Shown here: positions 1-64,000 of the stretch, piece by piece | Position numbering within the stretch: the stretch's first letter is position 1 | Layout: every line of letters begins with the position of its first letter | Translations under genes and position numbers: made by a program | Assembly: GCA_944391375.1 (NCBI GenBank) | Contig: CALXTJ010000002.1 | Location: forward strand, 82-64,081 | Direction of reading: 5' to 3' | From: an uncultured Alphaproteobacteria bacterium | GTDB taxonomy: Bacteria; Pseudomonadota; Alphaproteobacteria; RF32; CAG-239 | Length of the DNA stretch: 64,000 bases | Notes under the pieces: generated by a model | The model's database searches: none | What the model saw: the letters and a program-made list of their open reading frames with translations, nothing else | What the model was told of the DNA's origin: nothing

Positions 1-1359
1 GATGAAGAAGTTTATACTTTGCCGCGTAAGACGACTGCTTTGCCGCCGGTCGTCATCGGCAGCGGACCGGCGGGTATGATGGCCGGATTAGCTCTTTCTG
101 AGGCCGGCTTAAAACCGATTATTTTGGAAAGGGGCAAGGAGGTAGAAAAGCGTAAACAAGATGTAGATGTTTTTTGGCAGACCGGCAAGCTGGATATTGT
201 TTCCAATGTGCAATTCGGGGAAGGCGGAGCCGGAACTTTTTCAGACGGCAAGTTGATGACCGGCATTAAAAAAGACCAATATGTAAGAAAAGTGCTGGAA
301 GAGTTTGTTTTGGCAGGTGCCCCGGAAGAGATATTGTATTTAGCAAAACCCCACATCGGTACCGATAATCTGGTAAAAATGGTTAAAAATATTCGCAAAA
401 AAATTGAAAGTTTGGGTGGAGAATACCGCTTTGAGCACCGTGTCAATAAGCTGATTGTTAAAGATGAAAAAATTATCGGCGTTGAAGTTGTCAAATCTGA
501 CGGAAGTAAAGATGAAATCGCCTCAGATACGGTAGTTTTAGCCATAGGCCATTCGGCACGCGATACCTTTGAAATGCTTTATCGGGAAAAAATCCCCATA
601 ACTCAAAAGCCGTTTTCGGTCGGAGCACGAATAGAACATTTACAAAAAAATATCAATAAGGCTCAATACGGTCAGGAACATATCAAAGGATTGGGTGCGG
701 CCGATTATAAGTTGGCCGTACATCTTGCGGGCGGGGCTTCGGCTTATACCTTTTGTATGTGTCCGGGAGGAAGTGTGGTAGCCGCTGCCAGTGAAGAGGG
801 AAGAGTTGTAACAAACGGTATGAGTGAATATGCCCGCAATAAGGAAAACGCCAATGCCGCCTTGCTTATAGGTGTGGATGAAACCGATTTTCAGTCCAAG
901 CACCCCTTGGCAGGTATGTATTTTCAAAGAAAAATAGAAGAACAGGCTTTCAAACTCGGCGGTTGTGATTATAAGGCTCCGGCTCAGCTTGTCGGCGACT
1001 TTTTGCAAAATAAAGAAAGTAAAAAGCTTGGCGAGGTTAAGCCAAGCTATACTCCGGGAGTAAACTTAAGCTCAATAAATGCGGTTTTGCCGCCAAAAAT
1101 TGTGGCGGTTATGCAAAAAGCCATTACGGAAATGGATAAAAAACTCAAAGGCTTTGCCCAATATGATGCCTTATTAACCGCACCTGAAACCCGAAGTTCT
1201 TCCCCGATACGCATTTTACGCGATGAAACTTTGCAAAGTGAGGTTAAAGGCCTGTATCCTTGCGGTGAGGGAGCAGGTTACGCCGGAGGTATTACTTCGG
1301 CGGCGGCCGATGGTTTGAAAGTTGCGGAGAGTATAGTCTTAAAATTGTCCATAAAGTAA
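1..1359 (+). CDS. FAD-dependent oxidoreductase (COG2509-like NAD(FAD)-utilizing dehydrogenase); 5' end probably outside window
   Basis: N-terminal dinucleotide-binding motif VVIGSGPAGMMAG. The frame is open from base 1, so the annotated TTG at 19 is probably not the true start. Confidence 0.6.
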   Translation, partial: DEEVYTLPRKTTALPPVVIGSGPAGMMAGLALSEAGLKPIILERGKEVEKRKQDVDVFWQTGKLDIVSNVQFGEGGAGTFSDGKLMTGIKKDQYVRKVLEEFVLAGAPEEILYLAKPHIGTDNLVKMVKNIRKKIESLGGEYRFEHRVNKLIVKDEKIIGVEVVKSDGSKDEIASDTVVLAIGHSARDTFEMLYREKIPITQKPFSVGARIEHLQKNINKAQYGQEHIKGLGAADYKLAVHLAGGASAYTFCMCPGGSVVAAASEEGRVVTNGMSEYARNKENANAALLIGVDETDFQSKHPLAGMYFQRKIEEQAFKLGGCDYKAPAQLVGDFLQNKESKKLGEVKPSYTPGVNLSSINAVLPPKIVAVMQKAITEMDKKLKGFAQYDALLTAPETRSSSPIRILRDETLQSEVKGLYPCGEGAGYAGGITSAAADGLKVAESIVLKLSIK

Positions 1360-1418
1360 GATATTGACTTGCGAAAGTATAAACATCGGTTAAAAATAGA
1401 GCTTAAAGGAGATGTAAA

Positions 1419-2753
1419 ATGTCGCTTGATTGGTTAATTAGCGGAGCATTGTTGATTATAGGTTTGGGCGGCTTGGGAGCTTGGCTTTTAAGTTTTAAAA
1501 AAGTTCGTCATGCCGATTTGTTGCAAGCTCAAAATACGGTTTTACTGCAAGAAAAAGATAAAAAAATCGCCGAATTAAACAGCCGCTGCCATACCTTGGA
1601 AGAAGATAATTTTAAGCTCGTTGCCGAAAATACCAAGGCTAAATCGGATATTGAAAATCAGACTAAATTTATGAATGAAAAGTTGGCCGATATTGAAAAA
1701 AACAAAGAAGATATGCTCTTAAGGTTCAAAAATCTTTCCAATGAAATTTTACAGGCTCAAAATCAGCAGTTTACCGAAGAACAAAAAAATACTTTTTCCC
1801 TGCTGTTAAAGCCGTTTCAACAGCAAATGGCCGATTTTAAGAGCAAGGTTGAAGCCGCCCATGAAGACAGTATCAAAAATAAATCGTCGTTTGACGAGCA
1901 GTTAAATAAACTGTTCAGCTTAAATCAAAATTTAAGCAAGGATGCCCAAGACTTGAGCTCGGCTCTTAAGGGCAATAAAAAAATACAAGGTAACTGGGGT
2001 GAGTTTCAATTAGAGCGGATTTTGGAAATATCGGGCTTGCAAAAAGGCATTAACTACATTACGCAGGAAACTTTCCGTAATGAAGAAAATCAGATGCTTC
2101 GTCCCGATGTTATCATCAAGCTTCCCAACGACAGAAATGTGATTGTGGATTCCAAAGTATCGTTAAACGACTATGTCAATTATGTAAATTGTGAAGATGA
2201 AACCTTAAAACAAGTGTATCTTAAAAAGCACATTCAGTGCATAAGGGGACATATAGACGAGCTGGCCGGTAAAGATTACCAAAAATTGATAAAAAATAAT
2301 GCTCTTGATTATGTGGTAATTTTTATTCCGGTGGAAAGTGCCTATGTTGAGGCGGTAAGAGCCGATAACAATTTATACGATTATGCTTATAAAAAGAACA
2401 TAGCTATTACCACGTCGTCATCTTTATTGCCGATATTGCGTACCATAGAAAATTTATGGCAGATAGAAAAGCAAAACAAAAATGTGGCAAGCATTGCCGA
2501 ACTCGGCGGTTCTTTATACGATAAAATAGCCGGCTTTGTTGATGATATGCAAAAAATTGACAAGTCTTTAGATGCAGCCAAAAAAAATTATGATTTAGCC
2601 ATGAATAAGCTCTCAAACGGTAAGGGTAATGCCCTATCTTTGGCCGAAAGATTAAAAGGGTACGGAGCCAAAGCCGCCAAAGTAATCTCCGTTGAGAGCA
2701 GGGATAATTTACAACTTTTGGAAAATAACCATAAAGAGAATGATGATGAGTAA
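1419..2753 (+). CDS. rmuC: DNA recombination protein RmuC
   Basis: N-terminal TM helix, long coiled-coil region, then a conserved RmuC C-terminal domain. RBS AAGGAG upstream. Confidence 0.8.
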   Translation: MSLDWLISGALLIIGLGGLGAWLLSFKKVRHADLLQAQNTVLLQEKDKKIAELNSRCHTLEEDNFKLVAENTKAKSDIENQTKFMNEKLADIEKNKEDMLLRFKNLSNEILQAQNQQFTEEQKNTFSLLLKPFQQQMADFKSKVEAAHEDSIKNKSSFDEQLNKLFSLNQNLSKDAQDLSSALKGNKKIQGNWGEFQLERILEISGLQKGINYITQETFRNEENQMLRPDVIIKLPNDRNVIVDSKVSLNDYVNYVNCEDETLKQVYLKKHIQCIRGHIDELAGKDYQKLIKNNALDYVVIFIPVESAYVEAVRADNNLYDYAYKKNIAITTSSSLLPILRTIENLWQIEKQNKNVASIAELGGSLYDKIAGFVDDMQKIDKSLDAAKKNYDLAMNKLSNGKGNALSLAERLKGYGAKAAKVISVESRDNLQLLENNHKENDDE

Positions 2754-3840
2754 AAAAATAATTTTCACCGGCGGGGGATCGGCCGGTCATGTAACCTTAA
2801 ATTTAGCCTTAATGCCGTTGTTTTTGGAACAGGGTTGGAAAGTTGTGTACATTGGTTCTTACCATGGTATAGAAAAGGATTTAATTTCAAAATTACCTGA
2901 TGTTAAGTATTACGGTATAGCTACCGGTAAATTACGTCGATATTTTTCCTGGCAGAATTTTGTAGATGTGATAAAAATTCCTTTAGGCATATTGCAGGCG
3001 ACATGGATAGTTTTCAGGCAAAAACCGGATATTATTTTTTCCAAAGGCGGGTTTGTATCTTTTCCGGTGGTATTAGCCGGTAAAATCAACGGTTGTCCGG
3101 TGGTTATGCATGAATCGGATGTAACTCCGGGACTGGCCAATAAAATGTCCTTACCGTTTGTTTCCAAGTTTTTCACTACATTTTCTGATACCGTAAAGTA
3201 TGTTAAAGATAAGAATAAGGTTTTGCACCTCGGACCTGTGTTATCTGATAGATTTAAGGGCGGAAGCAAAGAAAGAGCCTGTGTTATATGCGGATTTAGT
3301 GCCGAAAAACCGATTATTATGGTAATCGGCGGTTCCTTGGGTGCCAAAAGCCTAAATCAGGCGGTAAGGGATAATCTGCCGACTTTGTTAAAAGAGTATC
3401 AGATTATTCATATTTGCGGTAAAGGGCAAATGGAAGAAGGTGCCGATTGCTTGGGCTATAAGCAGTTTGAATATGTGGATGAGGAGCTCAAAGACTTTAT
3501 GAAAGCCGCCGATGTGGTAATATCGCGAGCCGGATCCAATTCTATTTTTGAGTTATTGAGTTTACACAAACCGATGGTTTTGGTACCTCTGCCGACCGGT
3601 TCCAGTCGCGGTGAGCAAATGTTAAATGCTCGTTCTTTTGAAGCTAAAGGTTATTGTGAGATTGTGGCTGATGAAGAGCTTGCAGATGCAGATAAGTTTT
3701 TATCTACCGTTAAAAAAGTATATGATAATCGTAATGAGTATGTTAAAAATATGCAAAAAAGCAAAATAGTGGCAACCGATAATAAGGAATTGGCCAAAAC
3801 AATTATGTCATTTTGTAAAAACAACAATAAGGAAAAGTAA
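2740..3840 (+). CDS. murG: MurG-family (GT28) UDP-GlcNAc glycosyltransferase
   Basis: N-terminal GGGSAGHV glycine loop and C-terminal IGGSLGA...RAGSNSIFEL match the MurG/GT28 two-domain pattern. The start is more likely ATG 2740 than the track's 2692, which overlaps rmuC. Confidence 0.55.
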   Translation: MMMSKKIIFTGGGSAGHVTLNLALMPLFLEQGWKVVYIGSYHGIEKDLISKLPDVKYYGIATGKLRRYFSWQNFVDVIKIPLGILQATWIVFRQKPDIIFSKGGFVSFPVVLAGKINGCPVVMHESDVTPGLANKMSLPFVSKFFTTFSDTVKYVKDKNKVLHLGPVLSDRFKGGSKERACVICGFSAEKPIIMVIGGSLGAKSLNQAVRDNLPTLLKEYQIIHICGKGQMEEGADCLGYKQFEYVDEELKDFMKAADVVISRAGSNSIFELLSLHKPMVLVPLPTGSSRGEQMLNARSFEAKGYCEIVADEELADADKFLSTVKKVYDNRNEYVKNMQKSKIVATDNKELAKTIMSFCKNNNKEK

Positions 3841-3841
3841 A

Positions 3842-4927
3842 ATGAAAGTATTGGTAGGATTAAGCGGCGGGGTAGATTCGGCTGCGGCGGCATATTTATT
3901 AAAAAGAAGCGGTCATGAGGTAATCGGGGCAACCATGTCCATTTGGGATAAAGATACCGATTTTGGGGCAAGCCTAAAAGCCAAAGGCTGTTTCAGCCCG
4001 CACCAGGAGCAAGACATAGAAGCGGCCAGGAAAGTGGCCGAAACTTTAGATATTCCGTACTATGTATTTGATTGCAGTGAAGAATATAAAAAGATTGTAC
4101 TGGCCGATTTCAAAAAAGAATATTTGGCAGGCCGCACGCCTAATCCGTGTGTGGTATGTAATTCTACCATAAAGTTTGATGCTCTGCCGCGTACGGCTAA
4201 AGCCCAAGGCTTGGAGTTTGATAAGTTTGCCACCGGCCATTATGCACGTGTGGCTCAAAGCAAGGGCAGCGGTCGTTTTCAGCTTTTCAGAGGAATAGAA
4301 AAAAAGCGGGATCAGTCGTATTTTTTGTATCGCTTGACGCAAGAGCAGTTAAGCAGTGTTTTAATGCCGTTGGGACAATATGTTAAAAATGAGGTGAGAG
4401 TTTTTGCCCAAAAGGCCGGATTGGAAATTTTTGATAAAAAAGACAGTCAGGATTTTTACTCCGGTGATATTAACGATATTTTGCACCAAGAAGCCAAGCC
4501 CGGCAATTTTGTAACATTAAGCGGCGAAGTTTTGGGCCAACATGAAGGAATATGGAATTACACCATAGGTCAGCGTCGGGGAATGGGCATATCGGCCGAG
4601 CGTCCGTTGTATGTTATAGAAATAAGACAAGCTACCAACGAGGTAGTGGTGGGTTTTGATGAGGAAGGCGGATGCAAAGGGTTGGTGGCCGATAATTTGT
4701 GTTGGTCTTCCATAGAAGGCATTGATGAACCCTCGGAAGTAACAATTAAGGTGCGTTCTGCCCAGGAGCCGTTTAAGGCCCATATTGTGCCAATGGAAAA
4801 TGGCAAGATGAAAGTTGAGTTTTTAACTGAACAAAGGGCCATAGCAAGCGGACAGTCGGTAGTATTTTACGGCGGAGATATGGTTTTGGGCGGAGGTATA
4901 ATTACCGAAACCTTCAAAAGTTATTAA
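3842..4927 (+). CDS. mnmA: tRNA-specific 2-thiouridylase MnmA
   Basis: PP-loop SGGVDSAAAAYLL and conserved MnmA core over the full length. Confidence 0.85.
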   Translation: MKVLVGLSGGVDSAAAAYLLKRSGHEVIGATMSIWDKDTDFGASLKAKGCFSPHQEQDIEAARKVAETLDIPYYVFDCSEEYKKIVLADFKKEYLAGRTPNPCVVCNSTIKFDALPRTAKAQGLEFDKFATGHYARVAQSKGSGRFQLFRGIEKKRDQSYFLYRLTQEQLSSVLMPLGQYVKNEVRVFAQKAGLEIFDKKDSQDFYSGDINDILHQEAKPGNFVTLSGEVLGQHEGIWNYTIGQRRGMGISAERPLYVIEIRQATNEVVVGFDEEGGCKGLVADNLCWSSIEGIDEPSEVTIKVRSAQEPFKAHIVPMENGKMKVEFLTEQRAIASGQSVVFYGGDMVLGGGIITETFKSY

Positions 4928-4998
4928 GACAAAAAAATATTGTTTGACAAATAAAAAAAATATGGTGTAGTTTATAAAAAAAACAACGGAGAACTATA

Positions 4999-5517
4999 AT
5001 GCTCGGAAGATACCAATATACGGCAAGTACCTTAACCCCGGGAGAGGAAATTGAACTGGTGGGAAGGCTTCACTATTTTGCTTTGATTATCCCCTGCTTT
5101 TTAACCACGGCTTCATTTGCTGCCGTATTTATGGCTTTGGGATATACTTCGGTGTTGGTGCGGTATAATCAACCAATTTACTATTTGGCTGTGTGGCTTC
5201 CGGTTATTGCTTTGTTAATATTTACCGTCGTTTCATGGCTGAAAAGAAGTTTAATTGAAATGGTTTGTACCAATAAAAGAGTGGTAAAAAGAACGGGTAT
5301 TATCAATGTTACTACCGAAGAGTTAAACAGGGAACGTATTGAGTCGGTAGAGATTCGTCAAAGTATTTTCGGTCGTCTGTTTAACTACGGTGATATCTTG
5401 TTTTCCGGTACCGGTACATCCAAGGTAGTGTTTAACTTTATCAATCAACCACGGTTAATGAAGCAGATTATAGACGCCGTAATTACCCGCCCGCTTGATT
5501 TACGGCCGGATGTTTAA
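4999..5517 (+). CDS. bPH_2 (YdbS/YdbT-like) membrane protein
   Basis: Two TM helices followed by a bacterial PH-like segment (VVKRTGIIN...ESVEIRQSIFGRLFNYGDI). Confidence 0.45.
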   Translation: MLGRYQYTASTLTPGEEIELVGRLHYFALIIPCFLTTASFAAVFMALGYTSVLVRYNQPIYYLAVWLPVIALLIFTVVSWLKRSLIEMVCTNKRVVKRTGIINVTTEELNRERIESVEIRQSIFGRLFNYGDILFSGTGTSKVVFNFINQPRLMKQIIDAVITRPLDLRPDV

Positions 5518-5577
5518 TTTTTGACAGTAACTTTTTTCAAATAAAAACTTATTAGTGCATTGTTTACGAGATTTTGC

Positions 5578-5606
5578 TTGACTTAAATCAAGTGCGATGG
5601 TAGTAC
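5578..5606 (+). promoter_or_regulatory. putative sigma70 promoter TTGACT-N17-TAGTAC upstream of metK
   Basis: Hexamer spacing read directly from the sequence; the -10 box is weak. Confidence 0.25.
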
Positions 5607-5675
5607 GATGTTGTAAAAGTGTGGATTTAACCGAATTGTCCGGCACTATAAACGGACTAAACAGGAGATTATAAA

Positions 5676-6680
5676 ATGTTAAAAACAGCAGAATTCGTAT
5701 CTTTAGGCCATCCTGATAAAACGGCCGATTACATTACCAGCCATATTTTAGATAAAATGCTGGAGCAAGACAGCTCCGTGCGTTACGCTTTGGAAGTTAT
5801 GGTAAAAGGAAATACCGTAATTTTGGGCGGAGAAGTAGGAGGTCACGTAAGCTTGAAAGCAATAGATGATTATGTCGTTGAGGCCGTAAGCAACATCGGC
5901 TATAATGCAAGATATGCCAAAATCTGGCAAGATAATGCCATAGATGTTAATAAGCTTAAAATCGTAAAACTTATCAGCAGACAGTCAAATGAAATTTATC
6001 AAGGTGTTAAAAACGGCGGCTGGGGGGATCAAGGCGTGTTTGTGGGCTATGCCTGTAAAGGTAAGGGTAATATGCCTCAAGAGCTGTATCTGGCCAAAAA
6101 GTTAAATAGGACTATTTATGAAAAGGCTTTATTAAGTGATAATTGGGGCTTAGATATTAAAACGCAGATTACTTTGGATAATAACGGAAAAGTAACCACG
6201 GCCATTGTCGCCGTACCGATGCTCAAACACGAAGATTTAGAAGAGTTTGTGGTCAATACTTTGCAAGCGGAGCCGGAAAAGTTAATAATTAACGGTACCG
6301 GAGACTATGTAATGCATTCTTCGGTTGCCGATTGCGGCATTACGGGACGAAAACTGGCTTGTGATTTTTATTCTACGGCTTGTGCCGTGGGCGGAGGTTC
6401 GCCTTGGGGCAAAGATGCCGGTAAAGCCGATGTCAGCTTAAATATTTTGGCACGACTTATGGCGGTGGAAAACCTACAAGATAATGATGAAGTGTTTGTA
6501 TACCTGTCATCTTGTATCGGAAAAGCAGATTTACCCAGTGCCGTGGTAAAGAGCATAAAAGACGGTAAAGTAAGTATCCGTAATTTGGAAGGCGATTTTT
6601 CACCTCATGCGGTAATTGAAAAACTGGGCTTAAACAAGCCGGTATTTGCCAAGCTTTGCAAGGAAGGCATAGTCCGTTAA
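5676..6680 (+). CDS. metK: S-adenosylmethionine synthetase, short divergent form
   Basis: MetK motifs GHPDK, GDQGVFVGYA and DCGITGRK...GGGSPWGKD are present, but the protein is only 334 aa and the C-terminal domain is shortened. Confidence 0.6.
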   Translation: MLKTAEFVSLGHPDKTADYITSHILDKMLEQDSSVRYALEVMVKGNTVILGGEVGGHVSLKAIDDYVVEAVSNIGYNARYAKIWQDNAIDVNKLKIVKLISRQSNEIYQGVKNGGWGDQGVFVGYACKGKGNMPQELYLAKKLNRTIYEKALLSDNWGLDIKTQITLDNNGKVTTAIVAVPMLKHEDLEEFVVNTLQAEPEKLIINGTGDYVMHSSVADCGITGRKLACDFYSTACAVGGGSPWGKDAGKADVSLNILARLMAVENLQDNDEVFVYLSSCIGKADLPSAVVKSIKDGKVSIRNLEGDFSPHAVIEKLGLNKPVFAKLCKEGIVR

Positions 6681-6748
6681 AAAACTTGACATTTTAGGCA
6701 TTAAGCAATACCTTGAAGCCAAGTTTTTTAATAAAGAAGGAATAAAAA

Positions 6749-9016
6749 TTGTTAAAACCCGAATTATTGGCTCCCGCCGGAGACATTGAAGCCGGATATG
6801 CGGCACTGTACTATGGTGCAGATGCCGTTTATTTAGGCTTGCAAAAATTTTCCGCCCGAGCTACCGCTACCAATTTTAATGAGCAAAATTTAAATGAATT
6901 TACGGCTTATGCCCATCATTTGGGTAAAAAGGTGTATGCGGCTATCAATACGGTAGTTGAGGAAGATGAACTGAGTGAATTGATAGAAAGTTTGGATATT
7001 TGCTCTCGTTGCCGGGTGGATGCGGTAATTATTCAAGATTTGGGTGTGGCTCGGGTTATAAGAGAAAGTTATCCCGAACTTGAAATGCATGCCAGTACGC
7101 AAATGGCAGTGCATAATAAGGAAGGAGCTCAGTTTTTAAAAAGTTTGGGCTTTAGCCGCGTAGTGGTAGCAAGAGAATTAACTTTGCCGGAAATAAAAGA
7201 AATTGCCTCCGTAAAAGATTTGGAAATTGAGGCTTTTATTCACGGAGCTTTGTGCTATTGTTACAGCGGATTGTGCCAGTTTTCGGCCTTGGAAAGCGGA
7301 CGCAGTGCCAACCGCGGCAAATGCTTGTATCCTTGTCGCTCCGAATTTAAGACATCTAATGGTAAAGAGCATATCTTTTCCATGAAGGATATGGCACTAA
7401 CCAAAGATATTTTAAAAATGCCGGTAGCTTCGCTTAAAATAGAGGGCCGCAAAAAAAGTGCACTGTATGTGGCGGCGGTTACCGATTACTATCGCCGTAT
7501 TTTGGACGGCAAAAACCCTGATATTAACTTGGAAGAAAATATTAAGCAGATATTTTCGCGCCCGTGGTGTAAATTTCATTTTAACGGTAAAGATAAAAAT
7601 GTTACCGATAAAGATTTTATTGGGCACCGCGGATTATTGATAGGTAAAATAGCCAACTGCTCCAAAGGATGGATTTCATTTAAGACCAATCATGAAATCG
7701 GCCGCTTTGACGGTTTGCAGATAGATGTTAGGGGCCTGGAAAAACCGTTTGGATTTTCGGTGCAGGATATGAAGTCGGCAGGAAGAAAAGTCATTATTGC
7801 CAATAAGGGTGAATATATTGATGTAAAATTGCCGGCCGATTATCCGTTTTTAAGCAAAGGGGCCGATGTCTATTTAGCTTCTTCAAGCAAAGTCAAAGGG
7901 ATGTATGACTATAAAAAGCCCAAACCTCAAGAATTTATCAATACTTGCGATATTGATGTGGTCGTTGATGTAAAAAGCGATAAGGTTACGGCTCAAAGCG
8001 GTAAGTATACATCGGAAATTATCGGAAAATTTGCCAAGGCAGATAATGCCGAAAAAATAAGCGAGGCTTTTAAAGGCTCGTTTAACAAGACCGGAGGTAC
8101 GGCCTTAAAGCTTAACAAATTAACGGTAAACAATCCGCAAGAGCTGTTCGTGCCGGTGTCGGAAATCAATAAGCTCCGCCGCAGTTTGTACGAAAAGATA
8201 GAAGTTTTACATAAAAAAGGCGTGTTGCCGCAAGTTGATAAAGCTAACTCAAGTAGTTTCCGGGGTTGGATGGTAAAAATTGACGATACTGATTATATTA
8301 AAGCCTTAAATGTGGCAGATTTCAGTGAAATTATTTACCTTGTCAATCCGAAAACGAACATAGAGCAAATAAGAGAACTGCCTAAAGAAAAAGTTCGTAT
8401 AAGCCTACCGACGGTATGCCGTAATCCGCAAGTGTTTGCCAAACTTATTAAAGAGGCGGTAGAAGAGGGGTATAACAAATGGGAAGTCGGCAACTATTGG
8501 GCAATTGAAATGCTAAAACCCTATAATGTGGATATAAGCTTTGATACTCCGCTTTATATGTTTAATTCCGAGGCTGTACAAGAGGCCAAAAGTATGAGAG
8601 CTTCAAAAATAAGCTTTGCTTTGGAAGACACTCTGGAAAATATTGAAAAATTGTCAATAATTTCGCCTTTGGAAACGGTTTTTGTGGTTTATCAAGATGT
8701 ACCGCTGTTTACCAGTGCCGTATGCATAAGAGATAACGATTGTGCCGATTGCACCCGCAAAAAGAAATGGCTGGAATTAAATAAGGACGGTAAAAAATAT
8801 GATGCTTTATCGGAAGAGTGCCAAATAATGCTGTTTGATAAGCGTCCGTTGTGTCTGGCCATGGAAGCCAAACAAGTAAATTGCAACTTTTACCGAGCCG
8901 ATTTTTGCCATAAAAAATATTCGCTGCCGCAAATAAAACGGGTTCTTGATAAAATTATGCAGTTTCAGGATATTGAAAATCCGCTAAAAGGAAATATCAA
9001 TAATCAAAAAATATAA
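6749..9016 (+). CDS. U32 family peptidase (collagenase-like, with C-terminal extension)
   Basis: U32-like N-terminus ELLAPAGD...YYGADAVYLG and a Cys-rich mid-region. TTG start preceded by AAGGA. Confidence 0.7.
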   Translation: MLKPELLAPAGDIEAGYAALYYGADAVYLGLQKFSARATATNFNEQNLNEFTAYAHHLGKKVYAAINTVVEEDELSELIESLDICSRCRVDAVIIQDLGVARVIRESYPELEMHASTQMAVHNKEGAQFLKSLGFSRVVVARELTLPEIKEIASVKDLEIEAFIHGALCYCYSGLCQFSALESGRSANRGKCLYPCRSEFKTSNGKEHIFSMKDMALTKDILKMPVASLKIEGRKKSALYVAAVTDYYRRILDGKNPDINLEENIKQIFSRPWCKFHFNGKDKNVTDKDFIGHRGLLIGKIANCSKGWISFKTNHEIGRFDGLQIDVRGLEKPFGFSVQDMKSAGRKVIIANKGEYIDVKLPADYPFLSKGADVYLASSSKVKGMYDYKKPKPQEFINTCDIDVVVDVKSDKVTAQSGKYTSEIIGKFAKADNAEKISEAFKGSFNKTGGTALKLNKLTVNNPQELFVPVSEINKLRRSLYEKIEVLHKKGVLPQVDKANSSSFRGWMVKIDDTDYIKALNVADFSEIIYLVNPKTNIEQIRELPKEKVRISLPTVCRNPQVFAKLIKEAVEEGYNKWEVGNYWAIEMLKPYNVDISFDTPLYMFNSEAVQEAKSMRASKISFALEDTLENIEKLSIISPLETVFVVYQDVPLFTSAVCIRDNDCADCTRKKKWLELNKDGKKYDALSEECQIMLFDKRPLCLAMEAKQVNCNFYRADFCHKKYSLPQIKRVLDKIMQFQDIENPLKGNINNQKI

Positions 9017-9084
9017 AAAATAGTACTTGCTATCATAAAATAAAAGTTTAATATAACGCCGAAAAGATAAACAGGAATATCAAA

Positions 9085-9825
9085 ATGTTGGAAGAAAATA
9101 AAAAAGACGGTTGGGGTGAAACCATAAAAACCATAATCTATGCGGTACTCATTGCCGTAGTTATCAGAAGTTTTTTGTTTGAACCGTTCCGAATCCCCTC
9201 AGGTTCCATGTATCCGACTTTGGAAGTTGGAGATTATCTGTTTGTATCTAAATATACCTACGGTTACTCGCGTTATTCTTTTCCGGGGGGTATAATTCCG
9301 TTTGAAGGACGCATCTGGGCCGATATGCCCAAGCGAGGAGATATCGTGGTATTTAAATTTCCGGTAGATAATAAAACCGATTTTATTAAAAGAGTAATCG
9401 GCCTTCCGGGGGATACCATTGAGGTAAAAAGAGGCCGCTTGTATATTAACAATCAAATGGTAGAAAGAGAAGAAGTCGGTGACTATACGGTAGATGAGTT
9501 TGTTATTAGGCCCGAAAATTATACCGAATATACCGAAACCTTGCCGGAAGGATTTAAGCACAATATTTTGGAAGTTTCCGATTACGAACCGCAGGTAGAT
9601 AACACTACTAAAGTAACGGTTCCCGAAGGGCATATTTTTGTTATGGGCGATAATCGCGACCGCTCTGATGACAGCCGTGTCAGCGTCGGTTTTGTTCCGG
9701 TTGAAAACTTAGTCGGCAAAGCCCGCTTCTTGTTCTTTTCACATAATGACAAAGGTGCTTGGTATAAGCCTTGGACCTGGCCTAAACTTATAAGATGGTC
9801 CAAGATTTTTAATACATTGCATTAA
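9085..9825 (+). CDS. lepB: signal peptidase I
   Basis: TM anchor, SGSMYPTL serine box, GDNRDRSDDSR box. Lies in the lepB-rnc-era order. Confidence 0.8.
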   Translation: MLEENKKDGWGETIKTIIYAVLIAVVIRSFLFEPFRIPSGSMYPTLEVGDYLFVSKYTYGYSRYSFPGGIIPFEGRIWADMPKRGDIVVFKFPVDNKTDFIKRVIGLPGDTIEVKRGRLYINNQMVEREEVGDYTVDEFVIRPENYTEYTETLPEGFKHNILEVSDYEPQVDNTTKVTVPEGHIFVMGDNRDRSDDSRVSVGFVPVENLVGKARFLFFSHNDKGAWYKPWTWPKLIRWSKIFNTLH

Positions 9826-9834
9826 GGATAAGCC

Positions 9835-10491
9835 ATGGAAGAATTGGAAAAAAACTTAGGTTATTGCTTTAAGAATAAAAAACTTTTAAGTCAAGCTTTA
9901 ACACACCGTAGTTATTCTAATGATATTACGCAAAATTATGAGCGTTTGGAGTTTTTGGGTGACAGAGTTTTAGGCGTAGCCATGGCTCATTTATTGTATA
10001 ATTTGTTCCCGAGTGAACCGGAGGGCGATTTATCGCCCCGTTTTACGCGTCTGGTGCGTAAAGAAACGGTAGCCGAAGTTGCTTTAGAATTGGGGCTTGA
10101 TAAATATATTAAAGTTGATAATCCGGAACTCTGCCGCAATGAAAATGTGCTGTGTGATGTTGCCGAAGCGGTTATCGGAGCTATTTGCATAGAAGCCGGT
10201 TTTACCACGGCCATAGAGTTTGTAGACAGACATTGGCGGCACTTAATCAATAAAAGTTCGGAACCCGTAAAAGATAGTAAAACTTTGTTGCAGGAATTAA
10301 CTCATCACTTAAAACTAGGCACACCGGAATATCGCTTGCTTAAAAAAGAGGGTAGCGAACACGAGCCGTATTTTCATATTGAGGCGGTTATAGGTAAATA
10401 CAGTGCCGTAGGTTTTGGTAAAAGCAAAAAGTTGGCCGAACAAGATGCAGCCGCCAAGTTAATTGCCGTTTTGGAACAAAAACATGACTGA
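9835..10491 (+). CDS. rnc: ribonuclease III
   Basis: RNase III signature ERLEFLGD and a C-terminal dsRBD. Confidence 0.85.
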   Translation: MEELEKNLGYCFKNKKLLSQALTHRSYSNDITQNYERLEFLGDRVLGVAMAHLLYNLFPSEPEGDLSPRFTRLVRKETVAEVALELGLDKYIKVDNPELCRNENVLCDVAEAVIGAICIEAGFTTAIEFVDRHWRHLINKSSEPVKDSKTLLQELTHHLKLGTPEYRLLKKEGSEHEPYFHIEAVIGKYSAVGFGKSKKLAEQDAAAKLIAVLEQKHD

Positions 10492-11389
10492 AGAAATTAA
10501 AACCCGAGCCGGATTTGTCAGCCTTATCGGAGCTCCCAATGCCGGAAAATCCACAATTACCAACAATTTTGTCGGCTCTAAAGTATCTATTGTTTCACCC
10601 AAAGCTCAAACCACACGCACGGTTATTAAGGGGATTGGAATTTACGAAAATACGCAAATTATTTTTTTAGACAGTCCCGGTATATTTAAGCCCAAACGCC
10701 GCCTTGACCGAGCTATGGTAGCTTCGGCCTGGGAAGGAATAGCCGATGCCGATATCGTGGTATTTGTGGTGGATGCCAAAAAGGGCTTTGATGAGGAAAG
10801 CAAAGCCATTGTTGAAAAGCTAAACCAAGATAAAATTTCGGCCGTGTTGGTCTTAAATAAAGTAGACTTAATTCAAAAAGAAAAGCTGCTTTCTTTAAGT
10901 GCCGAAATAAATAAAGCCGGACATTTTAAGGAAACTTTTATGATATCAGCCTTAACCGGGCAAAATATTGATGATTTTTATAAATATTTGGCCGATAATT
11001 TACCGGAAAGTCCGTGGTATTACCCGGAAGAGCAGATGTCGGATATGCCGCTTAAATTACTGGCTGCCGAAATCGTCAGAGAAAAATTGTTTTTGTATTT
11101 AAGACAGGAAATTCCTTACGCTTTAACGGTTGAACCGGAAGTATGGGAAAGAAGAGAAGATGATTCGGTAAGAGCGGAAATGACCATTTATGTGCAAAAA
11201 GATAATCAAAAAATTATCGTCTTGGGTAAAAACGGCAGTATGATAAAAAAAATCGGGCAGGCGGCAAGACAAGAATTGGAAAGAGAGCTTGACTGCCGTA
11301 TTCATCTATTCTTATTTGTAAAAGTCCGCGAAAACTGGATAGATGATCCGGAGCGTTATACTTCTTGGAATTTAAATTTTAACAGTTAA
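10484..11389 (+). CDS. era: GTPase Era
   Basis: G1 GAPNAGKST, G3 DSPG, NKVD, and a C-terminal KH domain. The start ATG at 10484 overlaps the rnc stop. Confidence 0.85.
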   Translation: MTEEIKTRAGFVSLIGAPNAGKSTITNNFVGSKVSIVSPKAQTTRTVIKGIGIYENTQIIFLDSPGIFKPKRRLDRAMVASAWEGIADADIVVFVVDAKKGFDEESKAIVEKLNQDKISAVLVLNKVDLIQKEKLLSLSAEINKAGHFKETFMISALTGQNIDDFYKYLADNLPESPWYYPEEQMSDMPLKLLAAEIVREKLFLYLRQEIPYALTVEPEVWERREDDSVRAEMTIYVQKDNQKIIVLGKNGSMIKKIGQAARQELERELDCRIHLFLFVKVRENWIDDPERYTSWNLNFNS

Positions 11390-11417
11390 TTGAAAGTTGG
11401 AAAAAAGTGCATATATA
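11390..11417 (+). promoter_or_regulatory. putative sigma70 promoter TTGAAA-N16-TATATA
   Basis: Good hexamers and spacing ahead of the small ORF at 11452. Confidence 0.35.
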
Positions 11418-11451
11418 CCCTTAAGTTTTATACTTTACGGGAGGTAGAATC

Positions 11452-11781
11452 ATGGAAGTGTTTTTGTTTATTGCACTGTTTTTTATTTACTTGTTAATGG
11501 CCTTTAGTGTTCCGGCTACTATTTTAAAAAGGGTGTGGATATTGGGCTTTATTATAGCCTTTGCGGTAACTGCGGTTGCCATTATGCTGGTAAGCACCGG
11601 CAAACAAACCGTATTGATGCAGGAAAGTGAAGTAAACTGGTATTACTTTTTGTATTTGTTCGGTTCATTATCGGTTATGCTTGGTTTGATAAATATCTGG
11701 ATATACCGCAAGGCGTTATACCATATTTTTACTGCGGAAGATGAGGAAACTTCCGATAATACAACAACAAAAAAAGACTAG
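11452..11781 (+). CDS. small membrane protein (3 TM), unknown function
   Basis: ORF with hydrophobic helices and GGAGG-like RBS GGGAGGTAG upstream. Confidence 0.3.
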   Translation: MEVFLFIALFFIYLLMAFSVPATILKRVWILGFIIAFAVTAVAIMLVSTGKQTVLMQESEVNWYYFLYLFGSLSVMLGLINIWIYRKALYHIFTAEDEETSDNTTTKKD

Positions 11782-14432
11782 ATTTTAAAATTATCCAAGA
11801 TTTGCTCCAACTCGCTGTCGGTCATAAAATCGGGAAGCCGTAGTCCGTTGAGAGTATTAAAGTTATACATTATGTACAAAGGCAGACGGTGAGTATCGTA
11901 ATATTGCATGTATTCGGCAACTTCCGGACTGCCTTTGGTTATATTAAAAGGAATGTATTCCAGATTGTAAAGCTCTTGCCACCGTTTAAGATTATTGGCA
12001 TTGAAGGTAAGATAATCGTTAAATCGGCAAACAATGCACCACGGCGGGGTCAGAGCCACAATTACGGTTTTGCCGGCAGAGATTTTTTGATCAATCAATT
12101 GGGAGGAAATAATTGTTGCAGTATCTGTAAAACGGTAGCTTCCCAGCCGATTAGCGATGAATGATGCCCCCAATACAGCCGCAGCTATTATAATATAGAT
12201 AACATGTTCGGTTATCTGTTTTTGATTTTTAGGTAAGTCGGTTTGGTAAAGAGCCTGTAAAAAGTTAAAGGCATATTTAAGTAACAGCCATACGGCAATA
12301 ATGATTAAAAGCCATTTTAAGATATCCATAAATGATAATTGCACGATAATTATGCCGATAATCCGCAACATAAATACGGCAAGGCTCAAAACCGCCGCTA
12401 TCAGGCATAAAGCTTGAATTTTAGGAGACATGCTCGGAGATTTGGCAAAATATAAAATCACAGCCGTAATAAGGTAGGGTAAAGCTATACAAACGGCCAG
12501 AATATTAAGCAATATCAGTTGGGTGGTATAAGGAACTGACATAAGTTTATCAAACAGAGTGTCCGAATATTTAACGGCGGCCCAAGGTATAATCCAGGCC
12601 GTAAAAAGCCCCCAAACAAAACCTGATAAATTTGTATGTTTGTAAAAAGATTTCAGTTTATAATTAAGAGCAGAGATTGAGGCAATAGCCATTATTACCA
12701 TAAAGGTTAAAAGACCGATGCCAAGGTATTGTTCTCCGAAAATAAAATGCTTACCTTGCAAGAGTTTTAGAGCAATGGTAAATGCGTTGCAACCGACAAA
12801 AACACCACAGGCAGAAGCTATTAAACTTGGTAGTTTTTTGCGGTTTGCCAGATGATAGATTTTGAAAAAGAACAGAGCCAATCCGCAAGAGCTTATCCAA
12901 AATAACAAACCGACATAAACGGCGGTCAGATATCCGGCAGAAGGCTGAGAAGTATGATTGTTTGTATTTTGAAGCTCATTTAGGTTAAATGAACGATTGA
13001 GGCTGGTATACTGATTAAGTCTGGCGGTAAGTTGTATTTTGGTATTGCTGTTGTATTGCAGATTATGAGCCTTAACCGATGCTTTTATTTGGTGCCGCCC
13101 GATAACTATTTGCGGAGCGTCAAAATAGGTATTATCGGAACTTTCCAAAAATAATGCAAAGTTATTGACTTTGCCATCAAACTCAAAAGTAAAATCCAGA
13201 CGGTCAATCATATCGGGATTATCGGCATTAAACAGCGGAATAATTTGGGTTACGGTAAAATCTTCACAGTCTGTCTGCGGCAGATTATATAAACTCTGTT
13301 TTATAAAATTTTGCATTCCGGAAGATATATTGTCCTCTCCGTGTTCCACAACAAGCTCCGGATAAAACACATAAGGCTTGCATATCATACGGCTGTCGCA
13401 GGCCTCAAAAGAAAATTTTGCTTTTAAGGTTATCGGTAAATCGGGATTTTCGGTTTCAATCGTAATCGGGAAGGCCGGATCGCCGGCATAAGCGGCAATC
13501 ATTTTTTCATCGGTAAATTTAACGGGAAGCGGGTAAAAAAAGTTGTAACTTTTAATATTTTCGGAAGTAACAATTTCAAATTGCGGCTTTGATAAGCCGG
13601 GGAGGTTGTTGGCCAATATAAAAAGATGAGAAGGTATATCAACATGAACGGCCAAAGTAAATTGAGATAAGGAATTGATATTGGCCATTTCGGATATAAG
13701 GCGAACTTTAAATCCGTCTTTATTTTGCCAAGGGCCGACACCGGCATTACCAACTAAAGGATTAGGTAAAGAAACACCGTAAAAAGGCAACTTGGAAAAT
13801 TCCAGTTTAGCGACCATGGATTTAAATTTATCAAAATCGGTTTTCTGCTTTTTGGAATCAGCCAGCCTTTGTTGATAAGCCTCGCGAGCTTTAACATCTC
13901 GGGGGTTGGAACCGTAAGAAAGAACTTTTGTAAAATCTTCCACAAGAACGAATTTACCGTCTTCGGTTTCAAGATAGCGATAATTTTGCGGTTGATCAAA
14001 ATCATTTTCATCGGCCATAATCGGAGGTTCTTCAGGTACCAAAAAAGAGGCCTTAATATCGGCATATTTTTGTTTGCCCCAACGATAAAGTCTTACGGCA
14101 TTACGAATAAGCTTGGTTTGGTCGTAAACTTCCTGAGGGGATAATTCGGGAAATATAACGGCAACATCGGCGGAAAAATCGCGGTTGATTAAATCTCCGG
14201 GGTATTTTTCATCAAAATATTTGCCGAGTATTATAAGTTTACCGACGGAACTGTCGGTACTTTGGTTAATAAAATCACGCATAGATAAAGCATGAGGCAA
14301 ATCAAGCCTACCCGAAACGGGAACAATTTCTGCGGGATCCGGTTTAATATCAAGAGTAACATCGGCTGCCGATACCGTGGTTATATTGACAGCGAAGATA
14401 AAAATAACTATATATTTAAGTAAGGTCAGCAT
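11778..14432 (-). CDS. DsbD/ScsB-family thiol:disulfide interchange protein (long periplasmic N-domain, TM core, C-terminal thioredoxin)
   Basis: Signal peptide, ~480-aa periplasmic domain with a Cys pair, a multi-TM core with conserved Cys (SSCGL, ACGVFVGC), and a C-terminal WCIVC thioredoxin motif. Confidence 0.55.
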   Translation of the reverse strand: MLTLLKYIVIFIFAVNITTVSAADVTLDIKPDPAEIVPVSGRLDLPHALSMRDFINQSTDSSVGKLIILGKYFDEKYPGDLINRDFSADVAVIFPELSPQEVYDQTKLIRNAVRLYRWGKQKYADIKASFLVPEEPPIMADENDFDQPQNYRYLETEDGKFVLVEDFTKVLSYGSNPRDVKAREAYQQRLADSKKQKTDFDKFKSMVAKLEFSKLPFYGVSLPNPLVGNAGVGPWQNKDGFKVRLISEMANINSLSQFTLAVHVDIPSHLFILANNLPGLSKPQFEIVTSENIKSYNFFYPLPVKFTDEKMIAAYAGDPAFPITIETENPDLPITLKAKFSFEACDSRMICKPYVFYPELVVEHGEDNISSGMQNFIKQSLYNLPQTDCEDFTVTQIIPLFNADNPDMIDRLDFTFEFDGKVNNFALFLESSDNTYFDAPQIVIGRHQIKASVKAHNLQYNSNTKIQLTARLNQYTSLNRSFNLNELQNTNNHTSQPSAGYLTAVYVGLLFWISSCGLALFFFKIYHLANRKKLPSLIASACGVFVGCNAFTIALKLLQGKHFIFGEQYLGIGLLTFMVIMAIASISALNYKLKSFYKHTNLSGFVWGLFTAWIIPWAAVKYSDTLFDKLMSVPYTTQLILLNILAVCIALPYLITAVILYFAKSPSMSPKIQALCLIAAVLSLAVFMLRIIGIIIVQLSFMDILKWLLIIIAVWLLLKYAFNFLQALYQTDLPKNQKQITEHVIYIIIAAAVLGASFIANRLGSYRFTDTATIISSQLIDQKISAGKTVIVALTPPWCIVCRFNDYLTFNANNLKRWQELYNLEYIPFNITKGSPEVAEYMQYYDTHRLPLYIMYNFNTLNGLRLPDFMTDSELEQILDNFKI

Positions 14433-14523
14433 ATCAACTTACAAAAGGGTTTTCTTTTTAATAAGGATATGGTACACTAAAGAAGTTAAACAGACAAATA
14501 CAATTTTAGGATATATACAATAA

Positions 14524-15093
14524 ATGGGAGCTATTGATAACAACTTTTTAATCGGCAAATTTTTGGTATCCATGCCGGATATGGATGATGATCGTTTTAA
14601 GGAAACGGTCGTTTACATGTGCACGCATGGCAAAGATGGTGCGGTAGGTTTGATTATCAATAAAAAACTGACGGATATATCATTTTTTGATTTGGCGGTA
14701 CCGTTAGATATAAAGCCGCGGCCTGATTTGGAGAGCTTAGGTTTATATCAGGGAGGGCCACTGGATAAAATACGGGGTTTTGTTTTGCACAGCAGCGAAT
14801 ACTTCAAGCCCGGTACATTTAGGATAGATAAGGACATAGCGGTTTCTTCAAGTGTGGATATACTAACCGATATAGCCAAAGGGCAGGGCCCGAAGCAAAA
14901 TTTGATAGCCTTAGGCTATGCCGGATGGGAGCCCAAGCAGTTAGAATATGAGTTAATGGACAACAGATGGTTGGTAGTTCCGTCCGATAAGGATTTGATA
15001 TTTAATACGCCCGATGAATTTAAGTGGGAAAAGGCCATAGAGGAGTCCAATATAGATTTAAGCCGAATGATAATGCGTACCGGACATGCTTAA
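14524..15093 (+). CDS. YqgE/AlgH family protein (UPF0301)
   Basis: Characteristic N-terminus LIGKFLVSMPDMDDDRFKETVVYMCTHGKDGAVGLIINK. Confidence 0.7.
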   Translation: MGAIDNNFLIGKFLVSMPDMDDDRFKETVVYMCTHGKDGAVGLIINKKLTDISFFDLAVPLDIKPRPDLESLGLYQGGPLDKIRGFVLHSSEYFKPGTFRIDKDIAVSSSVDILTDIAKGQGPKQNLIALGYAGWEPKQLEYELMDNRWLVVPSDKDLIFNTPDEFKWEKAIEESNIDLSRMIMRTGHA

Positions 15094-15189
15094 AAAGTCG
15101 TAAGCTTTTTTTTATAAATAGTCAAGACCTCTTCCAACCGCCTTGTATCATTTGATATAAATTAACGGCAAATCCGGCAATTTTAGCTT

Positions 15190-15345
15190 TGATTTTATCT
15201 AAGCCGTCCGCTTGCACTCACTGCGTTTGTTTTTCCTAACATCTATATTCTCCTTATGAAGTCTAAAACATTTCTCATATATTAAAACACATATATAAGG
15301 ATATAAACAAGCTCAAAAGTGTCCGAAGATGTCCGAAAGTGTCCG
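15190..15345 (-). repeat. decayed inverted copy of the 33700-33900 element (leader, 3 x GTGTCCGAA-type 10-bp units, and a truncated MLGKTN... 5' gene fragment)
   Basis: The reverse complement aligns with 33729-33900: CGGACA units, TTGTTTAT...CCTTATAT block, RBS AAGGAGAA, then ATGTTAGGAAAAACAAAC... (MLGKTNAVSASGRLR*). Confidence 0.6.
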
Positions 15346-15460
15346 ATTGTATGAATTTGGGCTAAGAGGTATTATACTGATTTGTTATAATTTTAGAATT
15401 TTGTAGGAAAGAACATTAAATTTCATTTTCATGGGTTTAAATCCCACACGGGCTTTAAGC

Positions 15461-15496
15461 ACAAAAAAACCTTCCCCAAAAGGGAAAGGTTTTTAT
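15461..15496. terminator. bidirectional intrinsic terminator hairpin (AAACCTTCCC-loop-GGGAAAGGTTT) flanked by A and T runs
   Basis: Perfect stem with A-run on one side and T-run on the other, immediately 3' of tRNA-Lys. Confidence 0.5.
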
Positions 15497-15572
15497 TGGT
15501 GAGCCCGACGGGATTCGAACCCATGACCCTTTGATTAAAAGTCAAATGCTCTACCGACTGAGCTACGAGCCC
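15497..15572 (-). tRNA. tRNA-Lys (anticodon UUU)
   Basis: Reverse complement GGGCTCGTAGCTCAGTCGGTAGAGCATTTGACTTTTAATCAAAGGGTCATGGGTTCGAATCCCGTCGGGCTCACCA folds as a cloverleaf with TTT anticodon, GTTCGAATCC T-loop and encoded CCA. Confidence 0.85.
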
Positions 15573-15729
15573 TCACGCAATGAGCTAGTATATAGAGTAT
15601 AAAATTTTACCTGTCAACAGAAAAAATAAAAAAAAGTTCAAAAAAATAATTTTAGTGTTTATTTCTTAATAATTATGTGTTACCTTAACCGCAAATGTTA
15701 TGATAATATATGTATAAATGAGGTTAAAA

Positions 15730-16053
15730 ATGGCTGAAAATCAAATTGTTGCCGATGATAAAAGCAGATATGATATCTTACAAAACGATAAGGGTGAAAT
15801 CTTGATTATTCTTCAACAACGTAGCGGCGGACCGGAAAATCCTTTGTTTGTGTATGACGGCTCTCCGTACGCTCTCCTCTATCGCAGCCATGAAAGTACT
15901 GTCTATTTTGATGATATAGTTGAGGGAGCCAGAAGTGCCTTGAAGGCCGTTACTTCAATGCAAGTCGTGGAAATTGACAATGATGACGAAGTGGTGCGTG
16001 AATATAAAGTTCCGTTGCGTATCGTCAAAGATGTTAAAGCCTTGATGGATTAA
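15730..16053 (+). CDS. hypothetical protein
   Basis: ORF with GAGG RBS, followed by an intrinsic terminator at 16066-16090. Confidence 0.35.
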   Translation: MAENQIVADDKSRYDILQNDKGEILIILQQRSGGPENPLFVYDGSPYALLYRSHESTVYFDDIVEGARSALKAVTSMQVVEIDNDDEVVREYKVPLRIVKDVKALMD

Positions 16054-16065
16054 ATTTTTCTAGTC

Positions 16066-16090
16066 ATAAAGGGCTTTACGGCCCTTTTTT
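16066..16090 (+). terminator. intrinsic terminator (AAAGGGC TTTAC GGCCCTTTTTT)
   Basis: GC stem plus T6. Confidence 0.5.
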
Positions 16091-16097
16091 AGTAAGG

Positions 16098-17774
16098 TTG
16101 TGCATGATAGCTCAAATTGTTACTTCTCTTGCTCTTGTTTGTTTTGCGTCTTTGTGGAAAACCAAAGCTCGTTATGATACTCTCTTTTCTCTGTTATTGA
16201 CCTTAATCTTTGCATCGGCATTCGGATTTTATGCCGACGCTTGGCAGTCGGGATACGAAAGTACTTATTCTATCCTTTGGGATAGTACTCGCAGCGGGGA
16301 TGTTTCCTTAAGCATCAATTCTGATTTGGCTGTTTATACACAAGTCTTTCCTTTTTTTGCCATCTCTTTAATAGCTCTCTTTAATAACTTTCTGTTTCGT
16401 TACGAAACTAAAAAGAAAAATCTTGCCGTATTTATCATTTTAAATTTTATATCGCTGGTAATGCTTATTACTTCACAAAATTTTATCCAACTCATCACCT
16501 TTGTCTTTATTATTGATATGCTAAGCCAGTTCTTAATACGCGATATCAATGCCGGACGCCGCTATGCCATGTATAACCTTACGGCCGATATGGGCCTCTT
16601 TTTGGCTTTTGCCGTACTTCGCGGTAATATGCTTAACCTTAACTTGTCGGCACTCGGCGAATCTGTGGTACCTTTTCATAACTTTGTGGCCGTGGTTATC
16701 CTTCTTAGTCTGTGTATAAAATTCGGCTTCTTTATCTTCCATAGCTTTTTATTGGACTTAAAAAGTGCCAAATTTCATAGATTCTTTCTGGTGTTTTACC
16801 TCTCTTCGCCGATGACGGCTCTTATTCTTACTGCCAAACTGCTCCCCGTGTTGCGGCAATTTGAACCTCTTTACCTGATTATCAATATTATTATAGCCTT
16901 AAGCCTGATATGGGGCACAATCGGAGCGATTCTGATTCGTGATTTAAAAGAAAAAACCGTCTACCTTAATATGATGCTGTTTTCTTTATTGTTTAAACTT
17001 TTAACATATCCCGATTTTATATGGGATGAAAGCTTTTCTTGTATAATCATTGCCGCCTTTATGTTTAACTTGTGCCTGTATTATATTCATTACTTTTGGT
17101 TTAGGGAAACTAATGCTCTGATTGTCAATAAAGTACATTATGTAAATCCGCTCCCGCTTTATCTGCTTTTGGCAATTTGGATGGCCTTATGGGCCGTAGT
17201 TGCCATGCTGTTGTTTGCTTATACGGATAGGTATACGGCCTTTATTATGACTTTTATGGTTTTGTTTTCCTTAGCGGGAGCTTGGGTGTTTATTCAAGCT
17301 TTGCAATCTGATAACATTATTAAAAGTCTGAGAACGGATTATGATCATCGTCCGCTGTGGATTTTGGCGGCAGTTTTGACTTCGGGTATGGGCATAATGT
17401 TTTGGCAAAACTTATATTGGTATGCGGCGTTACCGGCATTGGCCTTGTTTTTAATGTTTTTTATTTTATCCCCCATAGGATTTATCTTAAATACGAATAC
17501 AACTTCGCTTAAATGGCAACATGCCGATGTCTTTAAAAATATTTATGATAAAATACTGGCCAGACCTTTGCAAATTATCGGCAAATCTCTGACTATTTTT
17601 GTTGATTTTATGTTTTTTGAAAAAACATTGATACTAATTATAAATACTTTTAGCGGCTTAACCGTCCGTATTTTTCGCCGTATCAGTCGTGAAAATGCTT
17701 TACGTTATTTGCTTTCCGTGCTGATAACCGTGTTTTTACTGTTTTGGTTTTTGACAAGGGGGCTTAATGGCTGA
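16098..17774 (+). CDS. NuoL/MrpA-like antiporter-type membrane subunit, highly divergent
   Basis: About 16 TM helices. The pattern around SILWDSTRSGDVSLSINSDLAV and DMGLFLAFAVL resembles NuoL (WTWMSVGDFNIGFNLVLDGLS / GDVFLAFALFIL). Confidence 0.45.
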   Translation: MCMIAQIVTSLALVCFASLWKTKARYDTLFSLLLTLIFASAFGFYADAWQSGYESTYSILWDSTRSGDVSLSINSDLAVYTQVFPFFAISLIALFNNFLFRYETKKKNLAVFIILNFISLVMLITSQNFIQLITFVFIIDMLSQFLIRDINAGRRYAMYNLTADMGLFLAFAVLRGNMLNLNLSALGESVVPFHNFVAVVILLSLCIKFGFFIFHSFLLDLKSAKFHRFFLVFYLSSPMTALILTAKLLPVLRQFEPLYLIINIIIALSLIWGTIGAILIRDLKEKTVYLNMMLFSLLFKLLTYPDFIWDESFSCIIIAAFMFNLCLYYIHYFWFRETNALIVNKVHYVNPLPLYLLLAIWMALWAVVAMLLFAYTDRYTAFIMTFMVLFSLAGAWVFIQALQSDNIIKSLRTDYDHRPLWILAAVLTSGMGIMFWQNLYWYAALPALALFLMFFILSPIGFILNTNTTSLKWQHADVFKNIYDKILARPLQIIGKSLTIFVDFMFFEKTLILIINTFSGLTVRIFRRISRENALRYLLSVLITVFLLFWFLTRGLNG

Positions 17775-19185
17775 AAATTTGTTGTTAATGATTATCTTTC
17801 TGCCTCTGTTCGGAAGTTTGTTTGTGGCTTTGTCACGCGATAATAACGGTACGGGAATTTCCGTAAATGCGGCGGCCGTTGCCGTTTGGACTTTGCTGTT
17901 TAATATTGCTCTTATCCTGGTCTTGTTTTCCCAAATGAATACGGAAAGTGATAATATTCAATATGTTACCACATTTAAATGGTTGCTGCCTCAAACCTTG
18001 AGTATATCCTTTGGGGTAGATGTTTTTGCTCTGATTATGATATTGGGTATTAACCTGGCATTACTGATAGGTATATTAAGTCTAAGATCGCATTTTAAAA
18101 ATCAAAAATTTCAAATAGGCTTTTCGTTGCTGTTTCTGTGTGCTTATACCGGGCTGTTTTCCGCTCTTGATTTGATGTCTTTTTATGTATTTTTTGTTAT
18201 TATGATACCTCCTTTGTTTATGCAAATCGGTATGGATGCCGATAATCGGATACCCGGACGCTTTTTGTTGTATAATTTTTTGGGTACATTTTTGTTGTTG
18301 TTTGCCGTTGTTATGCTCTATTGCTCTGAGCCAAATAATATTCTTATTGCTAATATTTCCGATATTAAACTTGACGGGCAATCCGGAATTTGGGTTTGGA
18401 GTTGCATATTTATGGGCTTTATGTTTCGGATTCCTGTTTGGCCATTTCATTATTGGATAAGCTCGGTTAATACGGTTATCCGCAATCCGTTGACTTTTAT
18501 TTGTGCTAATATGCTGCCCATTTCCGGATTATTCGGATTTTTGCGGTTTTGGCCGGCGGCAATTCCGGAACAAATTTCCTCTTTAACGCCGGTATTTGCC
18601 ATATTTTGTGCCGCTACCATGTTGTATTTAGCCTTTCGCGGATATAGCCTTAACAACGCTCGTGACAAGCTTTTTTCTTACATATTTATTTACTACTTGC
18701 TTTATTTGTTGGGTATATTGGCTCCGACCGATATTTTACAACGCAACATTGCTTATTCTTTATTTGCGTTTCTTTTGGTGTTTTCCGGGCTCTCCATGGT
18801 GGCTTTCCATCTGGAAAAAGAAAATAATAAATCTCCGGGAAGCTTAAACGGAATATTGTGCATATTACCCAAAGCTTCGTTTGCTTACTCTTTGTTGATA
18901 TCGGTAGCCATCGGTTTTCCGGTTTCGGCATTGTTCTGGAATAATTTTATTATAGTTTCTCAGGTCCTTTATACCAATGTTTATATAGGTGTTACTGCTG
19001 TTTTAACGCTCCTTTTAGCGGCAGCCTTTTTATTGCAACACTTATATTCGCTTAAAGATAATGAGTGCATGCTGCCGACAAAGGATACCCTAAGAGATGT
19101 TGATAATGTTCAGTTCGGTATGTGCCTTGCGGTAATGAGCATTTTGTTTTTGTCTTTTATTAAACCGTTATGGTTTGTTTATTAA
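17767..19185 (+). CDS. NuoM-like antiporter-type membrane subunit, highly divergent
   Basis: Aligns by eye with NuoM: WLLPQTLSISFGVDVFALIMILG vs WIPRFGISIHLAIDGLSLLMVVL; FYVFFVIMIPP vs FFFFWEMMLVP; RIPVWPFHYWI vs KMPVVPLHGWLPDAH. Confidence 0.5.
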   Translation: MAENLLLMIIFLPLFGSLFVALSRDNNGTGISVNAAAVAVWTLLFNIALILVLFSQMNTESDNIQYVTTFKWLLPQTLSISFGVDVFALIMILGINLALLIGILSLRSHFKNQKFQIGFSLLFLCAYTGLFSALDLMSFYVFFVIMIPPLFMQIGMDADNRIPGRFLLYNFLGTFLLLFAVVMLYCSEPNNILIANISDIKLDGQSGIWVWSCIFMGFMFRIPVWPFHYWISSVNTVIRNPLTFICANMLPISGLFGFLRFWPAAIPEQISSLTPVFAIFCAATMLYLAFRGYSLNNARDKLFSYIFIYYLLYLLGILAPTDILQRNIAYSLFAFLLVFSGLSMVAFHLEKENNKSPGSLNGILCILPKASFAYSLLISVAIGFPVSALFWNNFIIVSQVLYTNVYIGVTAVLTLLLAAAFLLQHLYSLKDNECMLPTKDTLRDVDNVQFGMCLAVMSILFLSFIKPLWFVY

Positions 19186-20605
19186 GGAAAAATCAATGGA
19201 AATATTGGCCGGATATGTTAATGTTTTTTTTCTGCTGGCAGGGGTTTTAGTGCTTTCGGTTCGTCGTATTTGGAGCGATGAATCGGCCAAAGGTTATATT
19301 GCCGTTGCCAAGCTGTTTATTGTGGCCGATTTATTATCTTTAATCTTTTTTTATGATAAAAATATTTGGCCGGAGTATATGTCTAATGACGCTTTTTCGC
19401 TTGCTGTCTATATCTTAACCGCTCTGATGATGTATGTGTGGTTAAGTTTGTCATTAAAATGGTTTACGGCTTCCGGACTTCCTTCGTGTTGGTTTTGTGT
19501 TTTGGCCTTATTGTTGTTGTTTTGCTTTAAAATATTGGTTGCCACGGTTAATTTAGGAATAATGGCGGCAATTTTAACGGCCATTTTACTGTTACAATAT
19601 ATGTTATTACGGTTTAGTCAGGAAAATGAAGAGTTTCATAACATAAGCGGAAAATATCTTATAAATACGGCTCTTTGTATAGTATTATTGGGAGTTTCTT
19701 TATATTTATTTGCCCCTAAAAATTGGTCTTTGGCAAACGCTTTTGCTTTTATACAAACCTTGCCCATGCCGCAAATTTTTATAACTATAGGCGGCTTATT
19801 AGTGGTTTTATTGTTTATGATGGGTATTGCTCCGCTGCATTTTGGCATAACCGATATTGTCGGTCCGGCAGTTTTACCGGTGGCAGCTTATTTTACTTTT
19901 GTGCCGGTTATGGCTTTATGGACAACTTTTATCAAACTTAATGTAAAAGTGTTTGCCTCGTTAAGTACTAGGCTTGAATCTTTTTATGTATGTCTGGGCA
20001 TAATCTGTATTATTATCGGGGCAATAGGGGCTAACAGCAGTCGTAATCTGCGACGGATATTTGCTTTTATGGCTTTGTTTAATTTAGGTATTCTTTTAAT
20101 GGTTATTGCACCGTTTAATTATCAGTCGGTTGTGTATGTTGTTTGCGGCCTATTGTTTTATGTTTTGACATGCTTGGGAGTTTATACCGTATTTTATGGT
20201 TTTAAAAGCCAAGGTGAGTATTTAAGCACTTTAAATACTCTGTACGGTTTTTTCAAAGTTCGTCCCTTTATGGCCTTGACACTGTTTTTTTTCCTATTGT
20301 CGGTTACCAATGTGGCTCCGTTATGGGGATTTTTAAATTTATGGGAATTGTTACACCGTATTGTTGCCGATAAAAATTATTTGTTAATGATTGTTGTGTT
20401 CGGAACCGCTTTATTGCTGTTATCTGCCTTATTTCAAGTTTCGCGAACCATATTTTTTACCAAAAAAAGTACCAATTTTGATCGCGGAGAATTTAGTGTT
20501 TATTTATTTTTAGCATTAAATCTGTTATTACAAATGTGGCTTATGCTCAATGCCGGAGCACTTTCGGAGACGGTCAATAATTTGTTATCGGAAATGGTAA
20601 GCTGA
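19175..20605 (+). CDS. NuoN-like antiporter-type membrane subunit, highly divergent
   Basis: Multi-TM protein. GIAPLHFGITDIVGPAVLPVAAYFTFVP parallels the NuoN motif [27 protein letters not shown]. Confidence 0.45.
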   Translation: MFIKEKSMEILAGYVNVFFLLAGVLVLSVRRIWSDESAKGYIAVAKLFIVADLLSLIFFYDKNIWPEYMSNDAFSLAVYILTALMMYVWLSLSLKWFTASGLPSCWFCVLALLLLFCFKILVATVNLGIMAAILTAILLLQYMLLRFSQENEEFHNISGKYLINTALCIVLLGVSLYLFAPKNWSLANAFAFIQTLPMPQIFITIGGLLVVLLFMMGIAPLHFGITDIVGPAVLPVAAYFTFVPVMALWTTFIKLNVKVFASLSTRLESFYVCLGIICIIIGAIGANSSRNLRRIFAFMALFNLGILLMVIAPFNYQSVVYVVCGLLFYVLTCLGVYTVFYGFKSQGEYLSTLNTLYGFFKVRPFMALTLFFFLLSVTNVAPLWGFLNLWELLHRIVADKNYLLMIVVFGTALLLLSALFQVSRTIFFTKKSTNFDRGEFSVYLFLALNLLLQMWLMLNAGALSETVNNLLSEMVS

Positions 20606-20606
20606 T

Positions 20607-21341
20607 ATGGAAAATATAAATTCATGGTTATGGAAAGATGTGGAGATTGTAGACAGCACCAATAATGCCGTCTTTGAATTATGCAAGCAAATAAAAAAGC
20701 CTTGTATAATTACGGCCCGAGAACAAAACAAGGGTAAGGGGAGGCGAGGCCGAAGCTGGATAGGTTATAAAGATAATTTGTTTATGTCTTTGGCTTTTTA
20801 TCTGCCGCTTGATAAGTTAGGGCAAACGGTTATTTTAAGCGGATTGGCAGTTTTAAATACGGTAAAATATTTTTGCCCTAAGGTGGATATTAAAGTTAAG
20901 TGGCCCAATGATGTTTTAGTAGGCGGAGCCAAAATATCGGGAATTTTATTTGAAAAAGGTCCGGATGATTTTTGGATTATGGGTATAGGCGTTAATATTG
21001 TGGCACATCCTAAGCAAAATCAGACCGGATATACAACGACCGGATTAAATTATTTGGGAGCCAATACGGATCGTTTAGCCGTATTAAAGCGGTTTGTGGA
21101 GATTTGGGATACCATGACGGAAGATTATAATCGTTGCGGATTTGCAAAATTTAAGCAAGCCTGGCTTGACAACGCATTTAAATTAGGCCAAAAAATAATA
21201 ATAAAACAGGAAAATCGGGAACAGGAAGGTGTATTTAGAGGTATAGATGACAATGGCAGCCTGATTTTAGAACAGAACAATCGGAATATTAAGGTGTTGG
21301 CCGGCGATTTATTTGATATCAGAGATAAAAAGGGAGAGTAA
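20607..21341 (+). CDS. birA: biotin--[acetyl-CoA-carboxylase] ligase (catalytic domain only, no HTH)
   Basis: BPL motif QNKGKGRRGRSW (cf. GRGRRGR), KWPNDV, and a C-terminal SH3-like domain. Confidence 0.75.
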   Translation: MENINSWLWKDVEIVDSTNNAVFELCKQIKKPCIITAREQNKGKGRRGRSWIGYKDNLFMSLAFYLPLDKLGQTVILSGLAVLNTVKYFCPKVDIKVKWPNDVLVGGAKISGILFEKGPDDFWIMGIGVNIVAHPKQNQTGYTTTGLNYLGANTDRLAVLKRFVEIWDTMTEDYNRCGFAKFKQAWLDNAFKLGQKIIIKQENREQEGVFRGIDDNGSLILEQNNRNIKVLAGDLFDIRDKKGE

Positions 21342-21342
21342 T

Positions 21343-23031
21343 TTGCAAAAGGAAGGAATATATTTTTTACCGTTGGGCGGAGCCGATGAAATCGGTATGA
21401 ATATGTATGCTTATTCAGTGAACAGTAAGTGGATTGTGGTAGATACAGGATACGGATTTTTAAATGATGATTATCCGGGAATGGATATGTGTTATGCATC
21501 ACCTGCATTTTTGGAAGAAATTAAAGATAAAGTTGAGGGTATATTTATTACTCACGCACATGAAGATCATATGGGAGCTATTGCTCAAGTTTGGCCATCT
21601 TTGCAAGCTCCGGTATATGCCACGGCCTTTGCTGCTTGTTTAATAAAGAGCAGATTAAAAGAATATAAAATGGAAAATCTGGTGCCGATTAAAGAGGTAA
21701 AACCAGGAGATGTGGTAGATTTAGCGGAATTTAGGGTAGAGTTTGTTCCTCTTGTTCACTCGGTACCGGAAACCTGCGGTTTGTTTATAAAAACGGCATA
21801 CGGTAACATTTTTCATGCCACGGATTGGCGTTTTGATGACGGACGGCTTGATATGCTGCCGACCGGTATGGATTCATTAAAAAGAGCCGGCAAGGAAGGA
21901 GTAATGATGTTTGTTTGCGATTCAACAAATGTCATGCTGGATAAAATTCAGGCCAGTGAAGCAAAAATTCGTAAAAATCTGGAGGAGTTGATACCCGGTA
22001 TTAAGGGAGGGTTGATAGTAACCTGTTTTGCGTCCAATTTAATGCGTTTGGAAAGTTTGGTATTAGCTGCCCAAAAAGCCGGCCGCACGCCGATTTTATT
22101 GGGCAAAAGCTTATGGACAAACATAAAAGCGGCCAAAGAATGCGGCTATTTTGCCGATTTACCGCCGGTTTATACTCCCGAAGAAGTTCAGGGCATAACT
22201 TCGGATAAAGCTTTATATATTTGCACCGGCTCGCAGGCCAATTATCGCAGTGCTTTGAGTGTGATTGCCAAGGGTGAGAGCAAATATGTTAAACTCGGTC
22301 CCGATGATACGATTATTTTTTCCTCAAAAATCATTCCCGGTAACGAGGAAAAAATTGAAAAAATGCAAGAGAAAATGATAGATTTGGGAGTAAAAGTAAT
22401 TACCGAGGAAACGGCGGCAGTTCATACTTCGGGACACCCTTCCAAAGAAGAACTCAAAAAAATGTACAAACTTTTAAAACCGCAGATTGTTTTTCCGGTG
22501 CATGGGGATAAACGATTTATCAGGGAGCATAAAAGGTTTGCACTAAAGTGCGGAGTTAAGGAGGTTTGTTCAGGGCAAAACGGTGATTTATTTTGGTTAA
22601 AAGACGGTAATATAATGAAAGAAGAGGAAGTTTTTTCCGATATTATGGGTGTTGACAGAGGTCGGCAGGTATCATTATCGTCCGATTTAATCAAAAATCG
22701 CCGCCGCATAGCGTATAATTGCAGTTTGTTTGTGAGTTGCATTATTTCTGCTGACAATAAAGTAGCCGATTTGGAAATATCCTCCATAGATATTTTGGAA
22801 GAAAAAGATTGGGAAATATTAAGCCAAGAAATAAAAGAAACGGTTATTCCTTTAATTGAGGCTCGTTTAAGCGAACACGGCGGGCTTGATAACTCCACCA
22901 AAGACTTTATTCGTGGGCAGATACGCAAAAGAGTTTATAAAGCAACCGATATTAAACCGGTTACATTTTTTCATATTTATCAGGAAAATAAGCATAATGA
23001 CGAAAATAAGGAGGAAGAGCAATGTCAATAA
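21343..23031 (+). CDS. rnj: ribonuclease J (metallo-beta-lactamase / beta-CASP RNase)
   Basis: LPLGGADEIGMN plus THAHEDHMGA (HxHxDH). A TTG at 21343 with RBS AAAGGGAGAG fits better than the ATG at 21313, which overlaps birA; either is possible. Confidence 0.7.
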   Translation: MQKEGIYFLPLGGADEIGMNMYAYSVNSKWIVVDTGYGFLNDDYPGMDMCYASPAFLEEIKDKVEGIFITHAHEDHMGAIAQVWPSLQAPVYATAFAACLIKSRLKEYKMENLVPIKEVKPGDVVDLAEFRVEFVPLVHSVPETCGLFIKTAYGNIFHATDWRFDDGRLDMLPTGMDSLKRAGKEGVMMFVCDSTNVMLDKIQASEAKIRKNLEELIPGIKGGLIVTCFASNLMRLESLVLAAQKAGRTPILLGKSLWTNIKAAKECGYFADLPPVYTPEEVQGITSDKALYICTGSQANYRSALSVIAKGESKYVKLGPDDTIIFSSKIIPGNEEKIEKMQEKMIDLGVKVITEETAAVHTSGHPSKEELKKMYKLLKPQIVFPVHGDKRFIREHKRFALKCGVKEVCSGQNGDLFWLKDGNIMKEEEVFSDIMGVDRGRQVSLSSDLIKNRRRIAYNCSLFVSCIISADNKVADLEISSIDILEEKDWEILSQEIKETVIPLIEARLSEHGGLDNSTKDFIRGQIRKRVYKATDIKPVTFFHIYQENKHNDENKEEEQCQ

Positions 23032-23999
23032 TACCTGCAAAATTAAAAAAAGGCGATAAAGTTATGATAATAGCTCCGTCGCGGGGCTTAAAACTTATAG
23101 GGGCCGATTGTCGTAAAATTGCCGAAGAACGTTTAAAAAGCTGGGGTTTGGAAGTAGTATTTGCTCCCAATACCACGGATGAAAATTTTGACATGGAAGG
23201 TTCGGCAACGGTAGCAAAAAGGGTAGCCGATATCCATACGGCATTTGCCGATAAATCGGTAAAAGGTATTTTTACGGTAATAGGCGGGTTTAATTCAAAC
23301 CAATTGGTAAAACACCTTGATTATGATTTAATTGCTCAAAACCCCAAAATTTTTTCGGGCTTTTCGGATATTACGGCCTTACATGCAGCCATATATGCTC
23401 AAACCAAAATGGTAACTTATTATGGACCCCATTACAGCTCGTTGGGTATGTTGAAAGGTTGTGATTATACTTTAAGTAATGCTCATAATATATTGTTTGA
23501 GGATGATAATTTTGAATTGAAAGCTTCTGGCGAGTGGGCCGATGATGCATGGTACATCAATCAAGAAGAACGTGAATTTATCAAGAACGAAGGCTGGTGG
23601 CAGATTAGCAAAGGTGAGGCCGAAGGCACAATTATCGGGGGTAACTTGTGTACCTTTAACTTGCATCTAGGAACCAAGTATCGTCCGCAGTTTGAAAAAA
23701 ACACCATATTGTTTATTGAAGATGATGAGGAAACCAATATGGTCAACTTTGAACGCAATTTGCAAGCTTTATTAAATCAGGAAGATTTTGTAAATGTAAA
23801 AGGTTTGGTTATCGGTCGTTTTCAGAAAGCTTCCAAAGTTGACAGGAAAGCTTTGGAATTTATTTTGGATAAGCCGGAACTAAAAGATATGCCGATTATA
23901 GCCAATATTGATATGGGGCACACTACGCCGATAGCGACCATTCCGCTGGGCGGCAAATGTAAGATAAAAGACGGCAGGATATTTATATCTGAAAGATAG
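23022..23999 (+). CDS. ldcA: LD-carboxypeptidase (S66 family)
   Basis: IIAPSRGL, the nucleophile motif SGFSDITALH, and C-terminal His/Glu region. Confidence 0.7.
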   Translation: MSIIPAKLKKGDKVMIIAPSRGLKLIGADCRKIAEERLKSWGLEVVFAPNTTDENFDMEGSATVAKRVADIHTAFADKSVKGIFTVIGGFNSNQLVKHLDYDLIAQNPKIFSGFSDITALHAAIYAQTKMVTYYGPHYSSLGMLKGCDYTLSNAHNILFEDDNFELKASGEWADDAWYINQEEREFIKNEGWWQISKGEAEGTIIGGNLCTFNLHLGTKYRPQFEKNTILFIEDDEETNMVNFERNLQALLNQEDFVNVKGLVIGRFQKASKVDRKALEFILDKPELKDMPIIANIDMGHTTPIATIPLGGKCKIKDGRIFISER

Positions 24000-24017
24000 A
24001 ATAATCTTGCCACAAAA

Positions 24018-24047
24018 AACGGTGCTTGAGTTTAAGCACCGTTTTTT
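24018..24047 (+). terminator. intrinsic terminator (AACGGTGCTT-loop-AAGCACCGTTTTTT)
   Basis: 10-bp perfect stem plus T-run. Confidence 0.55.
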
Positions 24048-24212
24048 GTACGATTGTTATAATAAAAAGGCTATTCTCTTCCGCCTTTTCCGGCCATATA
24101 GGTGGTAATGGGTTATTTTTGCCGTAAGGCTTAAAATTGCTTGCTTTTTAAAAAGTTAGTTGCTATAAGATAAAAAGTTTTGAATTTTATATATTGAAAG
24201 GTAGATAATCCG

Positions 24213-25667
24213 ATGCTTGCAGCCAAAAATAATGTTTCAGCCATACGGTTTGAAGTGTTAAGTAAAGTCGCCGAAAGTTTTTTGAAAAATAATTTTGCAG
24301 ATATAAATGATTTGCCGCAAATTTTAGCCGGTGATAAAGCCCTCCGCGGCTCCGTTGCCAAAGATGTGCGGGTCTTAAAAGAACAAATCATTTCGGTGTT
24401 GGGCTTTACTCCCGAAAATGAAGATTTGAACCGCTCTTTAACTGATTTTGCCCAATCGGCACTGGCAAGGAAATCTGCTCCTTTAGCTACCATGTCGGTT
24501 TTACCTTCGGCTTGTGCCGCCTGTATGAAAACTCGCTTTACCGTAACCGATATGTGTCGCGGTTGTGTGGCTCGTCCTTGCGAATTAAACTGCCCTAAAA
24601 AGACCATTACGGTGGCAGATAAAGCTTTTATTCATCAGGAAAATTGCATTAAATGCGGCATGTGTGCCAATGTTTGTCCTTACGGGGCCATCAATAAAGC
24701 TCCGGTTCCGTGTGAAGATGCTTGTCCGGTAGGGGCCATAAATAAGGATGAAAACGGTTTTGAACATATTGATTACAACAAATGCGTATCTTGCGGAAAA
24801 TGCTTGGTATCCTGTCCGTTCGGAGCTATTGTTTATAATTCGCAGATGATTGATGTTTTAAATCAAATAAAATCTTCCGGTAAAAAAGTTGTTGCCATGT
24901 TGGCTCCGGCTATTGTCGGCCAGTTCGGCAACGATATCGGTAAAGTAATTACGGCCTTAAAGAAAATCGGCTTTGCCGAAGTTGTTGAAGTTGCCGAAGG
25001 TGCCGATGTTACTACTTTAAAAGAAGCCGCCGAATTTATTGAAAGAATGGAGCAAGGTGAGCCTTTCATGACTACTTCTTGCTGTTCGGCTTGGTTCAAA
25101 TCTACCGAAACCTTGGTTCCTGAGTTAGCTCACTATGTATCCAGCACCAAAACTCCGATGTACTATATTGCCGAAATCGTTAAAAACAAAATGCCGGATT
25201 GTCTTACGGTATTTGTCGGACCTTGTTTGGCAAAACGGATTGAGGCGGAAAAAAATCCTAATGTTGATTATGTTTGGGTTTTTGAAGAATTAGCCGCCGT
25301 TTTGGCCGGTTCCGGTATTGATGTCAATACTTGCGAAGCTTCGGGCTTTGAGCATGTGGCTTCGGCTCAGGGACGAATTTATCCCGTAACCGGAGGTGTG
25401 GCCGGAGCCGTGGCTCATATTATAGGCGATAAAATTCCCTGTAAACGCGAAGCTATTGACGGCTTAAATAAAGAAGCTTTTCGTAAATTAAAAATGTATG
25501 CCGCCAAAAAAAGTGCCGGTGAATTTAATTTGATTGAGGTAATGTGCTGCGAAGGCGGATGTGTCGGCGGTCCGGGATGTGTGGTTACTCCCAAAAAGTC
25601 GGCGGTTATGGTTGAAAATTATGTAAAGGCCAGTCCGGATTTGAAGGATATGCAAGGCAATAAGTAA
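24213..25667 (+). CDS. [FeFe]-hydrogenase-like protein (two 4Fe-4S ferredoxin motifs plus H-cluster-type domain)
   Basis: Motifs CIKCGMCANVCP and CVSCGKCLVSCP, then H-cluster-like TTSCCSAWF (L1), GPCLAKRIE (L2) and EVMCCEGGCVGGPG (L3). Confidence 0.55.
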   Translation: MLAAKNNVSAIRFEVLSKVAESFLKNNFADINDLPQILAGDKALRGSVAKDVRVLKEQIISVLGFTPENEDLNRSLTDFAQSALARKSAPLATMSVLPSACAACMKTRFTVTDMCRGCVARPCELNCPKKTITVADKAFIHQENCIKCGMCANVCPYGAINKAPVPCEDACPVGAINKDENGFEHIDYNKCVSCGKCLVSCPFGAIVYNSQMIDVLNQIKSSGKKVVAMLAPAIVGQFGNDIGKVITALKKIGFAEVVEVAEGADVTTLKEAAEFIERMEQGEPFMTTSCCSAWFKSTETLVPELAHYVSSTKTPMYYIAEIVKNKMPDCLTVFVGPCLAKRIEAEKNPNVDYVWVFEELAAVLAGSGIDVNTCEASGFEHVASAQGRIYPVTGGVAGAVAHIIGDKIPCKREAIDGLNKEAFRKLKMYAAKKSAGEFNLIEVMCCEGGCVGGPGCVVTPKKSAVMVENYVKASPDLKDMQGNK

Positions 25668-26995
25668 TGCAACCGCTCAGTTCTTCAAAAATAGCCAAAA
25701 TCGTAGGCTCCCGTTCAAAGGTTATATCGGTAGAAATATCAGGCGTTTCTACCGATAGCCGCCGATGTGGTTCGCATGATGTCTTTATTGCCCTAAAGGG
25801 CGAAAAGTTTGACGGGCACAATTTTGCGGCCTCAGTCATCAATGCCGGATGTCCGTTGGTGATTGTTGACCACTTAATTGACGGTATAAATCCCGAAAAA
25901 CAAATTGTCGTGCCTGATACTTTACATGCTTACGGCCTGATAGGTGCCTATAATCGCTCGCTTTTTAAAGGCAAAGTCATCGGCCTGACCGGAAGTTCCG
26001 GTAAAACCACCACTAAGGAAGAATTGAAGTTTATATTATCTTTTTTCGGCAAAACTTACGGCAGTTTCGGTAATCATAACAATCAAGTAGGTGTTCCCGA
26101 AAGTTTGTGCAATCTGGATATGAGTGCCGATTATGCGGTTATAGAAATGGGAATGAGTTCCAAAGGTGAAATTTCCAAGCTTACATCTTATGTTAAGCCG
26201 GATGTTGCTTTAGTTACCAATGTTTATCCGATGCATATAGAATTTTTCAATAATTTTGAGGAAATAGCCTATGCTAAGGCCGAAATTTTTGAAGGCTTAA
26301 GTGCTGATGGTACGGCAGTTATCAATGCCGATACCAACTTTGCCGACATTTTGGCAAAGCAGGCCGCTAAATATACTTTTCATATAGTAAAATTCGGCAA
26401 AGATTATCTTCCTAAAGCAAATTTTACCACTCAGGAGGAAGGAGAACACTATCTTTATAATGCCTGGGCCGTATTAAAAGTTGTACAGGTTTTAGGCCTT
26501 GATGTGCAAAAGGCGGCAAGTCACATTAAAGATTTTGGTGCTTTGGAAGGACGCGGTAAACATTATCGGTTGCAACTGCCGGATAATAAAGGAACATACA
26601 CTTTAATTGATGACAGTTATTCCGGTCAGCCCGAAGCCATGAAGTTGGCCATAACCTCATTAGATAAAATGTCGTGTTCGGGCCGTAAAATTGCCGTTTT
26701 GGGTAAAATGGCCGAACTTGGCAAACTATCTAAAGAAAAACATACAGAAATCGGTAAGTACATTGCTAATACTTCAATAGACATAGTTATCGGGGTTTGT
26801 CCCGAGATGCAGGATATGTTAAACGAGTTATCGGTAGATCAAGAGCATTACTATTTTGCCGATTATGAAAAAGTTGCCGATTTCCTGTTAAATAAACTCT
26901 TGCAAAAAGATGATATTGTCCTTATAAAAGGAGCAAGATATTCTTCATGCTTGTACAAAGTGGCAGAAGAATTGAAAGAAAAGGGAAGCAAATAA
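25667..26995 (+). CDS. murF: UDP-N-acetylmuramoyl-tripeptide--D-alanyl-D-alanine ligase
   Basis: Mur ligase P-loop [13 protein letters not shown] plus conserved central and C-terminal domains. Confidence 0.8.
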
Positions 26996-27492
26996 TGAAG
27001 TGTCCGTTTTGCGGTTGTGACGATACCATAGTTAAAGATTCGCGAAATGCCGATGATGATACGGCGATTCGCCGTCGTCGGGAATGTCCGGAATGCGGCT
27101 CGCGTTTTACGACTTTTGAAAGAGTCCAGCTACGGGAATTGATAGTAATCAAAAAAAACGGAGAGAGAACATTTTTTGATCGTGACAAATTATATCGTTC
27201 CATAGAACTGGCGGTTCGCAAGCGTCCGATTTCCGCCGAGCGGGTTGAAAAAATAGTCAATTCCCTTCAACGAGGGTTTGAAAGCTCCGGTGAAAGCGAA
27301 ATTACTACCGAGGCTATCGGCGAAGCGGTAATGGATGCCTTGTCGCGTTTGGATAATATAGCTTACATAAGGTTTGCCTCCGTTTATAAAGATTTTAAAG
27401 AGATAAAAGATTTTGAAGATTTTGTTGAAACCATAGACAGACTGGCTAAACCGGCAAGTGAAATAAAAACAGAGGAAAGTAATCATGACTAA
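26995..27492 (+). CDS. nrdR: transcriptional repressor NrdR
   Basis: Zinc ribbon MKCPFCG...CPECG followed by an ATP-cone. The start ATG overlaps the murF stop by 1 nt. Confidence 0.85.
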
Positions 27493-27973
27493 GTTTGTAT
27501 CAAGAAAAATTCGTCGTAAATCGGGAGCCCGTCTGGCTGCGGTTCAGGCAACATATATGATAGCTTATGGCCAACTTCCGGTAGATGAGGTAATCAAAGA
27601 CTTTACGGAAGGTAAAGTCGGCCGCTATGTAATAGAGGAAGATAATATCTCGGAAAGTGAGGAACTAATAGAAATATCACCGATAGATAAAGAGTATTTT
27701 GAACATTTGGTCAGAGGCGTACATTCCAAAAAACAGGAATTGGAAAAATCTTTATCGCACTATCTGAAAGGCGACTGGACCTTAGACCGCATGGACGGAA
27801 CGATGCAATCGTTGTTATTGTGTGCGGTTTATGAACTGAGCAACACCTTGGATGTTGATACCAAAGTGCTTATTCAGGAATATGTTGATTTAGCTTATGC
27901 TTTTTATACCAAGAATGAACCGAAAATGGTCAATGCATTGCTTGATCAAATAGCTCATGCCATAAGAGAGTAA
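27485..27973 (+). CDS. nusB: transcription antitermination factor NusB
   Basis: [11 protein letters not shown]-terminus and [19 protein letters not shown] core, typical of NusB. Confidence 0.75.
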
Positions 27974-27991
27974 TCAACACGGGAGAAGGTC

Positions 27992-28540
27992 ATGAGTATC
28001 TTGAAATTATACGAATATCCGCATCCGATATTGCACCAAAAAGCCGAAAGAGTGCTTAAGGTTGATGACGAAATCCGTAAATTATTGGATGATATGCTGG
28101 AAACCATGTATGCCGACAAAGGGGTAGGGTTAGCCGCTCCGCAAGTCGGGGTTTCCAAACGCATAATAGTTATAGATACCGAACAACGCGACGAAGAAGG
28201 TAATTACAAACCCGGAAAGCCGATGTATTTAATCAATCCGGAAATTATTTATAAGTCGGAAGAAAAAATACTTTTTTGCGAAGGATGTTTGTCGGTTCCG
28301 GGCCAAAGTGCCGAAGTTGAAAGGCATGAAAGCGTAAAAGTCAGATATACGGATTATAACGGCAAGGAACAAGAATTGGAAGCATCTGACTACCGAGCGG
28401 TTGTTTTGCAACATGAAATAGACCATTTGGACGGGATTTTATATATTGACAGGCTAAGCCGCTTAAAAAGAAATATGTTGCTAAAAAAACTTGAAAAATA
28501 CCGTGCTTCGGAAGCTCCTGAAAATAATTTTGAAGAGTAA
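27992..28540 (+). CDS. def: peptide deformylase
   Basis: Motifs GVGLAAPQVG, EGCLSVPG and HEIDHLDG. Confidence 0.85.
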   Translation: MSILKLYEYPHPILHQKAERVLKVDDEIRKLLDDMLETMYADKGVGLAAPQVGVSKRIIVIDTEQRDEEGNYKPGKPMYLINPEIIYKSEEKILFCEGCLSVPGQSAEVERHESVKVRYTDYNGKEQELEASDYRAVVLQHEIDHLDGILYIDRLSRLKRNMLLKKLEKYRASEAPENNFEE

Positions 28541-28649
28541 AATATAAAAGTTATCCCCTTGTAAAAAAATCAAAGCTTTACTATTTATAAGTTCATGCTT
28601 ATCTTAAGTATTGTAAAAAGAAAAAATAACCTATAAAGGATATTATTAA

Positions 28650-28868
28650 ATGACTAAGAATGCACAGAACGATTTTTTAAATGATATTAAAGAAAATAAA
28701 ATAGCGGTTACCGTATTTTTAATTAACGGTGTTAAGCTGCAAGGAGTGATTACCTGGTTTGATGAGGGATCATTACTTTTAAGAAGAGACGGCCATACGC
28801 AATTGGTATATAAACATGCGGTGTCCACAATTATGCCGAGTACGGCGGTTGATGTTGTAGAAGATTAG
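28650..28868 (+). CDS. hfq: RNA chaperone Hfq
   Basis: Sm1/Sm2 motifs: [19 protein letters not shown]...[10 protein letters not shown]. Confidence 0.85.
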
Positions 28869-28871
28869 ACC

Positions 28872-30554
28872 TTGGCCGAAGAAGTTCGTTTGCATCCGAC
28901 CAAAGTTTGTGTGGTTTGTCCGCTTATTATCAATCAAAAAAAGTTAATGTCGGCAGAGAGCCGTTTAGCTGAGGCTATGGGTTTGTCGGCGGCCATAGGT
29001 CTGGATGTTGTCATAGTTCGCAATCCTAAATTACGAGAAATAAAACCCGCCACCTTTTTCAGCAATTCATTTATTACCGATTTACGAAGCGAATTGGAAG
29101 ATAAAGAGGTATCGCTGGTAGTTGTAGATGCCTCACTAACTCCCGTACAACAAAGAAATTTGGAAAACAGTTTAAATGCCAAAGTAATTGACCGGACGGC
29201 TCTGATTTTGGAAATTTTCGGAGAAAGGGCTCAGACCAATGAAGGTAAATTGCAAGTTGCTTTGGCCCATTTGACTTATCAACGTTCACGCTTGGTAAGG
29301 AGCTGGACACATTTAGAGCGTCAACGCGGCGGTGCCGGATTTTTAGGCGGACCCGGTGAAAAACAAATAGAATTGGATCGCCGTATAATTGATGAAAAAA
29401 TCTTAAAAATCAAAAAAGAGTTAGAAAAAGTAAAAAACACCCGTGAATTACAAAGAGGTAATCGTCGTAAAGTTCCGTATCCGATAGTGGCTTTGGTGGG
29501 TTATACCAATGCCGGTAAGTCATCGCTCTTTAACAAATTATCGGGAAGCACGGTAATGGCTAAAGATATGCTTTTTGCAACTTTGGACCCGACTTTAAGA
29601 AAAGTTAAGTTACCTTCGGGGCGGGAAGTTATTTTTTCTGATACCGTAGGTTTTATCTCCGATTTGCCTATAAATATTGATGATGATACTTATAATGTCC
29701 ATTTGACAGTCAAAGAAGATGATAAAGGTAATTTTTTCTGGGACGCACAGGTAAATGAAGAAGCCCGTCGGACGGTCTCGGCTACAAATCCGAGTGTTGG
29801 CGGGCTTACTTCTGAAATATCAGAAGATGCTTTAAATATAACACCAATTAAAGGAAATGTCAAGCTGGATTATCAAAACAAACCGCAACCCAAAGGTTTA
29901 TATGACGCCAACCGCAATTTGATTAAAATCTTTGAAAGTGCGGATTTTTCTACTTTGCCGCATGAATTGGCACATTATTGGCTTAATAACATGTGGAATT
30001 ATACCCGCAGTGGCAATGCCAGCGAAAGATACCGCCAGCGTTGGAACGTGATTGCCAACTGGCTGGGGATTACGCCGGAACAAACGCTTATTACCCGCCG
30101 CCAGCAGGAAAAATTTGCCCGCGGCTATGAACAGTATCTCTTGAACGGCAATTTGCCGACGCCGATTATCAAAGGGGCTTTTGATGATTATGACCGTTGG
30201 TTAAAACGGGTTTATGGCGATATGAACAATCTCAACGTGCGTTTAAGCGATGATGAAAAAAATATTTTAAGGCAAAAAGTTCTAAAACAAAATAAAGCAA
30301 TTATATTACTATCGGCAGCAACCGGACAGGGTTGTGACAATTTACTGTCCGTAATTGATAAAAAATTATCTGCCGGGGAGCAGAATGTAAGCTTGCAAGT
30401 TAAAAAAGAGGACGGAAAATTACAATCTTGGCTTTATGAAAACAGTGAGGTTAAATCCAAGACAGTACATGATGAGTATATAGAGTTTAACATAAAAATA
30501 GCCAATGCGGATTTGGCCAGATTGAGTAAAAAGTTTGATATTAAAATAGGATAA
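28872..30554 (+). CDS. hflX: GTPase HflX, carrying a ~130-aa extra segment between G3 and G5
   Basis: HflX N-domain, G1 GYTNAGKSSLFN, G3 DTVGF and G5 LSAATGQG are present. About 225 aa separate G3 from G5, versus about 95 in typical HflX, and no canonical NKxD is seen. Confidence 0.65.
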   Translation: MAEEVRLHPTKVCVVCPLIINQKKLMSAESRLAEAMGLSAAIGLDVVIVRNPKLREIKPATFFSNSFITDLRSELEDKEVSLVVVDASLTPVQQRNLENSLNAKVIDRTALILEIFGERAQTNEGKLQVALAHLTYQRSRLVRSWTHLERQRGGAGFLGGPGEKQIELDRRIIDEKILKIKKELEKVKNTRELQRGNRRKVPYPIVALVGYTNAGKSSLFNKLSGSTVMAKDMLFATLDPTLRKVKLPSGREVIFSDTVGFISDLPINIDDDTYNVHLTVKEDDKGNFFWDAQVNEEARRTVSATNPSVGGLTSEISEDALNITPIKGNVKLDYQNKPQPKGLYDANRNLIKIFESADFSTLPHELAHYWLNNMWNYTRSGNASERYRQRWNVIANWLGITPEQTLITRRQQEKFARGYEQYLLNGNLPTPIIKGAFDDYDRWLKRVYGDMNNLNVRLSDDEKNILRQKVLKQNKAIILLSAATGQGCDNLLSVIDKKLSAGEQNVSLQVKKEDGKLQSWLYENSEVKSKTVHDEYIEFNIKIANADLARLSKKFDIKIG

Positions 30555-30557
30555 GAT

Positions 30558-30932
30558 ATGAAAAAGATATTGTATATTTTATTGCTGTTAATATGCGGGT
30601 GCACAACTACCACAGAAAATGATAGTTACAATCAAAAGCTGGCAATATGGTTAGGAAAACCGCAGGAGATGCTGTACAAGTATTGGGGTGAGCCCGATGA
30701 ACAATTTATTATTGATGCCGACACTTATGAGGTGGAATACAGCAAAGTTTATAAATCTCCTTCATTTAACAGAGAAGAGGTATATGCACGGGAATTAAGT
30801 GACGAGATTATGGACATCGGCCCCGAATACGGGCAGTCTCAAGAAGCAGCCATATACTATTGTAAAACCAATTTTACGATACAAGACGGAGTGGTAGTGG
30901 ATTACGGTTTTAACGGAGACAACTGCATATAG
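30558..30932 (+). CDS. putative lipoprotein, unknown function
   Basis: Signal peptide with Cys cluster LLLICGCTT. Confidence 0.4.
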   Translation: MKKILYILLLLICGCTTTTENDSYNQKLAIWLGKPQEMLYKYWGEPDEQFIIDADTYEVEYSKVYKSPSFNREEVYARELSDEIMDIGPEYGQSQEAAIYYCKTNFTIQDGVVVDYGFNGDNCI

Positions 30933-30985
30933 CAAGCTACAGAAAAGAAAATATTCATCATAACGATGAGGGCCATAATCTTTTA

Positions 30986-31705
30986 TTATTGTCCGTAAAA
31001 GAAATCATACATATGCAAGTATACAACTATCTGAAAAACGGTAAGCAGAGCATGTAAGCAGGATAAAACAAAAAGCGATGTATTAACTCCGATGGCACTT
31101 ATCAATAAGGGAAAAATGCAGAACATAAGCAGGCATACCATCAGCACTTTTATGTAGTTGCCTCCAACTTTATAATAAGCTGTCAGAACGGAATTATCAC
31201 GATTATTGATAGTTGAAATCCACGCAAAACCAGGAATAAAGAAGGAAAATGTAAGCAGGGTAATAATTCCGGCAAAAATCAAAATTTTAGCATAAGGATT
31301 GAGAGCCAAAAAGATATAAGTTTCCCTCAAAAATGAGTATATATCGGGAAATCCTATCAAATAACGACTACAGTATCTTAATATGCCTATTGCCAAATGT
31401 CCGCATAGCAATACAAAAAAAGAAAAGGCAAAAATGCAAATCAATTTTATAACGGAATCTACAAATTTTTCTTTGGTAAGCAAAGGCTTTTGTCCAAAGT
31501 ATAAGCTTACAAAGAAAAAGTAAAAGAAGTATATGTACAAAGCATATACCAAAAAGGCCAACCGATTGGCATATACACCAAAGTTTTTACCGCAATAAGA
31601 ACCGATAAAAGAAAAAATTGTCAATACGCCGAGCAAGGGGATATTATTGCCAATAAAACCCAAGGAATCAATAAAAAGCTGACGAATTGACAATTTTTTT
31701 AACAT
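30986..31705 (-). CDS. hypothetical polytopic membrane protein
   Basis: ORF with about 6 TM helices. Confidence 0.35.
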   Translation of the reverse strand: MLKKLSIRQLFIDSLGFIGNNIPLLGVLTIFSFIGSYCGKNFGVYANRLAFLVYALYIYFFYFFFVSLYFGQKPLLTKEKFVDSVIKLICIFAFSFFVLLCGHLAIGILRYCSRYLIGFPDIYSFLRETYIFLALNPYAKILIFAGIITLLTFSFFIPGFAWISTINNRDNSVLTAYYKVGGNYIKVLMVCLLMFCIFPLLISAIGVNTSLFVLSCLHALLTVFQIVVYLHMYDFFYGQ

Positions 31706-31717
31706 AAAAGACCTTTT

Positions 31718-33067
31718 TTATTTTTTCTGTTGTTTTTCCATAAACTGTTCCAACCAGTGAATATTATACTGTCCGTCAATGAAATCGGCCTGAGATATAA
31801 TTTCCTGATGCAACGGTATGGTGGTTTTAACACCGATAATAACAAACTCTTCCAAAGCTCTACGCAAACGCATTAAAGCAGCGTTACGAGTTTTACCGTG
31901 AATAATGAGTTTGGCAATCATACTGTCATAATACGGAGGAATGGTGTAGCCGGAATATACTTCCGAATCTACCCTTACGCCCAATCCGCCCGGAGCATGC
32001 CACTCGGTAATTTTACCGGGGCAGGGAGCAAAAGTTTCGGGATCTTCGGCGTTAATACGGCATTCAATGGCATGTCCGTTAAAGGTTATATCATCCTGAG
32101 TATATCCCAGAGCAGCACCACTGGCGATTCTGATTTGTTCACGAACAATATCAATATCGGTTATAGCCTCGGTAATCGGGTGTTCAACCTGTAAACGGGT
32201 ATTCATTTCCATAAAGTAGAATTTTCCGTCTTCGTACAAAAACTCCAAAGTTCCGGCATTCTGATAACCGATTTTTTCAATTGCCTTACGAACAATATCA
32301 CCAATCTGTTTGCGTTGACTGTCGTTAAGAGCCGGAGAAGGACATTCCTCAATAACTTTTTGATTATTGCGTTGAATTGAACAATCGCGTTCTCCCAAAT
32401 GGACGACATGTCCGTACTTATCTGCCAAAATTTGCATTTCAATATGGCGAGGCTTTTGCAAATATTTTTCCATATACACCACATCACTGGTAAATGCAGC
32501 CTTAGCTTCGGCCCGAGCCATGGTGTAAGCCTCAGTCATTTCGGCATCATTAAAGGCAATTTTCATACCTTTACCGCCACCGCCGTCTTTGGCCTTAACA
32601 ATAACCGGATATCCGATTTTATTGGCCCAGGCAATGGCATCTTCAACACTCTCTAAGGCCGGAGAGCCCGGAGTAATAGGCAATCCTGCTTCAACTGCGG
32701 CTTTTCGGGCCATAATTTTATCGCCCATTAAACGCATTTGTGCCGAAGTAGGGCCTATAAAAGTAATACCGTGTTTTTCAACCATTTCCGCAAAATCGGC
32801 ATTCTCCGATAAAAAACCGAAACCGGGATGAATGGCATCGGCTCCGGTTATGAGTGCGGCTGATATAATTGCCGGTTTGTTTAAGTATGAATCGGCAGAA
32901 CGAGCCGGGCCTATACATACCGCTTCATCAGCTAATCTGACATGCATGGCGTTAGCATCGGCTTCGGAGTGCACGGCTACAGTGCGAATACCCATTTCTC
33001 GGCAAGCTCTGTGGATTCGTAAAGCAACTTCACCGCGATTTGCTATTAAAACTTTTCCAAACATCAA
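31718..33067 (-). CDS. accC: acetyl-CoA carboxylase biotin carboxylase subunit
   Basis: ATP-grasp motifs and highly conserved AccC sequence over the full length. Confidence 0.9.
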   Translation of the reverse strand: MMFGKVLIANRGEVALRIHRACREMGIRTVAVHSEADANAMHVRLADEAVCIGPARSADSYLNKPAIISAALITGADAIHPGFGFLSENADFAEMVEKHGITFIGPTSAQMRLMGDKIMARKAAVEAGLPITPGSPALESVEDAIAWANKIGYPVIVKAKDGGGGKGMKIAFNDAEMTEAYTMARAEAKAAFTSDVVYMEKYLQKPRHIEMQILADKYGHVVHLGERDCSIQRNNQKVIEECPSPALNDSQRKQIGDIVRKAIEKIGYQNAGTLEFLYEDGKFYFMEMNTRLQVEHPITEAITDIDIVREQIRIASGAALGYTQDDITFNGHAIECRINAEDPETFAPCPGKITEWHAPGGLGVRVDSEVYSGYTIPPYYDSMIAKLIIHGKTRNAALMRLRRALEEFVIIGVKTTIPLHQEIISQADFIDGQYNIHWLEQFMEKQQKK

Positions 33068-33083
33068 AAATCCTTATTTTTTA

Positions 33084-33566
33084 TTATTCAATAACTACCA
33101 AAGGAGCACCATATTCTACCGGATCGCCGCTTTCTACCAAAATTTTGGTAACGCGTCCGCCCTTGTGGGCTTTAACCGGATTAAAAGTCTTCATGGCTTC
33201 AATTAAGCAAACTGTATCACCGGCAGCTACCGTATCGCCGACATTAACATAGTTTGCCGAGTTCGGATCACTTGACAGATAAACCACACCGACCATCGGC
33301 GATTTTACGGCGTCCGGACTGTTAGAATAATCATTTTCCGTAACCTTGGGAGTTTCTTTTTCCGGATCTGCCGGAGTCGGCAACGGAGCTGCCTGAGGAG
33401 CTACCGCTTGCGGAGCCGGAACATAAGCTGCGGCACTTACTCCGCCGATTTGACGCGATAATGTAATTCGGCAGCCTTCATCTTCATACTCAAGTTCGGT
33501 TAAATTAGTTCTATCCAATATTTCAGCCAATTTGCTGATAACTTTTGTATCAATGGGATTTGACAT
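33084..33566 (-). CDS. accB: biotin carboxyl carrier protein
   Basis: Biotinyl motif EAMKTFN, Pro/Ala-rich linker; lies upstream of accC. Confidence 0.85.
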   Translation of the reverse strand: MSNPIDTKVISKLAEILDRTNLTELEYEDEGCRITLSRQIGGVSAAAYVPAPQAVAPQAAPLPTPADPEKETPKVTENDYSNSPDAVKSPMVGVVYLSSDPNSANYVNVGDTVAAGDTVCLIEAMKTFNPVKAHKGGRVTKILVESGDPVEYGAPLVVIE

Positions 33567-33699
33567 TATTTATTCTCTCTATAAGTTTACAAAATCACTC
33601 TCAATTCATATTACCAAATCAAACAAAAAACAACAAAAATAAGCAAAAATGTGCAAAAAATACACAATTTTTACCCGTTTTTTTATAAAATCAGACATT

Positions 33700-33803
33700 T
33701 TTAGCGTTTTTTAATAATATAAAACAATCGGACACTTTCGGACACTTTCGGACATTTTCGGACACATTTAAGCTTGTTTATCGCCTTATATGTATTTTAA
33801 TAT
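33700..33803 (+). promoter_or_regulatory. regulatory element: leader TTTTTTAATAATATAAAACAAT + 4 tandem 10-bp units (CGGACACTTT x2, CGGACATTTT, CGGACACATT) + putative promoter TTGTTT-N18-TAATAT
   Basis: Units at 33729-33768. The -35-like hexamer starts 5 bp after the array, the same geometry as the cassette promoters at 42976 and 47502. Confidence 0.5.
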
Positions 33804-33844
33804 ATGAATAAAAGTGTTTTTAATTTTTGTAAGGAGAAAATTTT

Positions 33845-35764
33845 ATGTTAGGTAAAACAAATGCAATAAACAAGTTCGTTAGCGGCGGAAGCGGAGATGT
33901 CGTTCAAGCCGTAAATCTTACCGGCAATTTGATAAATGCCGGTGATAAGGTATGGATAAATCAAAATACACAAATCGCAGGGAGTAATTTTCAAGTTAAA
34001 ACTACTAATAGTACTGCTATTAACTCTTACGGATTTGTTATTGATCCGACCGGTACCAGAGCTTGGACTTATAATATAGTCTACGATATATCCTCATCTG
34101 AGGCTACACAAATCAGTACCACAACTAATGCACAAGTTGATGTTGTACGATACGGTAAAAACGGGGAAATGTTTTTTAACAATGTACGGTGCGATGCCGG
34201 GGCATATTACCAATTTTCCAATACAAGCTCTCGTTATGTTGGCGATAATTATAAAACCAATCCGACCAAAATTGGTGTTGACGAATTTGATTTGAATACC
34301 GGAGCGGTTTTAAACACCTATTTGAGTACCAATACTTGGGAATCCAAAAACAACTATTTAAGTATGATAATGAGGAACGGTAAGTTTTATTATTTTAATA
34401 CATTAACAAATGGTGGCGGTATTTATGAAATAACTGATAATGAATTTGTAAAAACAAATGACATATCAGGGTGTGATAAAAGTTTTTATATTATAGGTTT
34501 AACATCAGATGATAAATATTTAATTTATTCTACATCACCCATACCTGCACAACGTTCGGGAAGAATTTATTTGGCCGAATTTGTTGATGATTATACAATA
34601 AGAACCTTGAGTGATGATGAATTGCCGATAGATTTGCAACCTTATTTCTTGGATAGTTGTACACCAACATTCAATCCCAACAACAATGTTTTATGTATTG
34701 GAGCAAACGGAAGCTATATGTTTTTACAATATGCCAATAATAATTGGACTAAACTTAATATTGATATTCCCACGAGCAATATATATAGGACATTATCTAT
34801 TTCACAAGATTTAAGCAAAGTTGGAGTGGGTAATTTCAACGGTAGTTCCGGAATTGTCTACAATATTACGGCTCAGGACGGATATGTATTGCAGAGCTAT
34901 TCGCCGACCAGAATTTCTGCCAATTCGCTAACCGGATTTGCCAATGCCGATATTGCCAATTTTGCAACTGGTGAGATAAATACAGCCTTAAAAGCTCATG
35001 TCTCTTATCCCGAACCTGAGCCTGAACCAGGTACCGAACAGTACGAAATTAACCAAGATACCCAAGGAGGTATAGTTTTCGTCGGTGATTTACAAACAGT
35101 GGCCGGTCCTTACGGTAATACGGTTGCTCAAATAACCGATACGACTCGTCTGACTTTGGGCAATGACGGGGCAAATATTTTTGCGGGAATGTTTGCTGAT
35201 ACTCAAACTGCCGACTGTTTTCGAATAAAATTTAAAATGCCGCGTAAAGGCATAAGTTCAGGAGGAACTTGGTACGCCTTATCGGATAGTTTGTCGCAAA
35301 ATGTGGACAATCCCACAGACGGTTGTGTCCGTTTTGGTTTTACGGCTTCCTGGGATGAACAAAATTCTGAAATTGATAGTCAATTAGTATCTTTTATAAT
35401 GGAAAGATATTCTTCCGAACAGGGTTGGGAAACCCCAATGAGAGTTGTCATGCCTGATTTTAAGCTGAACACATGGTATGATGTTATGTATTATTACGGA
35501 AAATATGCTGATTGGGAAATTGAAGAAAACGGTAATAGCGGATATTGCCTGCTCATAAATGTATATAATGAGGGAGGAGAGCTTATAGGAAGAGAAGTAT
35601 ATGATAATTATCCCAATGGCAGTATAGTTTCAACCGAAAATGTCCAAATCGGATATCCGATATATGCAACATCATATTTTTATATTGATGTAGATTTATC
35701 ACAAACCGGTTTTCAATTACTTGACAGTTGGGTATGGCGTCCGGTTAAGGAAATCAACAAATGA
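33845..35764 (+). CDS. large N/T/S/Y-rich hypothetical protein (possible phage tail-fiber/receptor-binding-like or surface protein)
   Basis: 639-aa ORF with strong RBS AAGGAGAAAA. It shares its upstream element with the cassette locus; a decayed copy of its 5' end lies near tRNA-Lys. Confidence 0.4.
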   Translation: MLGKTNAINKFVSGGSGDVVQAVNLTGNLINAGDKVWINQNTQIAGSNFQVKTTNSTAINSYGFVIDPTGTRAWTYNIVYDISSSEATQISTTTNAQVDVVRYGKNGEMFFNNVRCDAGAYYQFSNTSSRYVGDNYKTNPTKIGVDEFDLNTGAVLNTYLSTNTWESKNNYLSMIMRNGKFYYFNTLTNGGGIYEITDNEFVKTNDISGCDKSFYIIGLTSDDKYLIYSTSPIPAQRSGRIYLAEFVDDYTIRTLSDDELPIDLQPYFLDSCTPTFNPNNNVLCIGANGSYMFLQYANNNWTKLNIDIPTSNIYRTLSISQDLSKVGVGNFNGSSGIVYNITAQDGYVLQSYSPTRISANSLTGFANADIANFATGEINTALKAHVSYPEPEPEPGTEQYEINQDTQGGIVFVGDLQTVAGPYGNTVAQITDTTRLTLGNDGANIFAGMFADTQTADCFRIKFKMPRKGISSGGTWYALSDSLSQNVDNPTDGCVRFGFTASWDEQNSEIDSQLVSFIMERYSSEQGWETPMRVVMPDFKLNTWYDVMYYYGKYADWEIEENGNSGYCLLINVYNEGGELIGREVYDNYPNGSIVSTENVQIGYPIYATSYFYIDVDLSQTGFQLLDSWVWRPVKEINK

Positions 35765-36048
35765 TAAAAATTTGCGGTGTAATTTTCGGCATTTTGGCAG
35801 TATTGTGCGTTTACCTTAATTTTAGAGTAGATGCACTCAAAGCACAAAATAAGCGGTTGATAACATACAACAATGCTCTAAAGATAAACTCCGAAAGGTT
35901 GGTGAAAAATGAGAACGAATACCGTATACAAGTTAAAACGCTTCAAGAGGAAATTAAAAAGGATGAGAGCGGTTTTGATTGGAATTATAATCTCAGTCGT
36001 AATCCCGTTCGTTTGCGGGTGTCAAAGGAATGTTTATCCTGTGATTGA
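35761..36048 (+). CDS. putative i-spanin (Rz-like): N-terminal TM plus coiled coil
   Basis: MIKICGVIFGILAVLCVYL TM helix then a charged helical region. Start overlaps the upstream stop (ATGA). An out-of-frame ORF is embedded. Confidence 0.3.
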   Translation: MIKICGVIFGILAVLCVYLNFRVDALKAQNKRLITYNNALKINSERLVKNENEYRIQVKTLQEEIKKDESGFDWNYNLSRNPVRLRVSKECLSCD

Positions 36049-36160
36049 GCCGATAAACTGTCTAAAAGAATGGACAACTCCCGAAGAGCTTTTATATTGT
36101 GCCAAAGAGTATGATATAAAGTACAATTCTTTAAGGCAAATACAAAATAATATCCGGTAA
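35963..36160 (+). CDS. putative o-spanin (Rz1-like) lipoprotein embedded out of frame in and extending past the Rz-like gene
   Basis: Internal Met followed by hydrophobic signal MRAVLIGIIISVVIPFVCGC with lipobox-like Cys, +1 frame relative to 35761..36048. Confidence 0.2.
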   Translation: MRAVLIGIIISVVIPFVCGCQRNVYPVIEPINCLKEWTTPEELLYCAKEYDIKYNSLRQIQNNIR

Positions 36161-36246
36161 GATGTTTTTTTATGTAACTTGCCTGAAAAAACAAGCTCCC
36201 GTGTTAGTCACCGGAGCTTGTTTTAATTGATTAACCGATAAAGGAA

Positions 36247-36699
36247 CTATTTGCCAATTAACTCATTTTTGACCATGTCGCCGATTTTAATATTATTTTT
36301 GGCTATATCACCGCCGTTCAGTTCAATTACCGCTCCCAAAGGCTCGGTAATTTCGGGGCGGATAAGCGTCGTAGACAAGGGTTCGGCATTTTCATATACG
36401 GCAATAATTTTGCCCTGTTGATTCAAAAACAGTATATCTAACGGAATATAAGTATCTTTCATCCACATGGCTATATCTTGCTGACCTTGCAGAATAAAAA
36501 TCATTCCGGAATCGGCTCTCAATTCTTTTCTGTTCATCAATCCTTCAGACATCTGCTCTTTGGTGAGTGCTGTTTCAACATAATAGGTCACGGGTCCGGT
36601 TGAGGTTTCAACAACAACTTCCGACAGACCTTCGTTTTTATTTCCGCATGAAACAATAAGCAAGGTTATGGCAAATAATTTAATAACTTTAGAAAACAT
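36247..36699 (-). CDS. DUF192 (COG1430) family lipoprotein
   Basis: LIVSCG lipobox. EGLMNR...MIF...MWMKDTYIPLDILFL...GKIIAV matches the DUF192 pattern. Confidence 0.6.
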   Translation of the reverse strand: MFSKVIKLFAITLLIVSCGNKNEGLSEVVVETSTGPVTYYVETALTKEQMSEGLMNRKELRADSGMIFILQGQQDIAMWMKDTYIPLDILFLNQQGKIIAVYENAEPLSTTLIRPEITEPLGAVIELNGGDIAKNNIKIGDMVKNELIGK

Positions 36700-36856
36700 G
36701 GCTATTCTCCCGTCAAATATCTTACTTAAAAGAGTCTATTACTTTTTATTTTATTTTGCAACCGAAAAATTTTTTTAATAAAAAAATACTTTTGTACCTT
36801 GTTTTATTTGTGTAAATATTGTATTCAACAAGTATGTTTTTATAATATTCGGGTAG

Positions 36857-38623
36857 ATGATGATAAATTTTGAAGACAGTAAATCAATAGGCGGCAACAT
36901 TTGGGTAAAGACGCCAATCAATGAACGGCAGGCCGAAGCTTTGGCTCAATCGGGTAATTTGCCGTATATCGTGGCCGGAATTTTGGCTTCAAGAGGTATC
37001 GGCAGTGAATCTTTAGAAGCCTTTATTAACCCCAAGTTGCAAAACTTGATGCCTAATCCGTCGTGTCTTAAGGGTATGGATGTTGCTGCCAAGCGTTTGG
37101 CCGAAGCCGTAACCAATAATGAAGCAGTGGGCATTATCGGCGATTATGATGTTGACGGAGCCACCTCCAGTTCGGTTTTACGCAAATTTTTAGAATTCTT
37201 CGGCTTAAAAGTTATTGTTCATATTCCCGATCGTGAAGAAGGTTACGGCCCCAGTACTCAGGCTTTTGCCGAATTTAAAACGGAGAATATTAAACTTGTA
37301 GTAACTACCGACTGCGGCACCACGGCTTTTGATGTTTTAGACAAGGCCGCTGAGGATGGCTTTGAGGTTATTGTACTTGACCACCATGAAGCGGAAACCA
37401 GACTTCCTGAGGTGTTGGCAGTAGTTAATCCGAAGCGTTTGGATGAAGATAACGACTATCCGTATTTAAAATATTTAGCAGCTGTGGGTGTGGTGTTTTT
37501 AACCGTGGTTGCCGTTAATCGGGAACTTAAGAACAGCGGATTTTATACCTCTCGTCCGGCTCCCGATTTATTAAAATTTTTAGATATGGTAGCCTTAGGC
37601 ACGGTTTGTGATGTTGTTCCGTTGTTGGGGTTAAATCGGGCTTATGTTAAACAAGGCCTTAAAATTATGTCTCTGCGACAAAATTTAGGTATTAAAGCTT
37701 TAAGCGATGTTGCCGGTCTTTCCGAAGCTCCGACGGCGTTTCATTTGGGTTATGTATTAGGTCCACGCATTAACGCCGGCGGCAGAGTAGGCGATTCCTC
37801 CATAGGTAACAAGCTGTTATGTGCCAAAACCGATGATGAAGCCCGAAAGTTGGCTGAAGCTCTTAATCAGTTTAATCTGGAAAGAAAGGATATTGAATCT
37901 TATGTGTTATTGCAGGCCATTGAAATACTTGAAGGACAGCCTCAGGAGTATCCGATAGCTTTTGTTTTTGGCAATGATTGGCATCAGGGAGTTATCGGTA
38001 TTGTGGCCGGAAAGCTCAAAGAGCGTTATAATGTCCCGGCATTTGTTATGTCCATAGAAGCCGATGAGGTAAAGGGTTCGGCTCGTTCCGTTCCCGGGGT
38101 GGATTTGGGAGCTTTGGTTATGGCTGCCAAAGAGCAAGGACTGCTTACCAAAGGCGGAGGACATACCATGGCGGCGGGTTTTTCGTTAAATGAGGATAAA
38201 ATTGCCGATTTTAAAAAGTTTGCCGGAGAGTTTGTTAAGCAAAAATTGGGTGATGAACGATTAGTGCCGATTATTGAATATGACGGGCTGATTTCTCTTA
38301 AAGGTGCCACTTTGGATTTGGCTGAAAAATTGCAACTCTTGGAACCTTTCGGAGCCGGAAATCCCGAGCCCAAAATCGTAATTGAAAATGTTAAATTTTC
38401 TAGAGCCTCAATTATCGGTAACGGTCATGTTAAATGCTTTTTAACATCGGATACGGGAGGCTCTCTTAAGGCTATTTCTTTCCGGTGTGCCGATACCGAA
38501 GTGGGTAAAACCATACTCAACGCCAGAGGTGAAAAATTTAATATTATAGGCGTTTTACATAAAGATGTTTGGCAGGGCAATTCCTCGGTGCAGTTTATTA
38601 TTGAAGATATTGCCAAAATTTAA
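36857..38623 (+). CDS. recJ: single-stranded-DNA-specific exonuclease RecJ
   Basis: DHH motifs GDYDVDGATS and LDHHE, plus a DHHA1 region with GGHTMAAG. Confidence 0.85.
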   Translation: MMINFEDSKSIGGNIWVKTPINERQAEALAQSGNLPYIVAGILASRGIGSESLEAFINPKLQNLMPNPSCLKGMDVAAKRLAEAVTNNEAVGIIGDYDVDGATSSSVLRKFLEFFGLKVIVHIPDREEGYGPSTQAFAEFKTENIKLVVTTDCGTTAFDVLDKAAEDGFEVIVLDHHEAETRLPEVLAVVNPKRLDEDNDYPYLKYLAAVGVVFLTVVAVNRELKNSGFYTSRPAPDLLKFLDMVALGTVCDVVPLLGLNRAYVKQGLKIMSLRQNLGIKALSDVAGLSEAPTAFHLGYVLGPRINAGGRVGDSSIGNKLLCAKTDDEARKLAEALNQFNLERKDIESYVLLQAIEILEGQPQEYPIAFVFGNDWHQGVIGIVAGKLKERYNVPAFVMSIEADEVKGSARSVPGVDLGALVMAAKEQGLLTKGGGHTMAAGFSLNEDKIADFKKFAGEFVKQKLGDERLVPIIEYDGLISLKGATLDLAEKLQLLEPFGAGNPEPKIVIENVKFSRASIIGNGHVKCFLTSDTGGSLKAISFRCADTEVGKTILNARGEKFNIIGVLHKDVWQGNSSVQFIIEDIAKI

Positions 38624-39261
38624 AAGTACCCTTTACGGTCCATTAAGCTTAATATAATTACCAGTAAGTATAAACCGCTTAATATGCCCACCGTTATCCA
38701 TAAAATTTGCTTATCGGTTAATACATGACTGATAGAGGTAACACCCAGAGCCGCTCCGGTAATTTTGAAATCGTCGGCCGGTTTTTCATGCAAAATGGTA
38801 ACGGCTATTTGGTCGCCGGGGTTTAAAAAATCAAACCCGATTATAATGTCTCCGCGGTATAAACTCAATTTGACATCTATGGCCGAAGAAGTTAATTGCT
38901 TATCAAGAGTGTAGTGCACCATTTGAGCATCTTTAGGAACAATAATACGAATAGGATCATGGTCAATGCGGGAAACATCGGAACCGGCCAGCGGTTGTTG
39001 TCCGTTATTTTGTAAAATAACTACACTTTGATATAAATCTCCGTACTCTTTATCCTCCACCACAACCTTAAATTTGTTGTTGTTTTGTGATGATATAAAA
39101 CTGTGGGTATTGGTATCGTATTCTAAAATCGGACGATTGATGTAAAATTGATAAATACCTATGATAAGTGCCGAAAAACCGATAAAAAAAGCTCCGACAT
39201 TTCCGGTTAAAAAATTCCAGGTTTTACGAGAAACTTTTTTAATTACGCCTGTATGAAACAT
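38620..39261 (-). CDS. hypothetical membrane-anchored protein (N- and C-terminal TM)
   Basis: ORF with hydrophobic termini. Confidence 0.35.
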   Translation of the reverse strand: MFHTGVIKKVSRKTWNFLTGNVGAFFIGFSALIIGIYQFYINRPILEYDTNTHSFISSQNNNKFKVVVEDKEYGDLYQSVVILQNNGQQPLAGSDVSRIDHDPIRIIVPKDAQMVHYTLDKQLTSSAIDVKLSLYRGDIIIGFDFLNPGDQIAVTILHEKPADDFKITGAALGVTSISHVLTDKQILWITVGILSGLYLLVIILSLMDRKGYF

Positions 39262-39325
39262 TTTTCTTCTCCTTACTTGCTGCTATATATGCCGTAAAAT
39301 AAGTTTTTAAAGGAGAAGCAATCTT

Positions 39326-40339
39326 TTATCGGCAGTTTTGCACTTTTGATAACCGAACAGAATTGCCGTTAAGGTTTTCCATGGCGGCAATTGTTTCAGG
39401 CTTTACTTTCAGCACATCGGCAATAAAATTTAAATCTTTACCCATTTTTTGGGCTGCCGGTTTAAAAGTAATATTCCAAGGAGTTTGAGCTTGAAGCTCT
39501 TGCTTTAAGGCTAACAGTTCGGCATTGTTATGATTTAACAGTTGTGAGGCCAAATACCATGTTGCCAGCCATTCATGAGGGTAACGATAATCACTTTGAG
39601 CATTGCGTCCGTCTTCAAGGCGGAATTCTCCGCTATAATTTCCATAATTTTTTAAGGCTTCAAACAAAGGCATTTTAATAAAGCGAGCGGCTTCGGAATT
39701 ATGTTCGTGGCGATTGATATCGGCAGAATTTGCAACTAAGCGGTTTAGTAAATCTTCTGGGGTTTTGAGTAAATGGCAATAGGGAGTAATGGCCCAGGCC
39801 ATACCTTTGCCGTTCCAACGATTGATAATAAAATTGTCATCTTTAATATCCGGCATTCCGACAAGCTGCATTTTTTCAAAAGGAATATCATAATCGTATA
39901 TACCCAGATTATTTAGCTCTTCACGAGTTTCCCGTATAACATTATTTTTACGGATAACATTGATGTCATCGGTTATAACAACATTTCCGTCTTTTAATAT
40001 GACATCATCTTTATAATCAAGGAGTTGATGCTTTTTATGATCCGGAAGCAAGTTAAAATAGTCTTTATCCGTTCTCTCGGATAGTCCGCCCAAAGCACCG
40101 ATACCGTCAGGTTCAGCTGTTTTGGCATTTAAGCGGGAGATAAGACCGACATACACATTTTTAAACTGTTCGGAAAAATTTTTACCGCCTGTAATATCCC
40201 CGCAATACAAAGTAACATTTGCTCCCGAACTTTTGATTAAATTACGATTTTTAAGATCTGCCAAAATTTGTTGACGAGCTTGACCTTTAGGGGCGTTTTT
40301 AAGGGCGTCTAAGACTTCTTGTGCTGACGAATATAACAT
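39326..40339 (-). CDS. hypothetical protein
   Basis: 337-aa ORF. The imperfect Nudix-like stretch IRETREELNNLGI is insufficient for assignment. Confidence 0.35.
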   Translation of the reverse strand: MLYSSAQEVLDALKNAPKGQARQQILADLKNRNLIKSSGANVTLYCGDITGGKNFSEQFKNVYVGLISRLNAKTAEPDGIGALGGLSERTDKDYFNLLPDHKKHQLLDYKDDVILKDGNVVITDDINVIRKNNVIRETREELNNLGIYDYDIPFEKMQLVGMPDIKDDNFIINRWNGKGMAWAITPYCHLLKTPEDLLNRLVANSADINRHEHNSEAARFIKMPLFEALKNYGNYSGEFRLEDGRNAQSDYRYPHEWLATWYLASQLLNHNNAELLALKQELQAQTPWNITFKPAAQKMGKDLNFIADVLKVKPETIAAMENLNGNSVRLSKVQNCR

Positions 40340-40447
40340 AAAAGTTTCCTTTACATTGGGGCCATAAATTATTTGCGATTATAGCTAAAATTTAAAAAAA
40401 AGAAAGGGGAAAAAGTATCTCCCCTTAATTAAATTTAAGCTCGTAAT

Positions 40448-40993
40448 TTATTTTACGGTACGGCGGAAATAAACATATTCCATAATGGCCAGTACTCCGA
40501 ATAAAACGATATATAAACCCAAAATGGTAGTTATGGCAATAGCTCCAAGTCCGGGATAAGTTAGCATTAAAAAGCCGAATATAATGCCGGCCAGTCCCAA
40601 GACCATGCTTAATTGCCAAGGAAGCATAAATTTTTTCAAACGGTAGGAACTTACCAGTTGAGCCGCACCGATAGCCAAAATCCACAAAGCCAGGAAGATA
40701 GGCAAGGTAGCAGCAGTTACACCCAAATTGGCAACAAAAATAATACCCAAGATGATATCAATTAAGCCGACAAACATATGCCAACCCGAGGCAAAGTCTA
40801 AAGATACGGCGACATAGCCGATACCCGCCAAAATTAAGCCGACACCAATGTATAAGCTTAAAGCCATGAGGCTGGCCATAGGATTAAACCATACCATTAA
40901 ACCTAAAGCTACAAGTAATATTCCCGAAAACAAGTGCCACAAACCGACACGGGGAGAATTTAATTCTTGTATTTTTACTTCAAACATTTTCAA
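40448..40993 (-). CDS. HdeD/DUF308-like acid-resistance-type membrane protein
   Basis: Repeated GxxLxxxG TM-pair pattern: GILLVALGLMVWFNP...LYIGVGLILAGIGYV. Confidence 0.5.
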   Translation of the reverse strand: MKMFEVKIQELNSPRVGLWHLFSGILLVALGLMVWFNPMASLMALSLYIGVGLILAGIGYVAVSLDFASGWHMFVGLIDIILGIIFVANLGVTAATLPIFLALWILAIGAAQLVSSYRLKKFMLPWQLSMVLGLAGIIFGFLMLTYPGLGAIAITTILGLYIVLFGVLAIMEYVYFRRTVK

Positions 40994-41140
40994 CTCCTTT
41001 TTTATTTATCACATATAATTATGTAGTGTTTGTTTTTGTAATTTTCTATAGTTCTAAAAAACTTTAAGAGAAACATCTTCAAAAAACTAAAACGATAATT
41101 ATCTTTTTTAAGGCCAACTTTTTTAATAAGGAGAAGATAA

Positions 41141-41530
41141 ATGAACAAAAAACTTTTAGCTTTAACAACGGCTTTAACGGTAGCTGTTTCAGGTGCGGCA
41201 TTTGCCAAGTGCGATTATGAAGATTGTATGAAAATGATGCATCGTGACATGGGTGGATTTGTACAATCACAGGCCGATATTTCAACTGTCAAGCAAGCTA
41301 TGGAAATGCCTGATGACGCAATAGTTACCTTAAAAGGCAATATTGAAAAGCAGGTTAAAAAAGACAAATATATTTTTAAGGATGCCACAGGAGAAATGAC
41401 GGTTGAAATCGGTAAAAAAATTTGGGCCGGACAAACCGTAAGCCCGAGTGATACGGTAGTTATAACCGGTGAAATTGATAAAGACTTTGAACATAGAAAA
41501 TTAGATGTTGAAAGATTAACCAAAGAATAA
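41141..41530 (+). CDS. YgiW/YdeI (BOF, OB-fold) periplasmic stress protein
   Basis: Signal peptide, then DDAIVTLKGNIEK...DKYIFKDATGEMTVEIGKKIW...VVITGEIDKDFEHRKLDVERL. Confidence 0.65.
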   Translation: MNKKLLALTTALTVAVSGAAFAKCDYEDCMKMMHRDMGGFVQSQADISTVKQAMEMPDDAIVTLKGNIEKQVKKDKYIFKDATGEMTVEIGKKIWAGQTVSPSDTVVITGEIDKDFEHRKLDVERLTKE

Positions 41531-41567
41531 ACCATTTATAATCAGACCATTATTTGTCAAGAAAAAA

Positions 41568-41600
41568 GATACCCGGCGTAAAACGTCGGATATCTTTTTT
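41568..41600 (+). terminator. intrinsic terminator (AGATACCCGGCG-loop-CGTCGGATATCT + T6) immediately before RBS of 41623 gene
   Basis: Imperfect 12-bp stem plus T-run. Confidence 0.45.
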
Positions 41601-41622
41601 AATTTAATGAAAGGAAAAAATT

Positions 41623-42171
41623 ATGACAAATAAAAAATATAATCCATTTGCGGATATGTATAACTTCAATGCTAACAGCAGTAACTGGGTACAAAGGTTA
41701 GGGCATAATGCGGACTTTTATAATAATCCGCTGGGTTACAACAGCTCACCCACCCCCAGACCTTATGACAACACAACTGCCTCTGGTATAAATAACAGCT
41801 TTAATATCAATAACCGGCAGCCGTCTTCAAGCGGATTGGAAAGTTACAATCAACCTCAAAAGCAGCAGTATACTAGCCCTAAAGTAAAACCCTTTACTTC
41901 ATGGGATATTGCTTTATCAGCTCTTGAAGGATTTGGAGAGGGAGCAGTCGGCGGAATAGAACGAGATCTAAATACATCATCAAAAGGATTATATGATTTG
42001 GGTAGTGATCTTTTTTTTGACGGAAGCTATGAAAAAAGGCAAAAAGAACTTGAAAAACTGGCTCACGAAGCAAATTTGGATAAATTATACAAATATTCAA
42101 ACTATATTATAGATAACTCAATTGAGTATTTAATAAAATATATGTTTATAAAAAATCTGGGAATTTTCTGA
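41623..42171 (+). CDS. cassette protein A: conserved 48-aa N-terminal module (MTNKKYNPFADMYNFNANSSNWVQRLG...) plus variable C-terminal domain
   Basis: N-terminal 48 aa about 98% identical to the 47657 gene. Residues ~70-105 (SGLESYNQPQK...SALEGFGEG) are shared with the 46159 ORF. Confidence 0.5.
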   Translation: MTNKKYNPFADMYNFNANSSNWVQRLGHNADFYNNPLGYNSSPTPRPYDNTTASGINNSFNINNRQPSSSGLESYNQPQKQQYTSPKVKPFTSWDIALSALEGFGEGAVGGIERDLNTSSKGLYDLGSDLFFDGSYEKRQKELEKLAHEANLDKLYKYSNYIIDNSIEYLIKYMFIKNLGIF

Positions 42172-42249
42172 AATAATTTGCCTTGACATTGATTATCATA
42201 TTTTTTAAATCTGAAGATTATAGTAGGGTAAGTTTTATGGAGAATGTTG

Positions 42250-42783
42250 ATGAAAAAAATTACTGTATCAGATATTAACACCTGTATTTGGGGTGAAAGT
42301 CCGTTATCTTTTTATTTTTCCTTTGATGGAGTTTTTAATCGCTTGCAGTTTTTCGGAAGCATTGCTACATTAAACATTATCCTAAATATTATAAATGCTG
42401 CAGGAATATATATTTTGACGATGTTTGGTTATGCATTATGTCTTTATGCAATGCTGGCAGCAGCTCAAAAGCGTATGCATGATATGAATAGGCAAGGCAG
42501 TGCACTGATTTTGTTACTCTCTGTTAGTTGTATTTTAACAGGGGCTACGGCTCAATTGCATTTTTTGGGAGAAGTTGACATTGCCGAGAATATATACCTC
42601 AAAAACATTTTCGGAATATCGTTTTTAGTATATTTAGTTTTGCAAGCATTTTTATTGTTCATGCCCGGAGCAAAGAAGAAGGATATGAGCAAAAGAAGTC
42701 CGTTATTAAAAAATCCTCCGTTGTATTTTTTAATATGCGTGATAATTTATGCCATAGTCGCCTATTTTATCAGAGATTTATAG
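42250..42783 (+). CDS. DUF805-like inner-membrane protein (candidate cognate/immunity-like gene)
   Basis: YFSFDGVFNRLQFF and YAMLAAAQKRMHDMNRQGS resemble DUF805 motifs. The C-terminal 39 aa are identical to the 44135 protein. Confidence 0.45.
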   Translation: MKKITVSDINTCIWGESPLSFYFSFDGVFNRLQFFGSIATLNIILNIINAAGIYILTMFGYALCLYAMLAAAQKRMHDMNRQGSALILLLSVSCILTGATAQLHFLGEVDIAENIYLKNIFGISFLVYLVLQAFLLFMPGAKKKDMSKRSPLLKNPPLYFLICVIIYAIVAYFIRDL

Positions 42784-42802
42784 CCTGTAAGAGATTACCA
42801 AA

Positions 42803-42834
42803 GAGGGGGTAAAAGCTCCCTCTGTGGTATTTTA
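42803..42834 (+). terminator. terminator hairpin AGAGGGGG-TAAAA-GCTCCCTCT plus T-run (cassette boundary element, copy 1)
   Basis: Repeated at 44690 and 47326. Confidence 0.45.
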
Positions 42835-42845
42835 AAAGCAGACAA

Positions 42846-42970
42846 GGGAGAGGGAAATCGCTCTCAAAACGGACAAAAATGGCTTTTTTAATGACAAAAT
42901 CGGACACTTTCGGACGGTTCCGGACACTTTCGGACAGTTTCGGACAGTTTCGGACACTTTCGGACTGGAC
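42846..42970 (+). repeat. conserved leader (GGGAAATCGCTCTCAAAACGGACAAAAATGGCTTTTTTAATGACAAAAT) plus 7 phased 10-bp tandem units CGGAC(A/G)NTTT
   Basis: Units at 42901-42970: CGGACACTTT, CGGACGGTTC, CGGACACTTT, CGGACAGTTT, CGGACAGTTT, CGGACACTTT, CGGACTGGAC. Confidence 0.7.
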
Positions 42971-42975
42971 ATTTT

Positions 42976-43006
42976 TTGTAAAAAAAGGCTATAAAAAAGC
43001 TATAAT
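42976..43006 (+). promoter_or_regulatory. sigma70-like promoter TTGTAA-N19-TATAAT directly downstream of the 10-bp array
   Basis: Identical copy at 47502-47532. Confidence 0.45.
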
Positions 43007-43147
43007 CGTGAGAAGTTGTGCAAGCTGCTTTAAAAGAAAAGAGTGATGTTAAAAATGGTCGCAATACTATTGACAGTAGTTTAAGTGATAACTATGCTAA
43101 CGAAATAGGACGGCTGTTAGGAACAAAATATCGCAAAGGAGATTGTG

Positions 43148-43273
43148 ATGCTCTCATCCAACAATACATTAACAAAAATTGGTAAGTGGCTTATTGTATC
43201 TTTTGTTTTCGTTGCGGGGCTTGTGCTTACTGCCCTTATTAGTTTGAGCTGTGTCTACATCTTCAGCTTGTAA
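43148..43273 (+). CDS. small hydrophobic peptide (41 aa, one TM) downstream of cassette promoter
   Basis: MLSSNNTLTKIGKWLIVSFVFVAGLVLTALISLSCVYIFSL; below the 60-aa ORF-track cutoff. Confidence 0.2.
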   Translation: MLSSNNTLTKIGKWLIVSFVFVAGLVLTALISLSCVYIFSL

Positions 43274-43314
43274 CAGGTCTATAAAATTGTTTGAGTAAAA
43301 CAAGGAGATTGCTG

Positions 43315-44106
43315 ATGAAAAAGGCTCTGTACATTCTTTTAGAGGTCTTGTTTATATTTTTGATTGTAAATAATCGGGAATATTGGCTTGTTGCCGACCA
43401 AGCAGTCCGGGTAAGCGGAGTTTATGTATGGCTTATCTTAACGGCTTATTCTGTCCTTAAAACATACGGAGCCTTTAATTGGAAACTTACCATAAAACCT
43501 GTTTTTGTAATATGTGAACTATTGTTGTTTATATTATCGGGTTGCGTTTTGGAATTATACACCCAAAGTTTGGCAATAACCCCACAAATACACACTGTAT
43601 TTTTACCCTTAATTTTTTATGTTTTGGTATTGGGGACGGGATGGTATATACTGCCTAAAAACAACCCGACAATAAACGATTTTACCACCCATTGTCAACA
43701 GCATTCCAAACGTTATCTTGCTTTGATTTGGTTTTTGGCTGCCTTGTTTATATGTCCGCCGATTTTAACCGTTGTTTACAGCAAGGTATGGTTTGTGCTG
43801 ATACTGATGGGAATATACGTGTTTTTGCCGTATAAAATAAGTACTTTGTTGCTCAAAGATTTATCGTTAAACAAATTCTTTTCATTAGGAAAAGTAATTC
43901 CCGTAATGTTGATAATTTTTGTTCAGATAAATCTGGAAGCGATACTCAGTGGTTTTTGTTTTTACGGATCTTGGTTGGATGCTTATAGGTTGGTAAAATA
44001 CATAATAATTATTGCCGTTTTGCGGTGTATTATTTGCAGCTTAATATTATGCGTATTAGATTACAAACAAACCAAAGGATTATTTATAACAGCCAAAACA
44101 AAATAA
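43315..44106 (+). CDS. hypothetical polytopic membrane protein (cassette gene)
   Basis: About 8 TM helices. RBS AAGGAG 8 nt before ATG 43315. Confidence 0.4.
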   Translation: MKKALYILLEVLFIFLIVNNREYWLVADQAVRVSGVYVWLILTAYSVLKTYGAFNWKLTIKPVFVICELLLFILSGCVLELYTQSLAITPQIHTVFLPLIFYVLVLGTGWYILPKNNPTINDFTTHCQQHSKRYLALIWFLAALFICPPILTVVYSKVWFVLILMGIYVFLPYKISTLLLKDLSLNKFFSLGKVIPVMLIIFVQINLEAILSGFCFYGSWLDAYRLVKYIIIIAVLRCIICSLILCVLDYKQTKGLFITAKTK

Positions 44107-44134
44107 ATAAGGTTAATCATATAAGAGGTGATTT

Positions 44135-44671
44135 ATGGAAGAAGGAACAAAAAAGCCGGAAGAAGATGACGCATTGTTCAAAGAGGATGCCAAGACCATA
44201 TATTTTTCATTTGAAGGGGTATTCGGTCGCATACAATTTTTTATAGTAGCGGTTACCCTCGGTGGTTTTATGGATTTGATGAGTACGGGAAATAATATAG
44301 TACTCGTAGCCATAGGCACAGCCATAGTATTTTATGCGATGCTGGCAGCGATTCAAAAACGCAGTCGTGATATGAATATTGGCGGTAGTTTGTTTATTTT
44401 ATTGTATTCTCTGAGTTTTCCGATAAGTCGGATGATGTTATACGGTAGGGATACTGGAAATCCGATAATTATCCATAACGACATAATTCGGACCAGTTTT
44501 TACGGAGCGTTAATAGGATATTTGATAGTATCATTGCTTTTAGTGCTTATACCCGGAGCAAAGAAGAAGGATATGAGCAAAAGAAGTCCGTTATTAAAAA
44601 ATCCTCCGCTGTATTTTTTAATATGCGTAATAATTTATGCCATAGTCGCCTACTTTATCAGAGATTTATAG
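44135..44671 (+). CDS. DUF805-like inner-membrane protein, paralog of 42250..42783
   Basis: YFSFEGVFGRIQFF, YAMLAAIQKRSRDMNIGGS, and an identical C-terminal 39 aa. Confidence 0.45.
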   Translation: MEEGTKKPEEDDALFKEDAKTIYFSFEGVFGRIQFFIVAVTLGGFMDLMSTGNNIVLVAIGTAIVFYAMLAAIQKRSRDMNIGGSLFILLYSLSFPISRMMLYGRDTGNPIIIHNDIIRTSFYGALIGYLIVSLLLVLIPGAKKKDMSKRSPLLKNPPLYFLICVIIYAIVAYFIRDL

Positions 44672-44689
44672 TCTGTAAGAGATTACCAA

Positions 44690-44720
44690 AGAGGGGGTAA
44701 AAGCTCCCTCTTTAGTGTTT
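44690..44720 (+). terminator. cassette boundary terminator hairpin, copy 2
   Basis: AGAGGGGGTAAAAGCTCCCTCT plus TTAGTGTTTT. Confidence 0.45.
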
Positions 44721-44773
44721 TAAAAGCAGACACAATATATAGTAATTTTGTAACAAATATATTATGCACAAGT

Positions 44774-44800
44774 GCCGAAGCTCATAACTTCGGTATTTTT
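44774..44800 (+). terminator. conserved stem-loop GCCGAAG-CTCATAA-CTTCGGT plus T-run, copy 1 (just before RBS)
   Basis: Same element at 47602 and 48959. Confidence 0.45.
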
Positions 44801-44823
44801 TATATAAAAGAAAGGAAAAAATT

Positions 44824-44940
44824 ATGACAAATAAACTAATTACCATGGCTGGTAAATATGCAGTTAAAAAAGTTCGTAATAAAACCGTTAATAAGGCCAT
44901 GGAAAAAATAAGCGAGCCATATGAAAAATTCAAAAAATAG
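44824..44940 (+). CDS. small ORF (38 aa) starting MTNK..., possible decayed remnant of the conserved N-terminal module
   Basis: First 12 nt (ATGACAAATAAA) identical to the 41623 and 47657 genes. Preceded by the conserved stem-loop plus RBS. Confidence 0.2.
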   Translation: MTNKLITMAGKYAVKKVRNKTVNKAMEKISEPYEKFKK

Positions 44941-45145
44941 GTTTTCGGCATAAAACCTCTAAATGTTGGGGAAAGAGAAACCATAAAATGTTTACAAAAT
45001 CGTCATAATACCTTAGATTATTGTAAGAATATAGGAAACAAGGCAAGGAAAGCTTATCAAAAATCCGTAAAATATAGGTAACTTTTTATTAAAACCAAAA
45101 TACGCATCAACACGGACAATATGCACTGTATAACGGGAAGATAAT

Positions 45146-45406
45146 ATGAAAAAGATAATACTGTTTATAATTGGTCTTATGTGTATACCGCCGATATTGG
45201 GTTATTTGACGACATATGTAAGTAACAATCCGGAATATGAAATATACACCGGATTTTGGGGAGTCCTGTATCTATTTATTTATATTCTTTTTCCTTTGTT
45301 ATATAAAGGGAAAATAAAACAAGCTATGAATAGATATGCTTTTTATGCCTTGTTGTACGGCATTTTGTTTCTGATAATAAATATATTGCTCATTTGCTTT
45401 AATTAA
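45146..45406 (+). CDS. small membrane protein (3 TM), hypothetical
   Basis: ORF with hydrophobic helices. Confidence 0.3.
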   Translation: MKKIILFIIGLMCIPPILGYLTTYVSNNPEYEIYTGFWGVLYLFIYILFPLLYKGKIKQAMNRYAFYALLYGILFLIINILLICFN

Positions 45407-45464
45407 ATATGATGAAGCTGTAAAAAGCAGCAAGATTATAATGGTAAATAGAAAGGATAGAGAA

Positions 45465-45965
45465 ATGAAGAATATAATATTTTTACTGTTGGCAGTACTA
45501 ATTCCGACATTGAGTTTGGCAGCAGAAGAAAAGTCAATATTTACATATGAAGCAGAAAAATGTTCCGGTGAAGAAGATGTATTTATACGAGGTTTAGAGG
45601 AAGAATTAGCTAATTGTAAAATTCAAATGCCGGATAATCCATCTACGGTAGATATGAATGAAACTTATTACAAAGTCGGCGATTGCTCTATTGCTGTAGC
45701 CAATAAACTTTTTGATAGAAATTACAAAAAGTATAATGAGCAGGTAAAACAGGATTTTGATGCACTTGTCAAAGCATTTTATGCAAATGCTCATGATATG
45801 GTTCAACATAGCGATTTTGGACTTTTAAGAGGAGGAACTATGTACAATACGGAAGCCATTGCTACGGGGGCTTTTTGGATTAGAGATGTGGTAAAAGAAT
45901 ACCTTTATCAAGCACGAATGGAATGCGATGATAAGGCAGGATTTGATTCACTGGATATAGAATAG
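45465..45965 (+). CDS. secreted hypothetical protein (signal peptide)
   Basis: MKNIIFLLLAVLIPTLSLAAEEK signal; RBS AGGATAGAGA. Confidence 0.35.
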   Translation: MKNIIFLLLAVLIPTLSLAAEEKSIFTYEAEKCSGEEDVFIRGLEEELANCKIQMPDNPSTVDMNETYYKVGDCSIAVANKLFDRNYKKYNEQVKQDFDALVKAFYANAHDMVQHSDFGLLRGGTMYNTEAIATGAFWIRDVVKEYLYQARMECDDKAGFDSLDIE

Positions 45966-46062
45966 ATTATTTTAATCAAACAATGAAAAAGAGACTTGTA
46001 AAAGTCTCTTTTTTGTGCTTTTAAAGAAAGGAAAAATAAGTTAGGCTAGATAAAATGATATG

Positions 46063-46180
46063 GAAATCGCTCTCAAAACGGACAAAAACGGCGTATTTAA
46101 TGACAAAACCGAACAAAATTGAACAATTCTGAACAAAATTAAACAAAAGTGAACATTTTTGAACAAAATTGAACAATCTT
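46063..46180 (+). repeat. conserved leader plus variant phased 10-bp array (GAACAAAATT-type x7)
   Basis: Leader GGAAATCGCTCTCAAAACGGACAAAAACGGCGTATTTAATGACAAAACC. Units at 46111-46180: GAACAAAATT, GAACAATTCT, GAACAAAATT, AAACAAAAGT, GAACATTTTT, GAACAAAATT, GAACAATCTT. Confidence 0.65.
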
Positions 46181-46788
46181 TAAGCGGATTGGAAAGTTAC
46201 AATCAACCTCAAAAGAAGCAGTATACTAACCCTAAAGTAAAACCCTTTACTTCATGGGATATTGCTTTATCAGCTCTTGAAGGATTTGGAGAGGGTATTA
46301 TTGCTGTTCCTAATAGATCTTTTGAAATACTAAAAAACAGTCCTGATCGCCTATCTTCTCTGACAGATACGATGTATAATTTAGTTACAAATTCAAAAAA
46401 TTTATTTAATAATGAGCAAGAATATAAAACTAGAGATCCTGTTTCAACAAATCAATCTACCTTGGAAAATGTTATAAATTATTTGAAACAATACCAATTA
46501 GATAGAGAAATACAACTTTCAGATATTAACAAGCATCAACATATGAGCTGTTTATCAGGAAAGGATGGATTGAGTTTAGGTCTTTTAGGCTTAACAGTGG
46601 GTGCAGGAAAGGAAATAGCGGAGTTTTTCAAAAAATCTTTCAGTCCACAACAAAGAAAAGCATATGGTGGTATTAGCGGTATACTTGCAGACGGTATTAA
46701 AGATATGAATAATAATGTCAAAGGATTTAAACATTCTTATGTTGATGGTAAGGAATGTTATCCACTATTAAAAGAACCATTGCCATAA
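46159..46788 (+). CDS. orphan 5'-truncated cassette C-terminal module (shares a 113-bp junction region with the 41623 gene, then a distinct C-terminus)
   Basis: 46182-46294 is nearly identical to 41829-41943 (...SGLESYNQPQKKQYTNPKVKPFTSWDIALSALEGFGEG). The annotated start lies inside the repeat array, so the N-terminal module is missing. Confidence 0.4.
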   Translation: MNKIEQSLSGLESYNQPQKKQYTNPKVKPFTSWDIALSALEGFGEGIIAVPNRSFEILKNSPDRLSSLTDTMYNLVTNSKNLFNNEQEYKTRDPVSTNQSTLENVINYLKQYQLDREIQLSDINKHQHMSCLSGKDGLSLGLLGLTVGAGKEIAEFFKKSFSPQQRKAYGGISGILADGIKDMNNNVKGFKHSYVDGKECYPLLKEPLP

Positions 46789-46855
46789 TACTTTACAAAG
46801 CACATAAAAAGATTAAATATATAAGGAGGGTTATAATTGTTGGGAAATGTAATAA

Positions 46856-47314
46856 ATGATCATTAAACTGCAGAATGTTTTGTTTGTATTGGGAGTTACT
46901 TTTGTTATACAACTGCTATATATGTTGTTGATGTTTATAATTTTTTTATTAAATAACAATCTAGCAGTTAATAATGAAGAGCTTTTTTTATTTGTTTTGG
47001 ACAATGTTTTATTTGTATCCATAGCCTTAGGAGCCATTAACCTATTTAGTAATAGGTTGTCTTTATATATTTACGAAAAAAGTATAAAAAAAATACCTAA
47101 TTTACGGTGGTATTGTATGTTCTTTAGCTGGACTGTCATTATCCAAAAATTCATACCCGAATTTGAAATCTTTTATGCTGTTTTAATAAGTTGTATAGTT
47201 GGTGCATTGTGTTATCCTGATCGTACCTGGAAACAAAGAGTTAGATATTCATTGATATTTGTTGCTATTTTATTGATGTATTTCTTGGGAGGTTTTACCG
47301 ATTTTGAAAATTAA
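46856..47314 (+). CDS. small polytopic membrane protein (candidate cognate/immunity-like gene of orphan module)
   Basis: 4 TM helices, immediately downstream of 46159..46788. Confidence 0.35.
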   Translation: MIIKLQNVLFVLGVTFVIQLLYMLLMFIIFLLNNNLAVNNEELFLFVLDNVLFVSIALGAINLFSNRLSLYIYEKSIKKIPNLRWYCMFFSWTVIIQKFIPEFEIFYAVLISCIVGALCYPDRTWKQRVRYSLIFVAILLMYFLGGFTDFEN

Positions 47315-47325
47315 CATCATACCAA

Positions 47326-47360
47326 AGAGGGAGGATAAAAACTCCCTCTTTAGTGTTTTA
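47326..47360 (+). terminator. cassette boundary terminator hairpin, copy 3
   Basis: AGAGGGAGGATAAAAACTCCCTCT plus TTAGTGTTTT. Confidence 0.45.
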
Positions 47361-47371
47361 AAAGCAGACAA

Positions 47372-47496
47372 GGGATAGGGAAACCGCTCTCAAAGCGGAC
47401 AAAAACGGCGTATTTAATGACAAAATCGGACACTTTCGGACGGTTCCGGACACTTTCGGACATAATCGGACAGTTTCGGACACTTTCGGACTGGAC
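47372..47496 (+). repeat. conserved leader plus 7 phased 10-bp tandem units CGGACNNTTT, copy 3
   Basis: Units at 47427-47496: CGGACACTTT, CGGACGGTTC, CGGACACTTT, CGGACATAAT, CGGACAGTTT, CGGACACTTT, CGGACTGGAC. Confidence 0.7.
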
Positions 47497-47501
47497 ATTT
47501 T

Positions 47502-47532
47502 TTGTAAAAAAAGGCTATAAAAAAGCTATAAT
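47502..47532 (+). promoter_or_regulatory. sigma70-like promoter TTGTAA-N19-TATAAT, copy 2
   Basis: Identical to 42976-43006; lies 5 bp after the array. Confidence 0.45.
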
Positions 47533-47567
47533 CGTGAGAATTTGTGCAAACTACAAAATCTCACGAT
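47531..47567 (+). promoter_or_regulatory. perfect 9-bp inverted repeat ATCGTGAGA-N19-TCTCACGAT overlapping the -10/+1 region (operator-like)
   Basis: Read directly from the sequence. Only the left half-site is present in copy 1 (43005-43013). Confidence 0.4.
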
Positions 47568-47601
47568 TATATTTTAACTTAAACTAAAATTTTAACAACA
47601 A

Positions 47602-47632
47602 ATACCGAAGCTCATAACTTCGGTATTTTTTT
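47602..47632 (+). terminator. conserved stem-loop ATACCGAAG-CTCATAA-CTTCGGTAT plus T7, copy 2 (attenuator/terminator-like, directly before RBS of 47657)
   Basis: Perfect 9-bp stem plus T-run, between the promoter and the gene. Confidence 0.5.
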
Positions 47633-47656
47633 ATTTAAAAGAAAGGAAAATAAATC

Positions 47657-48379
47657 ATGACAAATAAAAAATATAATCCATTTGCGGATATGTATAACTT
47701 CAATGCCAACAGCAGTAACTGGGTGCAAAGGTTAGGATATAATGCGGATTTTTATAATAATCCGCTGGGCTATAACAGCTCTCCCACCCCCAGACCTTAT
47801 AAAATCGCCAGTAATGATATACCAGTGGTAAATAACAATAAAAAAGTTGATTACTCAGCTTATGGAGAGGGTTTTAGTAAAGAATTTATTGATAAGATGC
47901 TTGATGATAAACGTTTCAATAATATCATGAACAGTAGAGTAATAAATAACGAAGGTGGATACGTTAATCATCCTAATGATTTAGGAGGTGAAACAAAATA
48001 TGGGATTACTAGTAGATGGTATCCTAATGAAGATATAAAAAACCTAACAAGAGAAAGGGCTAATGCTATTTTATACAGAGACTATTGGCAAAAAACAAAT
48101 ATTCATCAACTTCCCGATGAATTTGCCGATATTGTTTTTGATGACAGCATTGTTCAAGGACAGCCAACAGCTATTAGAAATTTACAAAAAGCTTTGGGTG
48201 TTAATGATGATGGTATCATCGGTCCCAAAACATTAAAAGCATTTCAGCACCAAAATCACAATATTATACGAACAAAATTTATAAAAAATGTTAATGATGT
48301 TGAAAATGAAAATATAAAGAACAACCCTTCTCAAAAAGTTTTTGAAAAGGGTCATAGAAACAGATTTAACGCTTATTAG
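47657..48379 (+). CDS. cassette protein with conserved N-terminal module plus GH108-like lysozyme domain and PG_binding_3-like domain
   Basis: N-terminal 48 aa shared with 41623. GGYVNHPNDLGGETKYGIT resembles the GH108 signature (EGGYVNDPxDxGGxTxxGIT). C-terminal ...ALGVNDDGIIGPKT resembles a peptidoglycan-binding domain. Confidence 0.6.
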   Translation: MTNKKYNPFADMYNFNANSSNWVQRLGYNADFYNNPLGYNSSPTPRPYKIASNDIPVVNNNKKVDYSAYGEGFSKEFIDKMLDDKRFNNIMNSRVINNEGGYVNHPNDLGGETKYGITSRWYPNEDIKNLTRERANAILYRDYWQKTNIHQLPDEFADIVFDDSIVQGQPTAIRNLQKALGVNDDGIIGPKTLKAFQHQNHNIIRTKFIKNVNDVENENIKNNPSQKVFEKGHRNRFNAY

Positions 48380-48837
48380 TTTCTAGCTAATATTGACCTA
48401 ATTATAGTTGATATATAATTTTTTAGTGCTTCAGTTGTGGCGTATTCGCTATATAAATAAGGTGAAACGCCACAATTATTTTTACGGCAATAGTTAGTTT
48501 CATTATATACAAATAAATAGTTGTCATACATATAATTATCATACTGATTAAGGCGTTCCCTTGCTTCTCTGTCAGATAAATTATAGTATTCTGTTATAAT
48601 TATTTCACCTACATCTTTATAGCAATCTCTGGTTTTATGATGTAAATCAATTAAAAAGTTATAACATTTCATACTCCAAGTTTCAGGGCATGTTGTACTT
48701 TGTTTAGTAAATTCATCAGAACATTTTATAAAATCATCATCTAATTTATTTATAGAGGATGATATTTCAGCACTAACACTGGTTGCAGACATTAAAAAGC
48801 TCAAAAGAGAAATAATGTATATTTTTTTCATAATCAA
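48376..48837 (-). CDS. secreted Cys-rich periplasmic protein, convergent with GH108 gene (candidate immunity protein)
   Basis: Signal peptide MIMKKIYIISLLSFLMSATSVSA, 8 Cys residues, RBS AAGGA. Its stop overlaps the 47657 gene's stop. Confidence 0.4.
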   Translation of the reverse strand: MIMKKIYIISLLSFLMSATSVSAEISSSINKLDDDFIKCSDEFTKQSTTCPETWSMKCYNFLIDLHHKTRDCYKDVGEIIITEYYNLSDREARERLNQYDNYMYDNYLFVYNETNYCRKNNCGVSPYLYSEYATTEALKNYISTIIRSILARN

Positions 48838-48958
48838 TTATCCTTATGCATAAAACCGACGAAGAAAGTTTAGATTTAATCCATAATATAAGCAACAACT
48901 TTTATAGTTAAAGCACAAGAAAATAATATTTTAACTCAAACTAAAATTTTAACAACCA

Positions 48959-48989
48959 ATACCGAAGCTCATAACTTCGGTATTTTTTT
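48959..48989 (+). terminator. conserved stem-loop ATACCGAAG-CTCATAA-CTTCGGTAT plus T-run, copy 3, directly before RBS of portal gene
   Basis: Identical to the element at 47602. Preceded by the shared block TTAACTCAAACTAAAATTTTAACAACCAAT. Confidence 0.5.
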
Positions 48990-49008
48990 ATAATAAGAAA
49001 GGAAAATA

Positions 49009-50787
49009 ATGTTCGCATATACTCTTGAAAAAGAAAGCTTTATGTCAACGGGAAATCCCGATGATAAGCGGGCAGTAGTTCAAGATGTGGTGGATTTATT
49101 CACATCTTGGGATACTGTTCGTACCAAACAAAAAAATATTGCCGATAAGTTGCATTCGGAAATCTATCTGGATGACCGAAAAAAAACTTATGTCCCGGAA
49201 GATGACGAATGGAAATCGGATATCCATCTTAATAAAATCTATTCGTTATTCCAAACACATCAGGCCTACATTTGGGATAATATCTATTCTAATGTGGAAA
49301 ATATGTTTGATGTTGAAGGAATTGATGATCTTTCGGCACAAACGGCTTTGTTGCAAAAACAAAAACTGGTTAATACCTTTTATAATATCGGTATTCAACG
49401 CAAGCTGGATACCGCTATTGAGCATTTAGACAGTGTCGGTGAAATTTGTTTGTTTATCGGTTGGCAAAAAAAATATAAACAAATCCGCCGTCGTTTGGAT
49501 AAATTCAGCTCCTCTGCCGATAAGCCCTTGCTTACTCAAGGCTTGTTCGGGGTGTTTAATCAGGAAATTTATAACGGAGCCGATGTTGAGGCCATCAACC
49601 CGCTCAATTTGGTATTTGACCCCAGGGTTAATCCCGACGATAAGGAAAAATGGGATGCCTGTGGTAAAATTATTAAATCATGGGAAACTTATCAGTCGGT
49701 AGCTTCCAATAAATTGTATAATCTTAAAAAAGAAGAGCTTGATGATTTGCATAAAATGTTAAACTCTCCTTCCAAAGATGAAGATCGTTCGGAAACCGAT
49801 AAAACCGATGATGTGGTTGATAGCGATAGGGTTGAGGTTTTACAATATTGGGGGGATTATGTTACCCCCAAAGGCAATGTTTTAAAAAACTGGCATATCG
49901 TAGTTATCGGTCGTAAATATCTGGCGGTGTTTGAACCTAATCGCTGGGTAATTAACCCGATTATCAATATGGCTTTGTTTAGGGATATCAACAGTAAACG
50001 AGGTATTCCCGAATTATGGTCCATTTACGATATATGTAAGGAACAGGAAAATAAAGTAAACTTACAAAATGATGCTCAATCACTTAACCTAAATCCTCCG
50101 GCCTATGCTCCGGAGGGTTTTTTTAAGGAGGAAAAAGTAAAACTCTTCCCCGGTAAACAAGTGGAATACAAACAGGGTCTTGAAGATCCCGGAGCAATCA
50201 TCAAAATGCAGTTTCCGTTGTTCAGCAATGAAAATATTATTCAGTATTATGACAATACGGCTTCAAGCGTAAGCGGTATTTTTCCCAATATGCAGGGACA
50301 ACAGGAAATAAGCAAAGCCACGGCCACCGAAATAAGCATTAAGGTTCAGGGACAAACCACGCGTTTGGGTAAAACTTTGGATACCATCAAGCAAAATGTT
50401 ATTGTCCCGATGGTGCAAAAAGTTGCCGAACTTGAAGCTAATATGAAATTCGGCGATGAGGTTTTAAAGCTTAACATTTTGGGGTATCCGGTTACCAAAA
50501 CCATTGATGATGTGGTGCGTCAGGGCAATTATGAATATCGTTATACCGATAATACCGGTATTCAGAAAAAACTTAACACCAATCAAACGCTTATTCAGAT
50601 TTTTACGCAAATCTGGAATGATGAAAGCGTCCCCTTAAACAAACTGCAAATTGTTAAAGAAGTACTGCGTAATGCCGGCATAGAAAATACCGAAAAGTTT
50701 TTTCTAAGCCAAAATCAAATTCCGGCAGCCAATCAAAATACAGCGGCTGCCGGTGTCAACAATAATCTTTTACCCGTTCAAAAGTAG
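49009..50787 (+). CDS. putative phage portal (head-to-tail connector) protein
   Basis: 592-aa protein heading a module with scaffold-like and capsid-like genes in podovirus order. Assigned from size, position and composition only. Confidence 0.45.
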   Translation: MFAYTLEKESFMSTGNPDDKRAVVQDVVDLFTSWDTVRTKQKNIADKLHSEIYLDDRKKTYVPEDDEWKSDIHLNKIYSLFQTHQAYIWDNIYSNVENMFDVEGIDDLSAQTALLQKQKLVNTFYNIGIQRKLDTAIEHLDSVGEICLFIGWQKKYKQIRRRLDKFSSSADKPLLTQGLFGVFNQEIYNGADVEAINPLNLVFDPRVNPDDKEKWDACGKIIKSWETYQSVASNKLYNLKKEELDDLHKMLNSPSKDEDRSETDKTDDVVDSDRVEVLQYWGDYVTPKGNVLKNWHIVVIGRKYLAVFEPNRWVINPIINMALFRDINSKRGIPELWSIYDICKEQENKVNLQNDAQSLNLNPPAYAPEGFFKEEKVKLFPGKQVEYKQGLEDPGAIIKMQFPLFSNENIIQYYDNTASSVSGIFPNMQGQQEISKATATEISIKVQGQTTRLGKTLDTIKQNVIVPMVQKVAELEANMKFGDEVLKLNILGYPVTKTIDDVVRQGNYEYRYTDNTGIQKKLNTNQTLIQIFTQIWNDESVPLNKLQIVKEVLRNAGIENTEKFFLSQNQIPAANQNTAAAGVNNNLLPVQK

Positions 50788-50799
50788 AAAGTATTTATC

Positions 50800-51000
50800 G
50801 TGGATTTAATAGAACTTCGTGAACTGATGCGTTCCGAAAAGGGTCGGCTGTTGTTATGCTACCTTACGGATTTTATGGTTGAAGTTTCCACCCGCGGTAA
50901 TGCCAACGCCGAATGGATAAAAGGTATGGGCATGCTTATCAATCATTTAAAAGAAATTGATGAAATATGCCAAAAATTAAATGAAGAAAAAAGGAGATAA
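50800..51000 (+). CDS. small hypothetical phage protein
   Basis: Short ORF between the portal and scaffold genes; GTG start. Confidence 0.2.
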   Translation: MDLIELRELMRSEKGRLLLCYLTDFMVEVSTRGNANAEWIKGMGMLINHLKEIDEICQKLNEEKRR

Positions 51001-51002
51001 AA

Positions 51003-51992
51003 ATGACAATTAAAACTAAATCAACACCTTCACAGCGTTTGACGGATAACTCCTCTGATATATTTGTTGCGGATACCTCTCTAAAAGAGCCTGAAGCAGT
51101 ATATCAAGAGCCCGTAAGCGATGCTATGGAAGCTGATGTTAATGATAAAGCCTTGGAAGATGGCGGTCTTATCTTTGGTAAGTTTAAGACCATGGAAGAG
51201 GCTCAAAAAGGCTATAAAGAGGCGGAACGAGCCATCACGAGAGCCGCCGATTTGGAAAAAGAACTGCAAAACTACCAGTATCTTTCCAAAGCTTATGAAG
51301 AAGATGCCATAGCTAGGCAGAACGGTTATTCCGATCGTTTGGAAATGGCACTTAATCATGATGTAAAGCAACATGAACTTGACAGTTATGCCTTGGCGGC
51401 AAGCCATACATTACCGTATCAGGCTCAGTTGGAAGTTGCTCAATTGATAAATATGTGCCGTCTTGGCGGTACGGAAAAGGAATTCAACCTTTTACGGCAG
51501 TATTTTCCGCCGCAAGTGGTAGCATTGGTTTCCGAAGATGCGGCTTTATACAAAAATTCGCGTCAGGGCGAGTTTGATAATATCCGCAGTAACGATAAAG
51601 CCATTCGTTATGCTCGGAAATTGCATGAATTCCGCAATCAAAACGAGAGTTGGTTTGATTCTCCCTTAAAAGAAGACCTTATAAATCAGGCTCTGGAAGT
51701 CTCGGACGGCAGAGTAGATTTAAACGGGCTTAAAAAAATGGCCGATGCCGTAGTGGAAGAAGCTCTCAAAAAATATCAAACCGGTCAGGATACGGCGTAT
51801 CAAAATGCTCTGATGCAAGACAGTTTGCAAACTCCGGGCAATGATAACACGCGTATCAAAAACAAAAAATGGCTTACCAAGGATGAGTACTACAAACTCA
51901 CTCCGGCACAGGAAGCCGAAAAATATGATTTAATCGTGGAACAGGTTTTGCTTGAAAAACAAGGCAAGTTACCGCGTATGTTAACCAAATAA
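51003..51992 (+). CDS. putative capsid scaffolding/assembly protein
   Basis: Acidic, helix-rich, low-complexity 329-aa protein between portal and capsid. Confidence 0.4.
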   Translation: MTIKTKSTPSQRLTDNSSDIFVADTSLKEPEAVYQEPVSDAMEADVNDKALEDGGLIFGKFKTMEEAQKGYKEAERAITRAADLEKELQNYQYLSKAYEEDAIARQNGYSDRLEMALNHDVKQHELDSYALAASHTLPYQAQLEVAQLINMCRLGGTEKEFNLLRQYFPPQVVALVSEDAALYKNSRQGEFDNIRSNDKAIRYARKLHEFRNQNESWFDSPLKEDLINQALEVSDGRVDLNGLKKMADAVVEEALKKYQTGQDTAYQNALMQDSLQTPGNDNTRIKNKKWLTKDEYYKLTPAQEAEKYDLIVEQVLLEKQGKLPRMLTK

Positions 51993-52016
51993 TTTAATTT
52001 TTGAAAGGAAAAAACT

Positions 52017-52955
52017 ATGTCAACAAATGCAGAAACTTTAAACAGACAATTATCCGCCATTATTCCCGAAGTATGGAGTATGTCTTTAACCAAAGGTTTG
52101 GATAAATCCGGTGTGGGAATGAAGGTAGTTAATCGTATTCACGAAGCCGATACTCACGAATACGGCGATACCGTAAACATCGGTGAATTGGGTGATGTAA
52201 CTATTTCCGATTACTCGGAAGATGTATCCTCAGGCGGTGTAAATTACCAAAGAATTGATGCCAAAAATCAGCAATTAAAGCTTGATCAAAGCAAGGCTTT
52301 CGGTATTTTTGTTTCCGATATCAGCAACAAACAGGGCAACATTAAAGACTTGCAGTCTAAAATTGAAGCCAAAGCCAAAACGGCAATTGATTTGGCCAAA
52401 GATACCTATATTCTTTCGGCATTTTCGGAAATTCCTGAGGAAAACAAACTGGATAACATTACTTTAACTCCTGATAATGCTTATAAGTGCTTGGTATGGT
52501 TGTCTAAGACCTTAAAGAACAATAACGCCGTTCAACTTAAAAACGATCAGGTGTTTAAGTCCAATCAAGCCGGCGGCGATGCCATGCCGTATGTAATAAT
52601 CAATCCGGATGTTGAAGCAATTTTATTGCAATCACCCGATTTTATTCATGCTACCCAAGCCGGCGACAGAGTGTTGCGTGAGGGTTCAATCGGTACCATT
52701 GCCGGATTGGATGTTTTGGTATCCACCAACTTGCCGACAACCGAGAAAAAAGTCAACATTATGGCCGGTATCAATGATGCCATTGCCTTTGTGGGCAATA
52801 TTTCGCATATTGAAGCCATTCGTGATGAAAAATTCTTCGGCACCAATATCCGCGGCTTATATGTTTACGGTAAAAAAGTAGTTTTACCGAAAGCCTTAGC
52901 CGGTATGACGGTAGATGTAAGTGCTGCTGATTCCATTGTGGAAGCTGCAGCTTAA
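52017..52955 (+). CDS. putative major capsid protein
   Basis: 312-aa protein after the scaffold, strong RBS, followed by a strong terminator hairpin. Assigned by position and size. Confidence 0.45.
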   Translation: MSTNAETLNRQLSAIIPEVWSMSLTKGLDKSGVGMKVVNRIHEADTHEYGDTVNIGELGDVTISDYSEDVSSGGVNYQRIDAKNQQLKLDQSKAFGIFVSDISNKQGNIKDLQSKIEAKAKTAIDLAKDTYILSAFSEIPEENKLDNITLTPDNAYKCLVWLSKTLKNNNAVQLKNDQVFKSNQAGGDAMPYVIINPDVEAILLQSPDFIHATQAGDRVLREGSIGTIAGLDVLVSTNLPTTEKKVNIMAGINDAIAFVGNISHIEAIRDEKFFGTNIRGLYVYGKKVVLPKALAGMTVDVSAADSIVEAAA

Positions 52956-52995
52956 CATTAAAATAGAGTCATATAAATCCTTTCGTTATAAAAAA

Positions 52996-53030
52996 CAGAG
53001 GACGCAATGTAAATTGCGTCCTCTGCTGGT
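52996..53030 (+). terminator. intrinsic terminator after capsid gene (CAGAGGACGCAAT-loop-ATTGCGTCCTCTG)
   Basis: 13-bp perfect stem with a weak T-run. Confidence 0.5.
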
Positions 53031-53062
53031 TTAAAGGAAAAATGTTTTGAGGAGAAATAAAA

Positions 53063-53293
53063 ATGGCATCGGAAATTGCAGATAAAGTTTTAGGCAAAAA
53101 GACCGATAACTTTACAAAAAACGATAAATATCTGACCGCCGATTGCATATGGCAGGTTTATAAAACCGGCTGTGGCAATAGCCGCGTCAACGGGTTAATG
53201 GCAGCCGAAATGCTAAGTCCGGAAGGTAAGAAAAAAGCCAGAAGAGGCATTAAAAAAATTACTGACAAAGACTTTGTTTTTGAGCGGCAATAA
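53063..53293 (+). CDS. small hypothetical phage protein
   Basis: ORF with RBS GAGGAG. Confidence 0.25.
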   Translation: MASEIADKVLGKKTDNFTKNDKYLTADCIWQVYKTGCGNSRVNGLMAAEMLSPEGKKKARRGIKKITDKDFVFERQ

Positions 53294-53308
53294 TAAAAAG
53301 GAGGAAAG

Positions 53309-53974
53309 ATGAAAACCTATTTTGATATTATACGCGATGTATCCAATTTAAGATGGTCGGTAGTTGATACCGATCCTTCATCTTTTGCGGAAGTTCAAAA
53401 AGCCGTAAAGTTAGCAATACAACAGGCTAATAGCTATATTTGGGGATTGGATAATTTTCCGTTTAAGGTAAAAAAAGAGGCTTTTAAGATTAACAAAGGG
53501 CAGTCGGCATTACCGGCACCTAAAGGCAGTATTGTTAATATTTGGCTTGATGGTTCCAATACATATTTGGAAGAAATCAGTCAGGAAAAAGCCGATTTTC
53601 TTTCGGGAGAAGAGAAGGGTAAGCCGGTGTGTTTTTGGATAGAATTCGGAGATGATGGCGCCGAAGTGCATTTTTATCCCAAGGCTTCCGAAGACTGCAC
53701 CATGTTAATCCGTTATATAACTAACTGTAAGGCCAGAGCCCAAGACGGCACTTTAAAAGCCAACTTATCGGATATGGACGATGTATTAAACTTGCCTGAC
53801 GACAGTGTGATAGAGGACTTGTTTTTGCATTGTTTAAATACCAAGGCAATGGAGTATTTAATTGCCGATACCAATGATGAAAACTATCAGCCCTATCAGA
53901 AAGAATTTGCGGAAGCTTATTCGTCGTTATTATGTTTTAGCGGGGTTAAGCATAATCCTCGTTTAATAGTTTAG
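53309..53974 (+). CDS. virion structural protein, possibly tail tubular/adaptor-like
   Basis: Size and position match T7 gp11-type proteins; only weak pattern similarity. Confidence 0.3.
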   Translation: MKTYFDIIRDVSNLRWSVVDTDPSSFAEVQKAVKLAIQQANSYIWGLDNFPFKVKKEAFKINKGQSALPAPKGSIVNIWLDGSNTYLEEISQEKADFLSGEEKGKPVCFWIEFGDDGAEVHFYPKASEDCTMLIRYITNCKARAQDGTLKANLSDMDDVLNLPDDSVIEDLFLHCLNTKAMEYLIADTNDENYQPYQKEFAEAYSSLLCFSGVKHNPRLIV

Positions 53975-53984
53975 GGAGGCGGCC

Positions 53985-55574
53985 ATGCTAAACACACTGT
54001 TTATTGATAATTTTCGGGGAATTCGCAAATTTAATCCGGTGGCAGATTTGCTATCAAGCGGAGTGGTTTCGGCCTTAAACTGTCAAAATGTAGAGCTTAC
54101 CAATACCGAACACAGTAAAAATTTAGCCATTTTTACGGCCAAAGGCAACAAAGCGGTTAAAGATATCGGGCAAAAAGTTGTCGGACAGTTTGAAAGTATT
54201 CAAAACGGGACATCTTATTGGTTTATATATGCCACGGACGATACAAGAGGGTATCTTTACACTTTGGGAACCGATAATGAGCTGACGCTTTTAGATGTAA
54301 ATTTATCGGTAAGTGATGATTGTAACGGTATTACCATTGCCCAAGGTTATAACGACTGGTTTGTATTTACCAACGGTGTGGATGATTATTTGGGAGTTTG
54401 TATGTCGCAAGCAGCTCCTGAAGACCGTATTAAATTTTTGAATGCAACCGATGCCGAAGGGCGAGATATCAGAGGCTTAGGGCTTGAAGTTCAGGACGGA
54501 AGATTGGTAACCTTTTGCCAAAATCGGGTTCATTGGTCAGGACAATCCAACATTTTTGACTGGATATCAAGCGATGAAGAGTTGCTTACGGCTCCGGCAT
54601 ATCAGGAGTTTGATCGTGATGTAACGGCCATTACTCTTTACAATGATATGTTGATAGCCTTTACCGATGAGTATTCCACTTATTTTAAGGGCAATCCCGG
54701 AGATGCAAGTACCTTCACCCGAGGCGGAGCTTCTGGCGGAGGGTGTCCGTCGTTTCGTTCGGTAATCAAGTTTGATAACAAGCTTTTTTATTACGATAAC
54801 AAAGCCAAAAATGTTTTTGCTTATTACTTAATGGACAGCGGACAAACGCGTCCGAGTGAAGGGCTTGCCAATAATGTCATTTCTTATTTTGAAGAAATTG
54901 ATGAAAGTAAATTAAATAAAATAGAAATGGTAAGTTATATCCACGGTAATAAAAGTGAGATATGGCTTAAATTTCCCTCAACAGAGAGGAATGTAATTTT
55001 AATTTACGATTATTTGAACGGCGAATGGTGTGAACGTGTTGCTCAAGCCGATATTCACGGATTAAGCCTGATAAAGGGCGGATTATATTCACTGTCCGGA
55101 ACTAAGGTCTTAAAAGAATATGTCGGTTCTACATTTGATGGGGAATATATACCTTCGGAATATAAGACCAACATCATCAACCTGCAAAGCGACAGTAACA
55201 TCAAAGTGCCGAAAATGCCTTTGATTTTAACCTTGGATTTTGACTGTGAAAACGACTTTTATATGGAGTTTATCTACGATGATATGCCTAAAAAAAGCCG
55301 CACATTTCATATTGTTAAAATGATGAAAGGTTACTTGATTTGGGCAAACTCTACAGCAGATGAAAAAGGCGGTCTTTGGAGTTTGGATGCATCAGATGAA
55401 AACGGCGGCATGTGGGTAAGTTCGGATAAAAACACCGTAATGTTTAACTTGGCGGGAGTTTTACCGTTTAAGCAGTTGCAGATACGAATTTTTACCAAAG
55501 ACAGTCCGCAAGAGTTTGCCGTTAAACGGCTGGAATTCAAACGCGTCGGCTTAAAAACCAAAAGCCTGGGTTAA
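53985..55574 (+). CDS. large virion structural protein (tail/nozzle-like)
   Basis: 529-aa protein in the structural gene run. Confidence 0.3.
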   Translation: MLNTLFIDNFRGIRKFNPVADLLSSGVVSALNCQNVELTNTEHSKNLAIFTAKGNKAVKDIGQKVVGQFESIQNGTSYWFIYATDDTRGYLYTLGTDNELTLLDVNLSVSDDCNGITIAQGYNDWFVFTNGVDDYLGVCMSQAAPEDRIKFLNATDAEGRDIRGLGLEVQDGRLVTFCQNRVHWSGQSNIFDWISSDEELLTAPAYQEFDRDVTAITLYNDMLIAFTDEYSTYFKGNPGDASTFTRGGASGGGCPSFRSVIKFDNKLFYYDNKAKNVFAYYLMDSGQTRPSEGLANNVISYFEEIDESKLNKIEMVSYIHGNKSEIWLKFPSTERNVILIYDYLNGEWCERVAQADIHGLSLIKGGLYSLSGTKVLKEYVGSTFDGEYIPSEYKTNIINLQSDSNIKVPKMPLILTLDFDCENDFYMEFIYDDMPKKSRTFHIVKMMKGYLIWANSTADEKGGLWSLDASDENGGMWVSSDKNTVMFNLAGVLPFKQLQIRIFTKDSPQEFAVKRLEFKRVGLKTKSLG

Positions 55575-55597
55575 TTTTAAATAAAGAGGAGGCAATA

Positions 55598-55810
55598 ATG
55601 AAAAAAAAGGCAACCGGCAAAGTAAGTTATCAGCCTTCGGAAAGTTTTGAGCAGTTAAACAAGCTACAAGAAATGGCAATTTCGCAAGAAAATGTAAGTT
55701 TGGCATTAAAAGCGGAAGAGCTCAAAGGCAAGCTTGCCGGATTGTATAGCGATAAAAAAGAGGCTGAAGAAGTTGATACGACGCCTCTTGAGATAAAAAT
55801 CATCAAATAG
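55598..55810 (+). CDS. small hypothetical phage protein
   Basis: ORF with RBS AGGAGG. Confidence 0.25.
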   Translation: MKKKATGKVSYQPSESFEQLNKLQEMAISQENVSLALKAEELKGKLAGLYSDKKEAEEVDTTPLEIKIIK

Positions 55811-55822
55811 GAGGTTGGTAAA

Positions 55823-56224
55823 ATGGTAGTTTTAATAGAAAAAGACAGTCCTTTTTTTGAAAGGCAGAAAGCCAAAGAGCTATTTGAAGCCAATCGGGAA
55901 AATTTGGATGATGAAAACGGGTTTGAGGGCATATTAGCCAACAGCCGTTTTTTTAATGTCTATCAACACGGTTATATCGGCTCCGGGTTTGTATATCAGG
56001 GAGCCGACGATAATCGCAATTATTTGGGTGGATATATGCTGCGAAAACATCATAAAGAAGCGGTGGAGGCCATTAAGCAAATCTGTTCGCTTTTTGATGA
56101 AGTTTACGCCCATACCCGCCATGTAAATGCGGTTATAGCCTTAAAACGAGCAGGTTTTAAGTGGTATGATCGCAACAAAAAATTGTTAGTTAAGAAAAAC
56201 AAAATCAAGAAAGGAGAAAAATAA
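55823..56224 (+). CDS. hypothetical phage protein
   Basis: ORF with RBS GGAGG. Confidence 0.3.
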   Translation: MVVLIEKDSPFFERQKAKELFEANRENLDDENGFEGILANSRFFNVYQHGYIGSGFVYQGADDNRNYLGGYMLRKHHKEAVEAIKQICSLFDEVYAHTRHVNAVIALKRAGFKWYDRNKKLLVKKNKIKKGEK

Positions 56225-56916
56225 TGTCAAGTAATGTAAAAGCCAAACCGCAAACCTTTTCAAGTTCAGGTTTATACGGAACGGCAACCACCAATAAAAA
56301 CGGAACAACTTATAATCCGAGTAATTTTGAAAAACAGCTTGTGGGAATGACCACGCAGTATATTCCGCAGTATTTGCAGCAGCTGGTAAACCCGACATAT
56401 GACAGTGAGGTTTTTAAGGCCCAGACCACGCAAAGGAACAGACTTGCCAATCAAAGCTTTGAAAACAATTTAATAAATCCGCTGTCGCAAAGAGGTTTGA
56501 CCAGAGGTTCAAGCGTTAATCAGATGAGTAACCAGTTTGCCAACAAATTGGCTGATTTGGAGACAGATGCTATGGCCAATGAGGATACGCGTAATGCCAA
56601 TATGTTGAATAACTTGTTTAATTACTATCAAGTGCCATACGGTATAATGATGGGCATGTCCGATTTCAGCAATCAGCAATATCAGAGTGCCGTTCAAAAT
56701 GCCTTAAAACAGAATGAGTTAAATAATAAAGCATTAAAAACTTGGGCAACTTCATTGGGCAATATGTCGGGATTTGGAGCTGGTCAAGGAGACAACTCAT
56801 CCGGCATGGGCTGGGGAGGCTTAGTAGGCACCGGCCTTGGTTATGCACTCGGAGGTCCGGCAGGAGCATCAGTTGGTTCCATATTTGGCAATCAATTGGG
56901 CAATTTGTGGAAATAA
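56224..56916 (+). CDS. Q/N-rich protein with C-terminal glycine-zipper hydrophobic segment (internal virion/membrane-active protein?)
   Basis: C-terminus GWGGLVGTGLGYALGGPAGASVGSIFGNQLG carries a GxxxG repeat pattern. Confidence 0.35.
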   Translation: MSSNVKAKPQTFSSSGLYGTATTNKNGTTYNPSNFEKQLVGMTTQYIPQYLQQLVNPTYDSEVFKAQTTQRNRLANQSFENNLINPLSQRGLTRGSSVNQMSNQFANKLADLETDAMANEDTRNANMLNNLFNYYQVPYGIMMGMSDFSNQQYQSAVQNALKQNELNNKALKTWATSLGNMSGFGAGQGDNSSGMGWGGLVGTGLGYALGGPAGASVGSIFGNQLGNLWK

Positions 56917-56983
56917 CAGTAAAATTAAGAATAAAACTCCGCTTATTAAAAGCGGAGTTTTAAATTTTTAAAGGAGATAAAAA

Positions 56984-58096
56984 ATGGCAGATACCAATTT
57001 AGTGTATCCGTATGAGTTCCAGGGAGGAACAAAGGCTGTTGCATCGGAAGTAAATGCCAACTTTGAAGCGGTCAGAAACTTTGCCGGAGGTATCAATGCA
57101 ACGCTTGATGAATTGCGTAGTGCAATTGCGGATTTAAAGAATAAGCCGACACGGGAGATGTTTGATATTTATTACAGTTTTTCAAGTAACACTCCGGCCG
57201 GAGCATATCCGTTATGGACGGGGGAGACCATAACTCACTGTAAAAGTTTATATCCGGATTTTTGGAACAAATTAAACAATCTGGTAAGTTTGGGTAATGT
57301 TGTGAGTGTAACTCAAGAGGAATATGAAGAAAAGCTGGAGGAGTACGGGCAATGTGCCGGTTTTTACATAGATAGTTTAAACGGGCATGTCAGATTGCCG
57401 AAAATTACGCGTTTTATTTCAGGAATTGATGAGTTGAGTCAATTAGCAGCTGAGGAAAACGCAGTAAATACGGCTCATACACATAATTTAAAGGCCTATA
57501 CCGGATCTGGTAACCGCAATGCTTCAGAGGAAAGATATTTAGGCTCGGGGACCGATAACTCAAAATCGGATATGTTCTGGAGCGATACGACTGATGTTGA
57601 AAACACGGCAGCGGTCGTAAGCCAAGGCGAAGAAGAGGGGCATCCTAAAAATGTGCGTTTATGCCTGTATATTCAGGTTGCCAATAATTTAGGAGAGTTA
57701 TCAGAACTTGATACCAATGCTATTGCCAAGGAGCTTGAAAGCGGATTGATTGCCTTGGAAAATGCTTATAGTACATATAGCACCGAATTAAACAGCTTAT
57801 ATTCCAAGGTCAAGGCCGATATTTTAAATTCTTCGCCGGTAGTCAAAGATGTAAGTTTGACGGTAACACCGGAGATGTTTAAGAGCGACGATACATACAA
57901 GGACTATCCGTACAGTGCCGATATTGAGTTTGAAGATGCCTCATCCGAACTTATTCCGACGGTAAATTTTAATTTAGCAGAAAGTCAAAGTGATAATTAT
58001 GCACCTGTAGCGGAAAGTTTGGACGGGTTTGTCAGGATATATGCCAAGCAAATACCGGAACAAAGCTTTGAGATAGCTTCAATTGTACTGCAATAG
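56984..58096 (+). CDS. putative tail fiber/receptor-binding protein
   Basis: 370-aa protein at the end of the structural run, before the lysis genes. Confidence 0.3.
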   Translation: MADTNLVYPYEFQGGTKAVASEVNANFEAVRNFAGGINATLDELRSAIADLKNKPTREMFDIYYSFSSNTPAGAYPLWTGETITHCKSLYPDFWNKLNNLVSLGNVVSVTQEEYEEKLEEYGQCAGFYIDSLNGHVRLPKITRFISGIDELSQLAAEENAVNTAHTHNLKAYTGSGNRNASEERYLGSGTDNSKSDMFWSDTTDVENTAAVVSQGEEEGHPKNVRLCLYIQVANNLGELSELDTNAIAKELESGLIALENAYSTYSTELNSLYSKVKADILNSSPVVKDVSLTVTPEMFKSDDTYKDYPYSADIEFEDASSELIPTVNFNLAESQSDNYAPVAESLDGFVRIYAKQIPEQSFEIASIVLQ

Positions 58097-58099
58097 AGA

Positions 58100-58140
58100 T
58101 TATGCCGCATTTTAGCTAATGCGGCATAAGTTTTGTAAAA
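58100..58140 (+). terminator. intrinsic terminator (TTATGCCGCATT-loop-AATGCGGCATAA plus GTTTT)
   Basis: 12-bp perfect stem. Confidence 0.55.
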
Positions 58141-58151
58141 AGGAGAGAAAA

Positions 58152-58409
58152 ATGGATTTTTTAAACTTACTGGGAGCGATGTCGGGGTGTGCCTCAATCG
58201 TGTCTTTTTTGGCTTTAGTAATAAGGCTTGGGGAGTGGAAGGCCCGCCATGAAGAGCGATTGGCAAGCCAGGGCAAACGCATTGACGGGATAGAGATAAA
58301 GCAAGATTCTCTATCATTATTATTAAACAAAAACAACGAGATATTAGCAGAAATTAAAGTAAAAGTTGACTTAATGCACAAGGAAAAAAATAAAAGGAGC
58401 AAACAATGA
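58152..58409 (+). CDS. putative holin (single TM plus charged coiled-coil tail)
   Basis: MDFLNLLGAMSGCASIVSFLALVIRL TM helix, RBS AAAGGAGAGAAA, overlaps the endolysin start by 4 nt. Confidence 0.4.
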   Translation: MDFLNLLGAMSGCASIVSFLALVIRLGEWKARHEERLASQGKRIDGIEIKQDSLSLLLNKNNEILAEIKVKVDLMHKEKNKRSKQ

Positions 58410-58876
58410 TAGATGAAGAAGAAATCATAAGAAGATTGATATTACATGAAGGTATGAGATTGGAGGCGTACAAATGTTCCAACGGATATTTAACCATAGG
58501 CGTGGGCCGAAATTTAATAACCAATCCTTTAAGTAAAGAGGAACAAGAGCATATCGGAGACTGGAGCAAGGGAATAAGCCGAGAAGATGCAATATACTTG
58601 TTAAGGAATGATATTAAAAGACTGATAAGAGAGTGCCGAGAAAAAATAAGCTGTTGGAGAGGATTGGATGCGGAGCGAAAATATGCCCTTTTGGATATGG
58701 CGTTTAATTTAGGGATAACCGGCTTGTTAAAGTTTAAGAAGATGTTGCATGCGTTATCAATCGGTGATTACCGCGGAGCCGCCAAAGAATGTTTAAATTC
58801 CAAATACGCCAAGGATGTAGGAATAAGAGCGGTCAGAATAGCTCATACATTGGAAACGGGGAGGTTTGAAATATGA
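58406..58876 (+). CDS. phage lysozyme (GH24, T4/P22-type endolysin)
   Basis: EGMRLEAYKCSNGYLTIGVGRN matches T4L [21 protein letters not shown]. The catalytic Glu is present; the Asp20-equivalent is Cys. Confidence 0.7.
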   Translation: MIDEEEIIRRLILHEGMRLEAYKCSNGYLTIGVGRNLITNPLSKEEQEHIGDWSKGISREDAIYLLRNDIKRLIRECREKISCWRGLDAERKYALLDMAFNLGITGLLKFKKMLHALSIGDYRGAAKECLNSKYAKDVGIRAVRIAHTLETGRFEI

Positions 58877-59031
58877 TAAAGAAAAAAGAACATAGTTGTA
58901 AATATCAGTTACGAAGAGAAATTATTCATAAACTAAGTAGGTGGCAATTATTTTGGCTATGTGTGTTGTTTTTGGTGGTAATGGGAATAATCGGAGTTTT
59001 TGCCCCGAGTGCCATAATCGGAATTTTATAG
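58873..59031 (+). CDS. small TM peptide (52 aa) overlapping endolysin stop; possible lysis accessory (spanin/antiholin-like)
   Basis: MIKKKEHSCKYQLRREIIHKLSRWQLFWLCVLFLVVMGIIGVFAPSAIIGIL; below the ORF-track cutoff. Confidence 0.2.
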   Translation: MIKKKEHSCKYQLRREIIHKLSRWQLFWLCVLFLVVMGIIGVFAPSAIIGIL

Positions 59032-59121
59032 GTTGTGTAAGATTAAAAATAAGATTTACAAATCAAAAAATACATGATTTAATCACAACATATTCAGAAT
59101 ATTCCGAGAAGGGAAATAAAT

Positions 59122-59574
59122 ATGAAGATATTCTTGCAACAGGCTTGTGTGCTGGGAGGATTTTATTTTATTGCATCGGTCATTTTAGGCAAAATGCCGC
59201 AAGTTGATTTTGTGGTATGGCTGGAGTGGCTGCTTGTGGTAGCGTTAATTGCAATACTTATGGTTCTTGCTTTCAAAAAAAAGTTAGGATTTATGGAAAA
59301 ATTTGTCGGCAAATATGCAAAAATCAGCAATTATCTGGCAGCATTGGGCGTAGCGTCATATTTCGGATTTTTCTTCGGTTTTATTCCCGGAGCCATAGAC
59401 GGTTATTTTGCCGCTCAAGCAAGTTTTATGCAACAAATATATGTATCTCAGTTTGTCAGTTATTTACCGATTTTTACGGTTTTATACAGGGTGGTATTTT
59501 GGACGGCATTATTGCTGGCAACATACTTAAGCTTTATTAAGCCGTGGATTTACAAGGAAGATAACAAAAATTAA
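59122..59574 (+). CDS. 4-TM membrane protein, paralog 1
   Basis: Shares GGFYF and IPGAIDGY motifs with 59623..60171. Confidence 0.4.
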   Translation: MKIFLQQACVLGGFYFIASVILGKMPQVDFVVWLEWLLVVALIAILMVLAFKKKLGFMEKFVGKYAKISNYLAALGVASYFGFFFGFIPGAIDGYFAAQASFMQQIYVSQFVSYLPIFTVLYRVVFWTALLLATYLSFIKPWIYKEDNKN

Positions 59575-59622
59575 GGATTATGTACAACACTCAACCATTA
59601 ACTGTAAAAATAAGGAGGAAAT

Positions 59623-60171
59623 ATGCGACAGTTTATTAAAGAGTCTCTTTTGTTGGGAGGATTTTACTTTTTTATTTCATACATAGTATGTTATTTGGCC
59701 GGTAATGATGCATGGAAGTGGAGTTTGGCAATTATTACGATTTTATTGATTACGGTAATAATATTAGCTTTCAAGAAGTCTTTTGCCCCGTTGGCTAAGT
59801 TCTGGAAAAAGTATCCAAAAATTTCCACATATTTGGCAGGTCTGGGTGTCGTAAAATACTTTAGTATTGTTTTTGGGGGAATTCCGGGAGCGATTGATGG
59901 TTACTTAATGGTAACGGCAACAGATATTGCGTGGTATGAGGAATATTTTGCGGCATATATGCCGACCTTTATTTTTGTTTATTGGTTAGTATTTTGGTGT
60001 TGTTTGTTCGGTGCTACATATTTGGCGTTTTTCTCAGACATTAAGCTGGTTAAGATAATAGAAGTTCCGGTTAAAGCCGAGAGTAAAGATGTAGCAAAGA
60101 GTCAATCCAAGGCTCACAAAAAAGCCAATCACAAAAAAGCTAATCACAACAAAACAGCTAAAAAGAAATAA
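59623..60171 (+). CDS. 4-TM membrane protein, paralog 2, with Lys-rich C-terminal tail
   Basis: Tandem duplicate of 59122..59574; RBS AAGGAGG. Confidence 0.4.
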   Translation: MRQFIKESLLLGGFYFFISYIVCYLAGNDAWKWSLAIITILLITVIILAFKKSFAPLAKFWKKYPKISTYLAGLGVVKYFSIVFGGIPGAIDGYLMVTATDIAWYEEYFAAYMPTFIFVYWLVFWCCLFGATYLAFFSDIKLVKIIEVPVKAESKDVAKSQSKAHKKANHKKANHNKTAKKK

Positions 60172-60190
60172 ATTAAGTTAAAAACAAAAA

Positions 60191-60216
60191 ATCCCGCTTG
60201 ATGCGGGATTTTTTGT
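60191..60216. terminator. bidirectional intrinsic terminator (ATCCCGC-TTGAT-GCGGGAT flanked by A and T runs)
   Basis: Lies between the convergent 59623 gene and ugd. Confidence 0.55.
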
Positions 60217-60228
60217 GTGTGAAGAAAA

Positions 60229-61542
60229 TTATTGCACGCCGAGAGCATGAATTTCAAAGCCCAAAGAGCGAGCTTTATCACGATTGATAAGGTTGCGTAA
60301 ATCAACAATTTTAGGTGTTTTCATCAATTGCTTAGCCTTAGTTAAATCTAGAGATTTAAAATCTTCCCATTCGGTTAAAACAGCCAAGACATCGGCATTA
60401 GGTAAGGTTGCGTACATATCTTGAGCATAGGTTACCTTATCGCCCAGAATTTTTTTAGCATTATCCATGGCTTCGGGATCAAAAAGCGTAACGGAAGCAC
60501 CTTTTTCCAAAAGAACCTGAATAATTTGCATAGCCGGAGATTCACGGCAATCATCGGTACCTCCTTTAAATGCGGTTCCCAAGACGGCGACATGCGGATT
60601 ACGGACATTATCAACCGTTTCCAGTATGCGTTTAGCCATATTGATTTTGCGCTTATCATTACCATGGATGGTAGCTTCAATTAAGGACAAATCAACACCT
60701 TTGACGCGTCCCATATAGGCCATGGCGTTAGTATCTTTCGGAAAGCAAAAACCGCCGTATCCCGGACCTGGGTTTAAGAACTTGTTACCGATACGGGAAT
60801 CAAGGCCCATACCCTGAGCAACTTCATAAACATCGGCACCGGCCTTTTCGCAAAAATCAGCCATTTCGTTAATGTACTGAATTTTCATGGCTAAAAAGGC
60901 ATTGGAAGCGTATTTAATGGTTTCCGAAGAGCGGCGGTGAACATACAATATTTTAGTTTTGCCGGCAAAGGGTTCATAAAGTTTGGCAATAACATTTTTA
61001 GCCCGTTCGGTATTGGCCCCGACAATAATTCGGTCCGGATTAAAAAAGTCATGCACGGCAAAACCTTCGCGTAAGAATTCCGGTAAGGAAACAACATCAA
61101 ATTCGCCTTTGGGTTTTTGAGAGGCAATAATTTTTTCAACCTCATCGCCGGTATTAACCGGAACGGTAGATTTTACGGCAACAACGGTATATCCGCTGAT
61201 ATAATGAGCCAATTCTTCGGCAGCAGCGTAGATATATTTCATATCGGCTTCTTTGGTAATGGGATTAGGAGGGGTTCCCACGGCCAAGATTACCAAATCG
61301 GCATTTTGCACGGCTTCTTGCATGGAAGTAGTAAATTTAACTTTGCCGTTAGTGGTGTTTTTATTAAAGAGTTCTTCCAAGCCATATTCAAAAATAGTTA
61401 ATTTTCCGGATTTTAGGGAATTTATTTTATTTTCATCTTTATCAATACAGATTACATCATTACCAAGTTCGGCAAGTCCCACGCCCGTAGGTAGGCCGAC
61501 ATAGCCGGTTCCGACGACAGCAATTTTCATTTTAAACCTCAC
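60229..61542 (-). CDS. ugd: UDP-glucose 6-dehydrogenase
   Basis: N-terminal Rossmann motif VVGTGYVGLPTG, catalytic Cys region GFGGFCFPKD, and the UDPG_MGDP dehydrogenase C-terminal domain. Confidence 0.85.
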   Translation of the reverse strand: MRFKMKIAVVGTGYVGLPTGVGLAELGNDVICIDKDENKINSLKSGKLTIFEYGLEELFNKNTTNGKVKFTTSMQEAVQNADLVILAVGTPPNPITKEADMKYIYAAAEELAHYISGYTVVAVKSTVPVNTGDEVEKIIASQKPKGEFDVVSLPEFLREGFAVHDFFNPDRIIVGANTERAKNVIAKLYEPFAGKTKILYVHRRSSETIKYASNAFLAMKIQYINEMADFCEKAGADVYEVAQGMGLDSRIGNKFLNPGPGYGGFCFPKDTNAMAYMGRVKGVDLSLIEATIHGNDKRKINMAKRILETVDNVRNPHVAVLGTAFKGGTDDCRESPAMQIIQVLLEKGASVTLFDPEAMDNAKKILGDKVTYAQDMYATLPNADVLAVLTEWEDFKSLDLTKAKQLMKTPKIVDLRNLINRDKARSLGFEIHALGVQ

Positions 61543-61607
61543 AAAACATTATACTGACTTGAGTTTAATCATATGCGGATGAAAAGCAAGCAATTAAGAT
61601 TAGTTAT

Positions 61608-62534
61608 CTACTTGTGTTTGAATTGCGGATAGATAACAAACACAATTCCCAAAGAAATAACGGCAATACCGATAAGTTTAATAAAATCCGGGATTTGGTT
61701 AAGGAAGATGTAAGAGAAGAACATGGTAAAGATGGGCATGGTATAGTACAGAGATCCGGCGGCAACGGTGCCGATTTTGGGCACGGCGTTATCCCAGCAG
61801 AGGTAGGCCAAAAAGGAGTTAGCAAAACCCAAGATGAAGAGGATGGCCCAAGTTTGGTAATCAAGATTAAGAAAATCGGTTAGGGAAAACTGATAAACAA
61901 AGGCCGGAGTAAAGATAAGAGTACTTAATAAAATAGCGGCCAAGAGCAGGGAGGAAGAGTGGATATTATCGGGGAGTTTTCTTTGCGACAAAGAGTATAT
62001 GGCAAAGAGCAGGGCAGAACCGAGCATAAACACATCACCGGGGACAAAGTTAAAATCGGTCAGATTAGTAAAATTACCGTCCAAGATAATAAGGAGAACA
62101 CCGAAGACGGTAACGGATATGCCCAACATTTGGATAAAAGAGATAGCCTGAGCCGATAAGATAATAAGGAATATAGGTCCCAAGATGCTGATGAGGGCCA
62201 TATTGGTAGGTGAGGCGGTATATCCGGCATGATAGATAAAGTAGTTTATACCGCTGATACCGCTTAGGGCCATAATAAAAATCAAGAGCCAATGTTTTTT
62301 AAGATTTTGCCAATCGGTTTGAAGATTTTTAAAAAAGAAGGGGAGCATAATTATGGAAGCGATAAACCAGCGATAGAAAGATATTTGTACCGGGGTGAGG
62401 GCTCCGGCCAGATGGGAGGAATATATAAGATTAAGGCTCCACATCATGATAGTAAAAAAAGCAAGTAAGTAACCTTTAAGCATGAGAATGACTATCCTTG
62501 TTAAAGCAAAAAAATATAAAAAGGATATAATCAC
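61608..62534 (-). CDS. EamA/DMT superfamily transporter
   Basis: 10-TM protein with duplicated EamA-like halves. Confidence 0.65.
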   Translation of the reverse strand: MIISFLYFFALTRIVILMLKGYLLAFFTIMMWSLNLIYSSHLAGALTPVQISFYRWFIASIIMLPFFFKNLQTDWQNLKKHWLLIFIMALSGISGINYFIYHAGYTASPTNMALISILGPIFLIILSAQAISFIQMLGISVTVFGVLLIILDGNFTNLTDFNFVPGDVFMLGSALLFAIYSLSQRKLPDNIHSSSLLLAAILLSTLIFTPAFVYQFSLTDFLNLDYQTWAILFILGFANSFLAYLCWDNAVPKIGTVAAGSLYYTMPIFTMFFSYIFLNQIPDFIKLIGIAVISLGIVFVIYPQFKHK

Positions 62535-62603
62535 AAAAAAAATAAATTAAACATGAACTTTCTTTTAAAACTTTTCGTTATAGAGTAATGAAAGGAGGAA
62601 ACA

Positions 62604-62852
62604 ATGGAAGATATATCTGCCCTGATTAAGGAAGCCAAGCCGTTATACTTTGCCCGCAAGCGTCGCAATCGGATAATAAAGGGAGCGATGGGGGTTATGG
62701 CTTGTTTTTTCCTGATTAACATATCTTTATTAAAGCCGCAAGAGGAGCTTTACGATTCGTGGACACAGCAGTTATACATAACGGAAAGCGGATCGGTCAT
62801 TGAGGATATGGGACTTCCGGTAGATGAATACGGATTATTGATGGTAGGCTAA
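62604..62852 (+). CDS. small single-TM protein upstream of and translationally coupled to the ECF sigma factor
   Basis: TM AMGVMACFFLINISLL. Its stop overlaps the sigma factor ATG (TAATGA). Confidence 0.3.
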   Translation: MEDISALIKEAKPLYFARKRRNRIIKGAMGVMACFFLINISLLKPQEELYDSWTQQLYITESGSVIEDMGLPVDEYGLLMVG

Positions 62853-63346
62853 TGAAAGACATTATAGCAGATAACAAGAAGTATATCAAATCCGTAATCA
62901 GAAAATTTACGGGAACGGATAACGAAGACATAGAGCAAGAGGTTTACATCAAGACCTGGCAGAATTTGCCCAAATACCGTGAGGGTGGCAAATTCAAGCA
63001 ATGGATATGTACCTTAACGGCGAATGTCTGCCGGGATTATTTTCGTTCCAAGAGCTTTAAGAAAGCAAGGCAGGAAGTAGGGGAAGAAAATTTGGAAGAT
63101 ATATATCAGGAAGGGGTTACGCCTGAAGACAGAATAGATTCCAAGAAGCGTCAAAAGATTATATTAAGGGCGGTAGACAATTTACCGAAGATATATCGTG
63201 AAGTGGTAGTATTATTTGAGTTTGAGGAGTACAGCACGGAGGAAGTGGCCCAAAAGCTAAAAATACCCACAGGTACGGTAAAATCCAGGTTATCCAATGC
63301 TCGCAAGATATTAAGTAAAGAATTAAGTTTTTTGAAAGGAGAATAA
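62852..63346 (+). CDS. ECF-type RNA polymerase sigma-70 factor
   Basis: Region 2 (EDIEQEVYIKTWQNL) and region 4 (YSTEEVAQKLKIPTGTVKSRL). Confidence 0.75.
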   Translation: MKDIIADNKKYIKSVIRKFTGTDNEDIEQEVYIKTWQNLPKYREGGKFKQWICTLTANVCRDYFRSKSFKKARQEVGEENLEDIYQEGVTPEDRIDSKKRQKIILRAVDNLPKIYREVVVLFEFEEYSTEEVAQKLKIPTGTVKSRLSNARKILSKELSFLKGE

Positions 63347-63347
63347 G

Positions 63348-64000
63348 ATGAACAAGAAACTATTATCGGTAATGTTAGCCACGACCATTTTAGCGGCGGG
63401 AGCTTTACAAGCGGCGCCCAAGGACGAAAAGGGAGGAGAGATGGAAGCTCCGGTTAAGGTAGAAAAGGTAGAAAAGGCTCGTCGTTTGGGAAAGAAGCAT
63501 CATCAAGAGATGGCCGAGCGTATGGCCAAAGACTTAGGTTTAACGGCCGAACAGCGACAAAAGGCAGATGAGCTTCGCAAGAAGAGTCAGGAGAAGATAA
63601 AACCCTTAATGGACGAGATGAAGGATTTAAGGGAGAAGATAGATGCAGAGCGTAAAGCTAATATGGAAGAGTTTGAAGATATATTAACTCCGGAGCAAAA
63701 GCAAAAGTTTGAGGAAATAAAGGAGCGAGGAGCCAAAGATTTCAAGAAGCGTCGGGAAGAAGTGCGTGACATAATGCGAGGCCGGGGCGAAGGCAGAGAT
63801 TTTAGGCCGCCTCACGAGAGGGAGTATGAAAGGATGAGAGGTCACGGTCCGGAGCATGAGGGAGAGTTTTTACCGCCGCATCGCAGGGGAAAGTGGCATG
63901 AGGCTGAACACGAGGGAGACATATTACCTCCTCCGCCTCCTCCGGCAGATGACGAAGCTCCGATACCACCGATGCCGTTATTGGAAGATGAGGGTGTATT
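63348..64000 (+). CDS. LTXXQ-motif periplasmic protein (CpxP/Spy/ZraP-like), 3' end outside window
   Basis: Signal peptide, repeated LTAEQRQK and LTPEQKQK motifs, His/Pro-rich tail. The frame is open to the window end. Confidence 0.5.
   Translation, partial: MNKKLLSVMLATTILAAGALQAAPKDEKGGEMEAPVKVEKVEKARRLGKKHHQEMAERMAKDLGLTAEQRQKADELRKKSQEKIKPLMDEMKDLREKIDAERKANMEEFEDILTPEQKQKFEEIKERGAKDFKKRREEVRDIMRGRGEGRDFRPPHEREYERMRGHGPEHEGEFLPPHRRGKWHEAEHEGDILPPPPPPADDEAPIPPMPLLEDEGV

Follow-up and report, generated by a model that had tools for sequence, protein, structure and literature searches.

The window, i.e., the whole 64-kb stretch of DNA analysed here, contains a gene for a GH108 muramidase and, tail to tail with it, a gene for a small exported protein (the partner), which together probably form a cognate toxin/immunity module of the polymorphic-toxin type. 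As the two genes swap as a matched pair between strains, they are probably a bacterial weapon with the matching antidote, placed at the front of a phage-like cluster. The initial annotation had proposed an effector/immunity pair and not the endolysin of the element, and this reading is well supported by the comparative evidence, namely strict pairing, orphan partners, allelic co-replacement, modular N-termini, and the absence of the partner from phages. "Effector versus phage" is, however, a false dichotomy. The module has its 5′ leader in common with the portal gene, and MuF phage-head domains occur in relatives; because of these ties, a phage-borne polymorphic toxin describes the module better. 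Muramidase toxins with periplasmic immunity proteins are known (pesticin/Pim, PMC3390615; Tse3/Tsi3, PMC3792639), and phage-borne polymorphic toxins have precedents (PMC5576092, PMC3482391, PMC11699363).

Table 1 Features of the GH108–partner locus and related features of the window.
Feature	Position	Strand	Description
Other N-module copy	41623..41766	+	Head of cassette ORF 41623-42171
5′ leader repeat	47566..47649	+	Hairpin ATACCGAAGCTCATAACTTCGGTAT (47602-47626), T-run, RBS AAAGGAAAA; directly 5′ of GH108 start codon
GH108 gene	47657-48379	+	240 aa; N-module, then GH108 fold with catalytic EGGY glutamate
N-module of GH108 protein (aa 1-60)	47657..47836	+	Asn/Tyr/Pro-rich; predicted disordered, pLDDT <50
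GH108 muramidase core and PG_binding_3-like C-lobe	47837..48379	+	aa 61-240
Catalytic EGGY motif	47951-47962	+	N98-E99-G-G-Y102
Strain-variable block	48070..48763	.	GH108 residues ~144-240 (+) plus mature partner (-); swapped as one unit in strain L105
Terminator-like hairpin for partner transcript	48321..48355	-	Inside GH108 3′ coding end, codons NPSQKVFEKGH
Partner gene	48376..48831	-	151 aa; signal peptide aa 1-21 (48769-48831), then mature all-alpha protein (predicted) with 6 conserved Cys
Most conserved partner motif	48469..48489	-	Disulfide-type loop C115-R-K-N-N-C120-G121, between helices 3 and 4
Leader repeat, second copy	48923..49006	+	88% identical to 47566-47649; exact hairpin copy; directly 5′ of portal gene (49009-50787)
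Proposed holin	58119-58409		96 aa; one apparent hydrophobic (TM-like) segment; no family match
GH24 lysozyme	58406-58876		PF00959 E=1.6e-14

The GH108 domain assigned in the initial annotation was confirmed in Pfam by a match to PF05838 (77 bits versus a cut-off of 21.2 bits; E=1.6e-21; residues 94–166). The protein also matched PHROG 315 (endolysin; E=1.6e-41, residues 83–238) and, weakly, the NCBIfam "holin-associated muramidase" (70 bits versus a 240-bit cut-off), and Glu-99 of its EGGY motif was invariant in 36 homologues. As to the further claim of a GH108 plus PG_binding_3 architecture, PF09374 (PG_binding_3) scored 23.8 bits, below its cut-off of 24.6 (residues 172–200, profile positions 2–35 of 76), while relatives of the protein passed this threshold. 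However, the modelled two-lobe architecture appears complete because the AF2 model was confident over residues 61–240 (pLDDT >90) and aligned with Brucella SagA (7DNP; Foldseek E=1.5e-7, 161 columns, rmsd 2.6 Å, TM 0.75 normalised to the target). The GH108 fold is common to the solved members SagA, NMB1012, and TtsA; 2IKB and 6V40 were also matched by Foldseek, and the sequence matches in PDB were 2IKB, 7DNP, 6V3Z, and 6V40. Neither a signal peptide nor a hydrophobic or TM segment was found in the GH108 protein (the maximum 19-residue hydropathy of the whole protein was 0.35), and no MuF domain (PF04233 or PF06152) was found at its N-terminus.

The partner ORF was listed as 48376–48837 (-) with a TTG start, and ATG at 48831, giving 151 aa, is more likely to be the start because it is preceded by an AAGGA ribosome-binding site; the same 151-aa gene was called in L001. 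The convergent gene had been described as encoding a signal-peptide protein with eight Cys and overlapping the GH108 stop codon. The signal peptide was borne out by a hydrophobic N-terminus (19-residue Kyte-Doolittle window, 1.49) with a VSA/E cleavage-type site, and the overlap by TTAG at 48376–48379, which supplies the stop codons TAG (+) and TAA (-). The Cys residues, in contrast, number six (C37, C48, C56, C70, C115, and C120), all of which lie in the mature part and are conserved in family alignment A1. In the same alignment, C115, N118, N119, C120, and G121 were invariant and residues 114–130 nearly so. The AF2 model (pLDDT 86.9) is a helical bundle in which the CRKNNCG motif falls in a loop region, and distant partners have the loop variants CHPRCG and CKGRCG (L039 and L036). 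The C-x-x-N-N-C-G loop is, as we infer, a candidate inhibitory loop. Its resemblance to the CKPHDC loop of Ivy (PMC3660660) gives a mechanistic hint only, as the folds differ.

No relative of the partner was found in Pfam, PHROG, NCBIfam, PADLOC, or PDB. When 14 family members were compared with Pfam, nothing consistent was obtained, known lysozyme-inhibitor families included, and the model had no Foldseek match at E<0.6 in PDB or BFVD. Specifically, neither sequence nor fold similarity to Ivy, MliC/PliC, PliI, PliG, LprI/DUF1311, Spackle, or PhiA was found (Pfam, PDB, and Foldseek), and the proposed function of the partner therefore rests on context. The lysozyme inhibitors Ivy, MliC, and Pli proteins are mainly beta (PMC7677548), in contrast to the all-alpha partner. 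The family has only 50 representatives among 1.84 billion proteins and did not occur in IMG/VR, among the 50,697 phage records of INPHARED, or in the PLSDB plasmids. Judging from the model, the partner represents a new all-alpha family without known relative. The terminator-like hairpin of its transcript has a 16-bp stem and a T-rich tail on the - strand (MFE -17.4 kcal/mol, z=-4.4). This hairpin is strong in the window and only patchily conserved at other loci, and for this reason the idea that it explains why orphan loci retain the GH108 3′ end stays weak.

In about 60 loci, which came from metagenomes of gut and rumen and from MAGs of Alphaproteobacteria, the two genes stood as a self-contained module. 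All partner homologues with an available 3′ flank abutted a convergent GH108 gene or its remnant (17 of 17 genome loci, plus L002–L004). Conversely, the partner was present in 11 of the 11 metagenome loci in which the GH108 gene had at least 55% identity and room downstream. Nothing beyond the two genes was shared among the loci compared, whose neighbourhoods were unrelated, and the tail-to-tail 4-nt overlap was kept in 17 of 19 distinct pairs of the window's type. Distant gut GH108 genes (39–48% identity) were accompanied by convergent genes for signal-peptide, Cys-containing proteins of 150–174 aa, some of which weakly matched the partner HMM; a convergent signal-peptide partner was found beside none of the environmental GH108 genes. 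At five loci, an intact partner stood beside a degraded GH108 gene, which was reduced to its last 30–68 codons in L006, L014, and L018 and carried in-frame stops in L017 and L021. Judged from these sequences, this is the pattern of orphan immunity genes, and the remnants in L006, L014, and L018 have the form of the displaced toxin-tip and immunity cassettes of polymorphic toxin systems. GH108 was intact and the partner frameshifted in L004; this points to an assembly error or to a toxin that does not kill its own carrier.

Allelic replacement was seen within the species of the window, in a comparison of two strains with 96% identity in their structural genes. The nucleotide identity of L105 to the window (blastn) was 89.8% up to 48069 and 95.7% from 48764 on, with no nucleotide similarity between these positions. 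In protein alignment, the GH108 core of L105 was ca. 90% identical to that of the window up to "YRD" and ca. 25% identical beyond, and the L105 partner had 20 of 23 signal-peptide residues in common with the window and a barely alignable mature part. The alternative allele combines a P0002-type C-lobe with a 163-aa "YHGIDID" partner carrying the same signal peptide. The breakpoints spare the signal peptide of the partner and the catalytic lobe of the enzyme, and exactly the mature partner and the enzyme C-lobe are swapped. In addition, the enzyme tail GWLNR goes with the partner tail ITYIKNQ (2 of 2), and the tail FEKGHxNRF with partner tails that end on [AS][RH]x, for example ...SISARN and ...SVSAHN (17 of 17 distinct pairs). 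A cognate immunity gene that adjoins the toxin domain and co-varies with it is characteristic of polymorphic toxins; here, the partner gene was adjacent at every locus and co-varied with the enzyme in tail types and in allelic co-replacement, and its role would be protective. The pairwise distances of GH108 and partner were correlated (r=0.87; 0 of 5000 Mantel permutations), and the partner diverged 1.3-fold faster than the enzyme. Given the gene overlap, this mirror-tree correlation was not accepted as a sign that the proteins interact physically: joint inheritance of such genes alone would yield both the co-variation and the Mantel correlation, so linkage is inseparable from interaction here.

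The enzyme had been described as fused to a cassette N-module, here the first 60 residues of the GH108 protein, and the comparison agrees. A 152-nt stretch (47649–47800) is 93% identical to 41615–41766, and amino acids 1–48 are common to ORF 41623–42171; this repeat is far beyond chance. ORF 41623–42171 has a different, Gly-rich C-terminus, and a DUF805 membrane protein comes next. The N-module is duplicated in strain variants of the GH108 protein of 277–331 aa, and a search with it returned only four short relatives. It was also found on the lysozyme-like C-termini of P0101 and P0117, the latter with a weak Pesticin match (E=0.006). The same N-modules head other C-termini followed by small membrane proteins as well (window ORFs 41623 and 46159; also L002 and L026), and the L002-type N-module occurs both on GH108 and on a 287-aa Gly-rich protein. 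MuF (PF04233) takes the place of the N-module in L003, L038, L056, L072, and L073 and was also seen in the relatives P0063, P0109, and P0119. The N-modules are interchangeable, one type being the phage-head MuF domain. A common N-terminal module on differing toxin-like C-termini, as found in 41623, 47657, P0101, and P0117, is the arrangement of polymorphic toxins. No Pfam, PHROG, or NCBIfam match, and hence no recognised trafficking domain, was found in residues 1–60 of the GH108 protein, and PHROG and Pfam scans of the N-module-bearing toxins gave no trafficking clue. Colicin-like bacteriocins similarly have a disordered N-terminal translocation region (here pLDDT <50, residues 1–60), and a separate folded domain between the N-module and the enzyme was not seen in the AF2 model. 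The segment "NDIPVV" (DTPMV in P0001) looks like a TonB box on visual inspection only, and neither P0101 nor P0117 conserves it.

The GH108–partner locus lies at the head of a terminase-less podovirus-like cluster (49.0–60.2 kb). At least seven further metagenome contigs have this cluster at the same place in the chromosome, beside recJ, and strong purifying selection acts on its structural genes. The start of the portal gene is 630 nt 3′ of the GH108 stop; the GH108 gene thus adjoins the portal gene of a phage-like element, as MuF toxin genes do. The leader repeat before the GH108 and portal genes belongs to repeat family D5, and its hairpin is terminator-like by consensus scan and occurs three times in the window (44772, 47602, and 48959) against 0 expected in shuffles. 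In L002, the GH108–partner pairs are located just 5′ of terS/terL, and in L072 a MuF–GH108 fusion is found near genes for portal and TerL. The 64-kb window encodes no secretion system, and T6SS and T4SS genes are absent from it.

Such a setting is also compatible with a virion-associated lysin and superinfection exclusion. GH108 in or on the particle would open peptidoglycan at entry, the N-module or MuF would act as a packaging or attachment signal, and the periplasmic partner would block the lysin of incoming related particles; the partner would still be a specific periplasmic inhibitor, with phage exclusion and not bacterial warfare as its purpose. The common leader and the position of the GH108 gene immediately upstream of the portal gene fit this alternative, as do the same leader logic of the L002 pairs before terS/terL, the existence of MuF–GH108 fusions such as that in L072, and a separate GH24 endolysin that already serves lysis from within. 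Furthermore, T4 Spackle, which blocks the gp5 lysozyme, is likewise a small periplasmic alpha-helical, disulfide-containing inhibitor specific for one phage-borne lysozyme and not the endolysin (PMC7677548). However, the target of Spackle (75 aa when mature) is a GH24 lysozyme whose gene does not lie tail to tail with that of Spackle, and Spackle has no detectable homology to the partner; a T4_Spackle match of E=0.36 in 1 of 14 family members was rejected as chance level. At most loci, no gene like the phage proteins of the window or L002 was found within 6–10 kb (tblastn with those proteins only), and phage genes were not seen in the precomputed Pfam annotation of L004 either. The module also occurs in arrays with membrane-targeting toxin-like cassettes and membrane-protein partners, which have no role in entry, and the partner is absent from phage records and IMG/VR. 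We therefore consider superinfection exclusion unlikely.

It is very improbable that GH108 is an ordinary or second endolysin of the phage-like element and that the partner acts in the periplasm as a regulator that times or counteracts lysis. Among endolysins, the GH108 family is common (PHROG 315, the weak NCBIfam match, and GH108 endolysins in 299 phage records), and the neighbourhood of the gene is phage-like. However, none of the sequenced phages has the partner, and the phage-record matches start at about residue 84–95, none covering at least 80% of the query; polymorphic N-extensions of 60–331 aa are not a feature of these endolysins. The GH108 gene has no adjacent holin or spanin and no SAR or signal sequence, its neighbours being the partner and the portal gene, and the element's own lysis pair, the one-TM ORF and GH24, lies 10 kb away. 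That a separate GH24 endolysin with its holin argues against a GH108 endolysin had been pointed out in the initial annotation; GH24 is real (Table 1) and ORF 58119–58409 is plausibly a putative holin, but the argument is weak in its logic. Tandem duplicated GH108–partner pairs in L002, the presence of the module at loci without phage genes, and the allelic replacement of the pair between strains with nearly identical structural genes also speak against an endolysin.

Equally improbable is a housekeeping system like SagA/PhiA or TtsA, in which an autolysin gaps the wall for an envelope-spanning machine or protein export and a periplasmic inhibitor restrains it. In structure, the window protein is matched best by SagA, an alphaproteobacterial GH108 muramidase reported with its proposed periplasmic inhibitor PhiA (PMC8334348). 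The matches also include TtsA, and in L003 a VirB8 gene is located 3 kb away from the pairs. However, SagA is membrane-anchored and serves a T4SS function, whereas its C-terminal anchor is absent from the window protein, and machine genes are not consistently nearby. PhiA is an MliC/PliC-type beta-barrel that did not inhibit SagA in vitro (PMC8334348), unlike the all-alpha partner in fold. Unlike the window module, the SagA system is not polymorphic, and in housekeeping autolysins one would expect neither polymorphism nor tandem duplication, degradation in some genomes, or fusion to MuF. Least credible of all is a small secreted protein functionally unrelated to the muramidase and co-travelling only through the gene overlap, which by itself enforces co-inheritance: the overlap persists in dozens of genomic settings and at protein divergences of 40–60%, orphan loci keep the partner together with no more than the 3′ end of the enzyme gene, and the allelic swap takes exactly the mature partner and the C-lobe.

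In the toxin/immunity reading, the 240-aa protein would be an active-type GH108 N-acetylmuramidase that cuts peptidoglycan and, for that reason, is harmful only within a periplasm. Its disordered N-terminal 60 residues would be an exchangeable trafficking module outside the enzyme proper. The partner, made from its own promoter as a Sec-exported, disulfide-bonded helical protein, would be held in the periplasm of the producer and presumably bind and neutralise the matching muramidase arriving from sister cells, particles, or leakage. Because the mature partner and the enzyme C-terminal lobe (residues ~144–240) were exchanged together between strains, specificity is placed between these two parts, and the invariant C-x-x-N-N-C-G loop would be the best candidate for a contact or plug element. 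The route of delivery most likely involves the neighbouring phage-like cluster, and it is plausible that a phage-like particle releases or packages the enzyme. GH108 could be co-expressed with the late/structural operon and released through the holin/GH24 lysis genes, or be packaged into the particle, as proposed for MuF toxins. It is conceivable, albeit quite doubtful, that the cluster is a domesticated particle with protein cargo instead of or besides DNA, a "toxin-transfer agent" combining GTA-like domestication with polymorphic-toxin warfare. In such a protein-carrying particle, the N-modules or MuF would target GH108 and the neighbouring membrane-acting toxins into the particle for delivery into the periplasm of rivals, and kin would be protected by the partner. 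A convergent layout is unusual for the effector/immunity pairs of T6SS or CDI, which as a rule are co-directional. This orientation, the lack of a trafficking domain, and the lack of a secretion system in the window were counted against the toxin/immunity reading.

Among known systems, pesticin/Pim of Yersinia pestis is similar to the proposed toxin/immunity pair of the window: a peptidoglycan-cleaving toxin of phage-lysozyme type is joined by an immunity protein of its own, which resides in the periplasm and recognises the activity domain specifically (PMC3390615). Pesticin also has an unstructured N-terminal segment of ca. 40–60 residues before the enzyme (PMC3390615), and the weak Pesticin-family match of P0117, which bears the window's N-module, adds to this likeness. 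In contrast to pesticin, the window protein has a GH108 fold and not a T4-lysozyme-like one, its partner is unrelated in sequence to Pim, a receptor-binding domain and a recognisable TonB box were not identified in it, and its genes are chromosomal and phage-associated and not located on a bacteriocin plasmid. MuF phage-head toxins, like the window pair, lie beside portal/terminase genes of prophages or remnants and have adjacent immunity genes (PMC3482391, PMC5576092), whereas the window protein is without MuF and its gene is upstream, not downstream, of the portal gene. The T6SS pair Tse3/Tsi3 and the T4SS pairs X-Tfe/X-Tfi consist, like the proposed window pair, of a signal-peptide-less enzyme acting on peptidoglycan within the periplasm of the target, together with a cognate immunity protein that is exported by Sec and shields kin (PMC3792639, PMC10933484). 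However, their T6SS/T4SS genes and targeting domains are absent from the window, their genes are bicistronic and not convergent and overlapping, and their enzyme and immunity folds differ from those of the window pair.

If the toxin/immunity reading is true, GH108 muramidases would join the catalogue of interbacterial toxin domains. The words "lysozyme", "peptidoglycan", and "muramidase" are absent from the main text of the MuF survey of Jamet et al. 2017 (PMC5576092), and in the catalogue of Zhang et al. 2012 "muramidase" is absent and "lysozyme" occurs once, in the description of the Tox-Glucosaminidase fold (PMC3482391). The partner would then be a previously undescribed periplasmic immunity or muramidase-inhibitor family of a new fold class with a conserved disulfide loop. 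The natural allele swap would map specificity to the enzyme C-terminal lobe and offers a ready cognate versus non-cognate pair. The physical and regulatory tie to a conserved phage-like cluster would make the module a tractable case for the long-standing proposal that polymorphic toxins are delivered by phage heads or phage-mediated lysis. The hosts of this system are uncultured Alphaproteobacteria of the gut and rumen, for which very little has been described of how they compete.

The 240-aa product of the GH108 gene matched PF05838 (GH108) in Pfam above the curated cut-off (E = 1.6e-21) and PHROG 315 'endolysin' over residues 83–238 (1.6e-41), and a PDB sequence search returned NMB1012, Brucella SagA, Sen1395, and TtsA. 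In an AlphaFold2 model with 36 homologues as input, residues 61–240 were very confident (pLDDT >90) and residues 1–60 disordered (pLDDT <50). The folded part superposed on SagA (7DNP; Foldseek E = 1.5e-7, TM 0.75 on target). The catalytic Glu of EGGY, E99, was invariant in 36 homologues, and no hydrophobic segment was found anywhere along the protein. Residues 1–48 and the upstream leader were repeated at 41615–41766 with 93% nucleotide identity, at the head of another ORF with a different C-terminus. Since the GH108 match, the fold, and the repeated N-module and leader were all found, the initial annotation of a GH108 enzyme fused to a cassette N-module was correct; PG_binding_3 (PF09374), which it had also named, scored just under the cut-off (23.8 vs 24.6 bits).

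Features of the GH108 locus and its surroundings (window positions unless L002, with an unrelated prophage, is named)
Feature	Position	Strand	Remark
GH108 gene	47657–48379	+	ORF, 240 aa
Partner gene	48376–48837	-	ORF; likely start ATG 48831, giving 151 aa
Cassette, then DUF805 membrane protein	41623–42171, then 42244–42783		
Cassette, then membrane ORF	46159–46788, then 46856–47314		
Phage-like cluster	49009–60171		Podovirus-like structural and lysis genes, downstream of GH108
Leader hairpins	44772–44796, 47602–47626, 48959–48983		
Leader hairpins, L002	6495–6511, 8684–8704, 12791–12809		
225-nt repeat copy	42802–43026		Upstream of ORF 43291–44106
225-nt repeat copy	47328–47552		Upstream of GH108

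As annotated, the partner gene is convergent and overlaps the GH108 stop codon; TTAG at 48376–48379 holds both stops. An AAGGA ribosome-binding site precedes ATG 48831, and the same gene, of 151 aa, was called on an independent metagenome contig. The predicted signal peptide is of the classical type (MKKIYIISLLSFLMSATSVSA/E), and the mature part of ca. 130 residues was modeled as a helical bundle (pLDDT 86.9). We counted six Cys rather than the eight reported initially, all in the mature part and all conserved across the family. Searches of Pfam, PHROGs, NCBIfam, PADLOC, and PDB found no relatives, and the fold matched nothing in PDB or BFVD. The family is small (14 matches by word search; 50 representatives among 1.84 billion proteins) and was not found in IMG/VR, 50,697 phage records, or 72,556 plasmids. 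Its most conserved stretch, Y-C115-x-x-N-N-C120-G-V-S-P-Y-L-Y-S-E-Y, includes a short Cys-bracketed loop joining helices 3 and 4 in the model; in distant partners this site reads CHPRCG or CKGRCG. Some partners (P0139, P0158, P0159, and those of loci L025, L027, and L028, which are 246–248 aa) have an additional Cys-rich domain at the N-terminus or a tandem duplication of the partner domain.

A genome search with the partner profile yielded 20 loci, all in MAGs of uncultured gut/rumen Alphaproteobacteria, and a convergent, abutting GH108 gene or remnant was present at every locus with sequence beyond the partner 3′ end (17/17). L002 (two tandem pairs), L003, and L004 showed the same pairing. 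Clustering of all ORFs revealed no other gene shared between 25 loci, and 17 of 19 distinct window-type pairs had the tail-to-tail 4-nt overlap. The reciprocal search of metagenomes with the GH108 profile gave 80 loci. All 11 GH108 genes with at least 55% identity and room downstream were followed by a partner-HMM-positive convergent ORF. Most gut/rumen GH108 genes at 39–48% identity lay beside a convergent 150–174-aa signal-peptide protein with 4–7 Cys ('YHGIDID' type), some of which matched the partner HMM weakly, and soil/marine GH108 genes among the 80 loci had no convergent ORF. At 5271–6674, L003 has another GH108 gene, further diverged (213 aa; EGGY not found) and paired convergently with a different protein, 240 aa long, which has a signal peptide and 7 Cys; this hints that GH108 genes are more widely paired with convergent genes for secreted proteins.

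Orphan partners occurred at several loci: GH108 was cut down to its last 30–68 codons in L006, L014, and L018 and carried in-frame stops in L017 and L021, all with an intact partner. The reverse was seen once: L004 has an intact GH108 and a partner with a frameshift separating its signal peptide from the mature part (10882–11350), either through faulty assembly or as a case that contradicts strict dependence on the immunity gene. GH108 tails ending ...GWLNRxNxY paired with partner tails ending ...ITYIKNQ (2/2), and ...FEKGHxNRFxxY tails with partners ending [AS][RH]x (...SISARN, ...SVSAHN; 17/17 distinct pairs). Pairwise distances of GH108 and partner were correlated (r = 0.87; 0/5000 permutations), the partner diverging 1.3-fold faster. 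With overlapping genes, such co-variation could arise from linkage alone.

The decisive comparison among the putative toxin/immunity signs was with L105, another strain of the same species, which carries the same locus ahead of the same portal gene. Nucleotide identity was 89.8% over 47711–48069 (N-module end and catalytic lobe) and 95.7% from 48764, inside the partner signal-peptide codons, through the structural genes. No similarity was detectable over 48070–48763, exactly GH108 residues ca. 144–240 and the mature partner. The enzymes shared ca. 90% protein identity up to 'YRD' and ca. 25% beyond; the partner signal peptides were identical at 20 of 23 positions, and the mature parts were barely alignable, the L105 partner being a 163-aa 'YHGIDID' protein. 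Joint replacement of C-lobe and mature partner by one recombination tract, with catalytic lobe and export signal retained, would be expected of a matched specificity pair.

The initial annotation preferred an effector/immunity pair to a phage endolysin, and the orphan partners, strict pairing, and L105 co-replacement make this the best-supported reading, which we consider likely. The enzyme would be a muramidase toxin acting in the periplasm and the N-module a trafficking element; the partner would be the cognate immunity protein, exported constitutively to the periplasm. The partner may recognize the C-lobe of the enzyme or its substrate groove, possibly via the CxxNNCG loop. We infer these functions from sequence and context; pesticin/Pim (PMC3390615), Tse3/Tsi3 (PMC3792639), and phage-borne polymorphic toxins (PMC5576092, PMC11699363) serve as functional precedents. 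The chief alternative, a particle-borne entry lysin with a Spackle-like inhibitor for superinfection exclusion (PMC7677548), appears rather improbable. Less likely still are an ordinary endolysin, a housekeeping pair resembling SagA/PhiA (PMC8334348), and a neighbor with no functional relation to the enzyme.

The overall logic of such a pair is already known. GH108 as a polymorphic toxin domain, the partner family, the conserved convergent, overlapping architecture, and the putative mapping of specificity to the enzyme C-lobe through a natural allele swap appear to be undescribed. In the Jamet MuF survey, none of 'lysozyme', 'peptidoglycan', and 'muramidase' occurs in the main text; the Zhang polymorphic-toxin catalogue lacks 'muramidase' and has 'lysozyme' once, in the Tox-Glucosaminidase fold description.

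Strain variants of the window protein have 240, 277, 314, or 331 aa, the N-module being duplicated in the longest. P0101 and P0117 begin with this module and have lysozyme-like C-termini (P0117 weakly matched the Pesticin family, E = 0.006). In many loci GH108 begins with a different module, MDFFGxYxSPFGY...YPQYG..FWG, which in L002 and L026 also begins Gly-rich proteins of 287 aa, with a 115-aa membrane protein encoded after each; a MuF phage-head domain forms the N-terminal part in L003, L038, L056, L072, and L073. Cassettes between the BOF gene and GH108 vary from strain to strain. Such an arrangement is that of a polymorphic toxin locus (PMC3482391). L105 and L108 lack the cassette at 46159 and its membrane ORF, a presence/absence polymorphism, and the region is shorter still in L110. 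The L002 prophage array (6500–12800), directly 5′ of terS/terL, holds five or six cassettes with one common N-module, including two 285–287-aa Gly-rich toxin-like proteins, each followed by the 115-aa membrane protein, and two GH108-partner pairs; N-module remnants occur there too. A small basic ORF (MTNKLIT..., 44824–45081), 85 aa in L105 and L107–L109, is interrupted in the window by an in-frame stop (codon 38); an 86-aa membrane protein (45146–45406) and a 174-aa signal-peptide protein with 4 Cys (45441–45965) follow. Homologues of the latter (42–70% identity) lie ca. 1 kb or less from GH108-partner pairs in L014, L061–L066, L070, L071, L088, L089, and L096, and it is possibly another periplasmic immunity protein.

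The phage-like cluster encodes a portal (PHROG 332/1216), a likely scaffold, a major capsid protein (PHROG 267), and tail and fiber proteins. It also encodes the GH24 lysozyme annotated initially as a separate endolysin (PF00959, 1.6e-14); the proposed 'holin' is a 96-aa one-TM protein. No terminase, integrase, or replication gene was recognizable in the cluster, which has recJ-side chromosomal genes on one flank and UDP-glucose dehydrogenase on the other. This arrangement recurs beside recJ, at the same chromosomal position, on at least seven further metagenome contigs (L105, L107–L112), and dN/dS for structural genes was 0.02–0.14 between the window and L105. The cluster could represent a particle that has been domesticated, like a GTA, or else a remnant of satellite type. 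Most GH108-partner loci elsewhere had no match to the phage proteins of the window or L002 within 6–10 kb, in a tblastn check limited to these queries, and L004 had no phage gene at all in precomputed Pfam annotation.

Three copies of an 84-nt leader (hairpin, T-run, RBS) lie in the window (chance expectation none), before the degenerate MTNK... ORF, GH108, and the portal gene; a different hairpin leader likewise precedes toxin cassettes and terS in L002. Toxin cassettes and the first packaging/head gene (portal in the window, terS in L002) have a terminator-like hairpin and T-run ca. 25 nt 5′ of their start codons. Because of this recurrence, the cassettes resemble insertions into a late/structural operon leader; they are probably expressed together with that operon, and the arrangement suggests antitermination-type co-regulation with late genes. 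Period-10 tandem arrays (TCGGACACTT ×6.6 at 42900–42965 and 47426–47491; ACAAAAyTGA ×7.4 at 46103–46176) fall inside a 225-nt repeat upstream of two genes, and such helically phased repeats could be regulator binding sites. For delivery, there are two candidates: the toxin may be released by the element's holin/GH24 lysis and then taken up via the disordered N-module, bacteriocin-like, or it may be packaged into the particle, MuF-like.

Follow-up and report, generated by a model that had tools for sequence, protein, structure and literature searches.

What does a phage-like block of head, short-tail and lysis genes encode when no large terminase (TerL) lies beside it? The question is posed by positions 49009-60171 of a 64-kb stretch (the window) of contig CALXTJ010000002.1 from an uncultured Alphaproteobacteria bacterium. 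A first-pass annotation had offered three readings: a decayed prophage, a domesticated particle like a gene transfer agent (GTA), or a particle specialised to carry the proteins of an adjacent cassette array. The second is the best supported. Comparative sequence analysis suggests that these positions hold, rather more probably than any other kind of element, the operon for structure and lysis of a short-tailed P22-like phage that has been domesticated, a GTA-like ‘viriform’ kept as a host locus by a clade of uncultured gut Alphaproteobacteria. It would be a GTA-like element of podovirus type, possibly with effector cargo.

The stretch encodes a portal, a scaffold-position protein, an HK97-type capsid protein, an adaptor, a P22-gp10-like nozzle, a fibre-like protein, a holin candidate and a GH24 lysozyme (Table 1). 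The gene order, coordinates and absences given in the first-pass annotation were borne out, with three corrections. Its portal and capsid calls are supported by PHROG and Pfam family matches: portal homologues carry PF23899 (SU10_portal), and the capsid protein is ~30% identical to annotated capsid genes in 365 phage records, while its AF2 model, though poor, matches only HK97-fold capsids and encapsulins. The short-tail layout finds support in the nozzle, whose AF2 model (pLDDT 88, pTM 0.86) matches podovirus tail nozzle/hub proteins, the best PDB matches being Pa223, Pan3, VP1, P22 gp10, Sf6 gp8 and T7 gp12 (Foldseek E 5e-18 to 1e-9); the protein also matches phrog_578 ‘head closure Hc3’ (E 1e-4). 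The fibre match is weak, and holin and scaffold are assigned by position and composition, the scaffold-position protein having no family match in Pfam or PHROG.

Table 1 Features of the module and of the neighbouring cassette array (window positions)
Feature	Coordinates	Strand	Evidence or remark
Cassette protein, 182 aa, truncated, no effector domain	41623-42171	+	‘NtA’ N-terminus MTNKKYNPFADMYNF... and big2-like region
Multi-TM DUF805-like candidate immunity protein	42244-42783	+	PF05656, E 2e-5; paralogue at 44135-44671
Orphan C-terminal fragment, SAA-like effector	43018-43185	+	Matches NtB-SAA C-termini in L015-L017
Small membrane/secreted proteins	43291-45965	+	271-aa TM, 178-aa DUF805-like, 86-aa TM, 174-aa with signal peptide
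Orphan cassette, 209 aa	46159-46788	+	Starts within big2-like region, without NtA; C-terminal domain common to NtB-type proteins
152-aa TM protein	46856-47314		3' of orphan cassette
NtA(1-48)-GH108 muramidase-peptidoglycan-binding protein, 240 aa	47657-48379	+	PF05838, E 2e-21, and PG_binding domains
153-aa secreted protein	48376-48837	-	Signal-peptide-like N-terminus; kept beside effector in L001
Terminator-like hairpin and U-run	48958-48984	+	Ends ~12 nt 5' of portal RBS
Portal, 592 aa	49009-50787	+	PHROG head-tail adaptor/portal families, E 2e-21 and 8e-15
66-aa conserved protein	50800-51000	+	In all relatives; function not assigned
Scaffolding protein (by position/composition), 329 aa	51003-51992	+	Helical, acidic; P22 gp8 position; conserved
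Major capsid protein, HK97-fold, 312 aa	52017-52955	+	phrog_267, E 1e-34; PF25209 in homologues
Strong stem-loop 3' of capsid gene	52997-53030	+	No U-run on + strand
76-aa protein	53063-53293	+	Position of P22 orf69
Head-tail adaptor, 221 aa	53309-53974	+	PF24175 SU10_adaptor (weak) in homologues at 54% identity
Tail nozzle/hub, 529 aa	53985-55574	+	Predicted beta-propeller like P22 gp10 (AF2, Foldseek)
g70, 70 aa, small-terminase C-terminal relic	55598-55810	+	Homologous to sister small-terminase residues 94-163
133-aa virion-module protein	55823-56224	+	Homologue in complete phages
230-aa N/Q-rich protein	56224-56916	+	C-terminal glycine-zipper segment; P22 gp7 position
Fibre-like protein, 370 aa	56984-58096	+	phrog_27381 tail fibre, weak, E 6e-5
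Holin candidate	58119-58409	+	One TM segment; by position/composition
GH24 (T4-type) endolysin	58406-58876	+	PF00959, E 2e-14
52-aa TM protein and two paralogous 4-TM proteins (59122-59574, 59623-60171)	58873-60171	+	Module end
Bidirectional terminator	60184-60216		Precedes ugd

The order of portal, scaffold, coat, stem-loop, small ORF, adaptor and nozzle is that of P22 and Sf6, where small proteins, large proteins at the ejection-protein position and a fibre or spike likewise follow, and the modelled nozzle fold matches P22 gp10/Sf6 gp8. The ‘strong terminator’ reported 3' of the capsid gene is indeed a strong stem-loop, though one lacking the U-run of a terminator on the + strand, and the annotation of P22 places a stem-loop there too. 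The 230-aa protein is a candidate ejection/pilot protein. Beyond weak PHROG matches, however, there is no detectable sequence similarity to P22 or Sf6; the capsid protein has 312 rather than 430 aa, the locus has no terminase, and two large proteins are deleted or replaced. No homologue of the gp26 tail needle was found in the element. This, and the missing large proteins of the ejection-protein position, which bear on DNA passage across the recipient envelope, count against our preferred explanation.

As the first-pass annotation had stated, the window lacks TerL, integrase, repressor and replication genes. Tblastn with a related TerL gave no match in the 64 kb at E ≤ 0.01, and Pfam scans of essentially all large ORFs returned housekeeping genes only, with no integrase, phage repressor or replication gene among them. 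The suggested search for att repeats yielded no direct repeat of ≥11 nt linking the element's edges, and the sole tRNA of the window lies at 15.5 kb.

The missing terminase, integrase, replication and regulatory genes, together with the abrupt edges, are what would be expected of an ordinary defective prophage that had lost its left half and was decaying, and the repeat-rich neighbouring array could have caused such deletions. Yet the same short module is kept in at least 15 gut alphaproteobacterial species-level genomes, and all short-form loci (with g70, without the big1 and big2 genes described below) form one clade in the portal tree. Each of the 16 ORFs is intact, dN/dS against the L020 locus lies at 0.02-0.24, and no stop codon occurs in any orthologue examined. 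The site is also the same in diverged hosts, with ugd as right-hand neighbour in the window, L001, L020, L032 and L033, and the clade has innovations of its own in g70 and a leader hairpin. The module is therefore not a decaying prophage as far as we can judge; this reading is contradicted by clade-wide conservation and strong purifying selection, and we consider it very unlikely.

Complete sister (pro)phages fall outside this clade in the portal tree, with L032 and L033 basal within it. In the sisters, TerS-TerL abut the portal gene, and two extra large genes, big1 and big2, lie between the genes for the 230-aa and 370-aa proteins, the latter being 56% identical to a 375-aa protein 3' of big2. 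The basal loci L032 and L033 read repressor, DUF6362, TerL, portal through to lysis and ugd, forming a unit of ~13.7 kb with host genes on either side and no integrase; in L032 a MuF_C-domain protein lies between TerL and portal. Three marks are the clade's own: g70, the loss of the two large virion proteins, and a terminator-like hairpin 5' of the portal gene.

The first of these marks qualifies the earlier statement that the window holds no small terminase: a full gene is indeed missing, but g70 is a relic of one. In the small terminase of the sister phages it matches the C-terminal part and no other, at 39-41% identity. PF03592 covers residues 39-123 of the sister protein (model positions 1-81), and g70 lacks the segment aligned to the N-terminal half of that family. 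Across the clade, of which g70 is the signature gene, its identity is 76-100%, with dN = 0 against L020. The hairpin (folding energy -11.8 kcal/mol, z -4.4) and its U-run occur 5' of the portal RBS in nine lineages including the window, at the same place with different sequences, and are absent from the complete phages. The portal's leader recurs at 47600-47628 and 44770-44798, each time before a cassette, and in variant form at 41573-41589.

That the system works without a terminase is probably an artefact of viewing one locus, since relatives and a second locus have TerL. In fuller relatives an S24 repressor, a DUF6362 protein and TerL lie directly upstream or past the cassette array, TerL either adjoining the portal gene or sitting 8 kb upstream. 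An intact repressor-DUF6362-TerL block is present in L020 and L052, with only the cassette array between it and the portal gene; the module's abrupt beginning after the array thus holds for the window, while the complete form in relatives reaches leftwards past it. The same five-gene block as in L020 and L052 is surrounded by unrelated host genes in L055, L056, L058, L059 and L060, its TerL being 92-93% identical in protein (dN/dS 0.04), which suggests that TerL is probably encoded elsewhere, as in known GTAs. Contigs with this second-locus block co-occur with window-type contigs; one of them and a contig 99.2% identical to the window come from the same metagenome, with coverage of 4.3x and 4.9x. 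The nucleotide divergence of TerL (about 80-85%) matches that of housekeeping genes of the two host species (82.6%), and contig counts of the TerL cluster about equal those of the capsid cluster. The window genome thus most probably carries its repressor-DUF6362-TerL block at a second chromosomal locus, a circumstantial link drawn from a single common metagenome, comparable coverage and the agreement in divergence. The absence of TerL and regulator from the window itself counts against our explanation. In L029, TerL is only a stub (aa 35-101) within 10 kb upstream of intact structural genes, so that DNA packaging may be dispensable in some lineages.

From the portal gene to that of the 133-aa protein, dS between the two host species is only 0.05-0.1; this half of the module is far more alike than the housekeeping genes, which indicates recent horizontal movement. 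Such movement would suit a phage satellite with a head and tail of its own that borrows terminase and missing virion proteins from co-circulating complete phages of its family, and complete sister phages, with TerL ~71% identical, do infect members of the same group of bacteria. The transfer is, however, just as well accounted for by homologous recombination at a conserved locus. The element occupies a fixed chromosomal site and has its own TerL in several genomes, and no integrase, att sites, replication genes or helper-interference genes were found. We regard a satellite as highly improbable.

The array at 41.6-48.8 kb appears to consist of polymorphic peptidoglycan-targeting effector genes with candidate immunity genes. 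Its cassette N-terminal region is, by sequence comparison, homologous to big2, a lost virion protein. In the 182-aa protein, the lineage-specific NtA segment accompanies a stretch with homology to the first ~140 aa of big2; residues 1-48 recur at 47657 and residues 62-110 at 46159. An HMM built solely from complete-phage big2 N-termini finds this protein at E 1.3e-3 (4e-15 on iterated search), its 92% identical L020 copy at E 1e-15, and the relatives' cassette proteins at E 3e-17 to 6e-14. From its gene order and glycine-rich composition big2 may itself be an ejection protein; profile comparisons with P22 gp16 and gp20 were not significant, a further point against our explanation. The domains attached to NtA/NtB-type N-terminal regions are GH108 with a PG-binding domain, SAA-like, Tlde1 and DUF6973, and the NtA-SAA protein, a fragment in the window, is intact in L020 and L044. 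The NtA-GH108 protein also matches the phrog_315 endolysin (E 2e-41). The small proteins at 43291-45965, which gave no Pfam matches, are candidate immunity proteins, as is the 153-aa protein for the GH108 effector. In L025, L029, L043 and L015-17, cassettes lie exactly between the 230-aa and 370-aa genes, the big2 slot, where L029 has a full-length NtB-big2 fusion. At least 10 domesticated loci have flanking arrays, and no complete phage does.

An independent bacteriocin locus of colicin or S-pyocin type, which uses the neighbouring lysis genes for release and whose proteins never enter a particle, could have a similar appearance: the NtA N-terminus is rich in N, G, S and P and has the disordered look of a bacteriocin translocation domain, and the peptidoglycan-targeting effectors come with small secreted or membrane proteins as partners. 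Furthermore, the GH108 protein, the window's sole complete effector, lacks the big2-like segment, which also counts against our own explanation. This reading nevertheless seems improbable, given that the region preceding the effector domains is homologous to a virion-protein N-terminus, that cassettes replace that protein in situ, that each NtA cassette has the portal gene's own leader, and that arrays were seen only beside the phage module in the loci examined. The same homology and slot occupancy lend real support to the idea of a particle specialised for cassette proteins, which stays conjectural.

A further reading is a DNA-free toxin-injection particle, with capsid and short tail serving only as container and syringe and a dispensable terminase in the course of being lost. 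The derivation of the cassettes from a virion protein whose slot they fill fits this, as do their occurrence beside domesticated loci but not beside complete phages, the lack of TerL in the window, its stub in L029, and the failure to find it in the available upstream flank of L021, L024-L028, L031 and L043. Set against these, g70, which has no known partner other than TerL, ranks with the best-conserved genes; an intact TerL is under purifying selection at the second locus; and the basal L032 and L033 have TerL and no arrays. In P22-like phages, moreover, DNA is packaged first and the tail attached afterwards. We judge such a particle unlikely.

The GTA-like reading suggests how the element may operate. 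In its fullest form a divergent LexA/CI-type S24 repressor, DUF6362, TerL and the terminator-like hairpin precede portal, scaffold, capsid, adaptor, nozzle, g70, two small virion proteins, fibre-like protein, holin and endolysin, with no integrase, replication or excision genes found in it. The DUF6362 protein occupies, in sister phages, the position of a late-gene regulator. Stress would cleave the repressor, allowing DUF6362 and TerL to be made, and the structural operon would then be transcribed through the leader hairpin. TerL and g70 would fill procapsids, probably with host DNA and without specificity, because g70 lacks the sequence-specific N-terminal part. Short tails would join, and holin and lysozyme would free the particles. 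Effectors, whose N-terminal region appears to derive from the ancestral big2 at the position of the P22 ejection proteins, might also be loaded and delivered to the recipient envelope, a step that we put forward tentatively.

RcGTA of Rhodobacter capsulatus and CcGTA of Caulobacter are likewise phage-derived head, tail and lysis clusters without replication or integration genes, inherited in a host clade under purifying selection, sometimes split over several loci, and released by lysis, as predicted here. They too have a small-terminase homologue without its N-terminal DNA-binding part, as reported for GTA small terminases (PMC6854486). They are, however, siphovirus-like and unrelated in sequence, whereas the present element is of the short-tailed P22 type; its full form includes a CI/LexA-type repressor, TerL is detached from or missing at the locus, polymorphic effector arrays lie alongside, and DNA packaging is putative. 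FpGTA of the gut bacterium Faecalibacterium is a podovirus-like GTA of ~10 kb split into two operons, one with TerL, portal, scaffold, capsid and a small terminase without an obvious DNA-binding domain, the other, ~125 kb away, with tail and lysis genes (PMC12946183). Compared by description only, it shares gut host, podovirus-like type and small-terminase form with our element; its terminase stays with the head genes and tail and lysis genes are detached, the reverse of the arrangement here, its host belongs to another phylum, and no effector arrays are reported for it.

MuF toxins of temperate phages join a phage-head-associated N-terminal part to variable C-terminal toxin domains, with small putative immunity genes downstream, and delivery during ejection has been proposed (PMC5576092). 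The cassettes resemble them in fusing a conserved virion-associated N-terminal part to variable toxin domains and in having small candidate immunity genes alongside. The carrier here is not MuF but the N-terminus of another virion protein, the predicted effectors target peptidoglycan, and where functional prophages have single genes, this domesticated element has arrays of several cassettes, orphan modules included. Tailocins (R/F-pyocins) and cf-PICIs are also phage-derived and host-retained, the former with SOS-type repressor control and lysis-dependent release, the latter encoding their own capsid. Neither description fits, as tailocins lack capsid and portal, and cf-PICIs carry integrase and replication genes but none for tails or lysis. 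It also counts against our explanation that, if the ancestral capsid size has been kept, the particle could, unlike classical GTAs, hold more than its own 11-14 kb locus.

The 16 ORFs between 49009 and 60171 all run in one direction, and PHROG and Pfam matches, a predicted nozzle fold and a P22-like gene order bear out the head, short-tail and lysis layout that the first-pass annotation had read there. The portal, HK97 coat, adaptor and beta-propeller nozzle that feature in the P22 virion are all present in the module, and the order is that of P22 gene for gene, including the stem-loop after the coat gene. No tail-needle homologue was found in the module. The large proteins big1 and big2, which lie at the ejection-protein position, are missing from the window, and just a 133-aa and a 230-aa protein are left there. 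The module is not a tailocin, which would have neither capsid nor portal: both genes are present and conserved.

The 529-aa protein has no annotation by sequence. Its AF2 model, built on an alignment of 33 distant homologues, is confident (pLDDT 88, pTM 0.86), and in structure it most resembles nozzle/hub proteins of short-tailed phages (Pa223, Pan3, VP1, Pam1, P22 gp10, Sf6 gp8, SU10 and T7 gp12; E 5e-18 to 1e-9). The predicted fold points to a podovirus-type tail nozzle. The nozzle alignment gave no significant match to a P22 gp10 profile, and a sequence search of the PDB with the nozzle, big2 and fibre-like proteins returned nothing significant. Among 50,697 phage records, neither the nozzle protein (tblastn) nor the DNA of 41.0–60.3 kb found a match. 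The capsid protein is ~30% identical to annotated capsid genes in 365 phage records. Its AF2 model is poor (pLDDT 53) because the alignment is shallow, and was used solely to note that every structural match is nonetheless an HK97-fold shell. Neither Pfam nor PHROG assigned a function to big1 or big2, or to the 76-, 133- and 230-aa proteins. By eye, the C-terminal half of the 133-aa protein is acetyltransferase-like (...AVIALKRAGFKW), with no family match. The lysis cassette is closed by two paralogous 4-TM proteins, 43% identical to each other. They are the fastest-diverging genes of the module, have no detectable homologue in three relatives' loci (L026, L032 and L033), and might be antiholin, superinfection exclusion or immunity proteins.

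Features of the module, the cassette array and the rest of the window, with the basis of each assignment
Feature	Size	Position (strand)	Basis or remark
Portal	592 aa	49009-50787 (+)	PHROG portal/connector families, E 2e-21 and 8e-15; PF23899 SU10_portal in homologues
Major capsid protein, HK97-type	312 aa		phrog_267, E 1e-34; PF25209 in homologues
Adaptor	221 aa		homologues match PF24175 SU10_adaptor, weakly
Nozzle/hub	529 aa		assigned by predicted fold
g70	70 aa	55598-55810	putative small-terminase relic
133-aa protein	133 aa	55823-56224	
GH24 lysozyme	156 aa	58406-58876 (+)	family match
Scaffold, holin, fibre-like protein			position, composition, one weak match
First 4-TM protein		59122-59574	
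Second 4-TM protein		59623-60171	
Leader hairpin, portal		48958-48984	
Leader hairpins, cassettes		47600-47628, 44770-44798, 41573-41589	
Orphan 5'-truncated cassettes		43018-43185, 46159-46788	
TCGGACACTT repeats, array spacers		42900-42965, 47426-47491, 46103-46176	
TCGGACACTT repeats, unrelated intergenic sites		33728-33765, 15316-15346	accB/639-aa gene gap; beside tRNA-Lys
ORF	884 aa	11778-14432 (-)	no Pfam match at the thresholds used
ORF	558 aa	16098-17774 (+)	no Pfam match at the thresholds used
ORF	639 aa	33845-35764 (+)	no Pfam match at the thresholds used

The first-pass annotation had also claimed that no terminase, integrase, repressor or replication gene lies in the 64 kb, and this stood. 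Scanned with Pfam and PHROG, the module and essentially all large ORFs of the 64 kb yielded no integrase, phage repressor or replication gene, and tblastn of the 64 kb with a related large terminase (TerL) gave no match. Att-like repeats were not found at the element edges, no tRNA flanks the module, and tRNA and Rfam scans of 40–61 kb gave nothing relevant. The gene set of a temperate prophage (integrase, att, immunity, replication, and terminase contiguous with the virion genes) is not present in the window, the remainder of which is housekeeping: murG, mnmA, lepB, rnc, era, a Mrp-type antiporter, birA, RNase J, accBC, recJ, ugd and others. Replication, integration and excision genes are absent from the module and also from the full unit of L032, a basal relative. 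A sigma-70 promoter scan found 56 sites, against 69 expected from shuffled sequence.

More than 300 homologues of the capsid protein, at 68–98% identity, occur in gut metagenomes and MAGs labelled Alphaproteobacteria. Loci gathered by exact-protein look-ups and one scan of species-representative genomes are of two types, complete (pro)phages and a short form. The complete (pro)phages have early genes, small terminase (TerS), TerL, a portal gene abutting TerL, a 69-aa gene, scaffold, capsid, adaptor and nozzle, followed by 132-aa and 198-aa genes, big1 (572–636 aa), big2 (531–887 aa), a 375-aa fibre-like protein and more. The short form has no big1 or big2, carries the extra ORF g70 after the nozzle gene, and continues through a 230-aa gene and the fibre-like gene to the lysis genes. 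The sister phages' big2 matched just two unannotated gut phage records. In the portal tree the short-form loci, about 15 of the 24 genome loci together with metagenomic loci, are monophyletic, and the complete phages fall outside. The short form occurs in at least 15 genomes, and this P22-like short-tailed element is widespread among gut Alphaproteobacteria, a poorly known group, of humans, rabbits, ruminants and birds. One contig titled Lachnospiraceae bacterium (L024, CAVBCV010000007.1) carries an alphaproteobacterial module with a portal identity of 74%, and is probably mis-binned. Contigs of 11.1 kb were considered as a free 11-kb element and rejected as such: they start 63 nt before the portal gene and stop within the final gene, a pattern that assembly breaks at variable flanks would produce.

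Compared with L020, a locus of a second host species, 16 of 16 module genes have dN/dS values of 0.02–0.24 and no stop codons, and more distant orthologues are likewise uninterrupted. The monophyly of the short form, these dN/dS values and the shared ugd flank show that the module is kept in the host lineage under purifying selection. The head, short-tail and lysis operon is conserved, selected and host-resident, and has no replication or integration genes of its own. The decayed prophage that the first-pass annotation had offered as one option is very unlikely, given that the short form is a single clade whose genes are intact and constrained. A satellite that borrows a helper's terminase is highly improbable, as the element lacks integrase and replication genes and occupies a fixed chromosomal site.

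The dS values against L020 are 0.05–0.1 from the portal to the 133-aa gene and 0.4–2 from the 230-aa gene on, with a sharp mosaic boundary at 56224 separating 49009-56224 from 56224-60171. The left half of the module and some cassettes (99% identical) are far closer between the two species than housekeeping genes are: head genes of the L020/L052 genome are nearly identical to those of the window, against 82.6% nucleotide identity in the accBC region. The locus has therefore been exchanged recently between species.

The ORF g70 is 39–41% identical to residues 94–163 of the sister-phage small terminase and ranks with the best-conserved genes in the module. PF03592 matches residues 39–123 of that terminase (model positions 1–81), so g70 retains the C-terminal part alone. 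From its sequence it would fit a GTA-type small terminase without the N-terminal DNA-binding domain, the loss of which has been proposed to render GTA packaging non-specific (PMC6854486).

Relatives encode, in addition to the operon, a repressor, DUF6362 and TerL. In two rabbit MAGs at the base of the short-form clade, L032 and L033, these form a compact ~13.7-kb unit with host genes on either side, in the order divergent HTH-S24 repressor, DUF6362, TerL, portal through lysis genes, and ugd, which is also the right-hand neighbour in the window. In the L020/L052 genome the repressor–DUF6362–TerL block is intact and parted from the portal by a cassette array of ~8 kb. The array begins directly after a host BOF gene, with no block, in the window and in eight or more further assemblies of the window's species. 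A detached block, consisting of a PLD-like gene, a small ORF, the S24 repressor, DUF6362 and TerL, is found on other contigs (L055, L056, L058, L059 and L060) beside unrelated host genes (aldo-keto reductase, glycogen genes), syntenic with the L052 block at ~80–83% nucleotide identity. Almost all TerL sequences in its cluster are full length, the dN/dS of this TerL is 0.04–0.08, and the TerL and capsid clusters are found on similar numbers of contigs. A single metagenome yielded, at similar coverage, both a detached-block contig and a contig 99.2% identical to the window, and the divergence between the detached and L052 blocks equals the housekeeping divergence between the two species. On this circumstantial evidence, the genome of the window probably encodes its terminase and regulators at a second locus.

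The short-form locus L029 is a counter-example, with just TerS and TerL fragments upstream of the array and an otherwise intact module downstream. Its TerL was apparently lost to cassette recombination, because these fragments are fused to a cassette ORF. At L029:1268-1731 the fused pieces come from TerL (aa 35–101) and a small terminase of the full type, and the cassette ORF is big2-like. Such a stub would suit a DNA-free toxin particle, a reading we consider clearly improbable because both g70 and the detached TerL are conserved. Several stages of domestication coexist: the complete phage, a compact unit that includes repressor and terminase, a terminase split off by an array, and a terminase that lies at a second locus or persists as a stub. 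The PLD-like (PLDc_2) gene and small ORF always lie beside the S24 repressor (L058:7274-11326, L052:5025-9377). The PLD gene is conserved (86% aa identity, dN/dS 0.09) and may belong to the system.

The cassette array at 41.6–48.8 kb has 28–35% G+C, against ~40% in the module. It contains proteins that share a lineage-specific N-terminus (NtA) and differ in their C-termini, together with orphan modules truncated at the 5' end and small proteins that are secreted or membrane-bound. Effector domains in NtA homologues are GH108, SAA-like, Tlde1 and unknown ones; proteins of other lineages with a different N-terminus (NtB) carry GH108 with PG_binding_3, SAA-like, DUF6973, lysozyme-like and unknown domains, and lipoprotein or TM ORFs, frequently in multiple copies, lie downstream of their genes. 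At the sequence level the array is consistent with a polymorphic-toxin architecture, with a constant N-terminal region and variable C-terminal effector domains. The small TM, lipoprotein or signal-peptide ORFs that follow effectors are candidate immunity genes without family matches.

NtA and NtB are each followed by a segment with homology to roughly the N-terminal 140 residues of phage big2. An HMM of big2 made from complete-phage proteins alone matches NtB proteins (E 3e-17 to 6e-14), the NtA protein of L020 (E 1e-15) and the 182-aa copy in the window (E 1.3e-3), which is 92% identical in DNA to that of L020. No protein of a complete phage was recruited when an iterated search was started from the NtB N-terminus; it is this segment, and not the lineage-specific N-termini, that links the cassettes to big2. 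At several loci (L025, L029, L043 and L015-17) cassettes sit exactly at the big1/big2 position of the phages. L029 has a full-length NtB–big2 fusion there, and the L015 and L016 arrays contain displaced big2 C-terminal fragments. By gene order big2 would correspond to the P22 ejection proteins gp20 and gp16, an assignment from position; its conserved N-terminus is glycine-rich, and its profile gave no significant match to either protein. The closest precedent for polymorphic toxins borne in phage heads is the MuF toxin family, from which the carrier region of the cassette proteins differs (PMC5576092). MuF (PF04233/PF06152) had no match in the window proteins, and the sole related match was MuF_C in L032. 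That domain (PF18819, E 2e-18) belongs to a 168-aa protein (L032:9218-9724) between TerL and portal, the position taken by the cassette array in L020.

A stable hairpin with a U-run lies 10–20 nt before the portal RBS in nine lineages (the window, L021, L025-L027, L029, L032, L033 and L043), constant in position and different in sequence. Complete phages have no hairpin at that portal-upstream position. In the window lineage the same hairpin–RBS leader also precedes every N-terminally intact (NtA) cassette. A hairpin fixed before the portal, duplicated before the NtA cassettes and missing in complete phages suggests control by antitermination. In the complete phage L018, DUF6362 holds the position of a late-gene regulator, and it may act on the leader hairpins. 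DUF6362 as the real small terminase was rejected as first choice because L018 has a separate small terminase (phrog_4102, E 1e-21) between it and TerL. Leader hairpin and DUF6362 together offer a concrete handle on the possible co-regulation of split phage-derived loci. An independent bacteriocin array that merely shares the lysis genes is decidedly improbable, in view of the big2 homology, the in-situ replacement of big2 and the shared leader.

We propose that stress would lead to cleavage of the repressor and expression of DUF6362 and TerL, after which transcription of the structural operon and the cassettes could pass through the leader hairpins. TerL and g70, devoid of the DNA-binding domain, would package host DNA without sequence specificity; tails would attach, and holin and lysozyme would free the particles. 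More tentatively, and somewhat less likely than not, effectors with a big2 segment would enter the heads, reach the recipient envelope, and breach peptidoglycan or kill non-immune cells. Killing is the favoured purpose because candidate immunity genes are present. Rather unlikely as a whole is a capsid-based effector-delivery machine, in which an N-terminal region derived from an ejection protein would load interchangeable peptidoglycan-degrading toxins and inject them into the periplasm of competitors, immunity genes would protect kin, and a trans-acting DUF6362 would co-induce the split loci by overriding the leader terminators. If true, this would give polymorphic toxins a new way to be trafficked and a domesticated phage a new use.

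To our knowledge, GTAs and domesticated phage particles come from few lineages, and until recently long-tailed forms alone were known. Like GTAs, the module is a structural cluster of phage origin with no genes for replication, integration or excision. Its maintenance under selection and its shortened small terminase are GTA features too, and the element may work like one. The closest precedent in kind is FpGTA of Faecalibacterium, by its description the first podovirus-like GTA, with two operons ~125 kb apart (PMC12946183). We found no published description of the present element in the literature searched. What is new here is a P22-like viriform of gut Alphaproteobacteria with a detachable terminase block, a clade-specific leader terminator and effector arrays from a virion protein. 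The locus ties polymorphic effector–immunity arrays to that virion protein, and, if the effectors travel in the particle, it would represent a new interbacterial weapon and a testable case of phage ejection-protein re-use.

A tandem repeat of the 10-bp unit TCGGACACTT, in 3–7 copies, occupies spacers of the array and also recurs at unrelated intergenic sites. Given the unit length, copies lie one helical turn apart; the repeats could be a protein-binding iteron array or a species-specific rearrangement-promoting repeat. Outside the array and module, three long ORFs had no Pfam match at the thresholds used, and the one of 639 aa differs between the two host species, its counterpart in L052 being 414 aa long.
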